Below, in pieces: positions 1 to 64,000 of a DNA stretch of 64,000 bases. The translations under genes were made by a program, and so were the position numbers. Under the pieces are notes generated by a model that did no database searches, was not told where the DNA came from, and was given only the letters and a program-made list of their open reading frames with translations. This DNA is from Escherichia phage HP3: the sequence record NC_041919.1. One strand, given 5' to 3'. Numbering within the stretch: position 1 is the stretch's first letter; the number at the start of each line of letters is the position of its first letter.

Positions 1-473
1 CCGCCGCCGCCGCCACCGCCGCCTGCAATAGCTCCGCCATTATTAATTCTTAGTCTCCCACCAATATCGTTTTGAATACAATGACCTCCAGCTGAACCAG
101 GACTATTGCTACCGCCATTACCGCCACGTCCATACATCGTTACGCCGTGTATATTCAACTGAACATATTCATTCGGTGTATCTCCGTACATGAAGAATAA
201 AGGAACATCTTTAGAATATGATACTAAATCACCTGTAATATTAAACACTATAGGTGCACTACCTGCCTCAAAACATCTATCTCGGAACCATTGACCATTG
301 AAGTTATGGTCTGCTCCAAGCGTGTGAATAATTTCTCGTGAGCGACCTGCAAATTGACTCATCCAGCAAGGAACACCCAATCTTAATTGACCAGCCGCTT
401 GACTCATCCAGCGCTGTCCTGTTTCATTTGCGGCTGAACTTCCAATCCAACCAGGAACACCAACTACTGCCAT
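1..473 (-). CDS. 38: gp38 receptor-recognising adhesin, T2/T6 type (N-terminal ~157 codons; gene runs off the left edge)
   Basis: Minus-strand ATG at 471-473 with GGAG upstream; translation [28 protein letters not shown]... ending in a poly-Gly run encoded by the GGC/GGT repeats at 1-30, as in glycine-rich motifs of T2-type gp38; lies directly after gene 37. Not in the ORF track because it is truncated. Confidence 0.8.
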
Positions 474-488
474 AATTTATACTCCAAA

Positions 489-503
489 GGGGGCATTTCC
501 CCC
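489..503 (-). other. stem-loop between gene 37 stop and gene 38 start
   Basis: GGGGG-aaatg-CCCCC on the minus strand followed by TTTGGAG (gene 38 Shine-Dalgarno). Confidence 0.4.
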
Positions 504-509
504 TTGTTG

Positions 510-3497
510 TTAGAATTTAAAATATTTACTAATTTTGCGAGCAATTTTAGTAAAGAAAGGAGTTTTCAATTCTTTAATTTCTTCACTCATTTCCTGAATA
601 GCCTTAATTAAAAGAGCATTCACAGCAGAGTTAGAAATTGTCAGAACATCAGATCCATCAACTTCAACTTTAGATACAGCTTCCGGTAATTCCTTTTCAA
701 GGTCCTGAGCAATAATACCAACTTCACGTTTAATAACACTACGGTCTTTAATAGACTTAACTTTATCGTAAATATAAACTTTCAGTCGACATACTTTTTC
801 AAGTGCTCCGTTTTCTAGCTCTTTTTTATTAATCTTAAGACGACCATCGGAACGAATATACACATCGTTAAAGTTACCATTACCAGGAGAATAGAAAGTA
901 CCGTCGTAATGAAATTCAAATACCGCGTTAGGGTGTCCAGCCGCTGGCGATGCCTCCGCAGATCCAACACGAATAATTGCTTGCCCCCAATTGTTAGGGA
1001 CACGACGAATACCAAGATCGACGGCAGTTACAAACCCTTGATTGGTGATTACACTTCTTCCTTTGAGAATCGGATAATAACAATCCTGTGAAACATAACC
1101 ATGATCGACGAATATTGGTGCTTCTACTCGCCATTGGTTGCCCCAATCACCCGGTTGTCTAGCAATCCATCCAGAACCGTTAATGTGTACACGATCGCGG
1201 TTAACGTTAACCATTGCGATATTTTGTGGATTTAGCGAAATCTCACCATTGTTTGTGATATGTACTGCCGCCTGAGTAGCATAGCTATAAAATGCTAGCG
1301 AATTATCAGCACCACCCTTACCAATATACCAGTTACCACTCCCGTCTACGTCACCACGAATATGCAAAGCATTACCAGCAGTTGTTGATAATACAATAGA
1401 ATCACCCGGACGTTTAATAATCAATCTACCTTCGGATTCAATTTCACCAAAAAATTTAGTCTTAATTGCACCAGTCGCTAAAGTACGTTCAGTGGAAAAA
1501 TGAACGCCTTTGCTGTCTTCTAACTGAATAATGTTATCGCGCGCATTATTACTATCACCCCAATGATTAAACCGGAAATAATCACGTGATTGCTTACCAC
1601 CCGCTTCAAACGTCAGCGTACCTTTACTTAAATTAACATCACCGCTAAAGGTAGCAGCAAGAGAATCACGTTCTAATTTTAAAACGTTAGCACCACTAGT
1701 ACCACCTAAAGTAACATCACCAGTTCTCAATTCATAACGGAAAGGTCTATTTGTATTATAGTTTCCATTTTGATCATCTTCGTTGGTGGAAAGAATATAA
1801 AGATTCTCTCCATAAGTACGGAAAATTGTACCAAAATTTCCGGCATACATACGGAATGCATTAGATGAGCGAAATTTAACTTCTGTTTTAAAAGTGGTAG
1901 TGTTATTAAGGTTAACAGTAGAGTTAAAATTGGTAGGAGCACCGAAGTTAACTGCGCCATTAAAATCTTGTTGAGCTGTCCATGTGTGGCGACCATCTTC
2001 AAGAACAACACGGCGGACTGTGCAAGTTCTATTTCCAGAATTACCGAACACACGAACGACAAAATAACGGTAGTTTGTCTGGGATACAGTACCGCGCCAA
2101 ACCTGAACAGTACGCCCTGTGCTAGTGTGTTCGCTAGGACCAACGGAAAACATAACCAGGTTTCCGTCAATCGTCCCCCAATCCATATTTGCTGGCATAT
2201 TCTTTATTTTGTTCAAAGGAACACTAAACATACTACCAGGGACAAAATCAAAGGTTTGCCAATCTAGCTCCGCTAATTGAGTTTTAATACCACCCATACC
2301 CAAAGTAATTGGCAAAGAGTAAGATGTATATACTTCGTTCCATGTACCCCACGCGCCACCGGTATATGCACGCTCAAAAATACGATCGCGAGTAGTTGCA
2401 CCCGTTCCGGCAGTAGTAAATTTTTGGAAAATAGCACCACCAGAAGCACGCTGTTTAACTTCCAGCAAACCAACAATAACGGCTGGTAAACCTTCACCAG
2501 TAGGACAGTTAATAACGGCATCAGTGCCTAAAATGTTATATAACCCAGGAGTTTTAAAATCATTCAGATCTCCATCATAGAAAGTCGCTGGTGTGCCATG
2601 ACCAACCTGCTTCCATTCCTCCCACTTAGGTGCACTAGCATCCCATGCAGCAGCGAGACAACGAGTATAAACCATACCCATGCGGGTAGTATAACGCTGA
2701 GTTCTCGTGTATAAACCACCTTCAAATATTTCTAAAAATCCTTGTGCGGCTGATCCTTCTTCTGGATAATGGCGATCAAATGATGCGATTGCGCTTGAAC
2801 TGTTTCGCCATAAGCCACAATGTTCTAATTCTCCCAAGCTATCAAGGTCAATCGTTTGTGAAAGTGGACGAGTTGACGCTTGAACATTACGCCACACACC
2901 CCATGGACCATTGACGCCATTCCATTTAGCAGATAAGGAACGAATATAGACGTTACCAGATCTTACAGTATAACGCTGAGTGCCAGCAAATTGGCCGGCC
3001 ACAAACACTTCTAGTACACCTACGGCATTTTCTTCTGGGAATTTATTTGCTGGTTGCGCATTTGTTGAAGTAGATTTCGACCAAACACCAAGATATTCTT
3101 CAATGGGCCCATACGTATCTAAATTAGCATCAGTAGGTAATTCGCCATTATTTTTTATAAATGTTGTGCTATTGACATTTATGTCAGATGGAGTTAAGGT
3201 AATGTCCTTTGACCCATCAAAAGATATACCATTAATTTTCCTAGGTGTTTGCAATTTAGTAGCTGTGCTAGAATTTCCAATTAAAGTTCCAGTTATATTT
3301 TCTGTAACCTCTAAAGACCCATTTATAGTTCCTCCATATTTTAAACCTAATTCTATAACACTACCTGAGTCATCTTTTGTGAAAATTGTTTTATCTTTTA
3401 AGTTTATAGCCAATTCACCTTCGGCTAATACTGAAGCAGCAGGACGTTGACCTGCAGTTTTGCTTCTTTTAAATTGTATTTGTTTTAAAGTAGCCAT
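510..3497 (-). CDS. 37: gp37 long tail fibre distal subunit, with C-terminal intramolecular-chaperone (self-cleaving) domain
   Basis: 995 aa; N-terminus [13 protein letters not shown]...[15 protein letters not shown] matches T4 gp37; C-terminal ~112 aa carry an S-D-x-R-L-K motif ([22 protein letters not shown]) typical of peptidase S74 type chaperone domains; follows gene 36. Confidence 0.9.
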
Positions 3498-3505
3498 AAG
3501 TCCTC

Positions 3506-4156
3506 TTAATAATAGCCGAAATCTTGAACAGAATCCTTAATTACGATTTGGTCAAATCGTGGAACGTGTGAAGGTTGAGATGCAGGATTCTGTGAAAAAA
3601 GGTTTGGCGCAGTTAAATTTCCTGTCATAGTGTCTCCAGAGCGTAATACCCTAGAGTTTGCATTTGCTGTAACAGTATTTATTGCTCCATCAACATAATC
3701 TTTGCGAGTAACATCAGATGCTGCGGAAGGAGTAGATGTAACAGTTACCGATGGAGCCGTTACAGCCCTGGTAAATGTTGTCAAACCTTCTGGCGTAATA
3801 GTAATTTGTCCAGTAGTGATTTCACTACCTGCTGGTCTAAAACTAATACCGCCAGAAGAGCCACCAACTACAAGAGTATTACCAGTGCCGCCACCAGAAC
3901 GAATTCGGATGGGGGTTTCATTATTACTTAATTGAAGATAACTATTTACCCCGTAATTAATAGTAATTGGACCGGTGTAAGTACCACCATTAGCTTTAGA
4001 AACGAAATCGTTATCAGCTGCCTGCGGTTTATTATATTCTGAATATATTTTAAATGATTTGTAGAGTACATCGTCACCGGCTGAATTCAATGGAAAATTT
4101 CCTTGATGCCAAATGACAGATCCACCTACAGTTGAACCTACTTTTAAATCAGCCAT
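3506..4156 (-). CDS. 36: gp36 long tail fibre distal connector
   Basis: 216 aa; [24 protein letters not shown]... and C-terminus ...[18 protein letters not shown] match T4 gp36; synteny 35-36-37. Confidence 0.9.
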
Positions 4157-4179
4157 TATATGCCCCTTTATTTTAATAT

Positions 4180-4187
4180 TATTTATA
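4180..4187 (-). promoter_or_regulatory. late promoter for gene 36
   Basis: TATAAATA on the minus strand 24 nt upstream of the gene 36 ATG, right after the gene 35 terminator. Confidence 0.6.
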
Positions 4188-4190
4188 AAG

Positions 4191-4213
4191 AAAAAGGGAA
4201 CCCGAAGGCTCCC
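4191..4213 (-). terminator. rho-independent terminator after gene 35
   Basis: Minus strand GGGAGCC-ttcg-GGTTCCC followed by TTTTTCTTT. Confidence 0.7.
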
Positions 4214-4218
4214 TCAGT

Positions 4219-5334
4219 TTAAACTTCTCTAAATTCTTGCCCAAACACTTTGCCAGTTTTAGAAGAGGCTTGTGTAGGAAGTACCATTATATCTGGAGGT
4301 GAAGCCGATTCGCAGACATAATTAACGCGAATACCGTTGACGCCAAATTCGGCAGGTTTTGAAATGCCGCCATTTCTTGATACTTCAGAAAAGCTTAAAT
4401 TTCTCATGCCGCCTTGACCTGCTTGGGCAGTTCTTTGTGCATATATCGTAAATCCTACTGCATTTTCAGGAACAACTACATAATCTTCTTTTAATTCCCA
4501 AGACCCAGCTTGCCCAGTAAACTCAGCTTGGGTCGAGGAAATATATCCATTTGATGCATCATAAAAACGAATAGATATATTTGTAGTTCCAAGATCAAGT
4601 AAATCAGCATCAGCATATAGTTGTGCTTTAAGATAAAGAACATCACCAGGAATTAAATTGTAGTCAGAAAGTTTACTTATAGCAGCTGAAGTTGGCAATC
4701 GCGCAATTTCATTATTAGTTCCTCCAACCGCAGACATAAATTGCTCAACGCTTTCGTATGTTCTTTTAGGAAATCCTGTAGCTCCGACGTCTTCTAAACT
4801 ATCAAATACAACATCTAAAATAGTTTGATAATCATCTGTGCTTTTTCTATTACTTAGTTTAACATGCTCTAATGCAATAGCTCTTTTAGAAGAAGTATAA
4901 AAAGCAGCATATGATACGTCAAATCTTGACAATACTGAATCTGATGGAAAAACTGAAGTTCCTGCTCCCCTTAACCAAGATACCACTTCAGGAGGAAAAT
5001 TAACCTTTCCGCTAGTTAATATAGCAGCAAGTCTATTGTTTGACAAAGAATTCATGAAACTGACAAAAGCAGCTGATGTAGTATTATTTGAAGCAGAAAA
5101 AGCATATGACTTGCTATCAACTAATGCTCCCGTAGAAGGGTCAAAAACTCTTAAATGAAGACCTGCACTAAATGTTTGATTTCCAACGGGATTATCCTGA
5201 AATTTAACATATGGCCCCGCAGTAGAAAGCGGGCAAGAACCCGCTATGCTTATTTTATATCTTACTGAATTGCTTTCCGATAAAAATGGCGTTTGGACAT
5301 ATCCTTGTCCAAACTCTGCCATAAATTTTTCCAT
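4219..5334 (-). CDS. 35: gp35 long tail fibre hinge (knee) protein
   Basis: 371 aa; MEKFMAEFGQGYVQTPFLSESNSVRYKISIAGSCPL... matches T4 gp35 (372 aa). Confidence 0.9.
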   Translation of the reverse strand: MEKFMAEFGQGYVQTPFLSESNSVRYKISIAGSCPLSTAGPYVKFQDNPVGNQTFSAGLHLRVFDPSTGALVDSKSYAFSASNNTTSAAFVSFMNSLSNNRLAAILTSGKVNFPPEVVSWLRGAGTSVFPSDSVLSRFDVSYAAFYTSSKRAIALEHVKLSNRKSTDDYQTILDVVFDSLEDVGATGFPKRTYESVEQFMSAVGGTNNEIARLPTSAAISKLSDYNLIPGDVLYLKAQLYADADLLDLGTTNISIRFYDASNGYISSTQAEFTGQAGSWELKEDYVVVPENAVGFTIYAQRTAQAGQGGMRNLSFSEVSRNGGISKPAEFGVNGIRVNYVCESASPPDIMVLPTQASSKTGKVFGQEFREV

Positions 5335-5342
5335 AATACCTC

Positions 5343-8300
5343 TTATTCAACCCATTCAAATTTAACAGTTTTATTCACTGGGTCAGGAATAATGCGAACA
5401 TTACCAATTCGTAAGAAATCACGAATAGTAAGATTACCTATTATTCCATTATCAGATGGGATCGCTCCTATATCTGAAGGTTGAGGAGGGTTACCTCCGT
5501 CAAATACCTGAACAAAACTTGACCAAGAGTTTTTGGTTTTCTGCCATGTACGTGTCCAGCGAGTGGTACGTGCTTCTGGGGTCGTTGGATAAGTAATCCA
5601 ATCTTGGTAAAGCGAATCAAGTGTGTTACCAAACTGAGTCAATGTACCAGGAGATTTAACTTCTTCGCCACGTTCTAAGTATGGAAGCCCAGTCACTTCA
5701 TTAGTTTTTTCAACCATTTTAAAATAACCCGGGAACTGGTTATAAGTGGCTGAATCATTAATATCGATTGACCAGAATCCTACAGTATCAGATGTCGGCG
5801 CGCGGGTATATAAATCAGAGGTTTTAGTACCCTGAGAACGAATTCTCGAGTTAACAGTCAAACCACCCGAACTTATAGTAGCACCTTTTGCAATGATTAA
5901 GCTTTCACCAATCGTTACTTGGCCAGATGCATTATTAATAGCTAAAGGACGCAATCCATTAAATACGCCAGTTTGATCACCCGATGCAGTAAGCATAAAA
6001 TTCGTTACTGATCCATCATTGCGAACAATGAAACCATAATTTCCGTTAATAGCACGGAAAGCATTTGCGCTTCGAGAAATAATTTCACCAGTTGCAGTGA
6101 CTGAATTACCAAATGTTGCTACACCATTTGCATTCAATGTTCCTGAAGCATTAACATTTATCGGTGTTACTGTACCGTTGATATTAAATGTTATATTTCC
6201 AGCTTTATTACGCTGAGAATAAAAATGACTAGACGTTTCATCACTAACTTCAAATACGGTAGAACGTGTTGTGTCTGATTCCCCACTAAATTGATTTCCC
6301 CACACTCTGACTGTCATCGTTTGAGCCGGGTTTGTTCCAGTTTGAGGTCCTTTCTCAAAAATCAGACGAGTTGCCGTTCCAGTATTAGAAATAGTTAATG
6401 TACTATTTGCTGAAACTGATCCACCGAATGTAGCAGTACTAGATGATACAAGAGGGGCACTCAGATTCGTTTGTTGGGTTAAGGTTAGTGAACCATTAAC
6501 TGTTTGTGCAATGTCCCTACGAATGAACTGGAGCGAATCTAGACCATCTAATAAATTACTATCTACGGCTTTTGCTTTTAATGGCAAATAATTTGCTAAT
6601 ACGCGATTTAATTCATATGGTGATACTGCATAACCATTTTTCTCATATGATTCTAATGGCTGTGTTGAACCAGCTGTATCATTACCAACGAATGTAATTG
6701 AACCAGACGAAGTTTTAACAAAACCTCTTATCGCAGTAGTCGCTGCCCAAGTAGGTTCACTCTGCACAATCCATTTTAAATTTTTTGGAGATACAGCAGT
6801 ATTTGCTGACGTTCCAGCTACAGTTTCAGACCGAGTTGCAACTTTAATAACGCCTTCCTGTGCTTCAGTAGATTTAGTACCTAAAAGCTTTTTAGGAGTT
6901 ATTAAAACATTATCTAATGTTCCTGCAGCAGCTTCAACTTGTGTAGCTACACGAAGTGTACCACGCTGTGTCTCATTTGCTTCAAGAATATTAAGGGTAT
7001 AATGGTCCCAGAGAGTTCCTGATTCAACTAATCCAGATAGAGCAACAACAGAAGTACGATCAGTACTATTAAATCTGGTTTTAATTTTTAATGGTGTAGA
7101 GATACGAGTATCGTCGACGCCTGCGTCGAATTCAACCTGTGTAGCAATTTCAGCTATACCACTTAAACTTTCAGTTGCTCTACGGTCATTTAAAGTTTTA
7201 GGAGTGACTGCACGAGTATAATCAGTTCCTGTATTAACTTCACTTTGCGTAGCAATTTCAATTAAACCAATTCTTCCATCAGTTGATGTCTTTTTATGTA
7301 ACGTTTCTGGTGTTACAACCGCATTTGCCCATCCTTCTTGGCTTTGTCCAGCAATTACTTCACTTTCAACTGCTAAAATTACTGCGCCTTGTTGCGTTGG
7401 AGTAGCTTTATACTGATCCAAAGCTTTAGGTGAAACAACTAAATTATTAGTGTTTTTATTATAAACATTCGTACCATTTAATTCACGACTAGAAGCTGGA
7501 GTAGCTCCTGCAGTAGATACAAAAGTTACAATACCCGATAATGTTTCAGAACCTTGACGAGCTTGAAGCTTTTTAGGAGTGATGATTGTAGTATCATCGA
7601 TACCTGTATTAGTTTCCTGCTGCGTAGCAATTTCAGCAACACCTCTGCGAGTTTCTGTAGCAGTTCTTTCATTCAGCTTTTTAGGAGTGATGATAAGGTC
7701 ATCTGCAAAAGAGAATGTAGTGTTCTGATTTACTTGAGCAGTAGTTGCTATTCTTGCAATACCTCTGCGAGTTTCAGTAGCAGTACGATTAGCTAACGTT
7801 TCTGGAGTAATTGCTAATTCTTTTTGTGGAGAATTTTCTAAATCAGCATTTGCTTGAGCTTGCGTAGCTAAAGCAATTACGCCTAATCTTGCTCTAGTAG
7901 AAGCATTTAAAGAGTCTACTCTTTCTACAGTTGGAACGTTTTGCTGTACAACCCAGTATTTTCCATCAGAATCTTCTATATAAGCAAGTTGCAAAACTGG
8001 TACATAATTAGTTTCACCATTAAAAACTAATTCTTGAACTGTTACCCATTCAGCTTCAGGCGGATATTCTGAACGTTTTGGGAATTGCAGCAATTGAACT
8101 GAAGAAGCAATTTTATCTTCACCAGCAGCTTTGATTTTAACTGTTTGTCCTTTTCTCATGTAATTCATGGAAATTTTAACAGTATCACCAACAGAAATAT
8201 CAGTCGGAAGCTGAAGTTCAATTGTTTGGGTTGTTCCATTATTCGCGCCAAATACCATGACTTCTTCATTTGGACGAATATTTGAATTAGTTGTTATAAT

Positions 8301-9212
8301 GCGTAAACGTGCTTTACTATCCCCGTCAAACAATCTCCACAATTTCTCATTATCGTCAAACATCAAGAAACCGTCAATCGATGTACGGCCTTCAATGGAA
8401 TGAGTTCCAACTTCTTGTACTGAAGTCGTTTCATCGTATGTAGTAACAATTGTATGATAAAGTGGATTCAGTTTATCTAAATCAACGAAATTAATAATAT
8501 CGCCATGATTAGCAAATCTCGGAAGTTTAACATTAATTGGTGCAGCAGAAGTAAATCTACGTACGATAAAATCATTAGATTGTGCTTGATACGCAGTCGA
8601 TGGAGTAACAATCGCAGCTTCTCTGCTATAATCAGCAACATACATTTGCCACAAACGATTATTAAAAATGAATATCATCTGTGACTTTGGATGAGTCATT
8701 AAAACTGAACGTACCTGTTCACCTCTAAAATTGACAATACTCTGATTTGAAGAATTTATTTTAACCTGATTTATGCCAGGTTTTCCACCGATATCTTGAA
8801 TTATTACGGTTTCTCCATCAAGCGGAGAAGGTGGTAAAGTAAACTCAATGTCATTGCCAACTGATGTATCTACTGAAATTGCTTCTCCGGATTTTAATTG
8901 ATATGGTCCAGATGATACGGTTGTATATACGGCATCAGTACGTAATGCTTTCCAACGAATTCTATTAAAATTTCCAGCAGGTTTTGGAATATTATCCGTT
9001 GCTGCCCAAAAACGATTATTATAAATGATTACAAAATCTTTTAAATATCCACGAGTTGGGTCATATTGCTGAACTGTGTTTTCTTGAATTAAGTAATCAA
9101 CGTTAACACCGTCAGTTCCTACGGTACGATCAGCTAAAGCTACGTTGATTATTTTATCGCCACCTGCGTCCAGACCATCTTCTGCTCTGAACTTTCTTTT
9201 AATCTCGGCCAT
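5343..9212 (-). CDS. 34: gp34 long tail fibre proximal subunit
   Basis: 1289 aa, same length as T4 gp34; MAEIKRKFRAEDGLDAGGDKIINVALADRT...; repeated ...TPKKL...TETRRG... segments; divergent from rnh as in T4. Confidence 0.95.
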   Translation of the reverse strand: MAEIKRKFRAEDGLDAGGDKIINVALADRTVGTDGVNVDYLIQENTVQQYDPTRGYLKDFVIIYNNRFWAATDNIPKPAGNFNRIRWKALRTDAVYTTVSSGPYQLKSGEAISVDTSVGNDIEFTLPPSPLDGETVIIQDIGGKPGINQVKINSSNQSIVNFRGEQVRSVLMTHPKSQMIFIFNNRLWQMYVADYSREAAIVTPSTAYQAQSNDFIVRRFTSAAPINVKLPRFANHGDIINFVDLDKLNPLYHTIVTTYDETTSVQEVGTHSIEGRTSIDGFLMFDDNEKLWRLFDGDSKARLRIITTNSNIRPNEEVMVFGANNGTTQTIELQLPTDISVGDTVKISMNYMRKGQTVKIKAAGEDKIASSVQLLQFPKRSEYPPEAEWVTVQELVFNGETNYVPVLQLAYIEDSDGKYWVVQQNVPTVERVDSLNASTRARLGVIALATQAQANADLENSPQKELAITPETLANRTATETRRGIARIATTAQVNQNTTFSFADDLIITPKKLNERTATETRRGVAEIATQQETNTGIDDTTIITPKKLQARQGSETLSGIVTFVSTAGATPASSRELNGTNVYNKNTNNLVVSPKALDQYKATPTQQGAVILAVESEVIAGQSQEGWANAVVTPETLHKKTSTDGRIGLIEIATQSEVNTGTDYTRAVTPKTLNDRRATESLSGIAEIATQVEFDAGVDDTRISTPLKIKTRFNSTDRTSVVALSGLVESGTLWDHYTLNILEANETQRGTLRVATQVEAAAGTLDNVLITPKKLLGTKSTEAQEGVIKVATRSETVAGTSANTAVSPKNLKWIVQSEPTWAATTAIRGFVKTSSGSITFVGNDTAGSTQPLESYEKNGYAVSPYELNRVLANYLPLKAKAVDSNLLDGLDSLQFIRRDIAQTVNGSLTLTQQTNLSAPLVSSSTATFGGSVSANSTLTISNTGTATRLIFEKGPQTGTNPAQTMTVRVWGNQFSGESDTTRSTVFEVSDETSSHFYSQRNKAGNITFNINGTVTPINVNASGTLNANGVATFGNSVTATGEIISRSANAFRAINGNYGFIVRNDGSVTNFMLTASGDQTGVFNGLRPLAINNASGQVTIGESLIIAKGATISSGGLTVNSRIRSQGTKTSDLYTRAPTSDTVGFWSIDINDSATYNQFPGYFKMVEKTNEVTGLPYLERGEEVKSPGTLTQFGNTLDSLYQDWITYPTTPEARTTRWTRTWQKTKNSWSSFVQVFDGGNPPQPSDIGAIPSDNGIIGNLTIRDFLRIGNVRIIPDPVNKTVKFEWVE

Positions 9213-9246
9213 TCTCCCGGGCTCCTATTGTGTTTTCAATAATAAG

Positions 9247-9254
9247 TATTTATA
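9247..9254 (-). promoter_or_regulatory. late promoter for gene 34
   Basis: TATAAATA on the minus strand 35 nt upstream of the gene 34 ATG. Confidence 0.6.
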
Positions 9255-9257
9255 CCT

Positions 9258-9287
9258 GTTTACTTTAAGATTTAGATAGTATATAAT
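9258..9287 (+). promoter_or_regulatory. T4-type early promoter for rnh, back-to-back with the gene 34 late promoter
   Basis: GTTTAC 9258-9263, 18 nt spacer, TATAAT 9282-9287. Confidence 0.45.
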
Positions 9288-9316
9288 AGAAATCTCACTA
9301 ATTGAACGAGGTTCAT

Positions 9317-10234
9317 ATGGATTTAGAAATGATGCTGGATGAAGATTACAAAGAAGGAATTTGCTTTATTGACTTTAGTCAAATTGCTCTTTCAACTGCT
9401 CTGGTAAACTTCCCAGATAAAGAAAAAATTAATTTATCAATGGTTCGTCATTTGATATTGAACTCAATTAAGTTTAATGTCAAAAAAGCAAAAACGCTTG
9501 GATACACTAAAATTGTACTGTGTATTGATAACGCGAAATCTGGATACTGGCGTCGTGATTTCGCTTATTATTATAAGAAAAACCGTGGAAAAGCACGAGA
9601 AGAATCTACTTGGGACTGGGAAGGTTATTTTGAATCCAGTCATAAAGTTATAGATGAATTGAAAGCTTATATGCCATACATTGTTATGGATATTGATAAG
9701 TATGAAGCAGATGACCACATTGCTGTTCTTGTTAAAAAGTTCTCTTTAGAAGGACATAAGATTTTAATCATTTCATCGGACGGTGACTTTACTCAACTTC
9801 ACAAATATCCAAATGTTAAGCAATGGTCACCGATGCACAAGAAATGGGTTAAAATTAAAAGCGGTTCTGCTGAAATTGATTGTATGACTAAAATTCTTAA
9901 GGGTGACAAAAAGGATAACGTTGCTTCAGTTAAAGTACGATCTGACTTTTGGTTTACCAGAGTTGAAGGTGAACGAACTCCTTCAATGAAAACTTCAATC
10001 GTTGAAGCTATTGCTAATGACCGTGAGCAAGCTAAGGTGCTTCTCACAGAATCTGAATATAATCGTTATAAAGAAAATTTAGTTCTAATTGATTTTGATT
10101 ATATTCCTGATAATATTGCTTCAAACATTGTGAATTACTATAATTCATATAAATTACCACCGCGTGGCAAAATTTATTCATATTTTGTAAAAGCGGGTCT
10201 TTCTAAATTAACTAATAGCATTAATGAATTTTGA
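9317..10234 (+). CDS. rnh: RNase H (5'-3' exonuclease, flap endonuclease)
   Basis: 305 aa from ATG 9317 (GAGG 9308-9311 upstream; ORF track begins at TTG 9302); MDLEMMLDEDYKEGIC...SINEF matches T4 RNase H. Confidence 0.95.
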   Translation: MDLEMMLDEDYKEGICFIDFSQIALSTALVNFPDKEKINLSMVRHLILNSIKFNVKKAKTLGYTKIVLCIDNAKSGYWRRDFAYYYKKNRGKAREESTWDWEGYFESSHKVIDELKAYMPYIVMDIDKYEADDHIAVLVKKFSLEGHKILIISSDGDFTQLHKYPNVKQWSPMHKKWVKIKSGSAEIDCMTKILKGDKKDNVASVKVRSDFWFTRVEGERTPSMKTSIVEAIANDREQAKVLLTESEYNRYKENLVLIDFDYIPDNIASNIVNYYNSYKLPPRGKIYSYFVKAGLSKLTNSINEF

Positions 10235-10242
10235 GGTGAATA

Positions 10243-10512
10243 ATGGCTAAAAAAGAAATGGTTGAATTTGATGAAGCTATCCATGGCGAAGACTTGGCTA
10301 AATTTATTAAAGAAGCATCTGATCATAAACTGAAAATTTCCGGTTATAATGAACTGATTAAAGATATTCGAATTCGTGCCAAAGATGAACTTGGCGTTGA
10401 TGGTAAGATGTTTAATCGTCTATTAGCTTTGTATCATAAAGATAACCGTGATGTGTTTGAAGCTGAAACTGAAGAGGTAGTTGAACTTTATGACACAGTT
10501 TTCTCTAAATGA
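10243..10512 (+). CDS. dsbA: DsbA double-stranded DNA binding protein
   Basis: 89 aa, same length and position (between rnh and 33) as T4 dsbA; GAGGTG Shine-Dalgarno. Confidence 0.8.
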   Translation: MAKKEMVEFDEAIHGEDLAKFIKEASDHKLKISGYNELIKDIRIRAKDELGVDGKMFNRLLALYHKDNRDVFEAETEEVVELYDTVFSK

Positions 10513-10828
10513 TATTCGTCCGGTCGATGAGACCGGGCTTTCAGAAAAAGAACTTTCAATTAAGAAAGAAAAGGATGAAATTGCAAAGCTTCTTGACCGC
10601 CAAGAAAATGGATTTATTATTGAAAAAATGGTAGAAGAGTTTGGAATGAGTTATCTTGAAGCTACAACAGCATTCTTAGAAGAAAATTCTATTCCTGAAA
10701 CTCAATTTGCTAAATTTATTCCTTCGGGTATAATTGAAAAAATTCAGTCAGAAGCCATTGACGAAAATCTTTTACGTCCTTCTGTTGTTCGTTGTGAAAA
10801 AACTAATACATTAGATTTTCTACTATGA
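10490..10828 (+). CDS. 33: gp33 late-transcription co-activator
   Basis: 112 aa from ATG 10490 (ORF track starts at TTG 10481); MTQFSLNDIRPVDETGLSEKEL...; between dsbA and 59 as in T4. Confidence 0.85.
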   Translation: MTQFSLNDIRPVDETGLSEKELSIKKEKDEIAKLLDRQENGFIIEKMVEEFGMSYLEATTAFLEENSIPETQFAKFIPSGIIEKIQSEAIDENLLRPSVVRCEKTNTLDFLL

Positions 10829-11478
10829 TTAAACTCCGCATGCCTGCTGGTGGTGAAAGATACATTGATGGTAAATCAGTTTATAAATTATACTTAATGA
10901 TAAAACAACATATGAATGGAAAGTATGATGTTATTAAGTATAATTGGTGCATGCGGGTGTCTGATGCCGCTTATCAAAAGCGAAGGGATAAGTATTTTTT
11001 CCAGAAGTTATCAGAAAAATATAAATTAAAGGAACTTGCTTTAATCTTTATAAGCAATCTTGTTGCTAACCAGGATGCTTGGATTGGCGACATCTCTGAC
11101 GCTGATGCACTTGTGTTTTATCGTGAATATATCGGACGCTTAAAGCAAATTAAATTTAAGTTTGAAGAAGATATTCGCAACATTTATTATTTTAGTAAAA
11201 AAGTTGAAGTTTCTGCTTTTAAAGAAATCTTTGAGTATAATCCAAAAGTTCAATCAAGTTATATTTTTAAACTACTTCAATCGAATATAATTTCGTTTGA
11301 AACGTTTATCTTGCTTGATTCGTTTTTAAATATAATTGATAAACATGATGAACAGACTGATAATTTAGTCTGGAATAATTATTCTATAAAGTTAAAGGCT
11401 TATAGAAAAATTTTAAATATTGATTCACAGAAAGCTAAAAGTGTTTTTATTGAAACTGTGAAATCTTGCAAGTATTGA
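10825..11478 (+). CDS. 59: gp59 helicase (gp41) loader
   Basis: 217 aa; MIKLRMPAGGERYIDGKSVYKLYLMIKQHMNGKYD... matches T4 gp59; start overlaps 33 stop (ATGA). Confidence 0.9.
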   Translation: MIKLRMPAGGERYIDGKSVYKLYLMIKQHMNGKYDVIKYNWCMRVSDAAYQKRRDKYFFQKLSEKYKLKELALIFISNLVANQDAWIGDISDADALVFYREYIGRLKQIKFKFEEDIRNIYYFSKKVEVSAFKEIFEYNPKVQSSYIFKLLQSNIISFETFILLDSFLNIIDKHDEQTDNLVWNNYSIKLKAYRKILNIDSQKAKSVFIETVKSCKY

Positions 11479-11479
11479 T

Positions 11480-12112
11480 ATGAATATAGTATATTGGTTT
11501 ACATTTGAAGACCGTGTCAAAAATAAGACTCCACCGTACTACTATATCGGTAGTAAATTAAATTGCTCATTTGAGAACGGAATAATATATGACTCTTCCG
11601 GAAAGGAATACTGGAGCTCATGTAAACAAAAAAGATTTTTGAATGCGCTAATGCTTCAAAAACCGAGCGTTAAAATAATTCAAATTGATGATGACTTGGA
11701 TGTTATTGAAGCAGAACGAAAATACCAACTTGAAGTAAATGCAAGAGATAATCCAGACTATTTTAATCTGGTATATGCTGGTGGTGGATTTGGTGTGAGT
11801 GGTGAAACTCATCCAGCCAAAGACCCGGAAGTTAGAGAGCATATGAGATTGGCTAATTATATGAACCGTGACGATTTTAGACCTTGGAAAACATCACGAG
11901 CTAATATAGAGTCTTGGAAATTATCTCATATTGCTTACGAGAATTATGTGTTATTATTATCCTCTAATCTGTACGGTAAAACTCCTGGATGGCGAAGAGT
12001 TAAAGGTAATATAAATATAACTGATACAACTGCTAAATCGATGGTAAAGTATTTCAACTTAGGTTGGATACCTCTCGAAGACCCAGAGTATTGCGAATTA
12101 TGCCAGCTATGA
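11480..12112 (+). CDS. GIY-YIG family endonuclease, free-standing homing-endonuclease-like (T4 segG position between 59 and 32)
   Basis: 210 aa; N-terminal IVYWFTF...PPYYYIGSK resembles the GIY...YIG module; occupies the 59/32 junction where T4 carries segG. Confidence 0.6.
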   Translation: MNIVYWFTFEDRVKNKTPPYYYIGSKLNCSFENGIIYDSSGKEYWSSCKQKRFLNALMLQKPSVKIIQIDDDLDVIEAERKYQLEVNARDNPDYFNLVYAGGGFGVSGETHPAKDPEVREHMRLANYMNRDDFRPWKTSRANIESWKLSHIAYENYVLLLSSNLYGKTPGWRRVKGNINITDTTAKSMVKYFNLGWIPLEDPEYCELCQL

Positions 12113-12166
12113 GGTAAAGTGTCATAGCACCAACTGTTAATTAAATTAAATTAAAAAGGAAATAAA
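12108..12166 (+). promoter_or_regulatory. gene 32 translational operator (pseudoknot plus unstructured UUAAA-repeat leader) for gp32 autoregulation
   Basis: TGAGGTAAAGTGTCATAGCACCAACTGTTAATTAAATTAAATTAAAAAGGAAATAAA immediately 5' of the gene 32 ATG; matches the T4 gene 32 leader as remembered. Confidence 0.7.
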
Positions 12167-13072
12167 ATGTTTAAACGTAAATCTACTGCTGAACTTGCTG
12201 CACAAATGGCTAAACTGAATGGCAATAAAGGTTTTTCTTCTGAAGATAAAGGCGAGTGGAAACTGAAACTCGATAATGCGGGTAACGGTCAAGCAGTAAT
12301 TCGTTTTCTTCCGTCTAAAAATGATGAACAAGCACCATTCGCAATTCTTGTAAATCACGGTTTCAAGAAAAATGGTAAATGGTATATTGAAACATGTTCA
12401 TCTACCCATGGTGATTACGATTCTTGCCCAGTATGTCAATACATCAGTAAAAATGATCTGTACAACACTGACAATAAAGAGTACAGTCTTGTTAAACGTA
12501 AAACTTCTTACTGGGCTAATATTCTTGTTGTAAAAGACCCAGCTGCTCCAGAAAATGAAGGTAAAGTATTTAAATATCGTTTCGGTAAGAAAATCTGGGA
12601 TAAAATCAATGCAATGATTGCGGTTGATGTTGAAATGGGTGAAACTCCGGTTGATGTAACTTGTCCGTGGGAAGGTGCTAACTTTGTACTGAAAGTTAAA
12701 CAAGTTTCCGGATTTAGTAACTACGATGAATCTAAATTCCTGAATCAATCTGCGATTCCAAACATTGATGATGAATCTTTCCAGAAAGAACTGTTCGAAC
12801 AAATGGTTGACCTTTCTGAAATGACTTCTAAAGATAAATTCAAATCGTTTGAAGAACTGAGCACTAAGTTCAGTCAAGTTATGGGAACTGCTGCTATGGG
12901 TGGTGCCGCTGCAACTGCTGCTAAGAAAGCTGATAAAGTTGCTGATGATTTGGATGCATTCAATGTTGATGACTTCAATACAAAAACTGAAGATGATTTT
13001 ATGAGCTCAAGCTCTGGCAGTTCATCTAGTGCTGATGACACAGACCTGGATGACCTTTTGAATGACCTTTAA
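12167..13072 (+). CDS. 32: gp32 single-stranded DNA binding protein
   Basis: 301 aa; [49 protein letters not shown]... and acidic C-terminus match T4 gp32. Confidence 0.97.
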
Positions 13073-13094
13073 TAGATTATATTACTAATTAATT

Positions 13095-13120
13095 GGGGAC
13101 CCTAGAGGTCCCCTTTTTTA
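13095..13120 (+). terminator. rho-independent terminator after gene 32
   Basis: GGGGACC-ctaga-GGTCCCC hairpin followed by TTTTTT. Confidence 0.8.
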
Positions 13121-13143
13121 TTTCAAAAATTTTTCATAAAACG

Positions 13144-13173
13144 GTTTACATCCTTGTCCTTCCATGGTACTAT
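13144..13173 (+). promoter_or_regulatory. T4-type early promoter
   Basis: GTTTAC at 13144-13149, 18 nt spacer, TG-n-TACTAT -10 region; precedes the ORF at 13217. Confidence 0.5.
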
Positions 13174-13216
13174 ACAACTATCGGCAATACTGCTGATAAT
13201 TAAAGAGGAAAATAAT

Positions 13217-13444
13217 ATGGCTAAAGTTGATATTGACATCGTTGATTTTGAATATATTGAAGAAATTATTCGTAATCGTTATCCTGAACTTAGTATCACA
13301 AGTGTACAAGATTCTAAGTTTTGGAGTATTCAAATCGTTATTGAAGGTCCTTTAGAAGTTCTTGAGCGGTTTATGGCTAATGAATACTGCGATGGTATGG
13401 ATGCTGAAGACGTAGAATTTTACATGGGACTGATTGAACAATAA
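13217..13444 (+). CDS. hypothetical early protein (frd.3 position)
   Basis: 75 aa from ATG 13217 with AAGAGGAA Shine-Dalgarno; ORF-track start 13154 lies inside the promoter. Confidence 0.5.
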
Positions 13445-13489
13445 TTATCAAGGGGCTATTAAGCCCCTATTAAAATGAGGAAAATCAAA

Positions 13490-13876
13490 ATGGAAATCGG
13501 CAAAAAATACGAGTTAAATCCACATCGTATTAAATCTTTCATTGATATTAGTTCATCAAATGCTAGTATGGTCGGCATCATTCAAGAAAATGGCGGTTGG
13601 TTTGAAGTTAAATCAATATCAAGTTTAGATGGCTTTGATTATGTAACCGAAATCATTTGTGCTAATGGTGAAATCTATAATGATGATGGTATGGGTGATG
13701 ATTATTTTGAACTTAGTGAAGAAGAGTTTTATTGTTTCCGCGAATATAAAGAACCGACTTCTGAAGAGGATGAAGTCAAAGACAAGGTTTCTGGCGTAAC
13801 AAAAATTCACTGCATTGTTGACGAAAACAATGCAGATGAAATCATTGAACTTTTGCGAAAAACTTTCAAAAAGTAG
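13490..13876 (+). CDS. hypothetical early protein (frd.2 position)
   Basis: 128 aa from ATG 13490 preceded by GAGGA; acidic C-terminal part. Confidence 0.5.
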   Translation: MEIGKKYELNPHRIKSFIDISSSNASMVGIIQENGGWFEVKSISSLDGFDYVTEIICANGEIYNDDGMGDDYFELSEEEFYCFREYKEPTSEEDEVKDKVSGVTKIHCIVDENNADEIIELLRKTFKK

Positions 13877-13905
13877 TTTACATCAGGGTAGTAGTGTGAT
13901 ACTAT
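13876..13905 (+). promoter_or_regulatory. T4-type early promoter with flanking imperfect inverted repeat
   Basis: GTTTAC 13876-13881, 17-18 nt spacer, TGATACTAT -10; GGGTAGTAG...CTATTACCC inverted repeat brackets the -10. Confidence 0.45.
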
Positions 13906-13935
13906 TACCCTATCAAAACTAATGGAGAAAAGAAA

Positions 13936-14004
13936 ATGTTCGCACCTTATATTATGGCAGCAGTTATGTTGGTCTGTTTATATCTTTTGATTAAAGCTTG
14001 CTAA
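13936..14004 (+). CDS. very small hydrophobic peptide (22 aa)
   Basis: ATG 13936 preceded by GGAGAAAAG; translation MFAPYIMAAVMLVCLYLLIKAC, a single predicted membrane helix; downstream of an early promoter; below ORF-track size cut-off. Confidence 0.35.
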   Translation: MFAPYIMAAVMLVCLYLLIKAC

Positions 14005-14014
14005 GGAGAATAAA

Positions 14015-14257
14015 ATGAGATTACAACGTCAGAGTATCAAAGATTCAGAAGTTAGAGGTAAATGGTATTTTAATATCATCGGTAAAGATTCTGAACTTGT
14101 TGAAAAAGCTGAACATCTTTTACGTGATATGGGATGGGAAGATGAATGCGATGGATGTCCTCTTTATGAAGATGGAGAAAGCGCGGGATTTTGGATTTAC
14201 TATTCTGACGTTGAACAGTTTAAAGCTGATTGGAAAATTGTGAAAAAGTCTGTTTAA
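14015..14257 (+). CDS. hypothetical early protein (frd.1 position)
   Basis: 80 aa; AAGGAG Shine-Dalgarno; tight packing. Confidence 0.5.
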   Translation: MRLQRQSIKDSEVRGKWYFNIIGKDSELVEKAEHLLRDMGWEDECDGCPLYEDGESAGFWIYYSDVEQFKADWKIVKKSV

Positions 14258-14267
14258 GGAAAATAAT

Positions 14268-15094
<827 letters not shown>

Positions 15095-15114
15095 AATAAC
15101 ACGTGGCGGAAAAT

Positions 15115-15462
15115 ATGAATTTTAATTATTACCCTATTCTATTAGAAGAAGACGCGAAACAGCCAAAGTGGCAGGGTCCTCAGTTTATTAAAGGTGTCTA
15201 TCAATTAGTAGTTCCTAAAGACAAGATTTATAGCAGTTGTTTCACTGAATCCGCTTGCAGTATTTTCGGTAATAGTTCTCCGTATTGGAATTTTGACATA
15301 AAGCTGGATAGAAATATCGATATTTGGTTGAAAGCTATGGATATTGGTAATATCACGTTTGATGAGAATAATTATCATATTATTGGTCGCTTTTCCAAAC
15401 GCGGTAAAGAATTATATTTCACGCCTGAAATTGAGAGAAAATTTGATGCTAAACCGTATTGA
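15115..15462 (+). CDS. hypothetical protein inserted between frd and td
   Basis: 115 aa from ATG 15115 (ORF track starts at GTG 15103); no motif recognised; sits where T4 frd and td abut. Confidence 0.5.
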   Translation: MNFNYYPILLEEDAKQPKWQGPQFIKGVYQLVVPKDKIYSSCFTESACSIFGNSSPYWNFDIKLDRNIDIWLKAMDIGNITFDENNYHIIGRFSKRGKELYFTPEIERKFDAKPY

Positions 15463-15507
15463 TTATTTAGCTTCATAAAATGTATTATAATTTATATAAG
15501 GTACTAA

Positions 15508-16056
15508 ATGAAACAATACCAAGATTTAATTAAAGACATTTTTGAAAATGGCTATGAAACTGATGACCGAACGGGCACAGGAACAATTGCTTTGTTCGGT
15601 ACTAAATTACGCTGGGATTTAACTAAAGGTTTTCCTGCAGTAACAACTAAGAAGCTCGCCTGGAAAGCTTGCATTGCTGAGCTACTTTGGTTTTTATCAG
15701 GAAGCACAAATGTCAATGATTTACGATTAATTCAGCATGATTCGTTAATCCAAGGCAAAACAGTTTGGGATGAAAATTACGAAAATCAGGCAAAAGATTT
15801 AGGATACCATAGTGGTGAACTTGGCCCAATTTATGGAAAACAGTGGCGCGATTTTGGCGGTGTAGACCAAATTATAGAAGTTATTGATCGTATTAAAAAA
15901 CTACCAAGTGATAGGCGTCAAATTGTTTCTGCGTGGAATCCAGCTGAACTTAAATATATGGCATTACCACCTTGTCATATGTTCTATCAGTTTAATGTGC
16001 GTAATGGTTATCTTGATTTACAATGGTATCAACGCAGTGTAGATGTTTTCTTGGGT
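15508..16056 (+). CDS. td: thymidylate synthase, exon 1
   Basis: 183 codons MKQYQDLIKDIFENGYETDDRTGTGT...QRSVDVFLG; reading frame broken by an in-frame TAA at the 5' splice site after ...TTGGGT. Confidence 0.9.
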
Positions 16057-16376
16057 TAATTGAGGCCTAGGTATAAGGTGACTTATACTTGTAATCTATC
16101 TAAACGGGGGACCTCTCTAGTAGACAATCCCGTGCTAAATTGTAGGACTACCCTTTAATAATTTCATCAGGATTAGTTACTTACCGTGTAAAATCTGATA
16201 AATGGAATTGGTTCTACATAAATGCCTAACGACTATCCCTTTGGGGAGTAGGGTCAAGTGACTCGAAACGATAGACAACTTGCTTTAACAAGTTGAAGAT
16301 ATAGTCTGATCTGCATGGTGACATGCAGCTGGATATAATTCCGGGGTAAGATTAACGACCTTATCTGAACATAATG
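16057..16376 (+). ncRNA. group I self-splicing intron in td, lacking a homing endonuclease ORF
   Basis: Starts TAATTGAGGCC..., ends ...CTGAACATAATG with terminal G; conserved td-intron core segments (GGTGACTTATACTTGTAATCTATCTAAACGGGG, CCCTTTGGGGAGTAGGGTCAAGTGACTCGAAACGATAGACAACTTGC, CATGGTGACATGCAGCTGGATATAATTCCGGGGTAAGATTAACGACC); 320 nt, no ORF >= 60 aa in any frame. Confidence 0.85.
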
Positions 16377-16688
16377 CTTCCATTTAATATTGCATCATAT
16401 GCTACGTTAGTTCATATTGTAGCTAAGATGTGTAATCTTATTCCGGGAGATTTGATATTTTCCGGTGGTAATACTCATATCTATATGAATCACGTAGAAC
16501 AATGTAAAGAAATTTTGCGTCGTGAACCTAAAGAGCTTTGTGAACTGGTAATAGGCGGATTGCCTTATAAATTCCGCTATCTTTCTACTAAAGAACAATT
16601 GGAATACATTCTTAAACTCAGGCCTAAAGATTTCGTTCTCAAAGATTATCAGTCCCACGGCGTCTTGAAAGGAAAAATGGCGGTGTAA
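16377..16688 (+). CDS. td: thymidylate synthase, exon 2
   Basis: LPFNIASYATLVHIVAKMCNLIPGDLIFSGGNTHIYMNHVEQ... continues the TS fold; exons 1+2 give 286 aa, as in T4 TS. Confidence 0.9.
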   Translation, partial: LPFNIASYATLVHIVAKMCNLIPGDLIFSGGNTHIYMNHVEQCKEILRREPKELCELVIGGLPYKFRYLSTKEQLEYILKLRPKDFVLKDYQSHGVLKGKMAV

Positions 16689-16711
16689 TTTCAATTTAAT
16701 TGCGAGGATAT

Positions 16712-16975
16712 ATGATTTTACGATTTAAAGATACTTCTGGTGCAGTTCTTTTTACACTTCCTAATCCAAGTGAGCTAGAAGTTCCAGGACCAAATCAGCC
16801 TATTATCATTTATGGCAAAAAATATTATACTCATAAAATGACTCGTGAGTATTTTGATAATAAAATTTCTACAGTTAAAACTTCTTCTGATTGTTACTAT
16901 GATATTACTGTTTTAACGGAAAAACAATATGACGAATTATCACCGCGCGGGCCGTCTATGTCGGGTAGTGAATAA
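16712..16975 (+). CDS. hypothetical protein
   Basis: 87 aa from ATG 16712 with GAGGA Shine-Dalgarno (ORF track starts at TTG 16700). Confidence 0.5.
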
Positions 16976-17255
16976 ATATAAATCCGACTTTGATGTCAAT
17001 ATTCACCGCGGTACATTTTGGGGAAATTACGTCGGTAAAGATGCTGGCAGCCGGGAGGCTGCCATTGAATTATTCAAAAAAGATTTTATACGTCGAATTA
17101 AATCCGGAGAAATAACTAAAGCACATTTAGAGCCTTTACGTGGAATGAGGCTAGGATGCACATGTAAACCAAAGCCGTGTCATGGTGATATAATAGCTCA
17201 TATAGTTAACCGATTGTTTAAAGACGATTTTCAAGTTGAGGACTTATGCAATTAA
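16929..17255 (+). CDS. hypothetical protein with Cys/His cluster (nrdA.1 position)
   Basis: 108 aa; ...[12 protein letters not shown]...; start uncertain because it overlaps the preceding ORF by 47 nt; stop overlaps nrdA start. Confidence 0.45.
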
Positions 17256-19510
17256 TTAATGTTATCAAAAGTAGTGGTGTTTCTCAGAGCTTTGACCCGC
17301 AAAAAATTATTAAAGTTTTATCTTGGGCAGCTGAGGGAACATCAGTAGATCCTTATGAATTATATGAAAATATTAAATCATATCTCCGTGATGGAATGAC
17401 AACTGATGACATTCAGACTATTGTCATTAAGGCTGCTGCGAATTCTATTTCGGTTGAAGAACCTGATTATCAATATGTAGCTGCACGTTGTTTAATGTTT
17501 GCTCTTCGTAAGCATGTTTATGGGCAGTATGAACCACGTTCATTTATTGACCATATTTCTTACTGTGTAAATGAAGGTAAATATGACCCCGAATTATTGT
17601 CAAAATATTCAGCAGAAGAAATTACATTTTTAGAATCAAAAATTAAGCACGAACGGGATATGGAATTTACTTATTCCGGGGCGATGCAATTAAAAGAAAA
17701 ATATCTAGTTAAAGATAAAACCACTGGTCAAATTTATGAAACTCCACAGTTTGCATTTATGACTATTGGAATGGCATTGCATCAAGATGAACCTGTTGAT
17801 AGATTAAAACATGTTATTCGTTTTTATGAAGCAGTATCTACTCGACAGATTTCATTACCAACTCCTATTATGGCTGGTTGCCGTACTCCGACTCGACAGT
17901 TCAGTTCATGCGTTGTTATTGAGGCAGGAGATTCATTGAAGTCTATCAATAAGGCTTCCGCTTCGATTGTTGAATATATCTCTAAACGCGCTGGAATTGG
18001 TATTAACGTTGGTATGATTCGTGCTGAAGGTTCTAAGATTGGCATGGGTGAAGTACGCCATACTGGTGTTATTCCTTTTTGGAAACATTTTCAGACTGCT
18101 GTTAAATCATGTTCACAGGGTGGAATTCGTGGCGGCGCTGCTACTGCTTATTATCCTATTTGGCATTTGGAAGTTGAAAATCTTCTCGTTTTGAAAAATA
18201 ACAAAGGCGTAGAAGAAAACCGCATTCGTCATATGGATTATGGTGTTCAACTGAATGATTTGATGATGGAACGATTCGGAAAGAACGATTACATTACTTT
18301 GTTCAGTCCGCATGAAATGGGTGGAGAGCTTTATTATTCTTATTTTAAAGACAAAGACCGTTTCCGTGAATTATACGAAGCAGCAGAAAAAGACCCTAAT
18401 ATTCGTAAAAAGCGTATTAAAGCCCGTGAACTATTTGAATTGCTCATGACTGAACGTTCAGGAACAGCAAGGATTTATGTACAGTTCATTGATAATACGA
18501 ATAACTATACTCCGTTTATTCGTGAAAAGGCACCTATTCGTCAGAGTAACTTGTGCTGTGAAATTGCTATTCCAACAAATGATGTGAATAGTCCTGATGC
18601 TGAAATTGGATTGTGTACTCTCTCTGCATTCGTACTAGATAATTTTGACTGGCAAGACCAAGATAAAATTAATGAATTGGCAGAAGTTCAAGTTCGTGCT
18701 CTTGATAATCTGTTGGATTACCAAGGATATCCAGTTCCTGAAGCAGAAAAAGCTAAAAAGCGTCGAAATCTTGGCGTAGGTGTTACCAACTATGCAGCTT
18801 GGCTGGCAAGTAACTTTGCTTCTTATGAAGATGCTAACGATTTAACGCATGAACTATTTGAGAGATTACAGTATGGACTCATTAAAGCATCCATTAAGCT
18901 CGCCAAAGAAAAAGGACCTTGCGAATATTATTCAGACACTCGTTGGTCTCGAGGCGAATTACCTATCGACTGGTACAATAAAAAGATTGACCAAATCGCA
19001 GCTCCAAAATACGTTTGTGACTGGTCGTCGCTGCGGGAAGACCTTAAGCTCTTTGGCATCCGTAATAGCACATTATCAGCACTTATGCCATGTGAGTCAT
19101 CTTCCCAAGTTTCTAACAGTACAAACGGTATCGAGCCTCCACGTGGACCAGTCTCTGTTAAAGAATCAAAAGAGGGCTCCTTTAATCAAGTCGTGCCCAA
19201 TATTGAGCATAACATAGACCTTTACGACTATACATGGAAATTAGCTAAGAAAGGTAATAAACCTTATCTTACGCAGGTAGCTATTATGCTGAAATGGGTA
19301 TGTCAATCAGCTTCAGCGAATACATATTATGACCCGCAGATTTTTCCAAAAGGAAAGGTTCCAATGTCAATAATGATTGATGACATGCTATACGGGTGGT
19401 ATTATGGCATTAAAAATTTCTATTATCATAATACCCGTGATGGTTCTGGTACTGATGATTATGAAATAGAAACTCCAAAAGCTGAAGATTGTTCATCCTG
19501 TAAATTATGA
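17246..19510 (+). CDS. nrdA: aerobic ribonucleotide reductase large subunit
   Basis: 754 aa, same length as T4 NrdA; recognisable class I RNR alpha sequence. Confidence 0.95.
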   Translation: MQLINVIKSSGVSQSFDPQKIIKVLSWAAEGTSVDPYELYENIKSYLRDGMTTDDIQTIVIKAAANSISVEEPDYQYVAARCLMFALRKHVYGQYEPRSFIDHISYCVNEGKYDPELLSKYSAEEITFLESKIKHERDMEFTYSGAMQLKEKYLVKDKTTGQIYETPQFAFMTIGMALHQDEPVDRLKHVIRFYEAVSTRQISLPTPIMAGCRTPTRQFSSCVVIEAGDSLKSINKASASIVEYISKRAGIGINVGMIRAEGSKIGMGEVRHTGVIPFWKHFQTAVKSCSQGGIRGGAATAYYPIWHLEVENLLVLKNNKGVEENRIRHMDYGVQLNDLMMERFGKNDYITLFSPHEMGGELYYSYFKDKDRFRELYEAAEKDPNIRKKRIKARELFELLMTERSGTARIYVQFIDNTNNYTPFIREKAPIRQSNLCCEIAIPTNDVNSPDAEIGLCTLSAFVLDNFDWQDQDKINELAEVQVRALDNLLDYQGYPVPEAEKAKKRRNLGVGVTNYAAWLASNFASYEDANDLTHELFERLQYGLIKASIKLAKEKGPCEYYSDTRWSRGELPIDWYNKKIDQIAAPKYVCDWSSLREDLKLFGIRNSTLSALMPCESSSQVSNSTNGIEPPRGPVSVKESKEGSFNQVVPNIEHNIDLYDYTWKLAKKGNKPYLTQVAIMLKWVCQSASANTYYDPQIFPKGKVPMSIMIDDMLYGWYYGIKNFYYHNTRDGSGTDDYEIETPKAEDCSSCKL

Positions 19511-19561
19511 TATAATTTGACTCACGGACGAGTCACCAACTATTAACTAAGTGGAAAATTT

Positions 19562-20740
19562 ATGAGCACAGTTTTTAATACAAACCCAGTTGATGTTTTA
19601 AAAGAACCTATGTTTTTTGGTTCAGGTCTTGGTATTGCGCGTTATGATATTCAACGGCATCGAGTATTTGAAGAACTTACAGAGAAGTCCTTATCATTTT
19701 TCTGGCGCCCGGAAGAAGTAAACTTAATGATGGATGCTGCACAGTTTAATAAGCTTCCTCAGTATCAGCAAAATATTTTTACTAACAACTTGAAGTATCA
19801 ATCACTTTTGGATAGCATTCAGGGTCGTGCGCCGTCTGCTGTACTTATGTCATTAATTTCAGACCCAAGCCTTGATACGTGGATTGCTACATGGACTTTT
19901 AGTGAAACTATTCACAGTCGTTCATATACACATATCATGCGAAATCTTTATACTGATCCATCGAAGGTATTTGATGAGATTGTATTAGATGAAGCTATTA
20001 TGAAACGTGCTGAATCCATTGGACGTTATTATGATGATGTTCTGATTAAAACTCGTGAATGGGAAAATGCTAAAGAATTTGTAGAACTATCTAAAGAATC
20101 TCCTGATGCCGACTTTCGTTTAAACCGAGCTATTAAACAAGAAGCCGAAGCTAAACGTGCTTTAATGAAATCTCTTTACCTCTGTTTGCACGTTATTAAT
20201 GCATTAGAAGCTATTCGTTTTTATGTATCCTTTGCGTGTACCTTTAACTTCCATAAGAACATGGAAATCATGGAAGGTAATGCCAAGATTATGAAGTTCA
20301 TTGCGCGTGATGAGCAGCTTCATCTTAAAGGCACCCAATATATTATTCGTCAACTTCAACTTGGCACTGATGGCGATGAATGGGTTAAAATTGCTCAAGA
20401 GTGTGAACAAGAAGCAGTTGATATTTTCATGGAAGTTAACCGCCAAGAAAAAGATTGGGCAGTTCATTTATTTAAAGATGGAGATGTTCCTGGATTAAAT
20501 ACAAATAGCATGTGGAGCTTTATTGATTACTTAACTGTATCTCGTATGAAGCAGTGTGGTCTTCCATGCCCAATTACCGATGCTCCGGTTAAACATCCAT
20601 ATCCTTGGATTCGTGAATATCTTAATTCTGATAATGTTCAATCTGCACCACAAGAAGTAGAATTGTCATCTTACCTTGTTGCACAGATTGATAATGATGT
20701 TGATGATAAAGTTATGATGAGTTTTAAAAAATACTTTTAA
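19562..20740 (+). CDS. nrdB: aerobic ribonucleotide reductase small subunit (uninterrupted)
   Basis: 392 aa continuous ORF with recognisable R2 sequence; no intron. Confidence 0.95.
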   Translation: MSTVFNTNPVDVLKEPMFFGSGLGIARYDIQRHRVFEELTEKSLSFFWRPEEVNLMMDAAQFNKLPQYQQNIFTNNLKYQSLLDSIQGRAPSAVLMSLISDPSLDTWIATWTFSETIHSRSYTHIMRNLYTDPSKVFDEIVLDEAIMKRAESIGRYYDDVLIKTREWENAKEFVELSKESPDADFRLNRAIKQEAEAKRALMKSLYLCLHVINALEAIRFYVSFACTFNFHKNMEIMEGNAKIMKFIARDEQLHLKGTQYIIRQLQLGTDGDEWVKIAQECEQEAVDIFMEVNRQEKDWAVHLFKDGDVPGLNTNSMWSFIDYLTVSRMKQCGLPCPITDAPVKHPYPWIREYLNSDNVQSAPQEVELSSYLVAQIDNDVDDKVMMSFKKYF

Positions 20741-20745
20741 GGAGT

Positions 20746-20764
20746 GGGCCGCAAGGCCCATTTT
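20746..20764 (+). terminator. rho-independent terminator after nrdB
   Basis: GGGCC-gcaa-GGCCC hairpin then ATTTT. Confidence 0.6.
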
Positions 20765-20767
20765 ATT

Positions 20768-22355
<1,588 letters not shown>

Positions 22356-22358
22356 GCT

Positions 22359-22388
22359 GTTTACAAGTCCCTCGTGTTGTGTTATAGT
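22359..22388 (+). promoter_or_regulatory. T4-type early promoter (copy A of a repeated promoter/leader cassette)
   Basis: GTTTAC 22359-22364, 18 nt spacer, TGTTATAGT -10; leader continues to GAGGA and ATG. Confidence 0.55.
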
Positions 22389-22416
22389 AGTCTTACTGAC
22401 ATAACATGAGGACTTT

Positions 22417-22923
22417 ATGATGGATTTGCAGCTTATTACTACTGAAATGGTCGTTAAAGCATACGGTGATACTACAGATGGGATTTCTGTATTTAAAGGA
22501 AATCGTCGAGTTGGATATATCACCGATCTTAAGAAAGATTTAGCTAAGCAAGTCAAGCGGAAAACGACCATTAAAGAATATCGAAATCGTCGTCTTGAGC
22601 AAGCCCGTGATATGCTTCCTGATGCGGTTGAGGAGATGAAAGTCTTTTTAGAAAATCAGCTTGCGAAATATGATTGCGATGTGTTCATTAATCAGACTCA
22701 ACCTAATGTTCATATTAACAACTGTAAATGCTATATCATCGTTAATCCTTTAACGGGAAAACATCGTCTTGGAATTAGTAATCCAAATCGTAGCGCATCG
22801 GATATGGCAGAAGATGTTGAGGCATGCTTTAAAATTTCTAAATCTCCGGCTGAACATCATATTTTAATTAACGGTCTTTCTCAAGACGATATTATAGAGG
22901 TTATTAAAACTTTATGCAATTAA
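22417..22923 (+). CDS. alc: probable Alc (host transcription shut-off on cytosine DNA)
   Basis: 167-168 aa, matching the length of T4 Alc, at the expected place between 63 and the pseT region; sequence not independently recalled. Confidence 0.5.
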   Translation: MMDLQLITTEMVVKAYGDTTDGISVFKGNRRVGYITDLKKDLAKQVKRKTTIKEYRNRRLEQARDMLPDAVEEMKVFLENQLAKYDCDVFINQTQPNVHINNCKCYIIVNPLTGKHRLGISNPNRSASDMAEDVEACFKISKSPAEHHILINGLSQDDIIEVIKTLCN

Positions 22924-23267
22924 GTAATACGACAGCAGGTTTGCTATTAATTGTAATTGCATTAGGCGGAACTTCTTTAATTTTAAAAAATAAAATTGAA
23001 AGATTAGAAACGTCTGTTGTAGAAATTACAAAAACGGCCAATGAAAACGCCTTAGCATTAAATAATTTGCGAATTCAGTATAATTATATTGATGCGATGA
23101 ATAATAAAAATCGTGAGGCGATTGCTGCTATTGAGCGTGAAAATGAAAAACTGCGCAAAGATGCAAAGAAGGCGGATGTGGTGGCTCGTAAGCCAGGATT
23201 GGTTGAAAAACAAATCAACAACTCCTTCAACAAGTTCGCAGAAGACATCCAGGACCTTTCTAAATGA
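22914..23267 (+). CDS. i-spanin-like inner membrane protein (pseT.3 position)
   Basis: 117 aa; N-terminal hydrophobic helix GLLLIVIALGGTSLIL followed by a charged, coiled-coil-like segment; overlaps next ORF by ATGA. Confidence 0.6.
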   Translation: MQLSNTTAGLLLIVIALGGTSLILKNKIERLETSVVEITKTANENALALNNLRIQYNYIDAMNNKNREAIAAIERENEKLRKDAKKADVVARKPGLVEKQINNSFNKFAEDIQDLSK

Positions 23268-23563
23268 TTAGACTATCAGCAGTAATATTATCTATCGGTC
23301 TTCTAGCTGGTTGTTCGACAAAGCCTCTAGAAGTAAAGAAAGAAACAGTTCATCCTAATTGGCCTGTACAAATAAAGTCATATGACGAAGCTAAATTATC
23401 TTGGCAAGTTAAAGTTATTGATGGCAAAGCTTGGGTCGGTATGCCATTTGAAGATTCTCAGGAATTTCGTATTTGGCTTAATGATGTAAAACGATATGTA
23501 CATGACCAGAAAACTATGATATGTTATTATCGTCAAGAGTTAAAAGAGGATAAATGTAAATGA
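23264..23563 (+). CDS. o-spanin-like outer membrane lipoprotein (pseT.2 position)
   Basis: 99 aa; signal with lipobox LLAGC (Cys17); immediately after the i-spanin-like gene. Confidence 0.6.
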   Translation: MIRLSAVILSIGLLAGCSTKPLEVKKETVHPNWPVQIKSYDEAKLSWQVKVIDGKAWVGMPFEDSQEFRIWLNDVKRYVHDQKTMICYYRQELKEDKCK

Positions 23564-23786
23564 TTTCATGGCATCAATTTGAACATCTCAAAGGATTGAT
23601 TTATGAATCCGAGATGGCTGCAATGATTTATGGACGCCAGATTCAGCGATTAGAATCTTTACCTCCAACTAATGATGTTTTATTAGCTCAATCACGTGCT
23701 AATCTTAAAAATGAATACCAAAATAAGTGGGGCAAAGCATCTAAAGACCTGCATGATTATATTCAATCATTAGTTGAGAAAAATAA

Positions 23787-23790
<4 letters not shown>
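23560..23790 (+). CDS. hypothetical protein
   Basis: 76 aa, translationally coupled to neighbours. Confidence 0.5.
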
Positions 23791-25008
<1,218 letters not shown>

Positions 25009-25009
<1 letters not shown>

Positions 25010-25206
25010 TGGCTTGGCACCATGAAACTTGGGCTATTGTTATTGTAAATAGCGGTTTAGTTGGTACTAGTAATGGGCAATTTTGTGTATTTACTAGTGA
25101 AAATAGAGCATGGGAGGAATGCCTTAAATTAAGAGAAAAGAATCCTGATGTTGAACTAGTAGTAAAGAAAACTAAACTGCCTTTACCATGGAAAACGTAT
25201 GAATAA
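25009..25206 (+). CDS. hypothetical protein
   Basis: 65 aa from ATG 25009 overlapping pseT stop (TAATG); ORF track starts upstream at 24979. Confidence 0.45.
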
Positions 25207-25399
25207 CCTAGAAAAGATTTATCGTCTTTGTGATAAAATTGAAAAAGAAAAGAAATATCTATTTTGTCTATGGCCTATTGTTGACGGAAGAGTAGGCCTA
25301 GATGTTCTTGATTATGAAACAGAAGACAAAGTAGATGGCGCAACTTTTGATAACGCTTTGGATGTTATTGATTGGCTCGAAGAAAATTATGTGAGGTAA
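25199..25399 (+). CDS. hypothetical protein
   Basis: 66 aa, coupled start. Confidence 0.45.
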   Translation: MNNLEKIYRLCDKIEKEKKYLFCLWPIVDGRVGLDVLDYETEDKVDGATFDNALDVIDWLEENYVR

Positions 25400-25401
25400 A
25401 T

Positions 25402-25677
25402 ATGTTTCCGACTTACTCTAAAATCGTAGAAGTAGTGTTTAGCCAAATTATCGCTAATAATATGTTTGAAAAACTTGATAACGCAGCTGAGCTTCGAATC
25501 CACGCTCAAGTGACTCATGTATTGAACACTTTGCTTCCAGACCAGGTGGATTCTATTGCCATTACGTTGTATCCAGGTTCCGCGCATATCATTGTTGTAT
25601 TCGGTCTTGATGCTGAGCTAGTTATCAAAGGCGACATTCGCTTTGAATCTCAAACTGCGGAATTCAAAGCGATTTAA
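25402..25677 (+). CDS. hypothetical protein
   Basis: 91 aa from ATG 25402 with GAGG upstream (ORF track starts at 25372). Confidence 0.45.
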   Translation: MFPTYSKIVEVVFSQIIANNMFEKLDNAAELRIHAQVTHVLNTLLPDQVDSIAITLYPGSAHIIVVFGLDAELVIKGDIRFESQTAEFKAI

Positions 25678-25679
25678 TG

Positions 25680-25718
25680 GTTTACTTTACGGTAGAGTTG
25701 TGATATTATAGCTCTACC
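25680..25718 (+). promoter_or_regulatory. T4-type early promoter embedded in a perfect inverted repeat
   Basis: GTTTAC 25680-25685, 17 nt spacer, TGATATTAT -10; GGTAGAG (25691-25697) and CTCTACC (25712-25718) bracket the -10. Confidence 0.5.
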
Positions 25719-25739
25719 AAAACAAATGAGGAAATTGAA

Positions 25740-26267
25740 ATGAGCGAATGGTTTGAAGAAGATAAGGTTTATCGCTTTAAAACTGGGTATAAAGATATTT
25801 TTAATGAAACTTGCGGGGCTAATAAACGAATCGCCCAGTTTATTGGGGAAAATTCATTTAAAGTAAAAATTGACCCTGCAAAGAATGTTATTAGCATTAA
25901 ACGCGAAATTGATGATTGTTGGTATAAAGCTGTTGATGTAATGGGTGAATCCTATAAAGTTAGCCCGTTATTTTCAATTGCTTATATGTTAGAATATTCT
26001 TTTTTCGAAGAAGTTCAAAAAGATGATTCTGTCAGTAAATTTGAAATTAAAACTGATAAAGAAATTAAGTGGAAAGTAGTAGGTATTACTGGTTGCATGT
26101 TTTATATCTATGCTCAAACTGATACAAAGGAAGAAGCTAAAAAGAAAGCTCTAGAATATCTTGAAGAGTATGAAGAAGGCCCGGTAATGATTACCCAAGA
26201 TGCTGAATTAGTTTCTGTCAAATTAGTTAAAAACGTTGAAAGTAAGGAGCTGGGATCAACATGCTAA
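25740..26267 (+). CDS. hypothetical protein
   Basis: 175 aa; first gene after an early promoter; no motif recognised. Confidence 0.55.
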   Translation: MSEWFEEDKVYRFKTGYKDIFNETCGANKRIAQFIGENSFKVKIDPAKNVISIKREIDDCWYKAVDVMGESYKVSPLFSIAYMLEYSFFEEVQKDDSVSKFEIKTDKEIKWKVVGITGCMFYIYAQTDTKEEAKKKALEYLEEYEEGPVMITQDAELVSVKLVKNVESKELGSTC

Positions 26268-26497
26268 GCGAAAAACCAATTACTGTTAAAGAATTCCAAG
26301 AAAAAGTTAAACTATTTGCTCAAGAATTGGTAAATAAGGTTTCTGAACGATTTCCTGAAACGTCGGTTCGTGTTATTACCGAAACTCCTCGTTCGGTATT
26401 AGTAATTGTGAATCCAGGTGATGGTGACCAAATAACACATCTCAAATTGGATTTTGATGGATTAGTTGAAGCACAAAGGGTGTATGGCGTACTATGA
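26261..26497 (+). CDS. hypothetical protein
   Basis: 78 aa. Confidence 0.5.
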   Translation: MLSEKPITVKEFQEKVKLFAQELVNKVSERFPETSVRVITETPRSVLVIVNPGDGDQITHLKLDFDGLVEAQRVYGVL

Positions 26498-26832
26498 TGA
26501 ATTTAACTGATATAATTGATAATTGTCTTGAAAATGATACTGGCGATCATAGAGCGCTTGACTCTGAAACAGCAAAGTTCATTAGAATAACTTTAATGAA
26601 TGATACTCTGGTGAATAGTATTCATCCTTCTGTGTATGATGCTATTATTGTGACGAAGTATCCAGTTGAGCTTCACAAAAAGATGGTTGGCGCAATTTTT
26701 ATTGATAAGAAAAACCGCTTTAAAGATGGGCAGAATATAATTAGTTCTGTTATTAAAAGTATAACTAAACTTCGTCACGAAATTTATCGTGTTGAAACTG
26801 CTAAATCTGCTTATCTGGTGATTATGAAATGA
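26494..26832 (+). CDS. hypothetical protein
   Basis: 112 aa. Confidence 0.5.
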   Translation: MMNLTDIIDNCLENDTGDHRALDSETAKFIRITLMNDTLVNSIHPSVYDAIIVTKYPVELHKKMVGAIFIDKKNRFKDGQNIISSVIKSITKLRHEIYRVETAKSAYLVIMK

Positions 26833-27410
26833 AAGCGAGTACAGTACTTCAAATTGCATATTTAGTATCACAAGAATCAAAATGTTGCTCCTGGAAAGTA
26901 GGAGCAGTAATTGAAAAGAATGGACGTATTATTTCTACTGGATATAATGGTTCACCTGCAGGTGGTGTGAACTGCTGTGATTATGCTGCTGAGCAAGGTT
27001 GGTTGCTGAATAAGCCTAAACATACTATCATTCAAGGTCATAAGCCTGAATGTGTATCGTTTGGTTCAACTGATCGTTTTGTATTGGCGAAAGAACATCG
27101 TAGCGCGCACTCTGAATGGTCGTCTAAAAATGAAATTCATGCTGAACTAAATGCGATTTTGTTTGCTGCACGAAACGGTTCTTCAATTGAAGGTGCTACT
27201 ATGTATGTAACACTTTCTCCTTGCCCAGATTGTGCAAAAGCAATAGCTCAATCTGGAATTAAAAAGCTGGTTTATTGTGAAACATACGATAAAAATAAAC
27301 CTGGCTGGGATGATATTCTGCGAAATGCAGGTATTGAAGTGTTTAATGTTCCTAAGAAAAACTTAAATAAGTTAAACTGGGAAAATATCAACGAATTCTG
27401 TGGTGAATAA
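26829..27410 (+). CDS. cd: dCMP deaminase
   Basis: 193 aa; cytidine/dCMP deaminase zinc motifs HAE and PCxxC; matches T4 Cd. Confidence 0.9.
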   Translation: MKASTVLQIAYLVSQESKCCSWKVGAVIEKNGRIISTGYNGSPAGGVNCCDYAAEQGWLLNKPKHTIIQGHKPECVSFGSTDRFVLAKEHRSAHSEWSSKNEIHAELNAILFAARNGSSIEGATMYVTLSPCPDCAKAIAQSGIKKLVYCETYDKNKPGWDDILRNAGIEVFNVPKKNLNKLNWENINEFCGE

Positions 27411-27646
27411 TGAAATTTCGTTTGGTACAGCTCACAGCAATTAGTTCTTATTCCAACGAGAACATTTCATTTGCTGTAGAGTATAAGAAGTATTTTTTCT
27501 CTAAATGGAAGCAGTATTATAAGTCAAACTGGGTTTGTATTGATAGACCACATAGTTGGAAATCTGATTTAGAAAAATGCCAAAAATTACTTTCCACTCT
27601 TAAAGAACGTGGAACAACTCATATTAAAACTGTAATAGGTAAATAA
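27410..27646 (+). CDS. hypothetical protein
   Basis: 78 aa. Confidence 0.5.
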   Translation: MKFRLVQLTAISSYSNENISFAVEYKKYFFSKWKQYYKSNWVCIDRPHSWKSDLEKCQKLLSTLKERGTTHIKTVIGK

Positions 27647-27955
27647 ATGAAACTGACGACTGAACAAAAAGTAGCAATTCGTGAAATTTTGAAAACTAAA
27701 TTGTCCATGGGTGTTTCAAACGTAGTTTTTGAAAAGTCTGATGGTACTATTCGTGTTATGAAAGGTACTCGCGATGCTGACTTTATGCCAACCATGCAAA
27801 CTGGTAAATTGACTGAATCTACCCGGAAAGAATCTACTGATATGATTCCAGTATTTGATGTTGAACTTGGTGCATGGCGAGGTTTTTCTATTGACAAATT
27901 GATTTCCGTTAATGGTATGAAAGTTGAGCATTTGCTCCAATTTATTGGTAAATAA
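27647..27955 (+). CDS. hypothetical protein
   Basis: 102 aa. Confidence 0.5.
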   Translation: MKLTTEQKVAIREILKTKLSMGVSNVVFEKSDGTIRVMKGTRDADFMPTMQTGKLTESTRKESTDMIPVFDVELGAWRGFSIDKLISVNGMKVEHLLQFIGK

Positions 27956-27956
27956 A

Positions 27957-27981
27957 TGCTTTAAGAATTATTTGTTATTAT
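27957..27981 (+). promoter_or_regulatory. MotA-dependent middle promoter for gene 31
   Basis: AAATGCTTTA MotA box (27957-27963), 12 nt spacer, TATTAT -10 (27976-27981). Confidence 0.55.
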
Positions 27982-28011
27982 TAATTCATCTGTTAACAAA
28001 AAGGAAAAACG

Positions 28012-28347
28012 ATGTCTGAAGTACAACAGCTACCAATTCGTGCTGTCGGTGAATATGTTATTTTAGTTTCTGAACCTGCACAAGCCGGTGATGAAGAAGT
28101 TACAGAATCAGGACTTATTATCGGTAAACGTGTTCAAGGTGAAGTTCCTGAACTGTGTGTAGTTCACTCTGTCGGTCCTGATGTTCCTGAAGGTTTCTGT
28201 GAAGTTGGTGATTTGACTTCTCTTCCAGTTGGTCAAATTCGAAACGTTCCACACCCTTTTGTAGCTCTGGGTCTTAAGCAGCCAAAAGAAATTAAACAAA
28301 AATTCGTTACCTGTCACTATAAAGCTATTCCGTGTCTTTATAAGTGA
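28012..28347 (+). CDS. 31: gp31 co-chaperonin (GroES analogue for capsid folding)
   Basis: 111 aa; [40 protein letters not shown]... matches T4 gp31. Confidence 0.9.
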
Positions 28348-28494
28348 TATAAATAATAATATGAATTGGGTGTCGGAATAATAAGTTAACCGAACAATTC
28401 TATGTGGTAGTCTACAACTGAGAGATCTGTCGAAAGAAGATGAAATTCAGAAGAACGTGACTACCGAGTTTTAATCTCTAACGAGAATTTTTAA

Positions 28495-28743
28495 ATGATT
28501 AAACAATTACAACACGCTCTTGAACTGCAACGAAACGCATGGAATAATGGTCACGAAAACTATGGCGCATCTATTGATGTTGAAGCCGAAGCTCTTGAAA
28601 TCCTGCGTTATTTCAAACATCTGAATCCTGCTCAAACTGCATTAGCTGCTGAGCTTCAGGAAAAAGATGAACTTAAATATGCTAAGCCTCTGGCTTCTGC
28701 TGCACGAAAAGCAGTTCGTCACTTTGTGGTAACATTGAAGTAA
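28495..28743 (+). CDS. rIII: rIII lysis inhibition accessory protein
   Basis: 82 aa; MIKQLQHALELQRNAWNNGHENYGASIDVEAEALEILRYF... matches T4 RIII. Confidence 0.85.
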   Translation: MIKQLQHALELQRNAWNNGHENYGASIDVEAEALEILRYFKHLNPAQTALAAELQEKDELKYAKPLASAARKAVRHFVVTLK

Positions 28744-28987
28744 TTTATTGGAGATTCACTGCCTTAGTGTGAGCTAAATCGAGGAGCCGTCGAACTGTCT
28801 GATTAATGATTTGCGAATCATTATAGTTTTAAGACCCCGGCAGTTTTACGGTGTACCTCTTGAATGTGAATGATGACGGGTTTATGGTTATCCTGGTCGT
28901 TAAATATCCAAAAACCTATGTTCCCCTTGAGGGCTTGCGCAGGCAATGCCAATAAGTCCTGCATTTTCATTTAAAAGAGAATTTATA

Positions 28988-29164
28988 ATGGCAAAACAAG
29001 CTAAAGCAAAGAAAGCAGTTGAAAAGAAAGTTGGTGATTCTAAACGCGCTGGCTACAAGCGTGGGTCGAACTCTCGTATCAATCAAACTGTTGAGAAGAT
29101 CATGCGCCGAGCACGTGCGGTTCTTCGAGATGATGCTTCTCGTTTTGGTAAGCAGAAAGCATAA
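28988..29164 (+). CDS. hypothetical small basic protein
   Basis: 58 aa from ATG 28988 (ORF track starts at 28946); Lys/Arg-rich; followed by a strong terminator. Confidence 0.45.
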   Translation: MAKQAKAKKAVEKKVGDSKRAGYKRGSNSRINQTVEKIMRRARAVLRDDASRFGKQKA

Positions 29165-29169
29165 GTTGA

Positions 29170-29194
29170 GGACTCCTTCGGGAGTCCTTTTTTA
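29170..29194 (+). terminator. rho-independent terminator
   Basis: GGACTCC-ttcg-GGAGTCC hairpin followed by TTTTTTATTTT. Confidence 0.8.
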
Positions 29195-29207
29195 TTTTCC
29201 AAAGATT

Positions 29208-29240
29208 GCATAAAGTTGTTTACAGTATGGTTCCTTTGTG
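29208..29240 (+). promoter_or_regulatory. T4-type early promoter
   Basis: GTTTAC 29208-29213, 17 nt spacer, TGATAGTATTAT -10; imperfect inverted repeat CCTTTGTG...CACAAACAAAGG around it. Confidence 0.5.
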
Positions 29241-29274
29241 ATAGTATTATCTTACACAAACAAAGGAGAATAAA

Positions 29275-29607
29275 ATGAAAACGATTAATCTGAACGCTGC
29301 AGTTAAAACTAAATGCTTCAATGGTAAATATGATGAAACTATGTGGTTCTTAATGGCAGTTGAAGGTGATATTATTGAAGTAGAAACAACAGAAGGTATG
29401 GGAACAGATTTCACCTTTACAATTCAAGTTCATAATTTCTTTACTGGTTGGATTTATGAATTGAATACAGTAATCGTTGGAAAAATTGAACAAAATGAAT
29501 TAGGTGAATGGTATTATGTTACAGCTCGCCAACGTGCCGAACGCTTAATTGAGAAGATGAAAAAAGTTGGTAAACTTGATATGCAGCATTGGAAAGTAGT
29601 AAAATAA
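29275..29607 (+). CDS. hypothetical protein
   Basis: 110 aa; AAGGAG Shine-Dalgarno. Confidence 0.55.
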   Translation: MKTINLNAAVKTKCFNGKYDETMWFLMAVEGDIIEVETTEGMGTDFTFTIQVHNFFTGWIYELNTVIVGKIEQNELGEWYYVTARQRAERLIEKMKKVGKLDMQHWKVVK

Positions 29608-29609
29608 TT

Positions 29610-29648
29610 GTTTACTTTGGTACAGGATATGATATTATATACCTGTAC
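29610..29648 (+). promoter_or_regulatory. T4-type early promoter embedded in a perfect inverted repeat
   Basis: GTTTAC 29610-29615, 17 nt spacer, TGATATTAT -10; GGTACAGG and CCTGTACC bracket the -10. Confidence 0.5.
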
Positions 29649-29674
29649 CGCAATTAAACATCTTGGAGAATAAA

Positions 29675-30040
29675 ATGAACTACATCAACTTTGAACGTAA
29701 ATATGTTTCTAATGGTATTACAGGTTCTATTGATACCATCTGCCTTTGGAAACATCAAAATGGATCAGTATGCGAAATTGAACAGTACATGACTCCTAAT
29801 TACGTTTATATGCGATTTGAAAACGGTATCACGGTTTCAATCACGATGGAAGGTTCCAACTTTAAAATCGCTCTGGATGATGATTTCCGTGAACGCGATT
29901 TAGGGACTCATCCTTGCTGGAATGGCGTTAATCGCAAGCTTTTGGTTAAAACTTGGATTCGTCATATTCTGAGTAACAGAGCTAAACCTGAGCATCTTGA
30001 AGCAATCTTTGATGTAGTTCTTAACGAATTTGATATTTAA
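29675..30040 (+). CDS. hypothetical protein
   Basis: 121 aa from ATG 29675 with GGAG upstream (ORF track starts at TTG 29663). Confidence 0.5.
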   Translation: MNYINFERKYVSNGITGSIDTICLWKHQNGSVCEIEQYMTPNYVYMRFENGITVSITMEGSNFKIALDDDFRERDLGTHPCWNGVNRKLLVKTWIRHILSNRAKPEHLEAIFDVVLNEFDI

Positions 30041-30080
30041 AATAAATGAGGGGCTTTGGCCCCTTACTGAGGAAAATGTT

Positions 30081-30368
30081 ATGTTTATGACCACTTATTT
30101 TGATACTCGTAAAAACTTCTGCGAAGTAGTTTTCTCAAAGGCGCCTAAAGACCTTCCTGCACATTTGCAGCCTACTAGCGAATCGATTAAAAACTACGTT
30201 GATGTGGTTTGTCCTTTAGAGTTTCGTACTGTAAATGGGCGCGATACTTTAGCTATCACTAAACTCAATCGTGAAATTGACATTGACCCCTCAATTGCAC
30301 GTGAAATTAATAGTTCTGATATTAATGGCGGTAATGTTAAATCGCACGGTTTTCAGATGAGGTTTTAA
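30081..30368 (+). CDS. hypothetical protein
   Basis: 95 aa from ATG 30081 with GAGG upstream; ORF-track start 30030 lies before a GGGGC-tttg-GCCCC hairpin. Confidence 0.45.
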   Translation: MFMTTYFDTRKNFCEVVFSKAPKDLPAHLQPTSESIKNYVDVVCPLEFRTVNGRDTLAITKLNREIDIDPSIAREINSSDINGGNVKSHGFQMRF

Positions 30369-30565
30369 TGAAATTCTTTTTAGGTCAAACTGTTGAATTA
30401 AAGGGAGTTGGTATACCTGGATTAATTTCTAAGGTTCTACCTCCGTTTAAATGGAGTGGTATTCAAATAAAAGAGGCTTATATTGTTTTCTGGGTAGATG
30501 GAAATGAAGACCTTCGTATGGGTGATGAATTATCTCCTATCTACGGATTAAAGGAAATAGTATGA
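30368..30565 (+). CDS. hypothetical protein
   Basis: 65 aa, start overlaps previous stop. Confidence 0.45.
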   Translation: MKFFLGQTVELKGVGIPGLISKVLPPFKWSGIQIKEAYIVFWVDGNEDLRMGDELSPIYGLKEIV

Positions 30566-30768
30566 ATATAATTAATAAGATTTTTGGAATTCAGTACATT
30601 AAGGTCACATATAAAGTAACAGATAAAAATCCGTATACTGATGAACATGAAGAACCGCAAGTTGAGTCTATTATATTAGAAAAGGACCCTAACTGGCCAG
30701 TTGAATTTCGTCTTCCTTGCTATGGTCATTGGGCTGATGTTGAAATTATAAGCATTGAAAATGTCTGA
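30562..30768 (+). CDS. hypothetical protein
   Basis: 68 aa. Confidence 0.45.
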   Translation: MNIINKIFGIQYIKVTYKVTDKNPYTDEHEEPQVESIILEKDPNWPVEFRLPCYGHWADVEIISIENV

Positions 30769-31219
30769 GTTAGAGATTAGAAGCAATTTTAGGTGGCCAT
30801 CATGTGCATTAAGTAATTTCGCCCATTGGCCTTTCGTTATGGATGGCATTCAATTTGGAGGTCTTGAAGGATTCCTCCAAGGATGCAAGGTGAAAAACGT
30901 TGAACAACAACGTCGTATATTTGGGTTATCCGGGCTTGCCGCTCAACAAGCTGGAAGGTCTTATGCAAGAGCTCAGGACCGTGGGACCCTCTTCTGGCTT
31001 GGAGTTCCATTTTCAAGATACTCCCCGGCGTGGAAAGAATTATACACAAATGCATATTTTGAAGCAGCGATCCAAAACAAGGGCTTCCGTGATGCATTAC
31101 AAGCCTCGAAAGGAAAAGTTTTGAAGCACAGCATGGCTAGTGGTCTAACAAAAGATGATACAATACTAACCGAAGCTGAATTTATTGATGTGTTAAACCT
31201 ATTAAGAGACTCTCTATGA
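30761..31219 (+). CDS. NADAR / YbiA-like (DUF1768) domain protein, candidate ADP-ribose N-glycosidase
   Basis: 152 aa from ATG 30761; LSNFAHWPFVMDGIQFGGLEGFLQGCKV aligns by eye with E. coli YbiA FSNFAAWPIKVDGKTWPTSEHYFQAQKF, including the Glu position. Confidence 0.5.
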   Translation: MSELEIRSNFRWPSCALSNFAHWPFVMDGIQFGGLEGFLQGCKVKNVEQQRRIFGLSGLAAQQAGRSYARAQDRGTLFWLGVPFSRYSPAWKELYTNAYFEAAIQNKGFRDALQASKGKVLKHSMASGLTKDDTILTEAEFIDVLNLLRDSL

Positions 31220-32055
31220 AGCCTACTATTTTAACTGATATTGATGGAGTATGTTTAAGCTGGCAATCAGGCCTTCCTTATTTTGCTCAGAAATATAATC
31301 TTCCGTTAGAACATATTTTAAAAATGATCCAGGATGAGAAATTTATTTCTCCTGGTAAACTCTTTAATTGTGACGAAGAACTTGGCGTTAAGCTAATTGA
31401 AAAATACAATCGTTCAGATTTTATTCGTTACTTGTCTCCATATAAAGATGCTCTGTGTGTAATTAACAAATTAAAAGAAGATTATAATTTTGTAGCTGTT
31501 ACAGCATTGGGTGATTCTATTGACGCTCTGCTGAATCGTCAATTTAATTTGAACGCTCTTTTTCCTGGTGCCTTCTCAGAAGTACTGATGTGTGGTCATG
31601 ATTCTTCAAAAGAAGAGTTGTTCAAAAAGGCAAAAGAGAAATATAACGTAATTTGTTATATTGACGATCTCGCTCACCATTGCGATCATGCGAGTGAAAT
31701 ATTAAATGTTCCTGTTTATTGGATGGCTCGAGGGGAGCGTGACAATATTCCAAAAACTGCTCAGCGAGTTTATACATGGAATGATGTAGAGAATAAGATT
31801 TTTTCGCCGAAGGAAAATAAAGAAAGTTTTGATCGTGAAAAAGCTATAAAAGATGCAATCGAGAAGATGATTAAAAACGATTCTTTTCCTTGGAACACTA
31901 CCTGGAGAACGCCTGGATTTAATCCTTATAATCATCTATATCATCCATATCAGACACATCCGTTTCAGACATGGAACTATATTAAACCTGGTGGCATAGA
32001 GTATTTGTATAATAGACCTACTAGTGGTGATAATATTTTCCAAGGAGCATTCTAA
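31216..32055 (+). CDS. HAD-like hydrolase / nucleotidase candidate
   Basis: 279 aa; N-terminal LTDIDGV resembles HAD motif I (DxDG); a later ICYIDD could be motif IV. Confidence 0.4.
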   Translation: MKPTILTDIDGVCLSWQSGLPYFAQKYNLPLEHILKMIQDEKFISPGKLFNCDEELGVKLIEKYNRSDFIRYLSPYKDALCVINKLKEDYNFVAVTALGDSIDALLNRQFNLNALFPGAFSEVLMCGHDSSKEELFKKAKEKYNVICYIDDLAHHCDHASEILNVPVYWMARGERDNIPKTAQRVYTWNDVENKIFSPKENKESFDREKAIKDAIEKMIKNDSFPWNTTWRTPGFNPYNHLYHPYQTHPFQTWNYIKPGGIEYLYNRPTSGDNIFQGAF

Positions 32056-32321
32056 TGTTTGTTGTTCACACTATTTATGAAAATGAAGGTAATACTACAC
32101 GTGATTACGGTCACGTAAATCAATTTTTTAGATGCAATCCAGAATTCCGAGCTCAAAAAGACGAACGAATTTTTAAAAAATGTGTAGAGCAAGGTTTCAT
32201 TTACGTCAAGCACTGGATGCAAGGAAATAAAGTTAGAACCACATATCATAAGTCTTTGACTGAGCTTAATGATGAATTGATTTATAATAGAGCTGTAAAC
32301 CAAACTCTGAAGGATGAATAA
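32055..32321 (+). CDS. hypothetical protein
   Basis: 88 aa, coupled between neighbours. Confidence 0.5.
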   Translation: MFVVHTIYENEGNTTRDYGHVNQFFRCNPEFRAQKDERIFKKCVEQGFIYVKHWMQGNKVRTTYHKSLTELNDELIYNRAVNQTLKDE

Positions 32322-33784
32322 TGATTCTTAAAATTCTGAACGAAATAGCATCTATTGGTTCAACTAAGCAGAAGCAAGCAATTCTTGAAAAGAATAAAGA
32401 TAATGAATTGCTTAAACGAGTATATCGTCTGACTTATTCTCGTGGGTTACAGTATTATATCAAGAAATGGCCTAAACCGGGTATTGCTACCCAGAGTTTT
32501 GGAATGTTGACTCTTACCGATATGCTTGACTTCATTGAATTCACGTTAGCTACTCGGAAATTGACTGGAAATGCTGCAATTGAGGAATTAACTGGATATA
32601 TTACTGACGGTAAAAAAGATGATGTTGAAGTTTTGCGTCGGGTGATGATGCGAGACCTTGAATGCGGTGCTTCAGTATCTATTGCAAACAAAGTTTGGCC
32701 AGGTTTAATTCCTGAACAACCTCAAATGCTTGCAAGTTCTTATGATGAAAAAGGCATTAATAAGAATATCAAATTTCCAGCCTTTGCCCAGTTAAAAGCT
32801 GATGGAGCTCGGTGTTTTGCTGAAGTTAGAGGTGATGAATTAGATGATGTTCGTCTTTTATCACGAGCTGGTAATGAATATCTAGGATTAGATCTTCTTA
32901 AGGAAGAGTTAATCAAAATGACTGCAGAAGCTCGCCAGATTCATCCAGAAGGTGTGTTAATTGATGGCGAATTGGTATACCATGAGCAAGTTGAAAAGGA
33001 GCCAGAAGGCCTAGATTTTCTTTTTGATGCTTATCCTGAAATTAGTAAAGCTAAAGAATTCGCCGAAGTAGCTGAATCACGTACTGCATCTAATGGCATC
33101 GCCAATAAATCTTTAAAGGGAACCATTTCTGAAAAAGAAGCACAATGCATGAAGTTTCAGGTCTGGGATTATGTCCCGTTGGTAGAAATATACGGTCTTC
33201 CTGCATTTCGTTTGAAATATGATGTACGTTTTTCTAAACTAGAACAAATGACATCAGGCTATGATAAAGTAATTTTAATTGAAAACCAGGTAGTAAATAA
33301 CCTAGATGAAGCTAAGGTAATTTATAAAAAGTATATTGACCAAGGTCTTGAAGGTATTATTCTCAAAAATATCGATGGATTATGGGAAAATGCTCGTTCA
33401 AAAAATCTTTATAAATTTAAAGAAGTAATTGATGTTGATTTAAAAATTGTAGGAATTTATCCTCACCGTAAAGACCCTACTAAAGCGGGTGGATTTATTC
33501 TTGAATCAGAGTGTGGAAAAATTAAGGTAAATGCTGGTTCAGGCTTAAAAGACAAAGCCGGCGTAAAATCGCATGAACTTGACCGTACTCGCATTATGGA
33601 AAACCAAAATTATTATATTGGAAAAATTCTAGAGTGCGAATGCAACGGTTGGTTAAAATCTGATGGCCGCACTGATTACGTTAAATTATTTCTTCCGATT
33701 GCGATTCGTTTACGTGAAGATAAAACTAAAGCTAATACATTCGAGGATGTATTTGGTGATTTTCATGAGGTAACTGGTTTATGA
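32321..33784 (+). CDS. 30: ATP-dependent DNA ligase
   Basis: 487 aa, same length as T4 DNA ligase; MILKILNEIASIGSTKQKQAILEKNKDNELLKRVYRLTYSRGLQYYIKKW...; KADGAR adenylation motif. Confidence 0.95.
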   Translation: MILKILNEIASIGSTKQKQAILEKNKDNELLKRVYRLTYSRGLQYYIKKWPKPGIATQSFGMLTLTDMLDFIEFTLATRKLTGNAAIEELTGYITDGKKDDVEVLRRVMMRDLECGASVSIANKVWPGLIPEQPQMLASSYDEKGINKNIKFPAFAQLKADGARCFAEVRGDELDDVRLLSRAGNEYLGLDLLKEELIKMTAEARQIHPEGVLIDGELVYHEQVEKEPEGLDFLFDAYPEISKAKEFAEVAESRTASNGIANKSLKGTISEKEAQCMKFQVWDYVPLVEIYGLPAFRLKYDVRFSKLEQMTSGYDKVILIENQVVNNLDEAKVIYKKYIDQGLEGIILKNIDGLWENARSKNLYKFKEVIDVDLKIVGIYPHRKDPTKAGGFILESECGKIKVNAGSGLKDKAGVKSHELDRTRIMENQNYYIGKILECECNGWLKSDGRTDYVKLFLPIAIRLREDKTKANTFEDVFGDFHEVTGL

Positions 33785-33969
33785 AAGCTTACTTAGAAAC
33801 AATTGTCATTGCTCAAAAAGAAGGTGGAGATGTTTCTACTTCTGTATCACAAGTCATTCTCGAATTTGTAGATGCATACGCTTATAATAAATTTACAGAA
33901 ACATTTGATGCCTATGAAAAAGGACCAAAGTTTGAAATATATCGTACTCTCTTACCACTAGATTACTAA
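33781..33969 (+). CDS. hypothetical protein
   Basis: 62 aa, overlaps ligase stop. Confidence 0.45.
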   Translation: MKAYLETIVIAQKEGGDVSTSVSQVILEFVDAYAYNKFTETFDAYEKGPKFEIYRTLLPLDY

Positions 33970-33985
33970 AGGCCTTCGGGCCTTT
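33968..33985 (+). terminator. rho-independent terminator
   Basis: AAAGGCC-ttcg-GGCCTTT hairpin with T-rich tail. Confidence 0.55.
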
Positions 33986-33990
33986 AATTT

Positions 33991-33998
33991 TATAAATA
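33991..33998 (+). promoter_or_regulatory. late promoter for alt
   Basis: Exact TATAAATA, 24 nt upstream of the alt ATG, with GAGAGG Shine-Dalgarno between. Confidence 0.65.
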
Positions 33999-34021
33999 GA
34001 ATAAACACTAGAGAGGCTATG

Positions 34022-36076
34022 ATGGAACTTATTACAGAATTATTTGACGAAGATACTACTCTTCCGATTACAAACTTAAATCCAAAGAAGAAAATACCGC
34101 AAATTTTTTCAGTTCATGTTGATGATGCAATTGAACAACCAGGCTTTCGTTTATGTACCTATACATCTGGAGGTGATACTAATCGCGATTTAAAAATGGG
34201 CGATAAAATGATGCATATTGTTCCTTTTACATTAACTGCTAAAGGTTCAATTGCTAAATTAAAAGGTCTTGGTCCAAGCCCAATTAATTATATCAATTCA
34301 GTTTTTACTGTTGCAATGCAAACAATGCGTCAGTATAAAATTGATGCTTGTATGCTTCGTATTCTTAAGTCTAAAACCGCTGGTCAAGCTCGACAAATTC
34401 AAGTTATTGCTGATAGACTTATCCGTAGTCGTTCAGGTGGCAGATACGTCCTTCTTAAGGAACTCTGGGATTATGATAAAAAGTATGCATATATTCTTAT
34501 ACATCGCAAAAATGTATCACTAGAAGACATTCCAGGAGTTCCGGAAATTAGTACCGAGCTCTTTACTAAAGTTGAATCGAAGGTCGGTGATGTTTATATC
34601 AATAAAGATACCGGAGCTCAAGTAACCAAAAATGAGGCAATTGCAGCATCTATTGCACAAGAAAATGATAAACGTTCTGACCAAGCTGTAATCGTTAAAG
34701 TTAAAATTTCCCGTAGAGCAATTGCACAAAGTCAGTCATTGGAATCTTCTAGATTTGAAACACCGATGTTTCAAAAATTTGAGGCTTCAGCGGCAGAATT
34801 AAATAAACCAGCGGACGCGCCTTTAATTTCTGATTCTAATGAATTAACGGTAATTTCTACTTCAGGATTTGCACTAGAGAATGCTCTTAGCAGTGTTACA
34901 GCTGGGATGGCATTCAGAGAAGCTTCTATAATTCCTGAAGATAAAGAATCCATTATTAATGCAGAAATAAAAAATAAAGCTTTAGAAAAATTACGAAAAG
35001 AATCTATTACTTCAATAAAAACTTTAGAAACTATTGCTTCTATCGTCGATGATACTTTAGAAAAATATAAAGGTGCTTGGTTTGAAAGAAATATTAACAA
35101 ACATTCGCATTTAAATCAAGATGCTGCGAATGAGTTAGTACAAAATTCTTGGAATGCAATAAAAACAAAGATTATTCGAAGAGAATTGCGTGGATATGCT
35201 CTTACCGCTGGATGGTCACTACATCCTATAGTCGAAAATAAAGATTCATCTAAATACACACCAGCACAAAAACGCGGAATTCGTGAATACGTAGGTTCAG
35301 GATATGTAGACATAAATAATGCTCTTTTGGGATTATATAATCCAGATGAGCGTACAAGTATTTTGACAGCATCTGACATAGAAAAAGCTATTGATAATTT
35401 AGATTCAGCCTTTAAAAATGGTGATCGATTGCCAAAAGGTATTACTTTATATCGTTCACAGCGAATGTTACCTTCAATATATGAAGCATTGGTAAAAAAT
35501 CGAGTTTTTTATTTTAGAAATTTTGTATCAACATCATTATATCCAAACATTTTTGGTACTTGGATGACTGATTCAGCTGTTGGTGTTTTACCAGATGAAA
35601 AGCGTCTAAACATTTCTATCGATAAAAATGATGAAGGGCTTGTTAATTCTAGCGATAATTTAGTCGGAATTGGATGGGTTATTACTGGGGCTGATAAAGT
35701 CAATGTTGTTTTACCCGGTGGAAGTTTAGCGCCTTCAAATGAAATGGAAGTTATTTTGCCACGTGGATTAATGGTCAAAGTTAATAAAATAACTGATGCA
35801 TCTTACAATGATGGAACAGTTAAAACTAACAACAAGCTTATTCAAGCTGAAGTTATGACCACGGAAGAGCTCACCGAATCGGTAATCTATGACGGAGACC
35901 ATTTAATGGAAACTGGTGAATTGGTTGCAATGACAGGTGATATTGAAGTAGAAGACAGAGTTGACTTTGCATCATTTGTTTCATCAAATGTTAAACAGAA
36001 AGTAGAATCATCTCTTGGAATTATTGCGTCTTGTATAGATATTGCAAACATGCCTTACAAGTTCGTTCAAGGATAA
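34022..36076 (+). CDS. alt: Alt ADP-ribosyltransferase (capsid-packaged, injected)
   Basis: 684 aa from second ATG; MELITELFDEDTTLPITNL...; C-terminal motifs LYRSQR, FVSTSLYP, EVILPRG consistent with an R-S-E catalytic triad. Confidence 0.9.
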   Translation: MELITELFDEDTTLPITNLNPKKKIPQIFSVHVDDAIEQPGFRLCTYTSGGDTNRDLKMGDKMMHIVPFTLTAKGSIAKLKGLGPSPINYINSVFTVAMQTMRQYKIDACMLRILKSKTAGQARQIQVIADRLIRSRSGGRYVLLKELWDYDKKYAYILIHRKNVSLEDIPGVPEISTELFTKVESKVGDVYINKDTGAQVTKNEAIAASIAQENDKRSDQAVIVKVKISRRAIAQSQSLESSRFETPMFQKFEASAAELNKPADAPLISDSNELTVISTSGFALENALSSVTAGMAFREASIIPEDKESIINAEIKNKALEKLRKESITSIKTLETIASIVDDTLEKYKGAWFERNINKHSHLNQDAANELVQNSWNAIKTKIIRRELRGYALTAGWSLHPIVENKDSSKYTPAQKRGIREYVGSGYVDINNALLGLYNPDERTSILTASDIEKAIDNLDSAFKNGDRLPKGITLYRSQRMLPSIYEALVKNRVFYFRNFVSTSLYPNIFGTWMTDSAVGVLPDEKRLNISIDKNDEGLVNSSDNLVGIGWVITGADKVNVVLPGGSLAPSNEMEVILPRGLMVKVNKITDASYNDGTVKTNNKLIQAEVMTTEELTESVIYDGDHLMETGELVAMTGDIEVEDRVDFASFVSSNVKQKVESSLGIIASCIDIANMPYKFVQG

Positions 36077-36079
36077 ATC

Positions 36080-38137
36080 ATGGAACTTATTACAGAATTA
36101 TTTGACGGCGCTTCGGCGCCGGTTGTTAACTTAAATCCTAAGCATAAAATACCACAAATTTTTGCTATTCAAGCCGGCGAAGAAAGCGTGCTTCCTGGAT
36201 TTAGATTTTGTACATACACCTCTGGTGGTGATACGAATAAAAACGTTAAGCCAGGCGATAAAATGATGCATATCGTAATGATAGGTGTTAATGAGAAACT
36301 ATCATTAGTTAAGCTTAAAAACTTGGGTGGAAATCCAATTGGTGTCATTAATGCCGTTTTTGATACTGCTCTTCAAACAATGAAACAGTATAAAATCGAC
36401 GCATGCCTATTCCGCGTACTAAAAAGTAAAACAAATGGCGCAGCTCGTCAAATGCAAGTTATTGCTGACCGTTTAGTACGTACTAAAGGAGCAGGTCGAT
36501 ATGTTCTTTTAAAGGAAATCTGGGACTATGATAAGAAATATGCATATATTATGGTTTACCGTAAAAATGCCAATTTAGAAGACATTCCAGGTGTACCTCC
36601 TATTTCAACTGAGTTATTCACAAAAGTTGAATCAAAGGTCGGTGATGTTTATGTAGACGTTAAAACAGGAAATGCTGTTCCTAAAGCTGTTGCTGTTGCT
36701 GCTTCTATTGCTTTAGAAAATGATAAGCGCACGGACCAAGCTGTTATTCAGAAAACTAAAATTAGTCGTCGATTAGCAGCACAAGCTCAATATTCTACTG
36801 TTGATGCTTCACTTCAGGGTGATAGCTTCGCTGCTAAGAAATATCAAGAGTTTGAATCTAAAGTTCCGGTATATAAAGCAGAAGGACCAATGAACTCTGG
36901 CGTTATTCAGATTGGTTCAAACTTCAGCAAAGGAGCTATCGGTGGTATGAGAAGTGCTTCTCGTTTTAAATCTAACGATTATGAACTAGAAAGCTTCCGA
37001 AATCATATTGCATTAGCCCATGCACGTTTACGTGATCCATCTATCAAGTTGCAGAGCGATATAACATATCAAGGTTCTCAAGAATATTTAAAGAATAAAG
37101 AATTCTTTGATTATAAAACTGATAAAATTTTAAGCGATCTTGCTGATATTAATATTTCTAATAGCTTTGATGTTATTAAGAAAATTATTAATGATTTAGT
37201 TAAAGGTTCTAAAACCACACCAGATGAAAAGACAGCTATTATTCAATTTGTAATGAATGGCATTTATAAATTGATTAATGAATCTGCTGCCCAGGCATAT
37301 GAATACGCAAGCACCGAAGTAGCTCCAAAAGGACTGACTCAGGCTGAATCTGATGTAATTGAAGATTATTGTGCAGATTCATATGTTGAAATGAACTCGT
37401 TCCTTTTGGGTAAACCAGATTCTACCCGTGAAGAATACATGGAACGAGCTATTAAGCACATCGAGACGTTAGATTCTGCCTTTGCCAAAGGATCAGTTCT
37501 TCCTCCAGGAACTACACTTTACCGTGGGCAAGAAGTTACCTTTAAAACTTTGCGTCATAACATTGAAAATAAAATGTTCTATTTCAAGAACTTCGTATCC
37601 ACATCGCTTAAACCAAATATCTTCGGTGAGCATGGTAAAAACTATATGGCTCTAGATGATTCCGGCGCAGTATTTTCTGGTGAAGGAGAAGGTTCCGTTG
37701 ATGCAGAAGATTTGATGCATATGGGTAGTCATTCTACATATGCTAATGAAGATGCAGAAACTAGCGTGGGTATGGTAATTAAAGGAGCTGAGCGAATCAA
37801 AGTTATCGTTCCAGGTCATTTATCAGGATTTCCATCAGAAGCTGAAGTTATTCTACCACGTGGAATTTTACTGAAGATTAATAAAGTAAGTACGTACTTT
37901 ATGAAAGAAACTGCTTATAACAAGTATCTAATCGAAGGTACAATCGTTCCTCCTTCTGAACAATTAGAAGAATCAGTATATGATGGAGACCATCTAATGG
38001 AAACTGGTGAAGTTCGTCCAATGGCTGGATTTAATCAATTCCTTGTAGAAGAATCAAAAGAAGAGGAAAATGAAGTTTCTCAAATCTTGACTTCTTTGGT
38101 TAACATCAACGGAATGTCTAAAAAGTTCAAAATGTAG
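36080..38137 (+). CDS. second Alt-like ADP-ribosyltransferase paralog
   Basis: 685 aa; N-terminal ~220 aa closely similar to Alt (MELITELFDGASAPVVNL...), divergent middle, conserved C-terminal motifs LYRGQE, FVSTSLKP, EVILPRG; starts 4 nt after alt stop. Confidence 0.8.
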   Translation: MELITELFDGASAPVVNLNPKHKIPQIFAIQAGEESVLPGFRFCTYTSGGDTNKNVKPGDKMMHIVMIGVNEKLSLVKLKNLGGNPIGVINAVFDTALQTMKQYKIDACLFRVLKSKTNGAARQMQVIADRLVRTKGAGRYVLLKEIWDYDKKYAYIMVYRKNANLEDIPGVPPISTELFTKVESKVGDVYVDVKTGNAVPKAVAVAASIALENDKRTDQAVIQKTKISRRLAAQAQYSTVDASLQGDSFAAKKYQEFESKVPVYKAEGPMNSGVIQIGSNFSKGAIGGMRSASRFKSNDYELESFRNHIALAHARLRDPSIKLQSDITYQGSQEYLKNKEFFDYKTDKILSDLADINISNSFDVIKKIINDLVKGSKTTPDEKTAIIQFVMNGIYKLINESAAQAYEYASTEVAPKGLTQAESDVIEDYCADSYVEMNSFLLGKPDSTREEYMERAIKHIETLDSAFAKGSVLPPGTTLYRGQEVTFKTLRHNIENKMFYFKNFVSTSLKPNIFGEHGKNYMALDDSGAVFSGEGEGSVDAEDLMHMGSHSTYANEDAETSVGMVIKGAERIKVIVPGHLSGFPSEAEVILPRGILLKINKVSTYFMKETAYNKYLIEGTIVPPSEQLEESVYDGDHLMETGEVRPMAGFNQFLVEESKEEENEVSQILTSLVNINGMSKKFKM

Positions 38138-38166
38138 TTTACAAGTTCCTTATGTTGTGTTATAGT
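38137..38166 (+). promoter_or_regulatory. T4-type early promoter (copy B of repeated promoter/leader cassette)
   Basis: GTTTAC 38137-38142, 18 nt spacer, TGTTATAGT -10; near-identical to 22359-22412. Confidence 0.55.
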
Positions 38167-38197
38167 AGTCTTACTGACATAACATGAGGAACACAAA

Positions 38198-38488
38198 ATG
38201 AAATCTTCTTTGCGCTTTTTAGGTCAAGAACTTGTAGTTGAAGGCGTTATTCCTGCTGATAATGCTTTTAATGAAGCAGTTTACGATGAATTTATTAAAA
38301 TTTTTGGAACAGATAAAAAGTTCGGAATTTTTCCTTCTGAAAATTTTTCAAAGCCAGAACAGACTGAAAGCATTTTCCAAGGTGTAGTAACAGGTAAATT
38401 TGAGTCAGAAGCTCCGGTAAAAATTGAAGTTTATATTGAAGACAGTTTAGTTGCTTCAGTTGCTGCTTTTATTTCATTCCGTAAATAA
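38198..38488 (+). CDS. hypothetical protein
   Basis: 96 aa; first ORF after the early promoter cassette. Confidence 0.5.
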   Translation: MKSSLRFLGQELVVEGVIPADNAFNEAVYDEFIKIFGTDKKFGIFPSENFSKPEQTESIFQGVVTGKFESEAPVKIEVYIEDSLVASVAAFISFRK

Positions 38489-38493
38489 AAATA

Positions 38494-38511
38494 TGGGGAC
38501 CGAAAGGTCCC
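38494..38511. terminator. bidirectional rho-independent terminator between convergent ORF 38198 and gene 54
   Basis: GGGGACC-gaaa-GGTCCCC hairpin; T-rich on the minus-strand side, moderately T-rich on the plus side. Confidence 0.7.
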
Positions 38512-38516
38512 CATTG

Positions 38517-39482
38517 TTATATTGCTCCTAATATTTTACTTTGCGAATTGACAATTCCTGTCATAGTATTAATGTTTGAAATGCTTCCTGCAGTTCCACC
38601 TAATCTACTGAGTCGTGAAAGCGAATTAGATAGTCCAGTAACACCTCCACTATTTCCGAGAACGCTTTGAATACCATTTATAGCAGCAGATTCAAGCCAT
38701 TCAAGCGCAGCTTGCCTATCAACTGCTCCAGCCTGCATGACTCTATATGCAAAAGTAACATCAAATGTAGTTATTTGGTTATCTCCATCATATGATAACT
38801 CAGGAGCGCTCACTGACACTGGAATGCATCCGGTGAACATTACCGCAGTATGAGGTAATCCATTGCGAGAATGAAGATTAACCTGAATATCTGCCTCGAC
38901 ATCTTGTGGCAAAGCACGCAGTCCAGTTACTGGGTCTTGAACAGCGTTAACCCAGTCTTGCATTGCACGATAGTTACAAGCTTCTGAATCCATTCTAAAT
39001 GAAATAACCAAAGGGTCTAATTCTCTCCCAGTTATACGAATATTAGGAGAGTTGTAGTTCCAGTCAGTTTCATAGGATAATCTATTCTCTGGCATTTTTA
39101 CAGAGTATATCATCAATCCAGATGAGTTATATGCCATGTTAAAGAAGTCAATTAAATATGTACCAACTGTAAATGAGCCTAATAAACTTTGAACTGTACG
39201 TTGACTCATGGCACCAATAAGATATTTACTAACCCCTGATTTTCTTATCAGTTTTTGTGTGCCAGCAGTAATTAGCGTGGTAATTCCCTGATTAATATCG
39301 CCTTGAGACAATCCTAACCAGTCTGAATTTAGACCCAAGTTATTATAAGAAAAGTTGCTAATTGAACTTATCAACGAAGAGCTTTTAGTTGATGGAGTTG
39401 TTGCAAAAACGCAGCTAAACATATTATTACGTTGGAAATCTGCGTTTATTGCTTGATTATTAAATTCCTCTAAAGAATACAT
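38517..39482 (-). CDS. 54: gp54 baseplate tail-tube initiator
   Basis: 321 aa; synteny 29-48-54; recognisable T4 gp54 sequence. Confidence 0.9.
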   Translation of the reverse strand: MYSLEEFNNQAINADFQRNNMFSCVFATTPSTKSSSLISSISNFSYNNLGLNSDWLGLSQGDINQGITTLITAGTQKLIRKSGVSKYLIGAMSQRTVQSLLGSFTVGTYLIDFFNMAYNSSGLMIYSVKMPENRLSYETDWNYNSPNIRITGRELDPLVISFRMDSEACNYRAMQDWVNAVQDPVTGLRALPQDVEADIQVNLHSRNGLPHTAVMFTGCIPVSVSAPELSYDGDNQITTFDVTFAYRVMQAGAVDRQAALEWLESAAINGIQSVLGNSGGVTGLSNSLSRLSRLGGTAGSISNINTMTGIVNSQSKILGAI

Positions 39483-40576
39483 TAAAAAGTCCCCGCATAT
39501 AAAGAAGCACGATTTAACGTGATAATTTCTCTCATAGTAATCTCAAGAGTAAATGTACTAGGGAGGTTTGGAGCAATAGCTAATCCGTTAAAATTACCAT
39601 TCGGAGTTTTATCAAATCTAATACTTTGAATTTGACACGGTCCAAACACTTCTGTTTTTCCGTCAAATTTAGAAGTTGCGCCAAAGTTTTTAACCATCCA
39701 AATTGTCGGGTTTGAAACTACAAGAACGTTAGTTAAACTCGATGTCATTTTCTCAAATAACGTCTTATTTTTAACTGCATCTTCTGGAGTTAATGGCTCA
39801 ATAAAAGTAGAACGGTACCACTCATCTAAATATCCTTTTATTTCAGCAGCATATTGAGATTTACCAGTTTCACCGTAAGAAAAATAGTTAAAATACTGAT
39901 AGATATTAATAATAGCCATTAAATCTTCTGTTGAGCGCGGAGTCAAATCCCAAGTGAACACTTTAGTTCTATTTTCAGCACCGCCGTACATGCTTCTGGC
40001 TGTCGTATAAATCTGTTCATTATTATCAGCCATTATACCTTGTGTTATACTTTCCAGCGCTCCAAATACTGCGGTTGAAGCCATATTGCTTAGCACACCA
40101 GTAGCAGTACCTCCACCTTTTGTAATAAGACTATCTTGAACATCATTAAATCTATGTGATGACGTATCGACGTCAGATTTAGATCTAGGTAAAAGAATAT
40201 TTGCAACAGGAACTTTACTTATTGTTCTTGAATTATTATCTGATATTAGTCCATTTGATAGTTTTGATACTGTATTACTGATAGTGTTTCTGGCTGTACG
40301 TAAAATACTCGAAGATGAAGAAGAGTAGTTAGATCTCATCGTTCTAAGACTTCCAGAATCCCTAGATGACATATTGTATGCAGTAAATAATAATCCATTC
40401 TTATATAGATCTGTTACCTGGAAGTCCCCTGTAGTGTCATTACCACTAGCACGCCCAGTTGGAAACTGGGCTGTGTATGTTTTAGTTCCTACTTCTGATT
40501 TAGTACTCTGTCCGGCTGAAATTGTTTCACCGGACTTTTTAATTAAATCAGCAGTTATTTCTTTAACAATTGCCAT
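39482..40576 (-). CDS. 48: gp48 baseplate tail-tube cap
   Basis: 364 aa, same length as T4 gp48; MAIVKEITADLIKKSGETISAGQSTKSEVGTKTY... Confidence 0.9.
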   Translation of the reverse strand: MAIVKEITADLIKKSGETISAGQSTKSEVGTKTYTAQFPTGRASGNDTTGDFQVTDLYKNGLLFTAYNMSSRDSGSLRTMRSNYSSSSSSILRTARNTISNTVSKLSNGLISDNNSRTISKVPVANILLPRSKSDVDTSSHRFNDVQDSLITKGGGTATGVLSNMASTAVFGALESITQGIMADNNEQIYTTARSMYGGAENRTKVFTWDLTPRSTEDLMAIINIYQYFNYFSYGETGKSQYAAEIKGYLDEWYRSTFIEPLTPEDAVKNKTLFEKMTSSLTNVLVVSNPTIWMVKNFGATSKFDGKTEVFGPCQIQSIRFDKTPNGNFNGLAIAPNLPSTFTLEITMREIITLNRASLYAGTF

Positions 40577-40584
40577 ATTATTCC

Positions 40585-42357
40585 TTAATTAACTCCCGTC
40601 GCACCAAATACACCAGGAGCAGTTGTGCTTGTGACAGGTGTCATATTATGAACGACAGTATTTTTCTTAATAACATTATTAGTATTATTGATTGAAGGAG
40701 ATGCTTGTTGAACAGGAGCTTGTTGTGCTTTGTTCTTTTCAATCACCTGGACCTGTTTTGCTTCTGGTGATTTAGCAGAAGTTTCAGGTTTTGCTTCAGG
40801 TTGATTTTTCTTGAGCTCTTGATAAGTGGCATCAATTTTAGCAAATCTAGAAGCAAGTTCTTTTTTAACTGCTGGTGAATTATTTAAATCCGGATCATTC
40901 ATTCGTTTTTTAAGGTCTTCATGAGCAGCTTCAATTGATTTAACTGTCGAGTCTTTGCTCATATCAGCTGAATCAGCATATTTTTCAAAACGAATCATCG
41001 CAGCACGAGCTTCATTAGCTTTCATTAAAGCATTTTTTCTTTCTTCCGGTGAAAGTTGTTTTAATTTTTCTTCTTCTGCTGCACGTTCTTCGTCAGTAGT
41101 CAATGCTTCTTTATTATCTACACCACGAATCCAGTTAGATGCACGAGTTTTCCAGTTCGCAATTTTGTCTAATCCTTCTGCTATTGGGCCAAGATCATCA
41201 TTCATTCGTTTATCTTGATAATTTGCTACTTTTTCTTGGTCTTCTTTATTAAGAGATGCTCCAGTAGAATTTTGGAAATTTTCTAATGCTCTTCCTTCTA
41301 CTTCATCAGCAGTATCCTTCATGCCAGGAATGACTCGAAGAATTGCTGCAGATAATTTAGCCATACCTAATTGAATAAGCTCTCCTAAATTATAAAGAAC
41401 ACTTCCAAGCCCTTCAACAATAGCTACTGTTAATCCGCCCCAATCTCCAGCTTCCCAGAACTTTTTAATTTCATCAATAGATTCAAAGATGCTTTGTAAT
41501 AAAGGGCCCCAAGTTCCTGTTTCGCTTGAGAAAGTTTTAAAATCAGTGCTAAATAAATCCCAGGCTTTTGAAAATTTATCTGACCAGTATTTAAAATGAA
41601 CCATCAGCAGGTCTATTCCAATAACAACAGCCATTATCAATGCAACCATTTTAGCAGCTTCAATAGCAGCACTGACGGTATACTTAAATAGCATGCTAGA
41701 TATTTTATCAGTAATTGAAATAGATTTCTTAAATCCGAAATCAACTGTCTTTGTTAATTTATCTAAAGCTTGAGATAATTTTAAGTTAAATGCGTCTCTT
41801 TTTTGCTTCTCTTCTGGAGACTCTTGTTTTGGTTCAATTGGCTGAGGAGTAGGGAAAAAATCAGCATCAGGATCATTATTAACTGCTTCAGGAGCCGGTA
41901 ATAAAGGACCCACAGATTCAGCTGTATCATCCTCGACGACTTTAACAGGAATAGCATTTTCTACTACTGCTAAACTCGTTCCAGTCTGTTGAATTCCAGC
42001 TGTTTGAATTTTTTGTTCTAATAAACTCGTTAATTTATCTAATTTGCTTCCGAGTGATTCGCCTATTTCTTTATTGATATTATTGCCAATTTCAACAGTC
42101 TCGGCAATTAACTCAGAACCAGCAGTAGTATCACTCACTGCGCTTTCTACATTGTCAATTGCTCCAATTATTTCATTCGATTTTTCTTCGACAGTTTGAG
42201 CAATTAATTCAGAAGCAGCTTGAGCATCATCCAATTTCGTAGATATATCGTTAAGCCCAGATAAAGTGTTGGAAGCGGATTTAGCCGCTTCCTGTGTTGG
42301 TTTATTATCTGAAATAACTTTTCTACGCATCGTTTGCATTTCTTGTGGCTTTTTCAT
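40585..42357 (-). CDS. 29: gp29 tail length tape-measure / baseplate hub protein
   Basis: 590 aa, same length as T4 gp29; internal hydrophobic segment and Ala/Glu-rich coiled regions. Confidence 0.9.
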   Translation of the reverse strand: MKKPQEMQTMRRKVISDNKPTQEAAKSASNTLSGLNDISTKLDDAQAASELIAQTVEEKSNEIIGAIDNVESAVSDTTAGSELIAETVEIGNNINKEIGESLGSKLDKLTSLLEQKIQTAGIQQTGTSLAVVENAIPVKVVEDDTAESVGPLLPAPEAVNNDPDADFFPTPQPIEPKQESPEEKQKRDAFNLKLSQALDKLTKTVDFGFKKSISITDKISSMLFKYTVSAAIEAAKMVALIMAVVIGIDLLMVHFKYWSDKFSKAWDLFSTDFKTFSSETGTWGPLLQSIFESIDEIKKFWEAGDWGGLTVAIVEGLGSVLYNLGELIQLGMAKLSAAILRVIPGMKDTADEVEGRALENFQNSTGASLNKEDQEKVANYQDKRMNDDLGPIAEGLDKIANWKTRASNWIRGVDNKEALTTDEERAAEEEKLKQLSPEERKNALMKANEARAAMIRFEKYADSADMSKDSTVKSIEAAHEDLKKRMNDPDLNNSPAVKKELASRFAKIDATYQELKKNQPEAKPETSAKSPEAKQVQVIEKNKAQQAPVQQASPSINNTNNVIKKNTVVHNMTPVTSTTAPGVFGATGVN

Positions 42358-42887
42358 TCAAATAATCCAATAATATTACCAATTCCAGTTATTGGACCAT
42401 TAGGGCCAGGAATTGCTAAAGTTGTAAAAATATCATTTGCCCATTTTAAAACGAATGCTGGCATCTCAAGAAAATTAATTTCTTTAACTTCATCATTGAC
42501 CTTAAGCAAGCATTTGGATAACATATCGCTCACAGTTAAAAATTGTTCAAATTTTCCAGGCGGTCTAAAATAAAATGTATTTCCTTGGTATTGAAATTCT
42601 AATCTTTGGCATACATAAACATCATTAATGTCATAAGTATAGCCATCTATTTCTTTACGAGATTTAATCTTTCCATTAAATTCCAATAAATGAATAGAAA
42701 CGAAATCAACTTCTGCCGGTGACAAATTCGGACAAATAGAATCAATAAGAAGTTTTAAATTTTCATCAGGGCCTTTAACATCTTTTAAAATGTTATAATG
42801 TTTAAGACCCATTTTAGGAATAGAAACTTCTTTATTGCTTATTGGAAGAACTACTTTCTTCAGTGGTAGTATCAGATTTAAATTCAT
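42354..42887 (-). CDS. 28: gp28 baseplate hub distal subunit
   Basis: 177 aa, same length as T4 gp28; overlaps 3' end of gene 27 by 56 nt if the first ATG is used. Confidence 0.8.
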
Positions 42888-44007
42888 TTTTAACCTTAAC
42901 TGGGTCTATTGTTTCCAGTTTCGTTGCATTAGTGAACATATATAGATGAGTTACTGAATTATTATTTGATAATTCATGGATAACTTCATCAACGTAAAAT
43001 TCTGTTTTAAATTGGTTTTTACTATCATTAAAAATAATTTTAACACCAGGAGTCAAGTTAAAATTACCGACAGTAGAACATTTAGCATAGCCATCATATT
43101 GCGCCATAGTTTGAAGACGAATAGCTTCTTCATAGCCATTCCTATAAGTCATTTCAGAATAAGCACCTGACCTTGACACTACAATAGAGTTTTCACCCTT
43201 TCCTGTAGTAATCATTGGTAGTGAAGAATCTAAAAACGAATGAGCATAGATAGTAGCATTTTTCATTGGATCACGTTTATGCGGGTTTGATTTAGTCAAC
43301 CAAACAAAATCATATGCCAATGGATATTTTAATTCTTGGATGAATTGACCTATTAAAGATGGCTCACCTACAATCATTGGATATGGTTCTTGATTTATCA
43401 TCATATCATAGTCCATCATGTTAACTCCCATGATGTCTTGCCACACAAATACAAATTTGTCACTTCCTACAGCTAGAGCAACTTCTCTTACATAGGACAA
43501 ATAATTTTCAAATGTACTAGTCCATGGAATATCAGGAACATAAGCATTTATAGCATTTATTGCTGGAGTTAATAATGTGCGGTCTTGATAAATGACACCA
43601 AGCATTTCTTTTATAGATTCACCTGCATCAGGGAAAAATGGTCTACCAAATTTAAGATTTTCTATAGAATGAATAGTTCCCAATTCAATAGCAATGATGT
43701 TATCGCCTTTTGAATCTACTGACACGGAAAAATGCTTGCATCCATAAATTCGTGTTTTAACATTATTAATATCGTTTGCATTAGCTACAGAAATTTGAAT
43801 TATTTCATTTCCATCCATTTTTGTGTGGATATTTTTAGAATCATAAAACTGCAGCATTCCTTCATTTCGACCATAAAGAGAGTCACGCATAGTTAATGTG
43901 GTAATAGTAGCAGCTAATTCAACAAATCTATTATTACTCCAAGCGTCATAACTCTCAAATAATTTAACGCTGAGATTTGGATATCCAGGACGTTGTAACA
44001 TACTCAT
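42832..44007 (-). CDS. 27: gp27 baseplate hub subunit
   Basis: 391 aa, same length as T4 gp27; [35 protein letters not shown]... Confidence 0.9.
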
Positions 44008-44756
44008 TGATGTTTATCCTTCTCAATCAGTTTTAATACGAATCCGCGCTCGGCAGGAATCATTTTCATTATTGAATTTAAGCTATAATTACTTTTTACA
44101 AGCGTGTGATTAATTTGATAAAAAGTAAATATCTCATCTGGATTAACTAATAGCTTAAACACATCTACTATATCAGTGTATTTTTTAATGTACTTATCAC
44201 AACACGACATGTGCAATGTTAAATTAATAGGATTCATTGCATCGAGAATTTTTTCTAATGTTTCTATCTCGATGGCGTCAACAAGTTCTATTTGACTCGA
44301 TTCACTAATTTCCTTCCAATCATACCACATTTCATCTACTTGAACAGAATGAATATTTTCAGTAATCATCTTTGCTTTATTTTCATAAAACTCAGAAGGA
44401 AAATTTAATTTAATTTTAACATTAGCTACATCAAAAATAGGTTCCTTTAATTCTTTTTGATATATTTCAAATGGAACTGTCTTTTCTTTTTTACATTTTG
44501 GACATACAAATGTGACTGGTACTTTAGTTTTACCTATTGAACCTACAAATACCTGCAAAAATATAAATGGTTGCCAAGTCTTCGGATAGTCTCCAAAATA
44601 ATCATCAATTAAATCAGTAATTATTTCTTTTTGTTCTTGTGGTGACCGATGTTCTATATCGTTTCGAACTAACAAAAAATCTCGATAATCTTCTACCGTA
44701 AATGGTTTAAAACGATGAACACCATCTGGTAATTTACAACGAATAATGTTTGCCAT
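44004..44756 (-). CDS. 51: gp51 baseplate hub assembly catalyst
   Basis: 250 aa; [35 protein letters not shown]...; CPKC Cys pair; synteny 51-27. Confidence 0.85.
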
Positions 44757-44773
44757 AGATGCTCCTTTTATTC

Positions 44774-44781
44774 TATTTATA
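44774..44781 (-). promoter_or_regulatory. late promoter for gene 51
   Basis: TATAAATA on the minus strand just upstream of the gene 51 start; overlaps the plus-strand motif for gene 26. Confidence 0.5.
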
Positions 44782-44785
44782 AATA
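44778..44785 (+). promoter_or_regulatory. late promoter for gene 26
   Basis: TATAAATA 22 nt upstream of the gene 26 ATG with AAGGAG between. Confidence 0.55.
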
Positions 44786-44806
44786 TGATAAATAAAGGAG
44801 CTAAAT

Positions 44807-45433
44807 ATGTATGAATACAAATTTGATGTGAGAGTTGGTTCTAAAATAATCAACTGTCGCGCATTTACTCTTAAAGAATATCTAGAACTTATTACTGCCA
44901 AAAATAATGGTTCTGTAGAAGTAATTGTTAAAAAGCTAATCAAAGACTGCACAAATGCAAAAGATTTAAATCGCCAAGAATCAGAACTATTGTTGATTCA
45001 TTTATGGGCGCATTCTCTTGGAGAAGTTAATCACGAAAACTCCTGGAAGTGCACCTGCGGAACTGAAATACCAACCCATATAAATCTATTACATACACAA
45101 ATAGATGCACCAGAAGACCTTTGGTATACACTTGGTGACATTAAAATTAAATTCCATTACCCTAAAATTTTTGATGATAAAAATATAGCCCACATGATAG
45201 TATCATGTATAGAAACGATTCATGCTAACGGTGAAAGCATTCCAGTTGAAGACTTAAATGAAAAAGAACTGGAAGATTTATATTCTATCATCACAGAGTC
45301 AGATATTGTAGCTATAAAAGATATGCTTTTAAAGCCTACTGTTTATTTGGCTGTTCCAATTAAATGTCCAGAGTGTGGAAAAACTCACGCTCATGTAATA
45401 AGAGGACTCAAAGAGTTCTTTGAGTTACTATAA
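44807..45433 (+). CDS. 26: gp26 baseplate hub subunit
   Basis: 208 aa, same length as T4 gp26; synteny 26-25. Confidence 0.85.
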
Positions 45434-45831
45434 TGGCAAATATTAATAAGCTTTATTCTGACATTGACCCAGAAATGAAAATGGATTGGAACAAAGATGT
45501 TTCCAGATCGCTTGGATTAAGGTCAATTAAAAACAGTCTTTTGGGAATTATTACAACAAGAAAAGGTTCAAGACCGTTTGACCCTGAATTTGGATGTGAT
45601 TTATCAGACCAGCTTTTTGAAAATATGACTCCTCTTACTGCTGACACAGTTGAGCGCAATATCGAAAGCGCAGTAAGAAACTATGAGCCACGTATTGATA
45701 AATTAGCAGTTAATGTAATACCGGTTTATGATGATTATACTTTGATAGTAGAAATACGCTTTTCAGTCATCGATAACCCTGATGATATTGAGCAGATAAA
45801 ACTACAACTGGCTTCCAGTAATAGAGTATAA
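45433..45831 (+). CDS. 25: gp25 baseplate wedge subunit (sheath initiator)
   Basis: 132 aa; [54 protein letters not shown]... matches T4 gp25. Confidence 0.9.
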   Translation: MANINKLYSDIDPEMKMDWNKDVSRSLGLRSIKNSLLGIITTRKGSRPFDPEFGCDLSDQLFENMTPLTADTVERNIESAVRNYEPRIDKLAVNVIPVYDDYTLIVEIRFSVIDNPDDIEQIKLQLASSNRV

Positions 45832-45857
45832 TGCTTCACGTATAAACGTGGTATAAT
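45832..45857 (+). promoter_or_regulatory. MotA-dependent middle promoter for uvsY
   Basis: ATAATGCTTCA MotA box (TGCTTCA 45832-45838), 13 nt spacer, TATAAT (45852-45857). Confidence 0.6.
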
Positions 45858-45897
45858 GAATCTAAGTCCATCCAATAACAATTGAATAGAGAACAAT

Positions 45898-46311
45898 ATG
45901 AGATTAGAAGATCTTCAAGAAGAATTGAAGAAAGATGTATTTATAGATTCGACTAAATTACAGTATGAAGCAGCTAATAATGTGATGTTATATAGTAAAT
46001 GGCTTAATAAGCATTCAAGTATTAAAAAGGAAATGCTTAGAATTGATGCACAGAAAAAAGTTGCTCTTAAAGCTAAATTAGACTACTACTCGGGACGAGG
46101 AGATGGTGATGAATTTAGTATGGATCGTTACGAGAAATCAGAAATGAAGACAGTTCTATCAGCTGATAAGGATGTTTTAAAGGTTGATACCTCGTTACAG
46201 TATTGGGGGATTTTATTAGATTTCTGTAGCGGAGCTCTTGATGCTATTAAATCACGTGGATTTGCTATTAAGCATATTCAAGACATGCGAGCATTTGAGG
46301 CTGGAAAATAA
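45898..46311 (+). CDS. uvsY: UvsY recombination mediator
   Basis: 137 aa; MRLEDLQEELKKDVFIDSTKLQYEAANNVMLYSKWLNKHSSIKKEMLR... matches T4 UvsY. Confidence 0.9.
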   Translation: MRLEDLQEELKKDVFIDSTKLQYEAANNVMLYSKWLNKHSSIKKEMLRIDAQKKVALKAKLDYYSGRGDGDEFSMDRYEKSEMKTVLSADKDVLKVDTSLQYWGILLDFCSGALDAIKSRGFAIKHIQDMRAFEAGK

Positions 46312-46535
46312 TGAGATATAGCATTGATGATGCTTTTAATTATGAAGAAGAATTTGAAACGGAAATTCAATTCTTAATGAAAAAGCATAATCTTAAGCGT
46401 CAGGATATTCGTATCTTGGCCGACCACCCGTGCGGTGAAGATGTTCTTTATATTAAAGGAAAATTTGCCGGATATCTTGATGAATATTTTTATTCTAAAG
46501 ATATGGGCATTGATATGCATATGAGAGTTGTATAA
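46311..46535 (+). CDS. hypothetical protein (uvsY.-1 position)
   Basis: 74 aa, coupled to uvsY stop. Confidence 0.6.
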   Translation: MRYSIDDAFNYEEEFETEIQFLMKKHNLKRQDIRILADHPCGEDVLYIKGKFAGYLDEYFYSKDMGIDMHMRVV

Positions 46536-46563
46536 ATAGATATATAATTCAGAGGAGACAATC

Positions 46564-46731
46564 ATGTCAGATAAGATTTGTGTTGTCTGTAAAACTCCAA
46601 TCGATTCTGCATTGGTTGTTGAAACAGACAAAGGTCCTGTACATCCTGGGCCTTGCTATAATTACATTAAAGAACTACCAGTTTCAGAAAGTTCGGAAGA
46701 ACAATTAAATGAAACGCAACTTTTGCTATAG
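46564..46731 (+). CDS. hypothetical small Cys-containing protein (uvsY.-2 position)
   Basis: 55 aa from ATG 46564 with GGAGA upstream; MSDKICVVCKTPIDS...HPGPCYNY; below ORF-track cut-off. Confidence 0.45.
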   Translation: MSDKICVVCKTPIDSALVVETDKGPVHPGPCYNYIKELPVSESSEEQLNETQLLL

Positions 46732-46754
46732 TGTGACCTTTAGTCTATAGTTTT

Positions 46755-46783
46755 GGCCCTTCCTTTTTGGTTGGGCCTTTTTT
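46755..46783 (+). terminator. rho-independent terminator of the uvsY operon
   Basis: GGCCC-13 nt loop-GGGCC followed by TTTTTTAATTT. Confidence 0.6.
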
Positions 46784-46786
46784 AAT

Positions 46787-47017
46787 TTAAAAGCTTTCTT
46801 CTACTTCATCGTCTGAATCTTCTAATTCAGCTCTTTTTCCTGCCAAAGCATCTCTGACTGAGATGTCATCAGTATCTTTTAATTCAGTTTCTTTAACTCT
46901 TTTCTTATAATAAGCTTCAAGTTCTTCTAAACCTTCTAATGTTTGACAAGAGGCAATTTTACCCATAAATTCATCAATAGAAGCTTCATAAAGAAATTGT
47001 TTAAATTCTAGTAACAT
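46787..47017 (-). CDS. UvsW.1-like small acidic protein
   Basis: 76 aa from ATG 47017 with GGAG upstream (ORF track starts at TTG 47029); directly downstream of uvsW. Confidence 0.6.
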   Translation of the reverse strand: MLLEFKQFLYEASIDEFMGKIASCQTLEGLEELEAYYKKRVKETELKDTDDISVRDALAGKRAELEDSDDEVEESF

Positions 47018-47042
47018 CTTTTTCTCCAAAGGGCCGAAGCCC

Positions 47043-48554
47043 TTATAAATTAACTGTTTTCATTACGTAATTAAATTTTTCATCTGCGTAGCGCTGAATA
47101 CGATCAATGCCGTGTTTTAAAAGATAGTTCAAGTGAACATATTTCTTTTTAGTATTAGCAGATTTTGGCTTGACACCACAGTCATCTATGAGGTCCCAGA
47201 CTGTTGCGATTGTTTTAGAACCATGTTTACGTAATACGCGACCTATTGTTTGCAATACAATAATTTTAGATTTAACACCGTGTGCTAAAACAACGTGATG
47301 CAGATTTTTAACTGAAATACCAGTAGAAAATACACCATAACTAGCTACTATAATTATTCCTTTACCGTTTTCAGCTAAGGTTTTCATTATATTGCGGGTT
47401 TCGGTATCAACTTCCCCTGATACGTAATAAACTTTATCGTATTCATTTTTAATTAAATCGAAAATAGCTTTACCGTGCGATACGTGTTTAAACATGACAA
47501 AAGCGTTTTCATCTTTTTGTGCAAGCTTAATAGCTAATTTAGCGATCCATTTATTTCTTTTACTAAGCCCAGTAATAATTTTTATTTCTTCTTGGTAAGT
47601 TTTTCCCTTTAATTTAGTAGTGAACTCATCGGGATAGCGAAGAAAAATACTATTAATTTTTAACTCAGTTACTTGTCCATCTTCCATTAATTTAGAGGTC
47701 GTTACTGGCTTAAATATTTCACCGAACATTCCAACATACTGCATGATATTGGCTTTGCCATCACGTAATGAACCAGACAAACCGAATTTGAACATGCAGT
47801 TATTTAAACCTGATATGATAGATGAAATACTTTTTCCTGTAGCAAGATGACATTCATCATTCATCATCATTCCAAACTGTGAGAACCATTCTTTCGGTTG
47901 TTTTACTACAGTTTGCCATGTACCAACAACGACCGGTGCATCATTTTTATATTTATCATCTTTTGATGCTCCACCACCGATTTTCTTTATCATTGCATGA
48001 CTGAATAAACGATAGTCAACAAAGTCATCAGCCATCTGAGTTGTCAGAGCAGTTGTTGGAACAATAATAAGAATTTTGCCTTCATAATTTTCCAAATAAT
48101 ACCGAGCAAGCAAAGCTTGAATTAAAGATTTACCTGCGGATGTTGGAAGATTAAGAATTCTACGACGATTAACTAATCCTTCGAACACTGCATCTTTTTG
48201 ATACCAATGCGGTTCAATTCTTTTATTTCCTGAATAGATTTCTAATTTAGAAAGCCATTCATCAAAATCTTTTCTTGATAATTCTTCTTTTTCGTTAATC
48301 TGTGGGTCAATCCAGGCTTTATAGCCAAAGTTATCGCAGAACTTTTTAATTTGCCCGACTAAACCGAATGGAAGAAGGCGATTATAATCTAAAAGACGAA
48401 TTCGTCCATCCCAGTGGCCATATTTGTACTTCGGATTAAAACGATACCCATCAGCTTCAAAGCTAAAGAAATCACGGAGTTCATGAAATGTACTTTCTTC
48501 GCAATCAATTCTCACGTGACTAAAATCATAAAAATGTACTTTAATGTCAGTCAT
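47043..48554 (-). CDS. uvsW: UvsW DNA/RNA helicase
   Basis: 503 aa; Walker A PTSAGKS, DEAH-like NDECH; MTDIKVHFYDFSHVRIDCEESTFHELRDFF... matches T4 UvsW. Confidence 0.9.
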   Translation of the reverse strand: MTDIKVHFYDFSHVRIDCEESTFHELRDFFSFEADGYRFNPKYKYGHWDGRIRLLDYNRLLPFGLVGQIKKFCDNFGYKAWIDPQINEKEELSRKDFDEWLSKLEIYSGNKRIEPHWYQKDAVFEGLVNRRRILNLPTSAGKSLIQALLARYYLENYEGKILIIVPTTALTTQMADDFVDYRLFSHAMIKKIGGGASKDDKYKNDAPVVVGTWQTVVKQPKEWFSQFGMMMNDECHLATGKSISSIISGLNNCMFKFGLSGSLRDGKANIMQYVGMFGEIFKPVTTSKLMEDGQVTELKINSIFLRYPDEFTTKLKGKTYQEEIKIITGLSKRNKWIAKLAIKLAQKDENAFVMFKHVSHGKAIFDLIKNEYDKVYYVSGEVDTETRNIMKTLAENGKGIIIVASYGVFSTGISVKNLHHVVLAHGVKSKIIVLQTIGRVLRKHGSKTIATVWDLIDDCGVKPKSANTKKKYVHLNYLLKHGIDRIQRYADEKFNYVMKTVNL

Positions 48555-48583
48555 GTCTAAATACCATGTAATAAATATATCTA

Positions 48584-48591
48584 TATTTATA
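48584..48591 (-). promoter_or_regulatory. late promoter for uvsW
   Basis: TATAAATA on the minus strand 30 nt upstream of the uvsW ATG. Confidence 0.5.
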
Positions 48592-48604
48592 CTGAGGAAA
48601 TATT

Positions 48605-49285
48605 ATGATAGATAAAGATTATATTGCAGAGCTGAAGGCTCTTGATGATAATAAAGAAGCTAAAGCTAAATTAGCTGAATATGCTGAACAGTTTGGTATA
48701 AAGGTCAAAAAGAATAAATCTTTTGATAATATCGTTAATGATATTGAAGAAGCTCTCCAGAAGCTCGCTAGTGAACCTATGCCAGAGACTGATGGGTTAT
48801 CTATTAAAGACTTAATTGATGCTGCTGATGCCGCAGACGGATTAAAATATGACGATGAAGAAGTCAATCCAGAGGCAGCACTTCTGATTGATTCTCCGGT
48901 TAAATCTGACATTAAAATTGAAGTAGTAGAAACGGATAAAATTCCTGAAAATACCACTGTTTTAATTGAAGATAATCCTTTTGTTGAAGAAAAATTCGAA
49001 CAGGCTGTAGCTGAGATTATTGAATCTGAAAAGCCGTCTGTATTTACTCTTCCGGAAAACTTTAGTCCGAATCTTCAGCTGATTGGAAAAAATCCAGGAT
49101 TCTGCACTGTTCCTTGGTGGATTTATCAATGGATTGCTGAAACCCCAGATTGGAAATCTCACCCAACTAGTTTTGAACATGCGTCGGCACACCAAACTTT
49201 ATTTAGCTTAATTTACTACATTAATCGTGACGGATCAGTTCTAATTCGTGAAACACGTAATTCTTCTTTCGTAACATTAAAATAA
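48605..49285 (+). CDS. inh: Inh, inhibitor of prohead protease gp21
   Basis: 226 aa, length and position (upstream of hoc) as T4 inh. Confidence 0.7.
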   Translation: MIDKDYIAELKALDDNKEAKAKLAEYAEQFGIKVKKNKSFDNIVNDIEEALQKLASEPMPETDGLSIKDLIDAADAADGLKYDDEEVNPEAALLIDSPVKSDIKIEVVETDKIPENTTVLIEDNPFVEEKFEQAVAEIIESEKPSVFTLPENFSPNLQLIGKNPGFCTVPWWIYQWIAETPDWKSHPTSFEHASAHQTLFSLIYYINRDGSVLIRETRNSSFVTLK

Positions 49286-49294
49286 GGATAACTT

Positions 49295-50713
49295 ATGGCT
49301 TTTACAGTTGATATAACTCCTAAAACACCTACTGGAGTTATAGATCAGACTCAGCAGTTTACTGCTACACCCAGTGGTCAAACTGGAGATGGACCTATTA
49401 CATATGCTTGGACTGTAGACGACGCTCCACAGGAAGAAACGTCAGCAACTTTTAGTTATGTACTAAAAGGACCTGCCGGTCAAAAGACTATTAAAGTAGT
49501 TGCAACCAATCAAGTTGCAGAATCTGAACCTGAAACAGCAGAAATTAGTACAACTATCACAGTTCAAAATAAGACACAAACAACTACTTTAGCTGTAACT
49601 CCTGGTAGCCCTGATGCTGGAGTGATTGGAACTCCAATTGAATTTACCGCTGCCTTAGCTTCACAGCCATCAGGTGCAAACGCTACGTATCAATGGCACG
49701 TTGACGGTTCTCCTGTAGACGAAGCAACTGACGCTACATTCAATTACACTCCTGACACAAGCGGAGTTAAAAAAATCAAGTGTGTAGCTCAAGTAACTGC
49801 GGCAGATTATGACGCAAAAACAGTTACTTCTAATGAAGTATCATTGACTGTTAATAAGAAGACACAGACAACTACGTTAGCCGTAACTCCTGCTAATCCT
49901 GCTGCCGGAGTAATTGGAACAGCCGTTGAATTTACTGCTGCCTTAGCTTCTCAACCTGATGGGGCATCTGCTACGTATCAGTGGTATGTTGACGGTTCTC
50001 TGGTCGATGGAGAAACTACTACTACATTTAACTATACTCCTACCACAGTTGGAGCTAAAACAGTTAAGTGTGTAGCGCAAGTAACTGCAGAAAATTACAA
50101 TGAAAAGGAAGTTACTTCTAATGAAGTATCATTAACAGTTAATAAGAAAACAATGAATCCACAGGTTACATTGACTCCTCCTTCTATTAACGTTCAGCAA
50201 GATGCTTCGGCTACATTTACGGCTAATGTTACGGGTGCTCCAGAAGAAGCACAAATTACTTACTCATGGAAGAAAGATTCTTCTCCTGTAGAAGGGTCAA
50301 CTAACGTATATACTGTCGATACCTCATCTGTTGGAAGTCAAACTATTGAAGTTACTGCTGTCGTTACTGCAACTGATTACGATAGCAAAACTATTACAGC
50401 AGAAGGTCAAGTTCAGGTAACTGATAAAGTTGCTCCAGAACCAGAAGGTGAATTGCCTTATGTTCATCCTCTTCCACATCGTACTTCAGCTTATATCTGG
50501 TGCGGTTGGTGGGTTATGGATGAAATCCAAAAAATGACCGAAGAAGGTAAAGATTGGAAAACTGAAGATCCAGACAGTAAATACTACCTGCATCGTTACA
50601 CTCTTCAGAAGATGATGAAAGACTATCCAGAAGTTGATGTTCAAGAATCACGCAATGGATACATCATTCATAAAACTGCTTTAGAAACTGGTATCATCTA
50701 TACCTATCCATAA
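49295..50713 (+). CDS. hoc: Hoc outer capsid decoration protein with an extra Ig-like domain
   Basis: 472 aa; N-terminus MAFTVDITPKTPTGVIDQTQQFTATPSGQTG and C-terminus ...GYIIHKTALETGIIYTYP match T4 Hoc (376 aa); contains two tandem 96-aa KTQTTTLAVTP...SLTVNK units. Confidence 0.9.
   Translation: MAFTVDITPKTPTGVIDQTQQFTATPSGQTGDGPITYAWTVDDAPQEETSATFSYVLKGPAGQKTIKVVATNQVAESEPETAEISTTITVQNKTQTTTLAVTPGSPDAGVIGTPIEFTAALASQPSGANATYQWHVDGSPVDEATDATFNYTPDTSGVKKIKCVAQVTAADYDAKTVTSNEVSLTVNKKTQTTTLAVTPANPAAGVIGTAVEFTAALASQPDGASATYQWYVDGSLVDGETTTTFNYTPTTVGAKTVKCVAQVTAENYNEKEVTSNEVSLTVNKKTMNPQVTLTPPSINVQQDASATFTANVTGAPEEAQITYSWKKDSSPVEGSTNVYTVDTSSVGSQTIEVTAVVTATDYDSKTITAEGQVQVTDKVAPEPEGELPYVHPLPHRTSAYIWCGWWVMDEIQKMTEEGKDWKTEDPDSKYYLHRYTLQKMMKDYPEVDVQESRNGYIIHKTALETGIIYTYP
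49571..50146 (+). repeat. tandem in-frame duplication of a 288 bp Ig-like-domain coding unit within hoc
   Basis: Unit 1 49571-49858 and unit 2 49859-50146, both beginning AAGACACA(A/G)ACAACTAC and ending GTATCATT(G/A)AC(T/A)GTTAATAAG; about three quarters of residues identical by eye. Confidence 0.85.
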
Positions 50714-50725
50714 TCATAATCATAA

Positions 50726-50745
50726 GGGGCTTCGGCCCCTTTCTT
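50726..50745 (+). terminator. rho-independent terminator after hoc
   Basis: GGGGC-ttcg-GCCCC then TTTCTTCATTTT. Confidence 0.7.
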
Positions 50746-50808
50746 CATTTTGAAAGCACACAAAACATACTCAGAAAATGATGTATATAATGGCATCAAC
50801 TCGATAAC

Positions 50809-51006
50809 ATGAGATTGATTATGAGAACTGAGGTTGTGGTGTTTACTCTTCATGAGTCTGGAAAGTCATTCATTGAAATTGCTCGTGAATTAAACTTACA
50901 GGCGAAAGAAGTGGCTGTATTATGGGCTCGAGCTATGACTGCTAAGAATAAATTTGAAACTCGAGAAAAAGTTGTCTATAGAAAAAGACATATTAATAAA
51001 AGGTGA
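50809..51006 (+). CDS. hypothetical protein
   Basis: 65 aa; start could also be ATG 50821. Confidence 0.45.
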   Translation: MRLIMRTEVVVFTLHESGKSFIEIARELNLQAKEVAVLWARAMTAKNKFETREKVVYRKRHINKR

Positions 51007-51009
51007 AAA

Positions 51010-51288
51010 ATGGAACAGTATGATCTTTATGAAAATGAATCTTTTGCTAATCGATTACGCGAAAAAGCACTTAAAAGTAAACAGTTTAAGCTAGAGTGTT
51101 TTATTAAAGATTTTTCGGAACTTGCTAATAAAGCAGCTGAACAAGGTAAAACATATTTTAGTTATTATTGTACTGCTCGCGATAAATTGATTACTGAAGA
51201 AATTGGTGATTGGCTGAGAAAAGAAGGATTTAGCTTTAAAGTCAATAGTGATCAGCGTGATGGTGATTGGTTAGAAATTACATTTTGA
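51010..51288 (+). CDS. hypothetical protein
   Basis: 92 aa. Confidence 0.5.
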   Translation: MEQYDLYENESFANRLREKALKSKQFKLECFIKDFSELANKAAEQGKTYFSYYCTARDKLITEEIGDWLRKEGFSFKVNSDQRDGDWLEITF

Positions 51289-51297
51289 GGATTAATT

Positions 51298-52302
51298 ATG
51301 TTTAAAAAGTATAGCAGTCTTGAAAATCATTACAACTCTAAATTTATTGAAAAACTTTATAGCTTGGGATTGACTGGTGGGGAGTGGGTAGCTCGTGAAA
51401 AGATTCACGGCACAAATTTCTCATTGATTATTGAGCGTGATAAAGTAACTTGCGCTAAACGCACTGGTCCTATTCTTCCTGCTGAAGATTTCTTTGGGTA
51501 TGAAATTATTTTGAAGAATTACTCTGATTCCATTAAAGCAGTACAAGATATTATGGAAACTTCAGCGGTTGTATCTTATCAAGTTTTTGGCGAATTCGCT
51601 GGACCTGGCATTCAGAAGAATGTCGATTATGGCGATAAAGATTTTTATGTATTTGACATTATTGTTACTACAGAAAGTGGTGATGTGACTTATGTCGATG
51701 ATTATATGATGGAATCATTCTGCAATACATTTAAATTTAAAATGGCTCCACTTTTAGGTCGCGGTAAATTTGAAGAACTTATTAAATTGCCAAATGATTT
51801 AGATTCTGTCGTCCAGGATTATAATTTTACGGTAGACCATGCTGGATTAGTTGATGCAAATAAATGCGTTTGGAATGCTGAAGTAAAAGGCGAAGTATTT
51901 ACCGCTGAAGGATATGTATTGAAACCTTGTTATCCTTCTTGGATGCCTAATGGCAATCGCGTAGCTATCAAATGCAAGAACTCTAAATTTAGTGAAAAGA
52001 AAAAGTCTGATAAGCCTATTAAAGCTAAAGTTGAACTGTCAGAAGCTGATAACAAATTGGTTGGAATTTTAGCTTGTTACGTTACACTGAACCGAGTAAA
52101 TAACGTTATTTCTAAAATTGGTGAAATTGGTCCAAAAGATTTTGGAAAGGTGATGGGGCTAACTGTTCAAGATATTTTGGAAGAAACTTCTCGTGAAGGT
52201 ATTACTCTAACTCAAGCGGATAATCCTTCTTTGATTAAGAAGGAATTAGTTAAAATGGTACAAGATGTACTTCGTCCGGCTTGGATTGAATTGGTAAGTT
52301 AA
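51298..52302 (+). CDS. rnlB: RNA ligase 2
   Basis: 334 aa; [44 protein letters not shown]... with ligase motif I KIHGTN; matches T4 Rnl2. Confidence 0.9.
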
Positions 52303-52309
52303 ATAAAAA

Positions 52310-52325
52310 GGGACCTTTCGGTCCC
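52310..52325. terminator. bidirectional terminator between convergent rnlB and gene 24
   Basis: GGGACC-tttc-GGTCCC with AAAAA upstream and TTTGTTTTATT downstream. Confidence 0.75.
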
Positions 52326-52331
52326 TTTGTT

Positions 52332-53615
52332 TTATTCATCAATGATAATTTTTGGTAGCTTAACACCTAATAAAACAGACAAATCTGAACGACCCGCCAT
52401 TTTATCCATATCTCCACCATCAATTACTCTTGCTTCTTTTTCATCTTTTGCTACAGTGTAAGGATTTGCAGATAAAGCATATCTAACTAATAAACCGATA
52501 GATGGCTGCAAACTTTCTGGATCAACTACAACTTTAAATGCACCTACATGTTCAGGGTCATCTAAGTCAAGACCTTCTGTATACGGAGCATAGAAAATTG
52601 ATCCAACAATTTCTTTTTCACCAATATTTTCTACTACGCCAACGATTACATAATCTAATGGACTGTTGGTATCGCAATAAAGCGGTAAACCATTAGCTAA
52701 GAACCCGTAGGCATTTTGTGAAAGATATTTGTCATCTTCTGGTTTATGTTTTAACCAACCTGATGCAGCAAGAATCGCAGCGGCACGAGCTGAAGCAACA
52801 CAGAACGTTGCTGTATAAGTTGATTCTTTCTGGATATGTGAAACCATTTCACACACCATTCGGTATAATGAACGACCAGCTTCAGGTGCAGATGCATAAC
52901 TCAAATCAATGAATCCAGTATCAGTAATTCCTGTAACTTTATAGCGTTTTGATACTGTAATCAAAGACTGCAGAATATCTTTATTGATTTCATCCGCCAT
53001 TTCAGTTGCAAGCAAATCTTCCAAGAAATTAGGAGCATCGAATCCGTTTGCTTCTAAATCTTGTGCTAATTCAACTGTGATGCCAGTTTTAAGTTTACGA
53101 GATTTAACTGCGGTTTGCCATTTATTAATCTGGAATCTAGCATCCGCAATTTCGCTATCAGAGTTTTCAAATTTGCTTGTTACTGCAGCATCAGAAAATA
53201 GACGAACCTTTAAAAGAACGATTGCAATCTGAAGAGCTAATTCTAAATCGCTTTCTTCAATATCAGCAAATGGTGTATCTTCTAATACTTTATAAACGAT
53301 ATTATTATATTTGAATAAATCGCCTTTATTGAGAGTTAATTTAGACTCTTCTGTTAATTCTGTGATTTGTTCTCGGTCTACATACCCAGCTTCGCCAGCG
53401 TAAGTAGCACCAGTTTTAAATGTAAATTCGTTATCCGGGTTAAGGTATTTGATACCATAAAAAGCAGCAACAGGTTGATTAGTTCTTTGCGTTGCTACAA
53501 TGTCAGAATATATTAATTTAGTGGTAGCGCGAGTCAAAGCAACGAGATTTGGGCGACCGATTGAGTTGCTATTCGTTGTGGTTGATTCGCGCAGAAGTTC
53601 GTTGATTTTAGCCAT
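52332..53615 (-). CDS. 24: gp24 capsid vertex protein
   Basis: 427 aa, same length as T4 gp24; paralogous to gp23. Confidence 0.9.
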   Translation of the reverse strand: MAKINELLRESTTTNSNSIGRPNLVALTRATTKLIYSDIVATQRTNQPVAAFYGIKYLNPDNEFTFKTGATYAGEAGYVDREQITELTEESKLTLNKGDLFKYNNIVYKVLEDTPFADIEESDLELALQIAIVLLKVRLFSDAAVTSKFENSDSEIADARFQINKWQTAVKSRKLKTGITVELAQDLEANGFDAPNFLEDLLATEMADEINKDILQSLITVSKRYKVTGITDTGFIDLSYASAPEAGRSLYRMVCEMVSHIQKESTYTATFCVASARAAAILAASGWLKHKPEDDKYLSQNAYGFLANGLPLYCDTNSPLDYVIVGVVENIGEKEIVGSIFYAPYTEGLDLDDPEHVGAFKVVVDPESLQPSIGLLVRYALSANPYTVAKDEKEARVIDGGDMDKMAGRSDLSVLLGVKLPKIIIDE

Positions 53616-53642
53616 TGCGCTTTCCTTTCAGTTTATATGATT

Positions 53643-53650
53643 TATTTATA
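53643..53650 (-). promoter_or_regulatory. late promoter for gene 24
   Basis: TATAAATA on the minus strand about 30 nt upstream of the gene 24 ATG. Confidence 0.55.
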
Positions 53651-53654
53651 CCAT

Positions 53655-53683
53655 AAAAACAACTAAAGGGACCCGAAGGTCCC
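53655..53683 (-). terminator. rho-independent terminator after gene 23
   Basis: Minus strand GGGACC-ttcg-GGTCCC followed by TTTAGTTGTTTTTATGG. Confidence 0.7.
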
Positions 53684-53698
53684 TTAAATCGTCAAAGA

Positions 53699-55264
53699 TT
53701 AGATACCTTTAACATATACACGGCGGAAGTAAGCGTTTTTACCAAGGCTATTCAGAATAGAAGGCATACCGCTCTGGATGCGAGAAGCCGGAGCCTGAGC
53801 AGCGGATTCTGCAAATGGGTTGATACCGATACCGTAACGAGTTTTGAATCCCATTACCGGTTGGAAGTTCTTCGGATCAGAACCACGCAGCGGAGTCAGA
53901 GCTACATATGGAGCATAGTAAATACCAGCATCCATTTCGTTCGGACCTTTATAACCTACGGTGAAATAATCCTGTTTAGCATACTGGTCGATATATACAC
54001 GGTATTTACCACCCAGAACACCAGCAAATACTGACTTGGTAGTATCAGTGTTAAAGCCAGTAGCCAGACCTTGTGCAGCATAAGAAATGCCGGTATCAAC
54101 TGAAGCCAGAACGTTAACTACGTTACGGGAAGCGATAATGAAGTTACCTTCGCCGCGACCAGTCTGACGAGCAATTTCAACTGCTTCTTTGTCAATCTGG
54201 AACAACAGAGCTTTAAAGGATTCACCTGCCCAGCGAGCACCACGAATATCGATTGGGTCCTGGAAGTCAAATACACCAGCTTTAGAACCCGGAGTCAGGG
54301 TCATACCAGATTTACCAACCTGAGCGGAGTAGTTAATCCAATCAACAACTTCGCGGTTGATTTCCAGCATAATTTCGGTAGCCAGAATACCAGACAGTTC
54401 AGCATCAGCATCCATACCGTGAACAGCGCGAAGGTCTTGTGCTAATTCAATAGAGTAAGCAGCTTTCAGCTGACGAGATTTAGCTTCGATAACTTGCTTA
54501 TCGATACGGAAGCCCATTTCATTCCATGGGTTATCGGTAGAACCGTTAAAACCTTCCTGAAGTTCAGCGATAGAAGTAGCCATACCTTCAGCGATTTCTA
54601 CCAGTACACCAGCTTCCATTTGTTTCTTAATTTCAGCATCTAATTTGTCTGCGTCAGATGCGCCTGAATCAATTTGTTTAACTTCTGTAGCTTGCAGATA
54701 TACTGTACCAGTTTCCTGGAAGAAGTGAGTGTAAATAGTTCCGACTTCAAGAGTATCACTTGCTTTCAAAGCAGCGAATTTCTTAGCAGCACCCTGACCA
54801 GAGAACATTGCATCTGGACCATACATTGGGTGGAATGCTTCTTTAGCACCGGAAGCGATTGGGTCTTTACCATATACTGCGCGCAGTGCGAATACCTGGC
54901 CAGTCGGGCTGTTCATTGGCTGAACACCACAAATATCGAAAGCAATCAGGTTAGGAATAGCACGACGTACCATACCCATAACAGCTGGGCCAATCTGAGT
55001 TACTGCTCCAGAAGTCTGACCTGCAGCGATGTTGGTAGCATTGTAACCGTGGTCACCACCGATTTCAGCTTCTGTTAAGAAAGAACCGAATGCCTGAGCA
55101 ATTTTTTCGTCTTTATATTCCGGAGCTGTCTGGAAATCTTTTTCCTGGTTTTCAAAGATTTTAGCGATAATCGCTTGTTTGCTATTAGCAATTTCCGGTA
55201 AACCTTCACCTTCCAGTAATGGCTTCCATTTGTTCAAAAGTTCAGCTTTAGTTTTGATAGTCAT
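53699..55264 (-). CDS. 23: gp23 major capsid protein
   Basis: 521 aa; MTIKTKAELLNKWKPLLEGEGLPEIANSKQAIIAKIFENQEKDFQTAPEYKDEKIAQAFGSFLTEAEIGGDHGYNATNIAAGQTSGAVTQIGPAVMGMVRR... matches T4 gp23. Confidence 0.97.
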   Translation of the reverse strand: MTIKTKAELLNKWKPLLEGEGLPEIANSKQAIIAKIFENQEKDFQTAPEYKDEKIAQAFGSFLTEAEIGGDHGYNATNIAAGQTSGAVTQIGPAVMGMVRRAIPNLIAFDICGVQPMNSPTGQVFALRAVYGKDPIASGAKEAFHPMYGPDAMFSGQGAAKKFAALKASDTLEVGTIYTHFFQETGTVYLQATEVKQIDSGASDADKLDAEIKKQMEAGVLVEIAEGMATSIAELQEGFNGSTDNPWNEMGFRIDKQVIEAKSRQLKAAYSIELAQDLRAVHGMDADAELSGILATEIMLEINREVVDWINYSAQVGKSGMTLTPGSKAGVFDFQDPIDIRGARWAGESFKALLFQIDKEAVEIARQTGRGEGNFIIASRNVVNVLASVDTGISYAAQGLATGFNTDTTKSVFAGVLGGKYRVYIDQYAKQDYFTVGYKGPNEMDAGIYYAPYVALTPLRGSDPKNFQPVMGFKTRYGIGINPFAESAAQAPASRIQSGMPSILNSLGKNAYFRRVYVKGI

Positions 55265-55282
55265 TTGTGTTAACCTTTAAAA

Positions 55283-56092
55283 TTAGAAACGAGATGCGAC
55301 TTTCGCATATACACTTACAATATCTTCTGCACCTTGTGCAGATTTATCTTCTACAGCTTCAGTGACGAAATTCAGTCCGGCTGCTTCAGTATCAGGAGTA
55401 TTTATACTCTCAGTAATAGTGCTTTCATCTTTATTAGATTTCTTCACCATTTCTACGATTGCACTCAATTTACTTGAGAATGCATCTGAATAATCCATAC
55501 CTTCGACCAGAGCAGAGACTTTTTCTTTTTGAGACTCAGTCAGATCTTTAGTACTTTCGCTCAATGCCACTTCACGCTGCACATAATTGATATATGCGTC
55601 ACGCTTATTGAGTTCTTCGAACAGACGAGCTGATTCTTCTTTATGTTCTTGCAGTTCTTCTTCCATTTCAGCTACAACATCAACTGATTCTTCTGGAACA
55701 ACAACGTTGTGTTCAACGAAGAGCTCTTTCAATCCACCAAGCATGGATTCAAACAGTTCGGCTTTGATACCTTTATCTACTGCTAATTTATTTTCAGTGA
55801 GCCATTCTTTTGCAAGATGGTCAAGGAATTTAGAAGCTTGCTCAGCGATTTTCTTCTCAGCTTTTTCTTCTGCTTCTTCTTTATTTTTTTCTACTTCTTC
55901 TTCTGCTTTTTCAGCAATTTTAGCGATATGAGATTCAGCTAATTTAACGGCGTGCTGCTTGACGGTAGCTTCGAATACAGTGCCGAAAGTTTCTTTTGCT
56001 TCCGGAGAAATATTAACTGATTCGAAAATACTATCAAGAGCAACGGAAGCATCAATTTTTTGCGCTTCAGCAATCAGTTGTTCTTTAAGCAT
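55283..56092 (-). CDS. 22: gp22 prohead core scaffold protein
   Basis: 269 aa, same length as T4 gp22; Glu/Lys-rich coiled-coil sequence. Confidence 0.9.
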   Translation of the reverse strand: MLKEQLIAEAQKIDASVALDSIFESVNISPEAKETFGTVFEATVKQHAVKLAESHIAKIAEKAEEEVEKNKEEAEEKAEKKIAEQASKFLDHLAKEWLTENKLAVDKGIKAELFESMLGGLKELFVEHNVVVPEESVDVVAEMEEELQEHKEESARLFEELNKRDAYINYVQREVALSESTKDLTESQKEKVSALVEGMDYSDAFSSKLSAIVEMVKKSNKDESTITESINTPDTEAAGLNFVTEAVEDKSAQGAEDIVSVYAKVASRF

Positions 56093-56112
56093 TTTGTAGT
56101 CCTGTTGTTTAG

Positions 56113-56120
56113 ATAATAAT
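56113..56120 (-). promoter_or_regulatory. late promoter for gene 22
   Basis: TATAAATA on the minus strand about 20 nt upstream of the gene 22 ATG. Confidence 0.55.
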
Positions 56121-56122
56121 AT

Positions 56123-56761
56123 TTATAACGCTTTTTTCATGGCCTCTGCGAGAGCCATATAGGCGTCATCGGCACTTGTATCGGCTTCCGCCGTCTGTGA
56201 TTCGGTAATTTCCTTAGGAGTTACCCATGCATCTGGAGCACTTGGACCCCATACTGCATCAACACCTACAGTTAATTTGAATCCTTCGTTTACGATACGA
56301 TAACCTTTATTTGTGTCAGTCAATGAACCTAATCCACGAGAAGAAACTCCTGGAATCCATCCGGCACGAATATTAGCTGCTAATTTATCTCCAGGACCGT
56401 GGTCACCTTCAATAACACGAGCTCGTCCGTATACGTCATTTCCTTTCCACCACATATCTTCTATAATGATAGCGGCTTGCATCGGGTCAACATTAGCGCG
56501 TGGAGGATGATTTAATTCTCCGAGAGCTTGTTTAGTTAAAACTTGCTCATTAATATAGTCTTTTACCGCTTTTTCTAATATACGTTTTGGATAAAGACGT
56601 TTATTTCTATTGACGACTTCCGCTTGCATGAATATTCCTTCGATGTATAAACCCGGTTTTAAACCTAAGTCTTTTCCATCATGAGATTCAAGCATTGGTA
56701 CGCCATCAATAATTTCGCCAGGTTGACCCCAAGTTTCAATTAGTAATTGGGGTTCATTCAT
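56123..56761 (-). CDS. 21: gp21 prohead core protease
   Basis: 212 aa, same length as T4 gp21; [34 protein letters not shown]... Confidence 0.9.
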   Translation of the reverse strand: MNEPQLLIETWGQPGEIIDGVPMLESHDGKDLGLKPGLYIEGIFMQAEVVNRNKRLYPKRILEKAVKDYINEQVLTKQALGELNHPPRANVDPMQAAIIIEDMWWKGNDVYGRARVIEGDHGPGDKLAANIRAGWIPGVSSRGLGSLTDTNKGYRIVNEGFKLTVGVDAVWGPSAPDAWVTPKEITESQTAEADTSADDAYMALAEAMKKAL

Positions 56762-57186
56762 TAGCTTAATCCTAATGCTTTACGGCGTTTAAGAGCTTTT
56801 TTACGCTTACGCTGAGCACGAGATTGACCTGCTGGATTGGCAATCTTCGTTTTGGTAGCTTTACGAGCAATTTGTCTACGTTTTGCTTTAGACAACCCGG
56901 TAGTTTGAAATGCATTACGTTCGCGGGTTTTGCGATCTTTAGTGCGAGTAATTTCACCACGGGCAGAAACATGTTTAACGATAAATTCATTTAACGGCAT
57001 ATTTTCATTAATAGAAGCTAATGCAACCGCTAAATCAGTTTCATCATCAAGCATATTCTCGACAATTGTATTTATATCGTCTTTATTTAAAGCAGAAGAC
57101 AATTCGTCAAAGCGACCCTGTGCTTCAGGAATAAGTGCTTCGACATTCTCGAGAACTAATTCATGAGTTTCAGGGATCAGAAGCAT
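56761..57186 (-). CDS. 68: gp68 prohead core protein
   Basis: 141 aa; position between 67 and 21 as in T4; basic C-terminal tail. Confidence 0.8.
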
Positions 57187-57424
57187 TATTCATCATCCTC
57201 GTCTTCGTCAGAGTCTTTGTCTTTTTTGTCGTCTTTATCATCACTATCTTCGTCTTCGTCATCATCCTCGTCATCAGGTTCTTCACCTTCGATTAAGAAA
57301 TTACGAGCGATAGCGATTTTTTCTTCTTTAATTAAATCAGTCGTTCTTGCAGCCATGGCTTCAGCAAATAATTTACGAGCGGCTACGAGGTCGTTTGATT
57401 TAATAGCTTCAATTAAACCTTCCA

Positions 57425-57425
<1 letters not shown>
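57186..57425 (-). CDS. 67: gp67 prohead core protein
   Basis: 79 aa; [31 protein letters not shown]... with poly-Asp/Glu tail; position after gene 20. Confidence 0.8.
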
Positions 57426-59050
<1,625 letters not shown>

Positions 59051-59082
59051 TTAAGCAGGATGGGGATTTCTCCCCATTCATT

Positions 59083-59574
59083 TTATTCCCAATAATCGAG
59101 AGCAAGAGTTACTTCAAAGGTTTGGATTTCATTGTTTGAATCCCAATCTAATTGAAGTTCACCCACGTTAGTAGGCCACAGACCTTTAATTTCAATTTCT
59201 TTTGTTACTGTTTTAGCATCACGAGCATATTGACGAACAATAGCGCTCTTTTTATACTCTGCAGGTTTTCCACCAGTAATTTCGTTTCCTTGACCAGCAG
59301 CAATGCTTTGCCAATCAACAAACTTCTGGCGAGCATCATGAGCTTCATCGTTCATTACTGTAACAGTCCAGTCATCGAATGTACGATCGCCTGCTACGTT
59401 AATTTTACGGTTCATAAATCCGACTGGAATTTTTTCTACAATACCAGCTGGTAAAGCAGTGGCTTTACATTGGAATGTAAAATTTTGTCCAAGATAAGAA
59501 ATTTCTACTTGGAATAAGTTAGGTCGAGCAAAATCACCAGATTCAAACGCTCGTGTTACATCATCTACAAACAT
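59083..59574 (-). CDS. 19: gp19 tail tube protein
   Basis: 163 aa; MFVDDVTRAFESGDFARPNLFQVEISYLGQNFTFQCKATALPAGIVEKIPVGFMNRKINVAGDRTFDDW... matches T4 gp19. Confidence 0.95.
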   Translation of the reverse strand: MFVDDVTRAFESGDFARPNLFQVEISYLGQNFTFQCKATALPAGIVEKIPVGFMNRKINVAGDRTFDDWTVTVMNDEAHDARQKFVDWQSIAAGQGNEITGGKPAEYKKSAIVRQYARDAKTVTKEIEIKGLWPTNVGELQLDWDSNNEIQTFEVTLALDYWE

Positions 59575-59588
59575 ATTAGCCTCTGTAG

Positions 59589-59596
59589 TATTTATA
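59589..59596 (-). promoter_or_regulatory. late promoter for gene 19 (proximal copy)
   Basis: ATATAAATAC on the minus strand, 15-22 nt upstream of the gene 19 ATG. Confidence 0.55.
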
Positions 59597-59647
59597 TCCC
59601 TATGTTTAACCTAGGGCATATAGAATTAAAGAATTAAGGATATAGTG

Positions 59648-59655
59648 TATTTATA
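59648..59655 (-). promoter_or_regulatory. second late-promoter motif downstream of the HNH ORF
   Basis: ATATAAATAC on the minus strand immediately after hairpin GGCCTG-tttcgg-CAGGCC (59657-59674); shares a 10-mer with the proximal copy. Confidence 0.4.
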
Positions 59656-59681
59656 TGGCCTGCCGAAACAGGCCTTTAGAA

Positions 59682-60332
59682 TCATTCTAGTAAATCCCAA
59701 AGATCTACACTATTTCTTTTTGATTTTTCTCGGTTAGATTCCCAAGTGATTATTTCTAAATTATTAATACCGCCAATTATTTTAGCAGGAATTAAATTAT
59801 CAAAACCGTATTTGATAGATACCTTATGATCAAGTTGGTAAGCGCCTTTTGTACCACACACTCCTATTTTATCAGCATTTGGCCATTTTGACCAAATTTT
59901 CTTATGCTTACGAGTTTCTTTATATACCGATGAAATATATTCACGCATTTCAGATTTATTTGGGTTCCATCTTGGATGATTTACGCCATGCATACATTCT
60001 ACTGTTTTTCCTTTATTCGCGGAACCATATGAATTATTGCGCATTTTATCTTTATGACGGCAATCACGACAAATATCAGTGTTTCTTCCAATGCGTTGGT
60101 TATATTCAATTCCACATTTATCGCAACGGCATTTTACATACGCGGTACTACCTTTAATGTCTTCAACTTTAACATCAATTTCATAATACCTAAATCCATG
60201 TTTAACCGCTCCAAGAGGTGTTAATTTATAACCCTTTGATTGATAATGTTTAAAATTTGATGGTACAATTTTCACTTTAATAAATTTAGAAATAATCACT
60301 TGATTCCTCGAGAATAGGGGCCGAAGCCCCAT
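59682..60332 (-). CDS. HNH family endonuclease, free-standing homing-endonuclease-like, inserted between genes 18 and 19
   Basis: 216 aa; C-terminal YQLDHKVSIKYGFDN...GGINNLEIITWESNREKSKRN fits the HNH motif; N-terminal Cys cluster CRCDKC...CRDC; annotated ATG lies inside the gene 18 terminator hairpin so the true start is uncertain. Confidence 0.7.
   Translation of the reverse strand: MGLRPLFSRNQVIISKFIKVKIVPSNFKHYQSKGYKLTPLGAVKHGFRYYEIDVKVEDIKGSTAYVKCRCDKCGIEYNQRIGRNTDICRDCRHKDKMRNNSYGSANKGKTVECMHGVNHPRWNPNKSEMREYISSVYKETRKHKKIWSKWPNADKIGVCGTKGAYQLDHKVSIKYGFDNLIPAKIIGGINNLEIITWESNREKSKRNSVDLWDLLE
60317..60330 (-). terminator. hairpin after gene 18 (weak terminator or RNA stability element)
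   Basis: GGGGC-cgaa-GCCCC directly after the gene 18 stop; no strong T-run. Confidence 0.35.
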
Positions 60333-60337
60333 ATCAA

Positions 60338-62317
60338 TTAACCTGCAAGACCAGTTAACTCATCGAAATCTGCACCAGTAGCAGTTGCGACGAAATTCAA
60401 AGTAATATAATTTATACTGCGCGCCGGTTGAATGTAGAATGTTGCAACAAACTCATTTCTATCAATTACTGACGGAGTGTTATTTGTTGTATCGCAAACT
60501 ACACGATATTCATAAATTCCACCGAGAGCTTTAATTCCCTGTAAGTACTGGGCAGTTTCTGTGCGGAATGATGAACGAGTAAACGCGTTGTTTAATTCGA
60601 ACAAACGATATTTTGAACTACGTCCGATATTCGTTTTCAACATATTAAACAGACGACGAACGTTAATACGATCAAATGGAGAAGGAACAGAAGTAGCTGT
60701 TTTATCACCATACAATACGTAACCATCACCACCTGTACCAGTTACTGGGTTGATAGCTTCTTGATATAAACGGTCGCGCTGAGCTTGGCGAGTTTCAATA
60801 GCAAGTTTAATAACGTTAAGAATCTGACCACGATTATAACCAGCTGGAGACATCCAAGTCTGAGAAACGTTATCAGTTCTCGCGCATAAACCAGCAATGT
60901 CAGCTGCTAATGGAACCCAACGATTTACATCATTATATTTGTCATACTGATATTTGTAGTTACCATCAATTGCTGCGTAGGTTGAACTAATATTAAAGTT
61001 ATTATCAGTATATGAACCTGCCGCAGTTCTCCAGTTAACTAAATTATCTACTGCACGAGTTACAGGAATTCCAACAACAGTTTCACGCGGTGGTGAGCAC
61101 AATACTAAGCAATCTTGGCGAGCATCTCCAATTGAAACGACGTGTTTTTGGACAGTAGATGCTGTTTCTAAAGATTCACCGGCACAAGAACCCGCAATAA
61201 ACAGTTGAACGTCAACAGATTCACGGTCAGCAAAGAAGTCCCAAGCTTCCATCAAATCTCCTGCTGTAACTTCAGCATTTGATGATAATCCACCAGAAAG
61301 AGTTAAAATTCCAGAGAATCCTTCTGGCCAGTTTTGTGCAGTTGCAAAAATATATTCTGAACCACCTTTTGCGAAAAAGTCATCGATATAGATGTTACTA
61401 TCGTAAATATCTTTTTCACCACGCTTAGTTGAAAGAACAACGCTTTGAACAATAGCATCATTTCGACGAACTATAATAGCGTACTGTGAGTCAGTCTGCG
61501 GCCCATATCCAAATACTGCCTTGGCAGTAGATGCACGAGTACCACCACCTGGATAAATTGGCAGTAATGCAGAAGCGCCTTTCGCATAGTCAGCTTTAGA
61601 TACGATTTCAATTTCAATTTTATCGCCTAATTCGCCTGGATAGAGAGCTACTACTCCTGGAATTCCATATTTTTCAAGATTTGCCTGAAAATCAACTGCT
61701 GTCATAGCAGTTTCAGCGCTCTCGATTTCAGCTAATAAAATACCGGAATCAGTAATAATTTTTCCAAGAGTTATTACTGCAGCTAAACCGGAAGAAGATG
61801 AAGAAATTTCTGCAGTCCAGTTAGAACCTAATGTTGGGTATTCGCCAACTTCTTTAGCTTTAGCAATAATTTTTGCAGTAGGAATATTAATTTTCTTAAT
61901 TTTTCCATCAGCATCTACTTCGGTAATTTTACCTTCTGTTTCAACATCTTCTGAAACATATTTGACCGTGATTTTATCTCCAACCGCGTAGTTACTACCT
62001 GGGGTAGAAATTGTGTATTCAATATTACCAGCAATCGGAGATGAGTTTTTAGCGGTATCTCTATCGACAGCGCGCACAACTCGCAAATCATTTCCATATT
62101 GTAAGAAATTCATTGCAGACATAAAATAGTCAGCAGTTTCAGCTGTAGGTTGACCAAAAGTATTAACTAAATCTACTTCGTTTGTAACCTGTTTAATCTG
62201 AAAAGCAGGACCCCACTGGAATTTACCGGCCAAAGCTGCTGTACCAGTAGAGTTATTAACCACGGTGCTTTGAACCGTAGTTTCTTTGAGCTCAATGCCC
62301 GGAGATAATAAAGTCAT
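60338..62317 (-). CDS. 18: gp18 tail sheath protein
   Basis: 659 aa, same length as T4 gp18; MTLLSPGIELKETTVQSTVVNNSTGTAALAGKFQWGPAFQIKQVTNEVDLVNTFGQP... Confidence 0.95.
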   Translation of the reverse strand: MTLLSPGIELKETTVQSTVVNNSTGTAALAGKFQWGPAFQIKQVTNEVDLVNTFGQPTAETADYFMSAMNFLQYGNDLRVVRAVDRDTAKNSSPIAGNIEYTISTPGSNYAVGDKITVKYVSEDVETEGKITEVDADGKIKKINIPTAKIIAKAKEVGEYPTLGSNWTAEISSSSSGLAAVITLGKIITDSGILLAEIESAETAMTAVDFQANLEKYGIPGVVALYPGELGDKIEIEIVSKADYAKGASALLPIYPGGGTRASTAKAVFGYGPQTDSQYAIIVRRNDAIVQSVVLSTKRGEKDIYDSNIYIDDFFAKGGSEYIFATAQNWPEGFSGILTLSGGLSSNAEVTAGDLMEAWDFFADRESVDVQLFIAGSCAGESLETASTVQKHVVSIGDARQDCLVLCSPPRETVVGIPVTRAVDNLVNWRTAAGSYTDNNFNISSTYAAIDGNYKYQYDKYNDVNRWVPLAADIAGLCARTDNVSQTWMSPAGYNRGQILNVIKLAIETRQAQRDRLYQEAINPVTGTGGDGYVLYGDKTATSVPSPFDRINVRRLFNMLKTNIGRSSKYRLFELNNAFTRSSFRTETAQYLQGIKALGGIYEYRVVCDTTNNTPSVIDRNEFVATFYIQPARSINYITLNFVATATGADFDELTGLAG

Positions 62318-62345
62318 TTTTAATCCTCTTTAATATGCTTTAATA

Positions 62346-64000
<1,655 letters not shown>

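Follow-up and report, generated by a model that had tools for sequence, protein, structure and literature searches.

The six small open reading frames (ORFs) between pseT and cd in Escherichia phage HP3 comprise five genes that are, judged by sequence and position, the phage T4 genes cd.5, cd.4, cd.3, cd.2, and cd.1, and a sixth, of 175 aa, the N-terminal half of which belongs to the GoF/Frd.2 family according to profile comparisons. Taken as a whole, we consider it fairly probable that this locus is the early cd.5–cd.1 block carrying an additional GoF/Frd.2-type protein with a post-transcriptional role, and that it is served by a PeSL-type cassette, a PeSL being a stem-loop located just upstream of an early promoter (PMC4122927). 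The window analyzed here, a 64,000-nt stretch of record NC_041919.1, is a Tequatrovirus sequence with 100% identity to Escherichia phage HP3.1, and it is collinear with T4 at 93.8–97.6% DNA identity (blastn, flanks and genes), two indels excepted.

The block is bounded by the RNA-repair gene pseT (24104–25009) on the left and the dCMP deaminase gene cd (26829–27410) on the right, and the preliminary description correctly placed six ORFs (65–175 aa) in between and recognized their tight coupling; all six are on the + strand. The ATG of cd.5 directly follows the pseT stop (TAA/ATG), cd.5 and cd.4 overlap by 8 nt, cd.4 and cd.3 are separated by a 2-nt gap, and a 62-nt gap holding a promoter lies between cd.3 and the 175-aa ORF, which overlaps cd.2 by 7 nt (ATGCTAA); the cd.2/cd.1 and cd.1/cd junctions are both 4-nt overlaps (ATGA). 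All six ORFs are uninterrupted in four Tequatrovirus genomes, with dN/dS values of 0–0.16 that indicate purifying selection. These are real, translationally coupled genes, and the presence of an early promoter predicts that they are expressed early. Each ORF falls into a separate PHROG family, and the six products are all predicted from sequence to be soluble and to have no membrane segments. No supported function for any of them is given in the annotation records inspected, and PDB sequence searches, run with each of the six proteins and with the family profile, returned zero matches.

The same description regarded the region as hyperplastic in T4-like genomes. The block is instead only moderately plastic, because the five cd genes are widespread across several genera in fixed order, with orthologs of cd.5–cd.1 occurring in 555–925 phage records per gene. 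A comparison of gene content with relatives, as had been proposed, gave five genes shared with T4 and a sixth absent from it, and the six are therefore not all T4 ORFs with assigned functions. The cluster is the standard T4 cd.x block, found in hundreds of genomes, and no new island, which removes a false lead.

The first three genes are small and, in two cases, acidic. The cd.5 ortholog (25009–25206, + strand; 65 aa) was assigned by synteny and collinearity with T4 cd.5, which is annotated as 75 aa from an upstream ATG at 24979. The 65-aa form is covered end to end by Pfam T4_Y13H (7.5e-32) and phrog_2430 (1.2e-37), has a Shine-Dalgarno (SD) sequence (GGGAG) 7 nt 5' of its ATG, and occurs in 555 phage records (tblastn) with dN/dS of 0.14–0.16. 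The cd.4 ortholog (25199–25399, + strand; 66 aa, pI 4.35, net charge -7.5) carries 2 substitutions relative to T4 Cd.4 over its 66 residues, matches phrog_2360 (2.7e-41) and no Pfam family, and occurs in 688 phage records (dN/dS 0.05–0.08). The product of the cd.3 ortholog (25402–25677, + strand; 91 aa, pI about 4.9) has no residue differing from T4 Cd.3; it belongs to DUF7355 (Pfam, 1e-32) and phrog_1695, and is found in 890 phage records, Klebsiella phages among them, with dN/dS of 0–0.02. A "toxin" label attached to cd.3 in phage BW-1 was unsupported in every library searched.

At the other end of the block, the cd.2 ortholog (26261–26497, + strand; 78 aa) encodes a DUF7320 protein, for which the structural model (pLDDT 87.6) has a single long helix packed on a four-stranded antiparallel sheet. 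The cd.1 ortholog (26494–26832, + strand; 112 aa) is joined to both of its neighbors by the ATGA overlaps, has 3 of its 112 residues changed relative to T4 Cd.1, matches phrog_2063 (8.7e-50), and is present in 613 phage records (dN/dS 0–0.13); its C-terminal half also matches five further PHROGs, which lack a functional label. For cd.4 and cd.1, searches of Pfam, NCBIfam, and PADLOC were unproductive, and for cd.5, cd.3, and cd.2 they matched only DUF or T4_Y13H families. On rich medium, the available transposon-screen data show cd.1 and cd.2 tolerating insertions much as cd itself does, an observation that is neutral on a link to cd.

The promoter within the block (25681–25709, + strand) is the T4 early promoter Pe133.3, with a -35 element TTTACT, a 17-nt spacer, and a TG-extended -10 element TATTAT; the T4 annotation lists it as "early promoter Pe133295 between cd.2 and cd.3." It fits the PST/T4 PeSL promoter consensus TTTACW-N17-TAYWAT (PMC4122927), which is matched at four sites of the window, each on the + strand, versus 0.38 expected, and its -35 and -10 elements are conserved in Dhakavirus and Gaprivervirus. 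The 175-aa ORF starts 30 nt 3' of this promoter and had been credited with an early promoter of its own: the promoter is present, but it is not ORF-specific, and in T4 it serves cd.2 with the same SD. The "perfect inverted repeat" said to embed it is perfect for 7 bp only (GGTAGAG/CTCTACC), and the full repeat (25691–25718, + strand), covering the promoter spacer and -10 box, is imperfect (14 nt, 79%). As RNA, this repeat folds into a 12-bp stem (-16.3 kcal/mol, z -3.5), and the promoter stem of Dhakavirus E33 carries compensatory changes (GGTAGGACT/AGTCCTACC). We also asked whether the 14-nt loop at the promoter could be an invertible switch, and rejected this, as the flipped form occurs only in the 1985 T4 record X03007 among about 490 genomes.

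The only perfect repeat at the locus is an 11-bp inverted repeat with a 13-nt loop (25638–25672, + strand), which occupies the 3' end of cd.3, lies just upstream of the promoter, and is a candidate attenuator. Its RNA fold has a free energy of -14.3 kcal/mol (z -2.8), compared with -16.6 kcal/mol (z -3.2) for the T4 counterpart, and it is absent in Dhakavirus and Gaprivervirus. The stem is positioned as in a PeSL, but it is inside cd.3 and was missed by a terminator scan. In the proposed mechanism, the block would be transcribed left to right together with pseT and cd, and boosted from the internal early promoter Pe133.3; the stem-loop and promoter would act as a PeSL-type cassette that dampens transcription reading through from pseT and starts early transcription anew.

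Of about 503 related records, 301 carry the 175-aa ORF (25740–26267, + strand), of the type annotated as RB32ORF214c, at ≥90% identity in each, and about 200 lack it. In T4, about 9 nt stand in place of the ORF between the Pe133.3 SD and the start of cd.2, and the present/absent polymorphism begins immediately 3' of the SD. Positional orthologs of 180–184 aa, with 27–31% identity, hold the same slot between cd.3 and cd.2 in Dhakavirus E33 and AnYang and in Gaprivervirus VR25 (BLASTP, 1e-10 and 2e-7 for the slot orthologs of other genera), and T4 retains the SD and spacer GAGGAAAACAAAATG found 5' of the VR25 ortholog, in T4 fused to cd.2. Because counterparts of about 30% identity occupy this slot in two other genera, the ORF is most likely a long-standing member of the block, lost by T4 and many relatives, rather than an insertion. 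Its natural absence from T4 and about 200 relatives suggests that it is dispensable, and where present it is under purifying selection (dN/dS 0.10–0.16). Homologs were found in T4-like phages only: a phmmer search of 1.8 billion representatives returned only near-identical fragments and a 1345-aa Big_13 repeat protein, the score of which adds up 17 weak repeats and which we therefore treated as an artifact. Nothing useful on this ORF came from Pfam, NCBIfam, or PADLOC, and no paper was found under the name RB32ORF214c.

The preliminary description recognized no motif in any of the six products, and for the 175-aa ORF this fails: reciprocal profile matches establish a domain of the GoF/Frd.2 type in the N-terminal half of its product. 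Among 32 family members, 30 match phrog_2980 ("goF"; best E 4e-9) and 29 match phrog_622, the family of T4 GoF (4.6e-38) and Frd.2 (7.7e-47); in the other direction, the ORF's own family, phrog_3710, is matched by T4 GoF at 8e-12 and by Frd.2 at 1.4e-4. Alignment with hhalign of the 175-aa family gave 79% probability (E 1.6e-5) versus T4 GoF and 91% probability (E 1.2e-6, 112 columns) versus HP3.1 GoF, and single-sequence comparisons with Frd.2 and MotB.1 gave no match. The ORF in the window is the most divergent family member, its Dhakavirus ortholog being more typical in sequence, and has a goF-profile E-value of its own of only 5e-3; direct BLASTP against GoF was not significant, and a paralog search within the window (phmmer and family HMM) found nothing significant, Frd.2 being the best non-self match at E 0.23. 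With GoF (79592–80005 in HP3.1), Frd.2 (13475–13876 in the window), and MotB.1, the 175-aa ORF is the fourth paralog of this family in the genome. It has the layout of an N-domain (about aa 3–96), a flexible linker (aa 96–107), and a variable C-domain (ββαβ, about aa 108–155), as evident from the GoF/Frd.2 alignment. The AF2 model of the protein is poor (pLDDT 53.8), and the linker, modeled with low confidence, differs in length between genera. In a natural deletion in phage PaulHMueller, the C-domain is left on its own.

The GoF/Frd.2 family has been described as LSm-like (Kim et al., 2025; PMC12152347), and because the 175-aa protein belongs to this family, its role is probably post-transcriptional. 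GoF(D25Y) raises mRNA half-life post-transcriptionally, and the measured effect in the family is limited to this mutant, with wild-type GoF as well as MotB.1 and Frd.2 lacking a known activity (PMC12152347); an RNA-level mechanism for the 175-aa protein is an extrapolation, because the D25Y mutant alone has a measured effect. We propose that, like GoF(D25Y), the 175-aa protein would act after transcription, that its N-domain, a candidate LSm/SH3-like small beta-barrel built on a bent, five-stranded antiparallel sheet, may alter mRNA stability by binding either RNA or a host protein that handles RNA, and that the separate C-domain could supply specificity.

Several alternative readings were weighed against this one. 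The preliminary description saw typical host-takeover or anti-defense candidates in these genes, and at least one of the six proteins might be an inhibitor that binds and blocks a host protein and is relevant only in hosts with a matching defense, which we regard as possible but rather unlikely. The genes are predicted to be early, and are small, dispensable, and acidic (in particular Cd.4, with Cd.3 and the 175-aa product both at a pI of about 4.9), and T4 early non-essential genes are generally regarded as host-adjusting "monkey wrenches" (PMC6071114). The HIDEN-SEQ transposon-sequencing preprint (10.1101/2025.11.20.689424) used phages T4 and Bas37, both of which are without the 175-aa ORF, so this ORF, which is patchy among close relatives, is outside its scope. 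For the other five, the portion of the preprint available to us argues against the inhibitor reading: its tables score T4 cd.1–cd.5 and their Bas37 orthologs as non-essential, cd.1–cd.5 are not among its reported matches for RexAB, RnlAB, CBASS, DarTG1, DarTG2, or M9 minimal medium and have q = 1.0 in one T4 comparison, and the Bas37 orthologs are not among the genes highlighted in its legend for clinical isolates. Searches of PADLOC, Pfam, and NCBIfam found no defense link, with PADLOC giving one chance-level match only, and the low dN/dS together with conservation across genera is more in keeping with a constant partner than with an arms race. The anti-defense suggestion is thus unsupported so far for T4's five genes, and the 175-aa ORF falls in a family with an RNA-related lead. 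A variant that combines the two ideas, in which the 175-aa protein is a host-strain-specific RNA-level factor, such as one that shields the mRNA or tRNA of the phage from a host RNA-targeting defense, working with its RNA-repair neighbors pseT and rnlA, seems improbable to us; if true, gain or loss of the ORF beside a PeSL cassette would tune the host range of T-even phages, and the GoF/Frd.2/MotB.1 family would have a first natural function. Identity as a free-standing homing endonuclease, or as the remnant of one, would explain the presence or absence of the ORF among close relatives and the clean indel relative to T4, and the ORF is annotated as "putative homing endonuclease" in the BASEL phages Paracelsus, WilhelmHis, and PaulHMueller. 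However, Pfam searches with the ORF and 32 family members at E up to 1 detected neither GIY-YIG, HNH, LAGLIDADG, and PD-(D/E)xK domains nor any other nuclease family, NCBIfam gave no nuclease domain match, the slot orthologs of other genera point to vertical descent followed by loss, and the homology lies with GoF/Frd.2; sequence evidence leaves this reading close to refuted.

Two further alternatives concern the cd-proximal genes. Cd.1 and Cd.2 chiefly, among the small proteins, could be accessory members of the complex of phage enzymes that makes nucleotide precursors and not host-directed at all, given that T4 dCMP deaminase is a component of the dNTP synthetase complex; start/stop overlaps join cd.2, cd.1, and cd, the order cd.2-(cd.1)-cd is kept across genera, and the cd-coupled small genes are under very strong purifying selection. 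In Dhakavirus E33, however, cd.1 is missing and cd.2 runs straight into cd, and we give this reading a low probability. It is more doubtful still that Cd.2 is a DinI-like modulator of RecA or of the phage recombinase UvsX early in infection. The gene is annotated as "putative DinI" in phage Shinka, the two proteins share the motif helix...FP...VxV, and sub-threshold matches to Pfam DinI were obtained with the window Cd.2 (E 0.048) and with 13 of 26 family members (best E 0.0025); yet Cd.2 scores 14.4 bits against PF06183, short of the gathering cut-off of 24.2 bits, a BFVD structure search with Cd.2 returned DUF7320 proteins only, and its confident model of one helix and four strands is unlike the DinI fold of three strands and two helices. 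We rejected this candidate on fold.

In annotation, the gain is that the ORF labeled "hypothetical" or "putative homing endonuclease" in about 300 Tequatrovirus genomes can be re-annotated as a fourth GoF/Frd.2-type protein. Because T4 does not have the gene, T4-based screens are blind to it, and HP3, PST, RB14, and Bas36 are therefore the right systems for addressing the function of this protein family.

Among known systems, the closest counterpart of the block is T4 cd.5–cd.1 itself (NC_000866, T4p222–T4p218), with which it shares gene order, the pseT and cd flanks, and the internal early promoter; Cd.3 is identical, and Cd.4 and Cd.1 match at 64 of 66 and 109 of 112 residues. It differs in the one additional gene between cd.3 and cd.2, in the start choice for cd.5 (65 aa versus 75 aa in T4), and in cd.2, where the T4 reference has an additional G and its annotation starts at GTG. 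RB32ORF214c and RB14ORF214 of phages RB32 and RB14 are the same gene as the 175-aa ORF in the same slot (96% amino-acid identity to RB14), without substantial difference, and are labeled hypothetical protein there too. The regulatory region resembles the PeSL cassettes (Arbiol et al., 2010, PMC2839356; Comeau et al., 2014, PMC4122927) in its series of stem-loop, sigma-70-like early promoter, SD, and ATG, and in adjoining an indel between close relatives; it differs in that the upstream stem-loop lies within the coding end of cd.3 without a clear T-run, and in that a second stem overlaps the -10 box instead of preceding the promoter. Since only a single cassette flanks the variable ORF, loss by PeSL-PeSL exchange is not claimed. 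With GoF (ComC-alpha) and Frd.2 (PMC12152347), the 175-aa protein shares a homologous N-domain of about 90 aa, the motifs FE-x-K-x-Y-x-F, GM-x-PF, and E-F/A-x-F-x-EV, and the arrangement of N-domain, linker, and short C-domain; GoF and Frd.2 are likewise early, dispensable, and confined to T4-like phages, the 175-aa ORF being assigned as early by its promoter. The differences are that identity is only about 20%, that GoF and Frd.2 have 133–141 aa versus 175 aa, with a longer C-domain and an extra beta-hairpin in the window ORF, that the position of GoF D25 is occupied by Asn, and that the gene resides at another locus and is absent from T4 itself.

The six ORFs that the preliminary description had placed between pseT (24104-25009) and cd (26829-27410) are all found exactly there, on the + strand. 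Their tight coupling is likewise correct, because TAA directly precedes ATG at the first junction, the second overlaps by 8 nt, the third and fourth leave gaps of 2 nt and 62 nt (the latter holding a promoter), and the last three read ATGCTAA, ATGA, and ATGA. Since all six are intact in the four Tequatrovirus genomes compared, with pairwise dN/dS of 0-0.16, they are real genes. Over these 2 kb, the sequence matches Escherichia phage HP3.1 at 100% identity and about 500 Tequatrovirus records at 90% or more. No membrane segment is predicted in any of the six products, and searches with all six found no solved structure sharing their sequence; three of them, Cd.4, Cd.3, and the 175-aa protein, are acidic. 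What the stretch holds is the ordinary T4 cd.x block. The initial observation is confirmed with small corrections, and its interpretation is partly supported.

The sequence aligns collinearly with T4 (NC_000866) at 93.8-97.6% identity, apart from two segments missing from T4 (23794-24106 and 25735-26261). The five common genes are annotated in T4, in order of transcription, as cd.5, cd.4, cd.3, cd.2, and cd.1, all "hypothetical," and their translations are near-identical or fully identical to those of T4. By tblastn, homologs occur in 555 phage records for cd.5 (Pfam T4_Y13H), 688 for cd.4 (own PHROG only), 890 for cd.3 (DUF7355), 925 for cd.2 (DUF7320), and 613 for cd.1 (own PHROG only), reaching into phages of Klebsiella, Enterobacter, and Serratia. 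The region had been termed hyperplastic; it is instead moderately plastic, with gene order preserved in Dhakavirus and Gaprivervirus and some gain and loss. An extra 71-aa ORF lies between cd.4 and cd.3 in E33 (Dhakavirus) and VR25 (Gaprivervirus), cd.1 is absent from E33, and, upstream of cd.4, VR25 carries a MobE-like nuclease gene on the opposite strand. Outside the block, between pseT.1 and pseT, T4 also lacks a 106-aa ORF (23787-24107, +; phrog_2364), which has no Pfam match; it is labeled a "putative homing endonuclease" in BASEL records, and no nuclease motif was found in the libraries searched.

The Pfam DinI match to Cd.2 is weak (E 0.048), and 13 of 26 relatives match (best E 0.0025). 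The structure model run to test this match is confident (pLDDT 87.6) and packs a single long helix on a four-stranded sheet. The T4 reference (NC_000866 133220-133270, versus 26261-26300 in the window) contains an extra G close to the cd.2 start, AAAGGAATTCC against AAAGAATTCC, because of which T4 cd.2 is annotated as a 76-aa product from GTG. In the window and in the T4D genome of the HIDEN-SEQ study, cd.2 is open from an ATG behind the promoter's Shine-Dalgarno (SD) site, giving 78-79 aa. The extra G probably marks a difference of sequence or strain in the reference.

The 175-aa ORF (25740-26267, +), known as RB32ORF214c in RB32 and RB14, stands where T4 has ∼9 nt, precisely between the SD site of the early promoter Pe133.3 and the cd.2 start, and through the ATGCTAA overlap it provides the cd.2 SD site (TAAGGAG). 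It is present in 301 records, with identity of 90% or more in each; about 200 Tequatrovirus records, as well as Mosigvirus genomes, pass directly from cd.3 to cd.2. ORFs of 180-184 aa occupy the same slot in Dhakavirus (E33, AnYang) and Gaprivervirus (VR25), at 27-31% identity and BLASTP E-values of 1e-10 and 2e-7, and the SD site and spacer preceding the VR25 ortholog are still present in T4. The simplest history is that of an old gene lost from T4 by deletion, rather than a recent insertion. Another route of decay is seen in phage PaulHMueller (L004 2483-2740), where 270 nt between 9-nt direct repeats (TTAAAACTG) have been deleted in frame, which removes the N-terminal domain and leaves an 85-aa product with 15 N-terminal residues and the entire C-terminal domain. 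A 644-nt metagenome contig (P0004) encodes a predicted 114-aa protein in which residues 5-51 of the 175-aa ORF are fused to the end of a gp59 N-terminal domain, most likely a chimeric assembly.

Single-sequence searches with the 175-aa ORF returned near-identical proteins only, plus one repeat-protein artifact. A profile built from its three genus-level subfamilies collected 56 homologs, 32 of which were scanned against PHROG: 30 matched phrog_2980, "goF mRNA metabolism modulator" (best E 4e-9), 25 matched phrog_13003 (goF), and 29 matched phrog_622, the family of T4 GoF (4.6e-38) and Frd.2 (7.7e-47). In the reverse direction, T4 GoF matches phrog_3710, the ORF's own family, at 8e-12 and phrog_5804 at 1.6e-5, and Frd.2 matches phrog_3710 at 1.4e-4. 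Alignment of the family with hhalign gave 79% probability (E 1.6e-5) against T4 GoF residues 3-93 and 91% (E 1.2e-6, 112 columns) against HP3.1 GoF, with common motifs visible in the alignment. On the strength of these reciprocal matches, profile alignments, and motifs, we assign the ORF, by sequence, as a further member of the GoF/Frd.2 family; that an ORF missing from T4 is a paralog of these proteins is the sole new point here. The BASEL label "putative homing endonuclease" for this ORF found no support in the family-library searches.

[quoted passage not shown] This kinship suggests that the 175-aa protein may have a post-transcriptional role. Its paralog Frd.2 is encoded in the same window (13475-13876, +), directly followed by a T4-type early promoter (13877-13905) whose spacer (GGTAGTAGTGTGATA) resembles that of the promoter at 25681-25709. 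The ORF at the motB.1 position of HP3.1 (L012 6964-7509) is 181 aa, versus 119 aa annotated in T4, and of the 210 positions in its PHROG profile T4 MotB.1 covers only 43-183; it may be N-terminally shortened, or its start may be annotated too far downstream.

In the HIDEN-SEQ transposon-sequencing preprint (10.1101/2025.11.20.689424), T4 cd.1-cd.5 are non-essential, with insertions at 95-100% of sites, and the Bas37 orthologs bas37_0050-0054 are likewise scored non-essential. The only conditional hits reported in its text are rIIA/B (RexAB), dmd (RnlAB), acb1 (CBASS), adfN (DarTG1), tk.4 (DarTG2), and vs (minimal medium), and its clinical-isolate legend singles out orthologs of cef, nrdC.1, and pseT, not cd.x. 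Because cd.x genes are absent from these conditional and clinical-isolate genes, an anti-defense role for cd.1-cd.5 is unsupported so far among the defense systems listed there. Both T4 and Bas37 lack the 175-aa ORF.

The early promoter claimed for this ORF is present (25681-25709, +; TTTACT-17-(TG)TATTAT) and equals Pe133295 of the T4 annotation; the perfect inverted repeat said to embed it is not, as the repeat spanning its spacer and -10 box (25691-25718) is imperfect, with 7 bp perfect. Its RNA fold is -16.3 kcal/mol, and the stem carries compensatory changes in Dhakavirus E33. A perfect 11-bp repeat does occur directly upstream of the promoter, at the end of cd.3 (25638-25672); it is also present in T4 and absent from other genera. 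The 14-nt loop between the arms GGTAGAG/CTCTACC (25698-25711) is inverted in the 1985 T4 pseT record X03007.1, which accounts for the T4 note "inverted complement of previously reported sequence." Among about 490 further phage records, not one carries the flipped form; it represents a corrected error rather than an invertible switch. The promoter matches the consensus of the PST/T4 promoter-early stem-loop (PeSL) cassettes, TTTACW-N17-TAYWAT (PMC4122927), which is matched at four places in the window, each on the + strand, versus 0.38 expected. PeSL cassettes are described as a stem-loop, early promoter, SD site, and ATG with an adjoining indel (PMC2839356, PMC4122927). The arrangement here appears to share this layout, with a stem-loop that is a candidate terminator, an early promoter, an SD site, and an ATG beside the indel at the 175-aa ORF, and a single cassette adjoins this variable gene.

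Follow-up and report, generated by a model that had tools for sequence, protein, structure and literature searches.

ToxI is a 36-nt repeat RNA (AGGTGATTTGCTACCTTTAAGTGCAGCTAGAAATTC) that serves as the antitoxin of the type III toxin-antitoxin and abortive-infection system ToxIN (PMC8610362). A short non-coding unit of this kind, pseudo-ToxI, lies between genes of the virulent myovirus phiTE of Pectobacterium, for which a compensatory U9C/A25G pair has been described and the 9-25 pair documented (PMC3475682). To date, functional descriptions of RNA antitoxin mimicry are limited to phiTE. Plasmid-borne toxIN strongly restricts T2, T4 and T6, and T4 escapes through a protein, TifA (PMC9391042; see also PMC10853763). 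Structured phage RNAs that travel with tRNA genes are known from T4 as well, namely the stable species rnaC and rnaD (species 1 and 2). The T7-type RNase III hairpins and the HK022 put RNAs are irregular intergenic hairpins of 60-90 nt that act on the transcript whatever its neighbour. T4-type phages also carry mobile regulatory cassettes, the PeSLs, which reportedly consist of an early promoter and a stem-loop (said to be described by Arbiol et al. in 2010). RNA anti-CRISPRs are solitary phage-borne copies of a host immune RNA repeat that act as decoys.

We analysed a window of 64 kb (the whole stretch of 64,000 nt taken from Escherichia phage HP3, NC_041919.1), which is 100% identical to HP3.1 and 99.6% identical to T4 (T4-type phage). 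As an earlier note on this DNA had pointed out, rIII is followed by a long non-coding gap: the rIII stop ends at 28743 and the ATG of 30.9 lies at 28988, leaving 244 nt. T4 has an equal 244-nt gap between rIII and 30.9, with no annotated feature in the T4 records NC_000866 and AF158101; although no phage has been studied better than T4, its reference records leave this conserved region without annotation. The claim that neither strand holds an ORF of at least 60 aa is right for 28744-28945 (202 nt) and fails beyond, where an in-frame upstream ATG at 28946 gives a 72-aa version of 30.9. In the 64-kb window, just one internal ORF-free stretch is longer than these 202 nt, namely 16060-16373, which belongs to the td group I intron. 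The latter stretch is the 3' catalytic part of that intron (Rfam Intron_gpI, 70.3 bits) and already known. On the other side of rIII, the gap behind gene 31 (28348-28494, 147 nt) is likewise ORF-free and has the late-promoter motif TATAAATA at 28348-28355. The relative GC richness ascribed to the rIII-30.9 gap is weak (40.2% vs 36.2% for the window, with rIII at about the same 40.6%), and the gap as a whole folds with an ordinary energy (z = -1.6 for the + strand and -0.95 for the - strand). The small basic ORF at its end is 30.9 (58 aa, 28988-29164), and it is indeed followed by a strong terminator (stem-loop 29168-29189 and a T run).

Table 1. Features of the rIII-30.9 region, with positions in the window
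Feature	Position	Strand	Basis or remark
rIII CDS (upstream gene)	28495..28743	+	ORF list, T4 annotation
Whole rIII-30.9 gap, 244 nt, modules 0, A and B	28744..28987	+	unannotated in T4 reference records
Module 0, putative diverged single ToxI-like unit, TGGAGATTCACTGCCTTAGTGTGAGCTAAAT	28749..28779	+	22/32 to ToxI_Pa; positional orthology
Module A, rod-shaped hairpin RNA	28781..28859	+	covariation, model R1
Module A, helix P0	28781-84/28856-59		
Module A, helix P1	28786-90/28848-52		
Module A, helix P2	28792-99/28839-46		
Module A, helix P3	28804-11/28816-23		
P3 hairpin (noticed earlier), 8 bp, tetraloop UGCG, apical tip of A	28804..28823	+	
Junction, extra hairpin modules in other T-evens	28860..28869	+	T2 44 nt, SHFML-26 154 nt
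Module B overall	28871..28972	+	sequence conservation
B1 hairpin TGATGAC-GGG-[TTTATGGTTAT]-CCT-G-GTCGTTA, then AAAT	28871..28902	+	MFE and RNAalifold
B2, CCCC-TTGA-GGG	28923-33	+	
B3, GCAGG-[CAATGCCAATAAGT]-CCTGC	28939-62	+	followed by U-rich tract 28963-72
Gene 30.9, 58-aa basic protein (downstream)	28988..29164	+	ORF list, T4 annotation
Strong intrinsic terminator, likely 3' end of gap-bearing transcripts	29168..29198	+	terminator scan

Module blocks (0, A and B; Table 1) were delimited by eye in an alignment of the gaps of relatives. The locus resembles that of phiTE in having a short, apparently ToxI-like non-coding unit (module 0) between two genes of a virulent myovirus; relatives share the U9C/A25G pair at the rIII-30.9 locus (PMC3475682), and phiTE has a homolog of module A in the same non-coding region as its pseudo-ToxI. 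Unlike phiTE, with 1.5 repeats (4.5-5.5 in its active escape loci), the window has one unit, whose 22/32 match to ToxI_Pa is not significant directly, and T4 counters ToxIN with the protein TifA. Module A is, like rnaC and rnaD, a structured phage RNA that travels with tRNA genes, and rnaD homologs adjoin it in Vequintavirinae; rnaC and rnaD, however, are known stable species, and module A has no sequence or model similarity to them. It also differs from the T7 RNase III hairpins and HK022 put, with which it shares no sequence similarity, in its long invariant loops and in crossing phage families. As short non-coding modules shuffled between T4-type genomes at gene boundaries, the blocks are comparable with PeSLs, but no promoter was found in the gap and module A extends beyond the T4 family. 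Unlike in RNA anti-CRISPRs, the type I-F repeat stem is not kept in module 0, and there is no Rfam CRISPR-DR match. The reading we prefer, at a rough probability of 0.35, is that the gap modules are accessory counter-defence RNAs of the pseudo-ToxI kind.

The gap is best explained as a transcribed non-coding "RNA cassette" region, neither a spacer nor a dead ORF. Stop codons occur in six of six frames, and 1-nt indels between close relatives, such as CCTGGTCG vs CCTGTCG and CCAAAAACC vs CCAAAACC (T4-type vs Mosigvirus-type), break every frame, so the gap is not a decayed ORF. The earlier idea of a decayed gene thus fails for a remnant of a deleted ORF and may hold in part for a decayed RNA gene, in that the first ~31 nt look like a decayed ToxI unit. 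Small ORFs of 34-49 aa, called in the gap in some records, are ruled out by the same frame-breaking indels. Some records call spurious ORFs in the gap or start 30.9 at 28946; annotators should refrain from placing spurious small ORFs in gaps of the rIII-30.9 type, a practice seen in several records.

Among T-evens, the length of the gap varies through gain and loss of modules between 120 and 398 nt (EcNP1 120, VIPECOOM03 194, S16 204, T4 244, T2 288, IME08 327 and SHFML-26 398 nt). The modules are gained, lost and reordered independently: EcNP1 has module B only (without 0 and A), RB69 and PNJ-9 are without module 0, VIPECOOM03 and S16 are without the tip of module A, and the order in the Klebsiella Jiaodavirus UTI-K1 is B1-like, module 0, a 154-nt block, B2 and a different B3. 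Even so, conservation is higher in the modules than at the third codon positions of rIII: the modules are 91-100% identical between genera in which these positions are 51-71% identical. Compared with S16, rIII is 73% identical (third codon positions 51%) and B1-B2 91%; compared with IME08, rIII is 84% identical (third positions 67%), module A 97.5% and B1-B2 94%.

An Rfam search, which the earlier note had proposed, matched no family: the Rfam 15 covariance models gave no match at E ≤ 10 in the gap, nor in related gaps. A tRNA search (ARAGORN) of the window and related gaps found none, a 14-mer scan of genome contigs gave chance matches only, and the literature we searched holds no description of the rIII-30.9 gap region. 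Likenesses of module 0 to the type I-F and of B2 to the type I-E CRISPR repeat, and of P1 (AGCCGU/ACGGU) to domain V of group II introns, found no Rfam match and were dropped.

That the gap encodes an independent small RNA with its own promoter and terminator is not borne out, as consensus scans find neither in the gap; by eye, it contains no T4 late motif (TATAAATA) and no clear MotA-type motif. The gap is therefore presumably part of rIII-30.9 transcripts. A study of rIII and 30.9 expression, reportedly by Driukas and Nivinskas in 2003, may be relevant here.

The perfect hairpin that had first drawn attention (TAATGATT-tgcg-AATCATTA, 28804-28823) exists, with 8 bp rather than 7 and a start one base earlier than described. 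Perfect 8-bp hairpins number 26 in the window vs ~13 in shuffles, and this one alone is not beyond chance; its significance comes from covariation. It is the apical helix (P3) of a larger conserved hairpin, module A, with conserved internal loops, an invariant GGAG and strong covariation on the + strand, which supports the suggestion of a structured RNA. We registered by hand 15 distinct module A sequences from Tequatrovirus, Mosigvirus, Dhakavirus, Gaprivervirus, Vequintavirinae, Kuravirus and Justusliebigvirus (alignment A2). The four-helix rod P0-P3 has 27 pairs with 98.4% of cells paired in A2, which was fitted by hand to this structure and favours it somewhat, the freedom used being a 2-bp extension of P2 only. 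The covariance analysis across related phages that had been suggested revealed compensatory changes, with both sides changed, in 12 of the 27 pairs (in P3, in four of eight). This level was reached by none of 500 shuffles, and slid partners give at most two such pairs. Two G·U pairs are invariant and others are wobble intermediates; read from the opposite strand, the invariant ones would become C·A, which assigns the structure to RNA of the gene (+) strand.

The covariance model of module A (R1) gives 96.6 bits for the window's module, which is the single copy in the 64-kb window, and finds no paralogs in the window or the T4 tRNA region. It detects the phiTE copy, which is outside its training set, with 38.9 bits (E = 3.4e-7). 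The tip is different in phiTE and missing in S16 and VIPECOOM03, and the helices amount to ~25 bp in four stacks in the long form and ~12 bp in these two short forms; the basal part (GGAGC...CGAA / UUUU...GGUGUACC, then CUUG) is always kept. The hairpin noticed first is a dispensable cap, and the conserved core of module A is its base. Purifying selection acts on module A as a structured RNA, with compensatory changes across lineages. There is no Rfam family for it, nor any description in the literature searched.

Further matches to the gap were detected with blastn in the Vequintavirinae A5-4 and W70, and taking the A5-4 region as the next query brought in Justusliebigvirus muut and Kuravirus PGN6866 and MN03. 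Module A is found in T-even phages, Vequintavirinae (including phiTE), Kuravirus and Justusliebigvirus, often beside tRNA genes. In T-evens it follows rIII, or module 0 where that is present. In Kuravirus it is a presence/absence insertion of ~97 nt upstream of terL (present in SU10, PGN6866 and XT18, absent in phiEco32), bounded by the microhomology AGGGAG / AGGGGAG. Justusliebigvirus muut has a 98% T4-like copy of the whole gap and the rIII 3' end inside its tRNA array. From these varied genomic settings we conclude that module A is accessory, independent of gene context and spread by recombination at microhomologies. A scan of metagenomes with the non-T4 module A pattern found only two Kuravirus-like contigs, and blastn of modules A and B against E. 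coli genomes and plasmids (up to E ≤ 10) turned up nothing but chance matches within coding genes.

The muut insert (~1967-2312 of the extracted locus) lies between tRNA-Gly and tRNA-Gln and joins the gap to the rIII 3' end in circularly permuted order. It is bounded by a 13-nt direct repeat (TTTATTGGAGATT), the last 8 nt of which are the 5' end of tRNA-Gln, and looks like a capture of T4-like DNA by microhomology recombination.

A close rival to counter-defence RNAs, and a possible explanation in its own right, is that module A (perhaps also B) is a cis-acting transcript element, either a processing or stability hairpin for RNase III/E or a put-like read-through RNA. T7 RNase III sites and HK022 put are elements independent of gene context, as is module A. 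The stacking of the module A helices to ~25 bp with small internal loops would suit such a role, an RNase III hairpin calling for a nearly uninterrupted helix of about two turns, and the module is always on the transcribed strand, at sites where a transcript must continue or be processed. In A5-4, W70, A73 and LTH01 it is located in the non-coding leader of the tRNA region, between a sigma-70-type promoter (TTGACA-17-TAAGAT) on the upstream side and the first tRNA on the downstream side; in this A5-4-type leader, a weak tRNA-like sequence, tRNA-Met and a T4 rnaD homolog follow immediately. In phiTE it has the equivalent place just upstream of tRNA-Cys, 1.3 kb upstream of the annotated pseudo-ToxI ncRNA (by eye, the TTGACA upstream of it looks like a promoter element, which the scan did not call). 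The Kuravirus copy is directly upstream of the intrinsic terminator before terL, and that of the window is upstream of 30.9 and its strong terminator. However, RNase III needs no invariant loop sequences like those of module A, the short forms of S16 and VIPECOOM03 retain ~12 bp only, and module A resembles no Rfam family.

The ToxI link behind the counter-defence reading is made by clear single ToxI units that Gaprivervirus, Mosigvirus and Klebsiella phages carry at the rIII-30.9 locus. Tested directly, the similarity of the window's module 0 to ToxI is not significant: it has 22/32 identity to ToxI_Pa, and the z of its local alignment to ToxI is 1.6, vs 11.7 for UTI-K1, 9.2 for Mosigvirus FP43 and 6.0 for PSD2001. 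A covariance model (R2) built from authentic toxI, phiTE, Kuravirus, Klebsiella-phage and Mosigvirus units gave 27.9 bits for Gaprivervirus PSD2001 (E = 0.011), 12.3 bits for T2 (E = 7.3) and no match at E ≤ 10 for the window's unit. The latter has the same flanks as the PSD2001 unit and, in a count made by eye, disagrees with it at 3 of 33 positions, and identity to ToxI_Pa is graded from Mosigvirus (28-29/32) through Gaprivervirus (26/32) to the T4 type (22/32). Judged from sequence, the window's module 0 can be regarded as a ToxI relative by transitive, positional orthology only. Rfam misses an authentic toxI array too, having no working ToxI model, and its null result is therefore uninformative on ToxI.

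Pairs 9-25, 10-24 and 11-23 of the unit are kept (C-G, A-U and C-G) through two double changes. One is U9C/A25G, which is also present in the module 0 series at this locus; the other leads from G10-C24 through G·U (PSD2001) to A-U (T4 type). The pseudoknot pairs 10-24 and 11-23 and the stem 2-4/13-15 are those that we infer, and pair 4-13 of this stem is broken in the window (A·G), with further pairs broken in some T4-type and muut-type copies. The window has a single unit without tandem repeat, compared with 5.5 repeats in authentic toxI; what follows it resembles the start of a second ToxI repeat only in AGGAG, with which module A begins. At the ToxN-contact nucleotides C27/U28, GCUA is kept after a 1-nt insertion, and of the AA^AU cleavage sites expected at the unit borders, module 0 has AAAU at its 3' border (28776) and none at its 5' border. 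Module 0 may be read as a decaying relic in the T4 lineage, where the ToxI-like unit is probably no longer active. As T2, T4 and T6 are restricted by toxIN, the T4-type unit is not an effective antitoxin alone; the 1.5 repeats of wild-type phiTE are likewise not. We rejected the idea that a ToxI-like unit lies behind the tolerance of RB69 to toxIN, as RB69 is without module 0. Also rejected was a pairing of module 0 with the B3 loop, seen in the MFE structure, which is not kept in Mosigvirus and Gaprivervirus and would require a module that is often absent.

A single ToxI unit of ~91% identity is present in 162 Klebsiella phage records and, in the one record examined (the T4-like UTI-K1), lies at the rIII-30.9 locus. 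Single ToxI-like units were also detected in Kuravirus, Salmonella, Erwinia, Yersinia, Vibrio and Salinivibrio phages, and in Kuravirus XT18 terL stands between module A, ahead of it, and a full ToxI unit behind it. As a kind of RNA, pseudo-ToxI is already known; the units of T-even relatives at the rIII-30.9 locus add new members. If the ToxI-like copies of Klebsiella, Mosigvirus, Gaprivervirus, Kuravirus and other phages are functional, the mechanism would be widespread. Dozens of small plasmids from enterobacteria carry toxI arrays (at least 95% to ToxI_Pa), with 75 matching records in all, 49 from E. coli.

In XT18, the terL-portal gap (332-557 of the extracted locus, minus strand) contains GAAATTC, the complete ToxI unit and then an intrinsic terminator. 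The "pseudo-ToxI" repeat of phiTE (AGGTGATTCGCTACCTTAAGTGCGGGACGAAAATC, 1501-1559 of the extracted locus) is nearly identical to authentic toxI repeats on the E. coli IncX4 plasmid pU90-1, whose array (898-1041 of the extracted locus) is directly upstream of a ToxN/AbiQ-family toxin gene. There may thus be a second ToxIN subtype to which the phiTE mimic is the cognate antitoxin.

If the modules are counter-defence RNAs, the gap would be transcribed within rIII-30.9 messages ending at the terminator (29168-29198), and the modules would fold on their own. The A/U-rich linkers, two of them with AAAU, would be likely nuclease entry points and could release the modules, each of which would act as a decoy or mimic titrating an RNA-binding or RNA-cutting host protein. 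The putative protein-binding site of module A is its base (GGAGC / CGAA / UUUU / GGUGUACC, with the invariant G·U pairs). We favour this reading because of the patchy, accessory-like distribution of the modules, their independence of gene context and the recurrence, in three lineages, of ToxI-like units and tRNA genes alongside them. The ToxIN target is also common in hosts (toxI arrays, 75 enterobacterial plasmids). On the other side, module 0 is a single unit with broken-pair variants and not significant directly, plasmid-borne toxIN restricts T2, T4 and T6 with T4 escaping via TifA, modules A and B have no detectable E. coli genome or plasmid counterpart to mimic, the positions of module A (operon leader, pre-terminator) fit a cis role equally, and module B shows no covariation.

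A broader form of the proposal, which we consider doubtful, is that T-evens and unrelated enterobacterial phages exchange a toolkit of small RNAs, each neutralising a different host defence protein, so that the gap would be an anti-defence island. This toolkit would comprise the ToxI-like units, module A, B1 and the 154-nt module, with module A as a possible new class of decoy, an assignment that is equally doubtful. Module A is a well-supported structured RNA without an Rfam family; at least four phage lineages share it, and its neighbours include tRNA genes and ToxI mimics. The results as a whole suggest that phage tRNA regions may be broader RNA counter-defence loci.

The junction between modules A and B holds extra hairpin modules in other T-evens (Table 1); the insert of IME08 is related to that of T2 and slightly longer (range ~44-50 nt), and the 154-nt module of SHFML-26 recurs in the Klebsiella Jiaodavirus UTI-K1. 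This block of 135-154 nt (SHFML-26 ~625-780, UTI-K1 ~610-745 of the extracted loci) is found in many T-evens. It shows signs of structure, namely a closing stem and a hairpin UCGA-GAAA-UCGA that becomes CCGA-UAAA-UCGG, and has no Rfam family.

Within module B, the B1 sequence hardly varies between genera and is found behind module A in the Vequintavirinae A5-4 and LTH01 as well; its hairpin plausibly presents UUUAUGGUUAU. In S16, the B3 stem is replaced by GAACTGG/CCAGTTC with the loop CAAUGCCAAUAAG kept. RNAalifold on module B detected no covariation (term 0.03), with little variation present, and prefers another fold for the 3' half; the terminator scan did not call B3 and the U-rich tract (14-nt loop). 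What can be claimed for module B is strong sequence conservation and no more.

The place of module B next to 30.9 bears on the suggestion that the gap is a leader of the small basic ORF, that is, a 5' leader or translational operator possibly bound by the 30.9 protein itself, which we hold to be unlikely. The T-even gap is always directly upstream of 30.9, B3 and the U-rich tract adjoin its ribosome-binding site, and 30.9 is small and very basic. However, module A occurs without 30.9 in Kuravirus, Vequintavirinae and Justusliebigvirus (the tblastn matches listed for 30.9 are all in Straboviridae-type records), and Klebsiella phages have 30.9 without module A: in Jiaodavirus the protein is 93% identical, with no module A and a different B3. 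EcNP1, moreover, is without modules 0 and A. This distribution led us to reject 30.9 as an obligatory partner; a regulatory role limited to module B would survive the present evidence. Many records name 30.9 "1,4-alpha-glucan branching enzyme, GH-13-type", which is implausible for a basic protein of 58 aa that matches no Pfam family.

That the gap is functionless debris of horizontal transfer, made of relics of ToxI and tRNA-cluster RNAs joined by illegitimate recombination between co-infecting phages, is a distinctly remote prospect. Insertions bounded by microhomology (the muut repeat TTTATTGGAGATT; AGGGAG / AGGGGAG in Kuravirus), the dispensability of the modules in some phages and the apparent decay of module 0 in the T4 lineage would be expected of debris. 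Relics would not, however, be held by compensatory changes with 98% of module A cells paired in at least four lineages, be more conserved than the synonymous sites of the neighbouring gene, or keep an invariant basal sequence even where the tip is replaced (phiTE). A DNA-level signal (a 30.9 promoter, a replication or recombination site or a homing-endonuclease target) is very improbable: it would agree with the conservation of module B without covariation and with the region being an insertion hotspot, but the promoter scan of the gap finds no promoter-like site, and the invariant G·U pairs and wobbles of module A make sense only for + strand RNA.

Homologs of rnaD (species 2 RNA) are present in the tRNA regions of Vequintavirinae, with a shared core GGGTCGCTACC..AAGTCGTCGGACTGA. 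In the extracted loci, A5-4 has two copies (2840-2940 and 3740-3850) and phiTE one at ~1370-1480, and the T4 sequence lies at 2054-2172.

Follow-up and report, generated by a model that had tools for sequence, protein, structure and literature searches.

Gene 30.3 and its surroundings

The window, that is the whole stretch of 64,000 nucleotides from Escherichia phage HP3 that was analysed (NC_041919.1), comes from a Tequatrovirus. On its plus strand, gene 30.3 (adfN) runs from an ATG at 30761 to a TGA at 31217-31219 (30761..31219 including the stop) and encodes a 152-residue protein whose putative function, that of a phage-type NADAR ADP-ribosylglycohydrolase, is assigned from the T4 orthologue. 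The program-made listing of open reading frames starts the gene at an in-frame TTG at 30755; the T4 annotation agrees with the ATG at 30761. The stop codon of the upstream gene 30.4 (30562..30768, plus strand, 68 residues, phrog_2042) overlaps the 30.3 start (ATGTCTGA), and the 30.3 stop overlaps the ATG of the downstream gene 30.2 (31216..32055, plus strand) within the tetranucleotide ATGA. These overlapping starts and stops indicate close packing of the three genes and, probably, translational coupling among them. The gene order, 30.4, 30.3, 30.2, 30.1, gene 30 (ligase), alt.1 and alt, is that of T4.

Over the interval 30368-32321, identity is 100% with Escherichia phage HP3.1 and 95-99% with about 390 other T4-like phages. 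The 30.3 product is identical to T4 gp30.3 (NP_049816) at 150 of 152 positions (99%), the two differences being Q22H and I125M, and it also shares 150 of 152 residues with the T2 allele, with which it has M125 in common. In an alignment of 58 homologues, residue 22 is a variable position of the gp30.3 family, whose consensus has Met at 125; the allele with His22 is present unchanged in other phages. The HP3 and T4 genes differ by 12 nucleotides, 10 of which are synonymous in the 30.3 frame, an indication of purifying selection on this frame. Both sequence and position thus identify the gene as the orthologue of T4 30.3. A 100%-identical protein in GenBank record MZ502379.1 is labelled "NADAR domain containing protein", and its neighbour "putative phosphatase".

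Homologues of gp30.3 were found by tblastn in 1509 of 50,697 phage records, mostly Straboviridae infecting Escherichia, Klebsiella, Shigella, Aeromonas, Acinetobacter and Vibrio. This distribution fits the published statement that NADARs of the gp30.3 clade are characteristic of the T4 superfamily (PMC11825919). Genes of this family also occur in large tRNA gene clusters: in that of Klebsiella phage KaAlpha, a Karamvirus (positions 4001-4450 of locus L013), and in that of Ralstonia phage RSP15, a member of the Ackermannviridae (positions 3995-4513 of locus L015). Both genes lie far from the ligase and alt context, a placement that could be incidental or could hint at an RNA-related substrate.

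Several other features of the region deserve mention. The internal out-of-frame gene 30.3' of T4, which overlaps 30.3, corresponds to 30897-31124 (plus strand) in HP3, where its ATG has become ACG and only a TTG one codon later remains. All seven nucleotide differences from T4 change an amino acid or the start codon of 30.3' and all seven are synonymous in the 30.3 frame; 30.3' therefore seems free of constraint and is unlikely to be a real conserved gene. Three minus-strand reading frames overlapping 30.3 (30676-30849, 30837-31097 and 30973-31134) received no support and were rejected. An Rfam scan of 28000-34500 on both strands gave no match inside the 30.3 reading frame, and the counts of promoter-like and terminator-like signals were at the level of shuffled sequence. 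Further upstream, the segment 29120-29203 (plus strand) contains a strong terminator-like hairpin (29168-29189, GAGGACTCCTTCGGGAGTCCTT followed by a T run) after a 72-residue ORF. An Rfam match to the Atu_C8 sRNA overlaps this hairpin but stays below threshold, with 31 bits where the gathering score is 50, and probably reflects nothing more than the hairpin itself.

Downstream, two tandem paralogues encode Alt-type ADP-ribosyltransferases (34019-36076 and 36080-38137, plus strand) of 685 residues each, which are 41% identical to each other. A tandem pair of full-length alt genes is also present in T2; T4 has one alt together with the decayed fragments alt.-1 and alt.-2.

When 30690-31390 is compared with RB69 (locus L017), nucleotide identity is highest (92-95%) over the 3' half of 30.3 and on into the beginning of 30.2, and is only about 50% in the 3' part of 30.2 as well as in 30.4; the ligase protein is 63% identical. 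The region is a local mosaic patch, which suggests either that Mosigvirus and Tequatrovirus lineages recently exchanged the adfN region or that constraint is unusually strong.

Relationship to the NADAR superfamily

The gene had been singled out in an earlier note, made from the sequence alone, as NADAR or YbiA-like on the strength of one motif. The peptide concerned, LSNFAHWPFVMDGIQFGGLEGFLQGCKV, comprises residues 17-44 of the 30.3 product and its resemblance to YbiA exceeds chance; the YbiA string with which it had been compared is indeed correct and corresponds to residues 29-56 of the E. coli K-12 protein. A pairwise BLASTP comparison aligns residues 17-70 of the 30.3 product with residues 29-83 of YbiA (33% identity over 57 residues, E=1e-5). 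A family profile built from the 58 gp30.3 sequences aligns with YbiA over 90 columns in hhalign (probability 93%, E=3e-7). When the same profile is compared with all PDB sequences, YbiA (2b3w) is the top match (E=0.005), on the very motif of the earlier note.

Searches with the single sequence behave differently. The 30.3 protein matches PF08010 (Phage_30_3, E=7e-70) and gives no match to PF08719 (NADAR/DUF1768) in the Pfam scan even at E<=1. Neither NCBIfam nor PADLOC yielded a NADAR or DarG match for the protein, and phmmer against the PDB returned a chance match only, with no NADAR among its results. Profile and fold methods are therefore needed to place the protein. The lack of a significant DUF1768 hit, which the earlier note had named as counting against its own reading, is thus real for the single sequence but is overruled by the profile and fold evidence. 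Indeed, PF08719 is matched by 21 of the 58 gp30.3 homologues (best E=1.5e-7), and several metagenomic members of the family are labelled DUF1768 by JGI. The AlphaFold model of the 30.3 product, predicted from an alignment that left out the T4 row, has a pLDDT of 92.7 and a pTM of 0.88.

Profile and fold evidence together support the assignment of the 30.3 product to the NADAR superfamily, as a protein with a predicted single-domain NADAR fold. Judged by its residues, it is not a member of the YbiA family in the narrow sense, since the Glu of the last strand is replaced by His, the signature of the phage gp30.3 subfamily.

Active-site residues and the C-terminal helix

The NADAR pair of a Glu followed seven residues later by a Lys (E88/K95 in the E. 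coli C7 NADAR) is found in the 30.3 product as E36/K43. Glu36 (codon GAA, 30866..30868, plus strand), the conserved NADAR catalytic Glu, is invariant in the 58 homologues and aligns with E48 of YbiA; Lys43 (codon AAG, 30887..30889, plus strand), the conserved ADP-ribose-binding Lys, is kept in at least 90% of them and aligns with YbiA K55. The Glu and Trp positions to which the earlier note had drawn attention thus fare unequally: the Glu is retained and the Trp is not conserved, W23 aligning with YbiA W35 at a position where the gp30.3 family consensus is His. The third residue, His123 (codon CAC, 31127..31129, plus strand), is likewise invariant in the 58 homologues and lies within a predicted strand (residues 120-123), the last beta strand of the model. 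It falls in the column that follows the last one matched by hhalign, opposite E125 of YbiA. A His in place of the YbiA Glu or DarG1 Asp of the last strand has been described as the signature of the phage NADAR subfamily (PMC11125620, PMC11543638).

In T4 AdfN, the substitution E36A impairs function in vivo and abolishes ADP-ribose removal in vitro, and K43A also impairs the protein, although rescue in plaque assays is lost only partly with either substitution (PMC11825919). A helix predicted at residues 138-151 (31172..31213, plus strand) closes the protein. In T4 it is needed for full activity, a truncated allele showing reduced activity, and the natural RB69 allele is frameshifted and has lost the last 15 residues (PMC11825919). 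The tblastn match to RB69 30.3 accordingly stops at residue 137, whereas the HP3 gene keeps the helix.

Comparison with characterized NADAR proteins

T4 AdfN and the HP3 protein have in common their length, genomic position, overlapping start and stop codons, residues E36, K43 and H123 and the C-terminal helix, and differ only by Q22H and I125M. The NADAR antitoxins of the DarG1 type (the BC4488 family, the E. coli C7 NADAR and the Geobacter lovleyi NADAR, 8bat) differ in several respects. DarG1 is encoded in an operon with DarT1, whereas HP3 30.3 is an orphan flanked by the counterparts of T4 30.4 and 30.2, with no adjacent DarT1 gene; PADLOC gave no match for either 30.3 or 30.2. DarG1 carries a catalytic Asp in the last strand (D171 in the E. 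coli C7 NADAR) where HP3 30.3 has His123. Moreover, HP3 30.3 consists of the core domain only (152 residues) and lacks the additional N-terminal helix and beta elements of DarG1. Unlike DarG1, T4 gp30.3 cannot serve as an antitoxin in uninfected cells.

E. coli YbiA (2b3w) is about 20% identical to the HP3 protein, with Glu125 at the position of His123. It is encoded on the chromosome, in the ybiA-dinG region, and has a role as N-glycosidase of riboflavin intermediates; like T4 gp30.3, it fails to rescue cells from DarT1 in vivo (PMC11125620). Two further orphan phage NADARs, AdfN-Bas32 and AdfN-Bas60, from T5-like phages and Vequintavirinae, resemble the T4 type in countering DarTG1 and in being guanine-specific. 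They nevertheless belong to other NADAR clades, were acquired independently and work without T-even infection (PMC11825919).

The neighbouring gene 30.2

The reading frame adjoining 30.3 at 31216-32055 had been called HAD-like in the earlier note, a view borne out by a DxDG motif at residues 8-11, a DD pair at residues 150-151 and both profile and Foldseek matches. In the family alignment D8, D10 and G11 are invariant and D150 and D151 near-invariant. The 279-residue product thus shows the hallmarks of the HAD superfamily, a Rossmann-like fold with an N-terminal DxD and a C-terminal DD, and may be described as a putative phosphatase resembling 5'(3')-deoxyribonucleotidases. The family profile matches the mouse 5'(3')-deoxyribonucleotidase (2jao, E=0.01). 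The structural model is confident over the first ~220 residues, where 10-residue blocks, those of residues 1-190 in particular, mostly have a pLDDT above 90; with this model Foldseek gives 98 matches at E<=0.001, including HAD hydrolases and deoxyribonucleotidases at E of about 1e-7 to 1e-8. The best 50 of the 98 matches are all HAD-fold proteins or designs built on them, and the lowest rmsd among the matches listed belongs to deoxyribonucleotidases. Residues 226-235 and 239-279 are predicted to be disordered; this C-terminal tail of some 50 residues differs in length among homologues. A Pfam scan of the protein gave no match, Pfam having no model for the 30.2 family, and comparison with the phosphatase domain of the PseT protein of the window gave no significant similarity, with only a weak PHROG link.

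Local tblastn comparisons find 30.3 next to 30.2 in T4, T2, RB69, a 58%-identical relative and Acinetobacter phage ZZ1, but not in KVP40, Phi1, KaAlpha, RSP15 or two metagenomic phage lineages; in jumbo-phage and other metagenomic contigs, the genes adjoining 30.3 are unrelated to 30.2. As the two genes are adjacent in some lineages only, the proposal that 30.2 is an obligate partner of gp30.3-family genes was rejected.

Function of AdfN in T4 and its probable role in HP3

NADAR proteins are established as guanine-ADP-ribose hydrolases and as antitoxins of DarT1 (Schuller et al. 2023, PMC11543638). T4 gp30.3 hydrolyses guanosine-ADP-ribose in vitro and leaves thymidine-ADP-ribose intact (2024, PMC11125620). 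The methods of that study describe an "E. coli T4 phage NADAR (gp30.3)" construct of residues 1-208, whereas T4 gp30.3 has 152 residues. Resistance of T-even phages to DarTG1 was subsequently mapped to the 3' part of 30.3, and the T4 gene was renamed adfN, for anti-DarT factor NADAR (Johannesman et al., Nat Commun 2025, PMC11825919). In the same study, T4 and T2 without adfN formed no plaques on DarTG1 hosts, ectopic supply of adfN-T4 rescued RB69, and purified AdfN, though not its E36A variant, stripped ADP-ribose off DNA modified by DarT1. No two-hybrid interaction between AdfN and DarT1 was detected, and DarTG2 was unaffected by AdfN (PMC11825919). Removal of cytidine-ADP-ribose is listed only for the NADAR and YbiA families (2026, PMC12945103), and the phage family therefore appears to be guanine-specific.

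Gene, fold, catalytic residues, biochemistry and phenotype are thus already known in full from the T4 gene. The counter-defence role proposed in the earlier note, reversal of guanine ADP-ribosylation of the DarT type, has been demonstrated experimentally for the 99%-identical T4 AdfN (PMC11825919, PMC11125620). HP3 30.3, the adfN orthologue, very probably encodes a NADAR-fold glycohydrolase countering DarTG1. The HP3 allele is, with high confidence, inferred to be a working AdfN: the protein is 99% identical to that of T4, with E36, K43, H123 and the C-terminal helix intact, M125 is found in the functional T2 allele, and H22 falls at a variable position of the family.

As the Tequatrovirus orthologue of T4 30.3, the protein would act as a minimal, single-domain NADAR-fold ADP-ribosylglycohydrolase. 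In a host carrying the toxin-antitoxin defence DarTG1, the DarT1 toxin places ADP-ribose on N2 of guanine in phage DNA and blocks replication. AdfN would then hydrolyse the N-glycosidic link of the distal ribose to guanine, which would return the DNA to its unmodified state and let replication go on. Its target would be the modified DNA, with no binding of the toxin, and it would not be expected to undo the ADP-ribosylation of thymidine by DarT2.

Some observations on T4 suggest a further element. Uninfected E. coli is not rescued from DarT1 by T4 gp30.3/AdfN, and rescue of T5 and Bas25 by T4 AdfN is weak (PMC11125620, PMC11825919), so that simple glycohydrolase action may not be the whole story; full function of the T4-type protein is seen only during T-even infection (PMC11825919). 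T4-type AdfN might depend on another T-even gene product, and gp30.2 could be this partner or work in the same pathway. If so, gp30.2 might, for instance, act on the ribose-phosphate that is released, or bring AdfN to phage DNA undergoing replication. Several lineages, however, have 30.3 and 30.2 apart, which makes linkage weak evidence for a partnership, and this proposal is considered improbable. Gene 30.2 is best described as a neighbour of 30.3 with at most a putative role in the mechanism.

Alternative roles

The proximity of 30.3 to alt raises the question of self-protection, in which the protein would clear nucleic acid, of phage or host, of ADP-ribose added collaterally by the phage's own injected or early ADP-ribosyltransferases Alt, ModA and ModB. 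At a distance of 2.8 kb downstream there are two full-length alt paralogues (34019-38137), the arrangement of 30.3, ligase and alt recurs in distant relatives (locus L008 and Acinetobacter phage ZZ1), and T4-like NADARs are expressed early together with ADP-ribosyltransferases according to Iyer et al. (PMC9503650). KVP40, KaAlpha, RSP15 and the jumbo-phage contigs have nevertheless lost the alt linkage. Alt and ModA transfer ADP-ribose specifically to arginine residues of proteins, and ModB in addition joins NAD-capped RNA to host proteins; none of the three is known to modify guanine. The sole phenotype reported for adfN deletion, in T4 and T2, is the failure to plaque on DarTG1 hosts as compared with empty-vector hosts. 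Self-protection, which the earlier note had offered as an alternative, is thus left unsupported, with the closeness of alt as its main argument, and is very unlikely to be the function of the gene.

It has also been proposed that the main targets of phage NADARs are soluble ADP-ribose derivatives (Iyer et al., PMC9503650), and the HP3 protein might accordingly act on soluble ADP-ribose-derived immune signals, or on guanosine-ADP-ribose in RNA or tRNA, in place of DNA adducts. Guanosine-ADP-ribose is removed from RNA in vitro by all NADAR families, including that of T4 (PMC12945103), and the presence of gp30.3-family genes inside the tRNA clusters of KaAlpha and RSP15 points in the same direction. 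Such clusters are, however, general small-ORF regions of large phages, so that the linkage may be incidental; no soluble substrate has been demonstrated, and the DarTG1 phenotype together with the DNA de-ADP-ribosylation assay directly explains the selective value of the gene. That non-DNA targets should be the main ones seems as slim a prospect as self-protection, and action on soluble ADP-ribose or RNA may instead be a second activity, which is not needed to explain the gene. Still less probable, to the point of being negligible, is a housekeeping role as a YbiA-type N-glycosidase of riboflavin-pathway intermediates. All 58 gp30.3 homologues carry His where YbiA has the last-strand Glu, the family has been placed closest to DarG1-like NADARs (PMC11825919), and riboflavin damage control is not an obvious requirement of a phage.

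Significance

Work since 2024-2025 has given AdfN its name and tested it in mutated and purified form; HP3 therefore adds only another near-identical allele. The practical use of the result lies in annotation. In GenBank the label of 30.3 is "hypothetical protein" in most of the matches listed, and because Pfam places the protein in PF08010 and not in NADAR, an automated search for DUF1768 would miss the gene. The case illustrates that a real counter-defence enzyme can be picked out by close reading of the bare sequence.

Follow-up and report, generated by a model that had tools for sequence, protein, structure and literature searches.

Bacteriophage T4 packages the mono-ADP-ribosyltransferase Alt into its head and injects it into the host. 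T4 also has ModA and ModB, proteins of only some 200 aa whose genes lie elsewhere in the genome and which are devoid of the Alt N-terminal module and propeptides. As phage-encoded R-S-E ADP-ribosyltransferases (ARTs) in the Alt/VIP2 clade, they act on host proteins of transcription and translation and, unlike T4 Alt, are made after infection and not packaged (PMC5512222). The prohead protease gp21 cuts T4 Alt at ITE-6 and LTE-619, two sites that were mapped by mass spectrometry (PMC5694885). The C3-like and binary-toxin ARTs (C3bot, Vis, Certhrax, CdtA, VIP2 and C2-I) have the catalytic fold predicted for the protein described here as well as its R / STS / (E/Q)xE residues, but they are secreted bacterial proteins with eukaryotic targets, and none carries the Alt N-terminal or middle domains. 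Tandem Alt paralogs have also been recorded at the locus analysed here, in Dhakavirus (JS10/QL01 gp198) and in Aeromonas phage 44RR, whose ORF187c was described by Nolan et al. 2006 as a full-length duplicate of alt.

Tandem Alt genes and their expression signals

The window analysed here is a 64,000-nt stretch of Escherichia phage HP3.1 (record NC_041919.1), a T4-like Tequatrovirus. It contains two consecutive Alt genes, alt1 and alt2, in the region that holds the Alt array in Tevenvirinae, between DNA ligase/alt.1 and alt.-3/gene 54. Features of the locus are as follows.

33781..33969, + strand: alt.1 homolog, 62 aa, upstream neighbour (ORF; Pfam PF24647 'Phage blade protein', E 2e-29)
33967..33986, + strand: intrinsic-terminator-like hairpin TAAAGGCC TTCG GGCCTTTA with T-run, ending the upstream early unit
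33991..33998, + strand: T4-type late promoter core TATAAATA, exact match, 24 nt before the alt1 start
34022..36076, + strand: alt1, T4 Alt ortholog (tblastn, PF03496, PHROG 802)
36069..36073, + strand: putative alt2 ribosome-binding site AAGGA, within the last alt1 codons, 6 nt before the ATG
36080..38137, + strand: alt2, full-length second Alt paralog, 685 aa (ORF, Pfam, PHROG, genome comparison)
38138..38166, + strand: sigma-70 / T4-early-like promoter TTTACA, 17 nt, TATAGT, with TG (consensus match only)
38198..38488, + strand: alt.-3 homolog, 96 aa, downstream neighbour (Pfam DUF5498, E 1e-64; position as T4 alt.-3)
38493..38514, both strands: bidirectional hairpin terminator, alt.-3 (+) / gene 54 (-)

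The alt1 gene is the direct ortholog of T4 alt (98.2% identical by tblastn; PHROG 802, E 1e-262). The alt2 gene lies in the same locus and apparent transcription unit, and its product shares with T4 Alt the full length of PHROG 802 (aa 1-685 covered, E 2e-255), the PF03496 domain, the protein length, the MELITE propeptide, the C-terminal L-x-E motif and the R / STS / ExE residues. The two proteins are, however, only 41% identical overall, and no exact late promoter directly precedes alt2.

Two back-to-back ORFs of about 685 aa separated by 3 nt had been described in the initial annotation, and both are seen at the coordinates listed above. Specifically, alt1 encodes 684 aa when read from MELITE, or 685 aa with one additional Met if the in-frame ATG at 34019 is used, and alt2 encodes 685 aa; both products start with MELITELFD. 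The spacer ATC is the same in all seven genomes compared. The pair recurs in hundreds of genomes, so that chance can be set aside as its origin.

The same annotation had placed a late promoter at the first gene only. This is borne out, as TATAAATA occurs exactly at 33991-33998 and no further exact copy follows on the + strand up to 44778. No terminator was found between alt1 and alt2, and the first terminator-like site past the late promoter is the hairpin at 38493..38514. With the exact late promoter only at alt1 and no intergenic terminator, late co-transcription of the two genes is the simplest reading. A one-mismatch promoter copy, TATAGATA, is located at 36034-36041, 38 nt upstream of the alt2 start, and some independent transcription of alt2 is possible. 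The position of the alt2 ribosome-binding site inside the end of alt1, 6 nt from the ATG, suggests that alt2 is translationally coupled to alt1.

At the flanks, the alt.1 homolog separates DNA ligase (gene 30) from alt, as alt.1 does in T4, and the terminator upstream of alt is kept in five of six T4-like genomes (Nolan 2006). The sigma-70 / T4-early-like promoter directly follows the alt2 stop, ahead of alt.-3, and the alt.-3 homolog is the final gene ahead of the terminator. Mutants of T4 Alt.-3 evade the CmdTAC defence.

Domain organization of Alt1 and Alt2

Over their full length, Alt1 and Alt2 are 41% identical (BLASTP, E 5e-157), and this identity is distributed very unevenly along the MAFFT alignment: 67% in aa 1-238, 9% in aa 239-412, 31% in the ART domain (aa 413-631) and 36% in the tail (aa 632-685). 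A BLASTP comparison restricted to the middle regions yields no significant match (E 1.4). Both the shared N-terminus and the almost unrelated middle regions noted in the initial annotation are confirmed by these values. Alt1 is laid out as a propeptide (aa 1-6), an N-terminal module (aa 7-238), a middle region (aa 239-403), an ART domain extending to LTE619 and a C-terminal propeptide (aa 620-684). The corresponding parts of alt2 are listed below.

36080..36097, + strand: aa 1-6, MELITE, predicted N-terminal propeptide with gp21 cut after Glu6 (matches ITE-6 of T4 Alt)
36098..36793, + strand: aa 7-238, conserved N-terminal alpha/beta module (presumed head-core targeting)
36794..37315, + strand: aa 239-412, divergent all-helical middle (9% identity to alt1)
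37316..37972, + strand: aa 413-631, predicted ART catalytic domain ending at LEE631 (PF03496; family alignment; Foldseek)
37523-37525, + strand: codon R482
37598-37606, + strand: codons S507-T508-S509
37838-37840, + strand: codon E587
37844-37846, + strand: codon E589
37973..38134, + strand: aa 632-685, predicted acidic C-terminal propeptide, cut after Glu631 (aligned with LTE-619 of T4 Alt)

All four parts, N-terminal module, middle, ART domain and C-terminal tail, are present when Alt2 is aligned end to end with 60 family members. Despite its lack of resemblance to Alt1 (8-9% identity), the Alt2 middle is 43-47% identical to that of the Dhakavirus JS10/QL01-type Alt, and its helices are predicted at a pLDDT of about 90 in an AF2 model.

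The ART motifs reported in the initial annotation are found in both proteins, as LYRSQR / FVSTSLYP / EMEVILPRG in Alt1 and LYRGQE / FVSTSLKP / EAEVILPRG in Alt2, and PF03496 (ADPrib_exo_Tox) matches both well above its curated Pfam gathering score of 23.4 bits (Alt1, 123.4 bits, E 9e-36; Alt2, 72.3 bits, E 4e-20, aa 413-620). The annotation had also raised the prospect that the second ORF might lose its catalytic residues on proper alignment; instead, R482, S507, E587 and E589, the last two forming the Glu-x-Glu motif E587-A-E589, are retained and are invariant across the 61 aligned family members. Additionally, phmmer aligns YR and EME of Alt1 with YR and EYE of CdtA. The AF2 model of Alt2 (pLDDT 82.7) matches Vis, Certhrax, C3bot, CdtA and VIP2 in the PDB by Foldseek with probability 1.00 (E 3e-7 to 4e-4; target-normalised TM-score up to 0.67; 13-20% identity). 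The Alt2 product is thus predicted to have the ART fold, and the motifs and domain matches support the assignment of both products as Alt-family R-S-ExE ADP-ribosyltransferases.

The N-terminus had been called packaging-like, an idea strengthened by the finding that Alt2 keeps both gp21 motifs. Its N-terminal (L/I)-x-E motif, MELITE followed by L, is as in T4 Alt; within the family, E6 occurs in 59 of 61 members and L/I at position 4 in 55 of 61. At the other end, LEE-631 aligns with LTE-619 of T4 Alt and Alt1, with E631 in 60 of 61 and L/I at 629 in 54 of 61 members, and the predicted C-terminal propeptide comprises 54 aa with a pI of 4.6. In the AF2 model, residues 1-8 are disordered and residues 629-636 have a pLDDT below 50. 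For Alt1, the predicted mature product (7-619) comes to 68.2 kDa, the mass published for mature T4 Alt. The one virion proteome consulted, that of phage SH7, which has both genes, speaks against packaging of Alt2, though the data are shallow: LC-MS/MS identified 13 structural proteins in total, and of the two Alt proteins it detected the first, by 2 peptides with 3% coverage, but not the product of the alt2 ortholog.

Conservation of alt2 and its remnant in T4

Among 496 phage records with a DNA match to alt2, 400 carry the gene at full length (coverage of at least 80%; identity of matches at least 94.6%); T6, RB14 and AR1 belong to these. At an amino-acid identity of at least 80%, alt2 is found in 401 records, and its 90%-identity protein cluster has 772 members; the gene is frequently annotated "Alt-like RNA polymerase ADP-ribosyltransferase". 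In all seven genomes examined it is intact as a 685-codon ORF, and its dN/dS is 0.036-0.059, about 0.04 (Nei-Gojobori; 21 pairs from the 7 genomes), with dS reaching 0.34. Constraint is strongest in the N-terminal module (dN/dS 0-0.015), followed by the ART domain (0.03-0.06) and the middle (0.06-0.11). The alt2 gene is under strong purifying selection and is selectively maintained.

Beyond Tequatrovirus, the closest relative of alt2 is the last of three tandem Alt copies, each 3 nt apart, in Dhakavirus QL01. This copy is orthologous to alt2 and 48% identical to it overall (middle 44%, ART domain 51%, tail 65%, N-module 44%). The alt2 gene is therefore an old paralog and a member of the tandem Alt array in Tevenvirinae. 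The N-terminal module of this ortholog differs from that of alt2 more than the one in alt1 does (44% versus 67% identity), and N-modules of Alt copies inside one genome are 67-89% alike. The presumed delivery module therefore tracks the phage in which it resides, and the effector part tracks the paralog lineage.

The initial annotation had also allowed that the second gene might be a common feature of a described phage group with a known identical role. The first half holds, since the pair is common and annotated in Tequatrovirus, with three copies in Dhakavirus, and the duplication was noted in 2006; the second half does not, as no assigned role for the second copy, identical or other, was found in the searchable literature, nor was any paper studying alt2 itself.

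T4 has two small ORFs, alt.-1 and alt.-2, at the position of alt2 downstream of alt. The T4 record treats them as a duplicate of the beginning of alt, an interpretation that we reject on comparison with the full-length gene. Together they correspond to the first 116 codons of alt2, with amino-acid identities of 94.6% and 98.4%, and the small-ORF families PHROG 23015 and PHROG 15247 match alt2 aa 1-56 and 62-117 (E 2e-40 and 3e-38). Unlike alt2, the T4 sequence carries a frameshift near codon 55/56 and has lost 1,699 bp, measured from repeat to repeat, through a deletion between two 9-bp CTAAAAAGT copies.

36419..36427, + strand: 9-bp direct repeat CTAAAAAGT, left copy (left boundary of the deletion in T4)
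38118..38126, + strand: 9-bp direct repeat CTAAAAAGT, right copy (right boundary of the deletion in T4)

Thus, alt.-1 and alt.-2 are what is left of alt2 after deletion and frameshift. T4 and about 96 other records contain only this 348-nt remnant, and all share one deletion end-point (query 1-348), consistent with a single event rather than repeated decay. In the RB14 record, the full-length gene is named 'alt.-2'. Roughly one in five Tequatrovirus records, that of T4 among them, is without alt2, and the gene is thus dispensable.

Possible roles of Alt2

We propose, with a probability of about 0.55, that the product of alt2, an intact and maintained Alt paralog, is made late, packaged, trimmed and injected as a second arginine-specific ART with a target range different from that of Alt1. 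Under this proposal, alt2 would be read late as part of the alt1 mRNA, with its translation coupled to that of alt1, and Alt2 would enter the prohead core via the shared N-terminal module and propeptides. Cleavage by gp21 after Glu6 and Glu631 would leave a protein of about 69 kDa, which would be injected with the DNA and mono-ADP-ribosylate arginines of host proteins. Its targets most likely differ from those of Alt1, because the middle and the variable ART loops are unrelated to those of Alt1 and the effector lineage is conserved across genera; this divergence speaks neither for nor against RNA polymerase alpha as a target of Alt2. T4 grows well on laboratory hosts without alt2, which points to a conditional role, perhaps in host takeover or counter-defence.

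Alternatively, Alt2 could be a packaged and active back-up or dosage copy, whose main target is that of Alt (RNA polymerase alpha Arg265, with the same secondary set) and whose middle is a drifting, permissive linker. The common family, the arginine specificity predicted from ExE, the N- and C-terminal processing motifs shared with Alt, the ability of T4 to manage without alt2 and the non-essential nature of Alt itself would all fit such a copy. We nevertheless regard it as unlikely: at a dN/dS of 0.06-0.11, and with far greater similarity to its Dhakavirus ortholog than to Alt1, the middle is not drifting, the ART domains of the pair are just 31% identical, and the side-by-side maintenance of two or three distinct Alt lineages across genera is hard to reconcile with redundancy. 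Quite improbable, in our estimate, is an active ART outside the virion, made late to act in the already infected cell or left in the prohead core and degraded. Packaging of Alt2 is a prediction, alt2 lacks an exact late promoter of its own, and only the first Alt was seen in SH7 virions; yet that Alt was itself detected by 2 peptides only in a set of 13 proteins, and a head-targeted protein is what one would expect from two near-invariant gp21 motifs and from an N-terminal module that is the most constrained part of Alt2 and goes with the resident phage, not with the effector lineage. The remnants in T4 and its kin might suggest a non-functional duplicate heading for the same state, but this reading is already contradicted by the selection analysis and has hardly any probability left, given the intact ORF in 7/7 genomes, about 400 full-length DNA matches, a dN/dS of about 0.04 at dS up to 0.34 and the retention of every catalytic residue; the single remnant end-point fits one event.

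Extending the proposal of an injected second ART, we tentatively suggest, at somewhat less than even odds, that most T-even phages inject two (Tequatrovirus) or three (Dhakavirus) capsid-delivered ARTs, each combining a resident head-targeting module with an exchangeable effector module, and that Alt2 modifies a host protein spared by Alt1, such as a factor of defence, of a toxin-antitoxin system or of translation. T4 would then be a natural alt2 knock-out and, since T4 is the model for all Alt biology, a second injected activity, if real, would have been overlooked.

The alt2 gene is no novelty of HP3.1 but an uncharacterised member of a known family; many genome records already annotate it and the literature mentioned it in 2006, so that what is gained is a more precise hypothesis and not a discovery. 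T4, the source of all knowledge on phage-injected ADP-ribosylation, is a deletion variant at the alt locus, and about four in five of its sequenced relatives retain a second Alt-type enzyme, strongly conserved but with a middle unrelated to that of Alt1. Should Alt2 be injected and act on targets of its own, takeover and counter-defence by T-even phages would involve more protein modification in the first minute than the T4 model implies, and T4 versus T6 or HP3.1 would offer a ready genetic comparison. A resident delivery module joined to a swappable effector module may also be relevant to engineered protein delivery by phage capsids.

Organization of the alt locus

The sequence is 100% identical to the Escherichia phage HP3.1 record OK275722 and is collinear in gene order with T4-like phages of the genus Tequatrovirus. 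The two alt genes lie between a DNA ligase gene and a homolog of alt.-3.

Features of the alt locus
32321-33784, + strand: DNA ligase, ORF upstream of the alt.1 homolog
33781-33969, + strand: alt.1 homolog, 62 aa (Pfam PF24647 'Phage blade protein', E 2e-29)
33967-33986, + strand: hairpin terminator after the stop of the alt.1 homolog, abutting the alt late promoter
33991-33998, + strand: late-promoter core TATAAATA, before alt1
34022-36076, + strand: alt1, ORF
between alt1 and alt2, + strand: 3-nt spacer of sequence ATC
36080-38137, + strand: alt2, ORF
38138-38166, + strand: sigma-70/T4-early-like promoter match (TTTACA, 17 nt, TATAGT, with TG), immediately following the stop codon of alt2
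38198-38488, + strand: alt.-3 homolog, 96 aa (Pfam DUF5498), preceded by its own early-like promoter match
38493-38514: bidirectional hairpin terminator common to alt.-3 and the convergent gene 54

Record OK275722 labels each alt gene only as 'Phage protein' or 'hypothetical protein'. In RefSeq relatives the two carry the name 'Alt-like RNA polymerase ADP-ribosyltransferase', a mismatch of annotation and not of biology. T4 mutants with a C-terminal extension of Alt.-3 escape the CmdTAC defence system (PMC11618068).

The initial annotation is correct on the sizes of the two genes, their 3-nt separation, the MELITELFD start that they share, the motifs it quotes and the promoter coordinates. The true ortholog of T4 Alt is alt1 (98.2% identical), and alt1 and alt2 are 41% identical overall (BLASTP, E 5e-157). 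Identity is very uneven along the pair in a MAFFT alignment, with 67% over the N-terminal module (aa 1-238), 9% over the middle (aa 239-412), 31% over the ADP-ribosyltransferase (ART) domain (aa 413-631) and 36% over the tail. The two middle regions compared alone show no significant similarity (E 1.4), in line with the earlier view that they are nearly unrelated.

The claim that an exact late promoter precedes alt1 only also holds, since the copy before alt1 is the sole exact TATAAATA on the + strand in the searched interval 33998-44778. No terminator-like hairpin was found from 33986 to 38493, and no MotA-box middle promoter lies at a usable position before alt2. The AAGGA ribosome-binding site of alt2 sits within the last codons of alt1, and the ATC spacer is the same in all seven genomes compared. 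The simplest reading of this operon layout is that alt1 and alt2 would be co-transcribed late and translationally coupled, with the caveat that TATAGATA, one mismatch away from the late-promoter core, occurs at 36034-36041.

Catalytic features and constraint of alt2

Alt2 is matched end to end by PHROG 802 ("Alt-like RNA polymerase ADP-ribosyltransferase"), and Pfam PF03496 matches it with 72 bits (cut-off 23.4); Pfam PF26846 is precomputed on every Alt-family match, and NCBIfam holds no model matching either protein. Among 61 aligned Alt-family proteins, R482, S507, E587 and E589 of alt2 fall in invariant columns, as do Y430, D465 and P593-R594-G595. R482 is the arginine, S507 the first serine of the S-T-S motif, and E587 and E589 the E-x-E motif of arginine-specific ARTs. 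Additionally, the YR and E-Y-E of CdtA, a component of the C. difficile toxin, align with YR and E-M-E of alt1 (phmmer). A sequence search found no Alt-family structure in the PDB. Foldseek matched the C-terminal domain of an AlphaFold2 model of alt2 (pLDDT 82.7, pTM 0.72) to Vis, Certhrax, C3bot, CdtA and VIP2. With catalytic residues, profile and fold matches all present, a second ORF that lacks its catalytic residues, an outcome which the initial annotation had allowed for, is therefore not what we find.

Following the S-T-S motif, alt2 carries an acidic insertion of about 40 residues (aa 518-556, window 37631-37747) that is completely unlike the corresponding alt1 segment; within it, residues 518-529 and 534-539 are modelled with pLDDT below 50. 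This insertion is a candidate target-recognition loop. A CesA match in the middle region (Pfam E 0.022; PDB 1xou, E 0.36) falls below cut-offs and is taken as chance.

Across 21 pairs from seven genomes, dN/dS of alt2 is 0.036-0.059 at dS of 0.10-0.34 (Nei-Gojobori). Measured against the window alt2, dN/dS is 0-0.015 in the N-terminal module, 0.06-0.11 in the middle and 0.03-0.06 in the ART domain. These ratios indicate that alt2 is under functional constraint, its divergent middle included, and a dN/dS of about 0.04 rules out a pseudogene or decaying duplicate.

Processing motifs and proposed packaging

Mass spectrometry has shown that T4 Alt is cut by gp21, the prohead protease, at ITE-6 and LTE-619; the mature protein has a mass of 68.2 kDa, and each head holds about 40 copies of it (PMC5694885, PMC9026906); residues 7-619 of alt1 have a calculated mass of 68.2 kDa, exactly that of mature T4 Alt. 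Alt2 is identical to T4 Alt at the N-terminus (MELITE, then L), and at the position of LTE-619 it reads LEE-631, then SVYDGDHLMETGE. Both motifs are conserved among the 61 Alt-family sequences, with L or I at position 4 in 55 and E6 in 59, and with L or I at position 629 in 54 and E631 in 60. The model gives pLDDT below 50 to the stretches that hold them (residues 1-8 and 629-636), as would be expected of protease-accessible linkers. The predicted mature Alt2 has 625 aa, 69.1 kDa and a pI of 7.3, and is freed from an acidic 54-aa C-terminal propeptide. Packaging of Alt2 thus has support at the motif level, short of proof. The only virion proteome checked from a phage with both genes, that of SH7, reports the first Alt (2 peptides) and not the alt2 product, which is evidence against the packaging and injection of Alt2.

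A model of alt2 aa 1-415 (window 36080-37324) searched with Foldseek against predicted viral structures matched large uncharacterised proteins (E 1e-5 to 1e-3) from Dickeya phage RC-2014, Erwinia phage phiEa2809, Shigella phage MK-13, Vibrio phages Kuja and VP-1 and Agrobacterium phage Atu_ph07; one of these proteins contains a Zeta-toxin domain. The fold of the Alt N-terminus may be a general head-delivery module joined to other cargos.

From these features we infer a course for Alt2 in infection. Its gene would be transcribed late together with alt1 and translated by coupling, and the product would enter the prohead core through the propeptides and N-terminal module common to Alt1, be cut by gp21 at Glu6 and Glu631, and leave the head with the DNA to mono-ADP-ribosylate arginines of host proteins, with a target range unlike that of Alt1. 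The interpretation in the initial annotation is thus partly supported.

Family history and the T4 remnant

In Dhakavirus QL01, three tandem Alt-like genes of 694, 681 and 707 aa occupy the same locus (364-6624 of the QL01 locus L008), with 3 nt (ATA) between each. The first copy (gp200, L008 364-2448) is 94% identical in the ART domain and 64% in the middle to the T6-type Alt1 (1904-3997 of the T6 locus L002), but only 46% identical over the N-terminal 238 aa; this suggests that an effector module passed recently between the genera onto a resident N-terminal module. The middle copy (gp199) has the E-x-E motif, and simple motif patterns for its Arg/S-T-S segment and C-terminal cleavage site gave no match. 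The last copy resembles alt2 in the middle (44%), ART domain (51%) and tail (65%), but only at 44% in the N-terminal module. N-terminal modules of paralogs inside one genome are 67-89% alike. Tequatrovirus Alt1 itself occurs as two alleles with identical N-terminal modules, 31% identity in the middle and 62% in the ART domain (T4-type in 174 records and T6-type in 321, as judged from DNA matches to the middle region). At 50% identity the compact family forms 112 clusters, from 1.84 billion representatives, and many members match alt2 in the N-terminal module and ART domain only, the middle finding no match. The sequences draw a picture of an N-terminal module that is resident, presumably matched to the head core of its own phage, and joined to exchangeable effector modules of old, distinct lineages; alt1 and alt2 diverged earlier than Tequatrovirus and Dhakavirus.

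Alt2 is widespread. Full-length DNA at ≥94.6% identity occurs in 400 of 496 matching phage records, T6, RB7, RB14 and AR1 included, an ortholog at ≥80% protein identity in 401 records, and the 90%-identity protein cluster has 772 members; these hundreds of full-length matches exclude a gene unique to this genome. In T4, the alignment is unbroken over window 33700-36427 and 38118-38600, and the stretch between two 9-bp repeats CTAAAAAGT (36419-36427 and 38118-38126; distance 1,699 bp) is missing. The repeats mark the exact end-points of the deletion that made alt2 into T4 alt.-1/alt.-2. Given this deletion and a frameshift near codon 55/56, alt.-1 and alt.-2 (94.6% and 98.4% identical to alt2) correspond to the first 116 codons of that gene. 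About 96 records match alt2 bases 1-348 only, with the same end-point as T4; alt2 is thus dispensable, being missing from T4 and about one-fifth of its relatives, which also counts against the course proposed for Alt2 in infection.

According to the T4 record, alt.-1/alt.-2 arose when the first part of alt was duplicated long ago. Nolan et al. 2006 placed them, alongside ORFs of RB49 and 44RR, among the paralogous alt duplications and noted that 44RR has one of full length. In many records the two genes are already named "Alt-like RNA polymerase ADP-ribosyltransferase" or alt_1/alt_2. Given this prevalence and the 2006 description, the tandem pair is a feature common to a described group of phages, as the initial annotation had considered; the known role that it coupled to this did not emerge, our literature search finding no study of what a second, full-length Alt does. 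Alt2 is an uncharacterised, widely annotated Alt-family member and does not represent a new kind of system. What is most useful here is that T4 can be recognised as a natural deletion mutant for alt2; the role of a second ART, predicted to be injected, thereby becomes directly testable.

Follow-up and report, generated by a model that had tools for sequence, protein, structure and literature searches.

The head outer capsid protein (Hoc) of Escherichia phage HP3 is predicted to consist of five domains, four of them Ig-like and followed by a capsid-binding C-terminal domain. The tandem repeat behind this architecture is real but ordinary, being one state of a unit-number polymorphism among relatives of phage T4. 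It is very probable that the two repeat units diverged long ago as paralogues of Hoc domain 2 and are held by selection, and that the array of each phage is set by recombination; the HP3 protein probably forms a longer fibre. Hoc underlies the 'bacteriophage adherence to mucus' model, and is both the main display scaffold of T4 nanoparticles and a dominant antigen of T4-like therapeutic phages. To our knowledge, nearly all experiments on Hoc have used the three-Ig T4 form. Among sampled full-length Tequatrovirus-like hoc genes, about four in ten specify a fibre with four Ig domains made from other domain-2 paralogues, and the gene of HP3, a candidate for therapy, is one of them. This matters for extrapolating mucus-binding, pharmacokinetic or immunogenicity results from T4.

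The gene lies within the window, the stretch of 64,000 nucleotides of HP3 DNA (NC_041919.1) that was analysed (Table 1), and is identified as hoc by homology and synteny. A T4-type Hoc is characterised by a single copy bound centrally on every gp23 hexamer of mature heads. T4 Hoc (376 aa; PDB 5vf3_Z, with further structures such as 8t1x), a full-length homologue with a nearly identical C-terminal domain, matches the window ORF in a phmmer search of PDB chains (E = 4e-248), with the match covering aa 1-189 and 190-472. T4 Hoc aligns twice, through its residues 1-189 and then again through 94-376, indicating that T4 domain 2 is the part doubled in the window. The window gene shows 100% identity to HP31_0016, a CDS of Escherichia phage HP3.1 (OK275722.1). 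The ORFs, together with the annotation of the identical HP3.1 stretch, place it in the order typical of the T4-type late region (uvsW, inh, hoc, rnlA, gp24, gp23).

Table 1. Features of the hoc locus in the window; domain assignments and regulatory elements are predictions.
Feature	Position	Strand	Details
Shine-Dalgarno-like AAGGA	49284..49288	+	6 nt before hoc ATG, overlaps inh stop codon; sequence reading
hoc CDS, head outer capsid (decoration) protein	49295..50713	+	472 aa + stop; ORF list
Ig-like domain 1, capsid-distal tip	49295..49570	+	aa 1-92; AlphaFold2 strands 4-91, pLDDT 81-94
Repeat unit 1, type A paralogue of Hoc domain 2	49571..49858	+	aa 93-188; AlphaFold2 beta-sandwich 99-187
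24-nt segment AGTTACTTCTAATGAAGTATCATT, 3' end of unit 1	49822..49845	+	encodes VTSNEVSL; S183-L184 of SLT, T185 next
Repeat unit 2, type C paralogue of Hoc domain 2	49859..50146	+	aa 189-284; Pfam PKD match
Second copy of AGTTACTTCTAATGAAGTATCATT, 3' end of unit 2	50110..50133	+	S279-L280 of SLT, T281 next
Ig-like domain 3	50147..50434	+	aa 285-380; AlphaFold2 strands 290-376
C-terminal capsid-binding domain, not Ig-like	50435..50710	+	aa 381-472; near-identity to T4 Hoc 285-376
Intrinsic-terminator-like hairpin	50724..50741	+	GGGGCTTCGGCCCC stem-loop, T-rich tail; directly after hoc stop

The initial annotation placed a tandem duplication of an Ig-like domain at 49571-50146, an interval that corresponds exactly to aa 93-284 and to two in-frame 96-aa units (KTQTTTLAVTP...NEVSLTVNK). 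It attributed the 472 aa of this Hoc, against 376 in T4, to one further in-frame copy of the 96-aa unit, and the T4 alignment, in which this unit is domain 2, and the comparison of units bear this out. As it also stated, the two 288-nt units are related yet diverged in amino-acid sequence. They share 226 of 288 nt (78.5%) and 73 of 96 aa (76%). When hoc was compared with itself at every lag, the top 288-nt self-match fell at lag 288 and started exactly at 49571, with the same 226 matches; codon-shuffled controls gave 118.7 +/- 2.7 nt matches (n = 200; maximum 134). Tandem Repeats Finder reports a 288-nt period at 49559-50152 (2.1 copies, 78% matches, score 736) and a separate repeat search two 288-nt copies at a spacing of 288 (77% identity), the only large tandem repeat within the window. 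Third codon positions account for 33 of the 62 nucleotide differences. The borders of the units are conserved, with 35 of 37 nt matching at their 3' ends, including the longest in-register exact run that they share (AGTTACTTCTAATGAAGTATCATT, 24 nt), and the SLT motif that overlaps this run is found twice in the protein (aa 183-185 and 279-281). Amino acid differences between the units affect 15 of 45 loop positions and 8 of 51 strand positions (Fisher p = 0.056), an enrichment in loops that is only suggestive.

Structure prediction indicates that each 96-aa unit is one whole Ig-like domain. The AlphaFold2 model contains four confident beta-sandwich domains (aa 1-91, 93-187, 189-283 and 285-376), the borders of which coincide with those of the units, and mean pLDDT over 10-residue blocks is 81-95 for aa 1-370 and 77 for aa 371-380. 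Foldseek matches the model to solved chains with four Ig domains and to the N-terminal fragment of phage RB49 Hoc (PDB 3SHS, E = 3e-10). The latter is likewise a linear Ig-like string, although it has three such domains and just 17% sequence identity to the window Hoc. This agrees with the original proposal of one more Ig-like domain. Among sequence profiles, Pfam PKD (PF00801) scores 39.1 bits against a gathering threshold of 23.5 over two stretches, the better at aa 196-265 in unit 2, and both Ig_3 and I-set match aa 289-373 under their curated cut-offs. Confidence is low for the C-terminal domain because the alignment is shallow, and the model of this domain was left uninterpreted. The parts of the protein evolve at different rates: dN of the C-terminal domain is ~0-0.009 between phages, domain 3 shares 100% nucleotide identity with that of phage EC101, and domain 1 is the fastest-evolving part of hoc (dN/dS 0.23-0.77 between phages).

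Relatives do not uniformly carry a five-domain Hoc, but are polymorphic, with one, two or three units between domains 1 and 3. From 677 matching GenBank phage records, 60 were sampled in even steps, and 52 of these contain a full-length hoc: 27 have one unit (52%), 22 have two (~42%) and two have three (4%). The five-domain form, present in roughly 40% of the sampled full-length Tequatrovirus-like genes, is common. IMG/VR yielded 21 loci, the majority belonging to other genera, which did not suffice for a nucleotide tree of the units, and units were instead clustered from 120 protein-cluster representatives (90% identity; the best 120 of 893 hits) together with the window. They form three stable clusters, A, B and C, with window unit 1 in A and unit 2 in C. 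Among these best 120 of 893 hits, B is the commonest architecture (67), ahead of A-B (24), A (9), A-B-C (5) and C (5), followed by A-C (4), A-B-B (3), B-C (1) and A-x (1). Nearly every ordered combination exists (B, A, C, A-B, A-C, B-C and A-B-C), and the order A, B, C is kept in every array. Protein lengths in the same set are 376 aa (81), 472 aa (29) and 568/570 aa (8). T4 exemplifies B, phage moskry A-B, EC101 A-B-C and the window A-C. Three-unit proteins also occur in phages slur14 and UGKSEcP1/2. Several deposited genomes have a frameshifted or split hoc, among them those of ACG-C40, G29 and T2.

Comparisons of individual units indicate that the duplication is old, rather than an event of HP3's own lineage, since units 1 and 2 differ with dS = 0.70 (dN/dS = 0.21) and each has closer orthologues in other phages. 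The Hoc of EC101 (OL310488, 568 aa) is 99.6% identical in nucleotide sequence to that of the window over domain 3 and the C-terminus; its units 1 and 3 are orthologous to window units 1 and 2, and the window resembles EC101 minus the T4-type B unit in the middle. Window unit 1 is 97.9% identical at the nucleotide level to EC101 unit 1 and 98.3% to the single unit of Yersinia phage PYPS2T, and unit 2 shares 94.4% of its nucleotides with EC101 unit 3. The single T4 unit shares 89.9% with the second unit of EC101, 91% with the second unit of moskry, and 78.5% and 83% with window units 1 and 2, respectively. By these comparisons and the clustering, neither window unit is orthologous to T4 domain 2. 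Synonymous divergence is 0.39-1.16 between paralogous units and 0.04-0.37 between phages for domains 1 and 3 and the C-terminus, and both units are under purifying selection (dN/dS 0.1-0.3).

Unit gain and loss by recombination appears to be still going on, given that PYPS2T has a near-identical backbone with unit A only. In PYPS2T and phage 101112UKE3-1, domain 1 is 100% and 99.6% identical to that of the window, and domain 3 with the C-terminus 99.6% and 100%, respectively, and both have a single A unit at 98.3% identity. The 3' end of the PYPS2T unit agrees with window unit 1 and not unit 2, such that a simple unequal crossover would have to fall in the last ~11 nt. Unit C may have been gained in the HP3 lineage or lost in that of PYPS2T. 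Some single units are chimeric, with an A-like start and a B- or C-like remainder (judged from few diagnostic residues), which is the expected outcome of unequal exchange.

Several other explanations of the repeat were considered. The two units are adjacent, in frame and equal in length, and T4 has only one, as would be expected had a T4-type Hoc recently acquired one new copy by lineage-specific tandem duplication. However, this is highly improbable: a dS of 0.70 is two to three times the value for the domains on either side when the window is compared with T4, each unit is closer to an orthologue elsewhere (94-98% nt) than to its in-gene neighbour, and arrays of two or three units recur in hundreds of independent genomes. 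Tandem repeats are also liable to mis-assembly, through collapse or expansion of a repeat in the HP3.1 assembly. At 78% identity and with exact runs of at most 24 nt, short reads would place both copies unambiguously; moreover, the same 1419-nt gene is found in independently sequenced phages (including HP3.2, U115, JK08, ime09 and G10400) and in metagenome contigs, its ORF stays open, and both units are predicted to fold as complete domains. With copies 22% diverged and many independent genomes carrying the feature, the chance of an assembly artefact is negligible. Programmed hypervariation of the repeat, by a diversity-generating retroelement (DGR) or by slipped-strand phase variation, merits equally little weight. 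In some phages, DGRs act on surface domains of the Ig-like or C-type-lectin kind. However, no adenine bias was detected among the 62 differences (unit 1 bases A 19, C 19, T 12, G 12), for which reason a DGR target was rejected. More than half of these differences affect the third position of a codon. Slippage is not expected between units of such length and divergence, and this is the only large repeat of the window.

A more serious alternative, though still the less probable one, is that the extra domain is a neutral spacer, with unit number drifting by recombination and no effect on adhesion or fitness. Ordered A/B/C subsets occur, and near-identical backbones differ in unit content only. 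Hoc is dispensable in the laboratory (PMC9958956), the gene is broken in deposited genomes such as ACG-C40, G29 and T2, and isolated domain 2 of the T4-type Hoc of phage PNJ-6, which has four domains, does not bind MUC2 (PMC11150434). Against neutrality, both units remain intact and under purifying selection despite their old divergence, and the A-B-C order is always kept. In addition, a second genus, Dhakavirus, has hoc genes of 849, 1134 or 1419 nt, a stepwise series of 282, 377 and 472 aa; this parallel suggests that length variation is maintained and not accidental.

The favoured explanation is that of old, selected domain-2 paralogues reshuffled by recombination. Domain 2 would have been duplicated in tandem long before the sampled Tequatroviruses split, and purifying selection would have retained both units as complete, foldable Ig-like domains. 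The array state of each phage would then be set by a recombination process that is still active, either through exchange between co-infecting phages via the highly conserved flanks and unit borders or through unequal exchange inside the array. The T4 Hoc fibre measures ~185 A, with its N-terminus at the tip (PMC10229621). On the basis of the predicted domains, the HP3 fibre is probably one Ig domain (about 4-5 nm) longer, which would move the variable tip domain further out from the capsid. A second domain-2 surface would also be added, with an NEVSLT motif of the kind reported to contact MUC2/fucose in another Hoc, and weak binding to glycans or cell surfaces could change in its reach and valency. 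A more ambitious reading, which we regard as unlikely, sees a combinatorial cassette system in Hoc domain 2 of Tequatrovirus, paralleled by a D3-like domain of Dhakavirus. Recombination would reshuffle three old, ordered Ig-like paralogues (A, B and C) into fibres differing in length, valency and antigenicity, and selection by mucosal glycans, bacterial surfaces or host antibodies would keep the polymorphism. If so, viruses would have a counterpart to the Periscope proteins of bacteria, and HP3, a therapeutic phage with the A-C form, would be retained in tissue differently from T4 or differ from it in immunogenicity.

Periscope proteins (SasG, Rib, Aap and others) are surface-anchored rods of tandem Ig-like or similar domains (PMC9704523). 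In both these proteins and Hoc, repeat number varies among close relatives and sets how far out a functional domain at the distal end is held, and homologous recombination has been proposed as the mechanism. Hoc shares the difference in repeat number, with one, two or three units within the genus and one unit distinguishing PYPS2T from HP3.1. In contrast, Periscope repeats are near-identical in DNA and vary widely in number, whereas Hoc units are 78% identical, number one to three and are ordered paralogues; at 78.5% nucleotide identity with a longest exact run of 24 nt, neighbouring units lack the very high identity of Periscope repeats. The feature is ordinary domain-number variation in a repeat-built surface protein, and no new kind of system. 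The literature searched describes three-Ig and two-Ig Hoc, and no description of a four-Ig or three-unit Hoc was found in it (Sathaliyawala 2010 and Fokine 2011 were outside its scope). The 'variant' Hoc of phage PNJ-9 (three domains, ~283 aa) resembles the window in showing natural variation in Ig-like domain number (PMC11853027); however, it was described as a domain loss relative to T4, whereas the window represents a gain and belongs to a different genus.

Individual Hoc domains have been linked to glycan binding. S183/L184/T185 in domain 2 of PNJ-9 Hoc are required for binding MUC2, with contact to MUC2/fucose (PMC11853027), and in T4 Hoc one change within domain 3 affects the binding of glycans (PMC9271167). 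In PNJ-6 Hoc, E29 and G33 of domain 1 are critical (PMC11150434); residue 29 of the window Hoc is Q. The extra domain could change adhesion, as the initial annotation suggested, though HP3 was a weaker mucin binder than phage ES17 and did poorly in the gut (PMC7885116), so the domain does not obviously make a strong mucus binder.

With respect to expression, no exact T4 late promoter (TATAAATA) closely precedes inh or hoc on the + strand, and a promoter assignment for these genes was dropped. The exact match nearest to them (48584-48591) belongs to the minus strand and points at uvsW. In phage G29, the site equivalent to the hairpin that follows hoc is annotated as a terminator.

The tandem repeat within hoc lies at 49571-50146 (amino acids 93-284) and comprises two 96-amino acid units that both open with KTQTTTLAVTP and close with NEVSLTVNK. 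It was detected by Tandem Repeats Finder (49559-50152; period 288 nt, 2.1 copies, 78% matches, score 736) and by a second repeat search (two 288-nt copies, 77% identity). The best 288-nt self-match over all lags falls at lag 288 and starts exactly at 49571; its 226 matches of 288 nt far exceed those in codon-shuffled hoc controls (n = 200; 118.7 +/- 2.7, maximum 134), confirming that the repeat is well above chance. There is no other large tandem repeat within the 64-kb window, the sole other one scoring above 60 being a 21-nt repeat at 55863-55902 (1.9 copies, 89% matches, TRF score 66).

The encoded protein matches T4 Hoc (PDB 5vf3 chain Z, 376 aa) with E = 4e-248 in two aligned stretches, with residues 1-189 corresponding to T4 1-189 and residues 190-472 to T4 94-376. 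Because both stretches cover T4 residues 94-189, T4 domain 2 is the part present twice. The coordinates, this alignment and the self-match scan bear out the initial annotation of an extra in-frame 96-aa copy relative to T4, and its description of the units as related yet diverged agrees with their amino acid identity (73 of 96). The coding sequence is 100% identical to that of Escherichia phage HP3.1 (OK275722.1, Tequatrovirus), in which the flanking annotation follows the usual T4 order (uvsW helicase, inh position, hoc, RNA ligase, gp24, gp23). Homology, the C-terminal domain, synteny and a string of Ig-like domains place the protein in the Hoc family; the sequence is already public, labelled Hoc or 'PKD domain protein' among the matches listed.

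Features of the hoc region in the window
Feature	Position	Strand	Product or detail
Helicase ORF (uvsW)	47043..48554	opposite to hoc	503 aa
ORF preceding hoc (inh position)	48605..49285		226 aa
Shine-Dalgarno-like AAGGA	6 nt 5' of hoc ATG		
hoc ORF	49295..50713	+	472 aa
GC-rich hairpin and T-rich tail	immediately 3' of hoc stop		
Two small ORFs	downstream of hoc		
RNA ligase ORF	51298..52302 (downstream of hoc)		
Capsid vertex protein ORF (gp24)	downstream of hoc	-	427 aa

The window contains 19 copies of TATAAATA, the late-promoter motif of T4, where 8.85 +/- 3.1 would be expected. The copy at 48584-48591 (minus strand) faces uvsW; on the plus strand between uvsW and inh there is no exact TATAAATA, only AATAAATA at 48570-48577.

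Each 96-aa unit is predicted to form one complete Ig-like domain. An AlphaFold2 model built from 30 aligned 472-aa sequences (mean pLDDT 83.7; 10-residue block means 81-95 for residues 1-370 and 77 for 371-380) contains four all-beta domains (approximately residues 1-91, 93-187, 189-283 and 285-376), followed by a poorly predicted C-terminal part, and its domain borders coincide with the unit borders. One further Ig-like domain on Hoc, as first proposed, is therefore what the model predicts, in the form of four beta-sandwiches. In Foldseek searches of the PDB, the model matched chains of four tandem Ig-type domains, namely Dscam1 Ig1-4, ICAM-5 D1-D4 and the four-repeat ice-adhesin fragment 4p99. 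Pfam reports PKD above threshold, with the best stretch in unit 2, and other Ig-family matches are weaker.

A two-unit hoc is neither an artefact nor unique to the window phage. The same gene of 1419 nt is present in many independently sequenced phages, including HP3.2, U115, JK08, ime09, G10400 and pSs-1, and on metagenome contigs. In the top 120 protein-cluster representatives, Hoc is 376 aa in 81 clusters, 472 aa in 29, 568 or 570 aa in eight, and 468 and 379 aa in one each. Sampling 60 of 677 matching GenBank phage records at even steps gave 52 full-length genes, with eight partial or distant matches; 27 of the 52 have a single unit, as T4 does (span 1117-1137 nt), 22 have two (1419 or 1425 nt), two have three and one is split (1474 nt). 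EC101, one of the three-unit cases, has a hoc of 1707 nt (568 aa), and the moskry record already labels its units as a repeat_region. Relatives are thus polymorphic, with one, two or three units, and do not all carry the five-domain Hoc considered in the initial annotation.

The two units appear to be old paralogues. They differ with dS = 0.70 and dN = 0.149 (dN/dS = 0.21), with 33 of 62 nucleotide differences at third codon positions, whereas synonymous divergence of the flanking parts among the window phage, T4, EC101 and moskry is 0.04-0.37. Each unit has a far closer relative in other phages than its in-gene neighbour: unit 1 is 97.9% identical at the nucleotide level to EC101 unit 1 and unit 2 is 94.4% identical to EC101 unit 3. 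For the lone unit of T4, identity is 89.9% with EC101 unit 2 and 91.0% with moskry unit 2. When units of the window, three reference phages and the 120 representatives were grouped by average linkage, three stable clusters emerged (types A, B and C), which were also recovered with the representatives and window alone (identity 0.89-0.94 within and 0.77-0.81 between types). Taken together, these relationships indicate that the window gene is not T4 hoc plus a copy, but probably holds two old paralogues, neither of them that of T4. Across the representatives and the window, the architectures from N- to C-terminus are B (67), A-B (24), A (9), A-B-C (5), C (5), A-C (4, including the window), A-B-B (3), B-C (1) and A-x (1), none of which departs from the A, B, C order. 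Among GenBank phage records, about 226 carry an A-type unit at 80% identity or more and 54 a C-type unit at 90% or more, and the window's version of C is found at 99% or more only in HP3.1 and HP3.2. The initial reading of a duplication was essentially right, but the duplication is probably old and the feature common (about four in ten sampled genes).

Comparison with close relatives points to continuing gain and loss of units and to mosaicism. Yersinia phage PYPS2T and phage 101112UKE3-1 match the window at 100% and 99.6% in domain 1 and at 99.6% and 100% in domain 3 plus the C-terminus, and each has one unit, 98.3% identical to window unit 1; the genes are otherwise virtually the same, and 288 nt are cleanly present in one and absent from the others. 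It may reflect either gain of C in the HP3 lineage or its loss in the PYPS2T lineage. The best-conserved DNA of the array is at the unit borders (35 matches in the last 37 nt, with a 24-nt exact run, and 31 in the first 34 nt), and since the 3' end of the PYPS2T unit matches window unit 1, an intragenic crossover would need to fall in the last ~11 nt. T4-type phages are known for high recombination, and for this reason whole-array exchange between co-infecting phages via the conserved flanks is proposed as an equally possible route. In several proteins with one unit, the first third resembles A and the rest resembles B or C, giving a chimeric look that is judged on few diagnostic residues; arrays of A-B or A-C form would be expected to leave this pattern after unequal exchange. 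Identity between EC101 and the window is unequal along the gene (domain 3 plus C-terminus 99.6%, unit A 97.9%, domain 1 only 86.6%), indicating that hoc is a mosaic.

Smaller-scale variation was also observed. At nt 242-253 of its otherwise A-type unit (window 49812-49823), PYPS2T carries a 12-nt patch, GATGCACTAAGC (D-A-L-S), identical to the T4 B-type unit, where window unit 1 has GACGCAAAAACA (D-A-K-T); the patch is probably a micro-mosaic or gene-conversion tract. The next-best GenBank match to the window C unit (49859-50146) after HP3.1 and HP3.2 is Shigella phage sb1 (96.9%), whereas the window flanks (domain 1, domain 3 and C-terminus) share 99.6-100% identity with PYPS2T, U115 and EC101. 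Most of the changes relative to EC101 unit 3 are synonymous (dS 0.159, dN 0.026), suggesting that this unit was acquired by recombination from a donor not yet sampled. UTI-E4 (OL870317) has a single C-type unit (91.7% to window unit 2) and an in-frame 15-nt deletion in domain 1 (hoc alignment columns 203-217, about aa 68-72). A mechanism of the diversity-generating retroelement type was excluded, as differences between the units show no adenine bias.

Hoc of T4 is a flexible fibre of ~185 A that stands with its C-terminal domain on the gp23 hexamer, the N-terminus being the tip (PMC10229621). Hoc is not essential under laboratory conditions and is presumed to adhere weakly to the surfaces of bacteria and mucosa (PMC9958956). 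One substitution in T4 Hoc domain 3 alters glycan binding and mucus persistence (PMC9271167). MUC2 contact lies at E29/G33 of domain 1 in the T4-type Hoc of PNJ-6, domain 2 in isolation not binding (PMC11150434), and at S183, L184 and T185, where domain 2 ends, in the three-domain Hoc of PNJ-9 (PMC11853027). In the window protein, positions 29-33 read QTGDG and SLT occurs twice (aa 183-185 and 279-281). The additional domain would extend the reach of the fibre by roughly 4-5 nm and duplicate a surface that might contact glycans. Amino acid differences between the units tend to be more frequent in loops (15 of 45 positions) than in strands (8 of 51; p = 0.056). It is conceivable that the extra domain is a neutral spacer without effect on adhesion, a minority reading kept credible by HP3 itself, which bound mucin less well than phage ES17 and was inhibited in the gut (PMC7885116), arguing against a strong effect. 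That the ordered A/B/C cassette polymorphism tunes adhesion or antigenicity is an unlikely, speculative extension. Domain 1 (49295-49570) has the highest dN/dS of the gene in comparisons with three loci (L002, L003 and L004; 0.23-0.77, with 0.77 against moskry), compared to about 0-0.04 for the capsid-binding C-terminus; the tip of the fibre is its fastest-evolving part.

Variation in domain number extends to a second genus. In JS98-like phages (Dhakavirus; IMG/VR loci L010-L017 plus GenBank MH051917 (IME341), JS10, Bp7, MX01, WG01 and SP18), hoc is 849, 1134 or 1419 nt (282, 377 or 472 aa). Here the added domains are more like domain 3 than domain 2, indicating an independent polymorphism, and the length series indicates that Hoc proteins in general vary stepwise in their number of Ig domains. 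The window protein is a four-Ig Hoc in a family whose domain number was already known to vary; a literature search that did not include the two founding Hoc papers returned no account of a four-Ig or five-Ig Hoc or of the A/B/C arrangement. Bacterial Periscope proteins (PMC9704523) are the closest functional analogue outside phages, sharing repeat number that varies between close relatives and a rod-with-distal-domain logic, but are defined by high DNA identity between repeats, unlike the 78% between the two hoc units.

Two further observations concern public records. Tequatrovirus hoc genes ~88% identical to that of the window occur in records whose names refer to non-enterobacterial hosts, Pseudomonas phage PsgM02F (OR584013) and one 'Staphylococcus' record, for which the host label or culture purity may be questionable. 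Finally, two or three coding sequences take the place of an intact hoc in the deposited genomes of ACG-C40 (JN986846; 1-nt insertion at alignment column 474), G29 (MK327940; two overlapping coding sequences, span 1474 nt), T2 (LC348380, PV648364; span 1117 nt) and FriedrichMiescher (MZ501066), pointing to either recurrent inactivation of a dispensable gene or sequencing errors.
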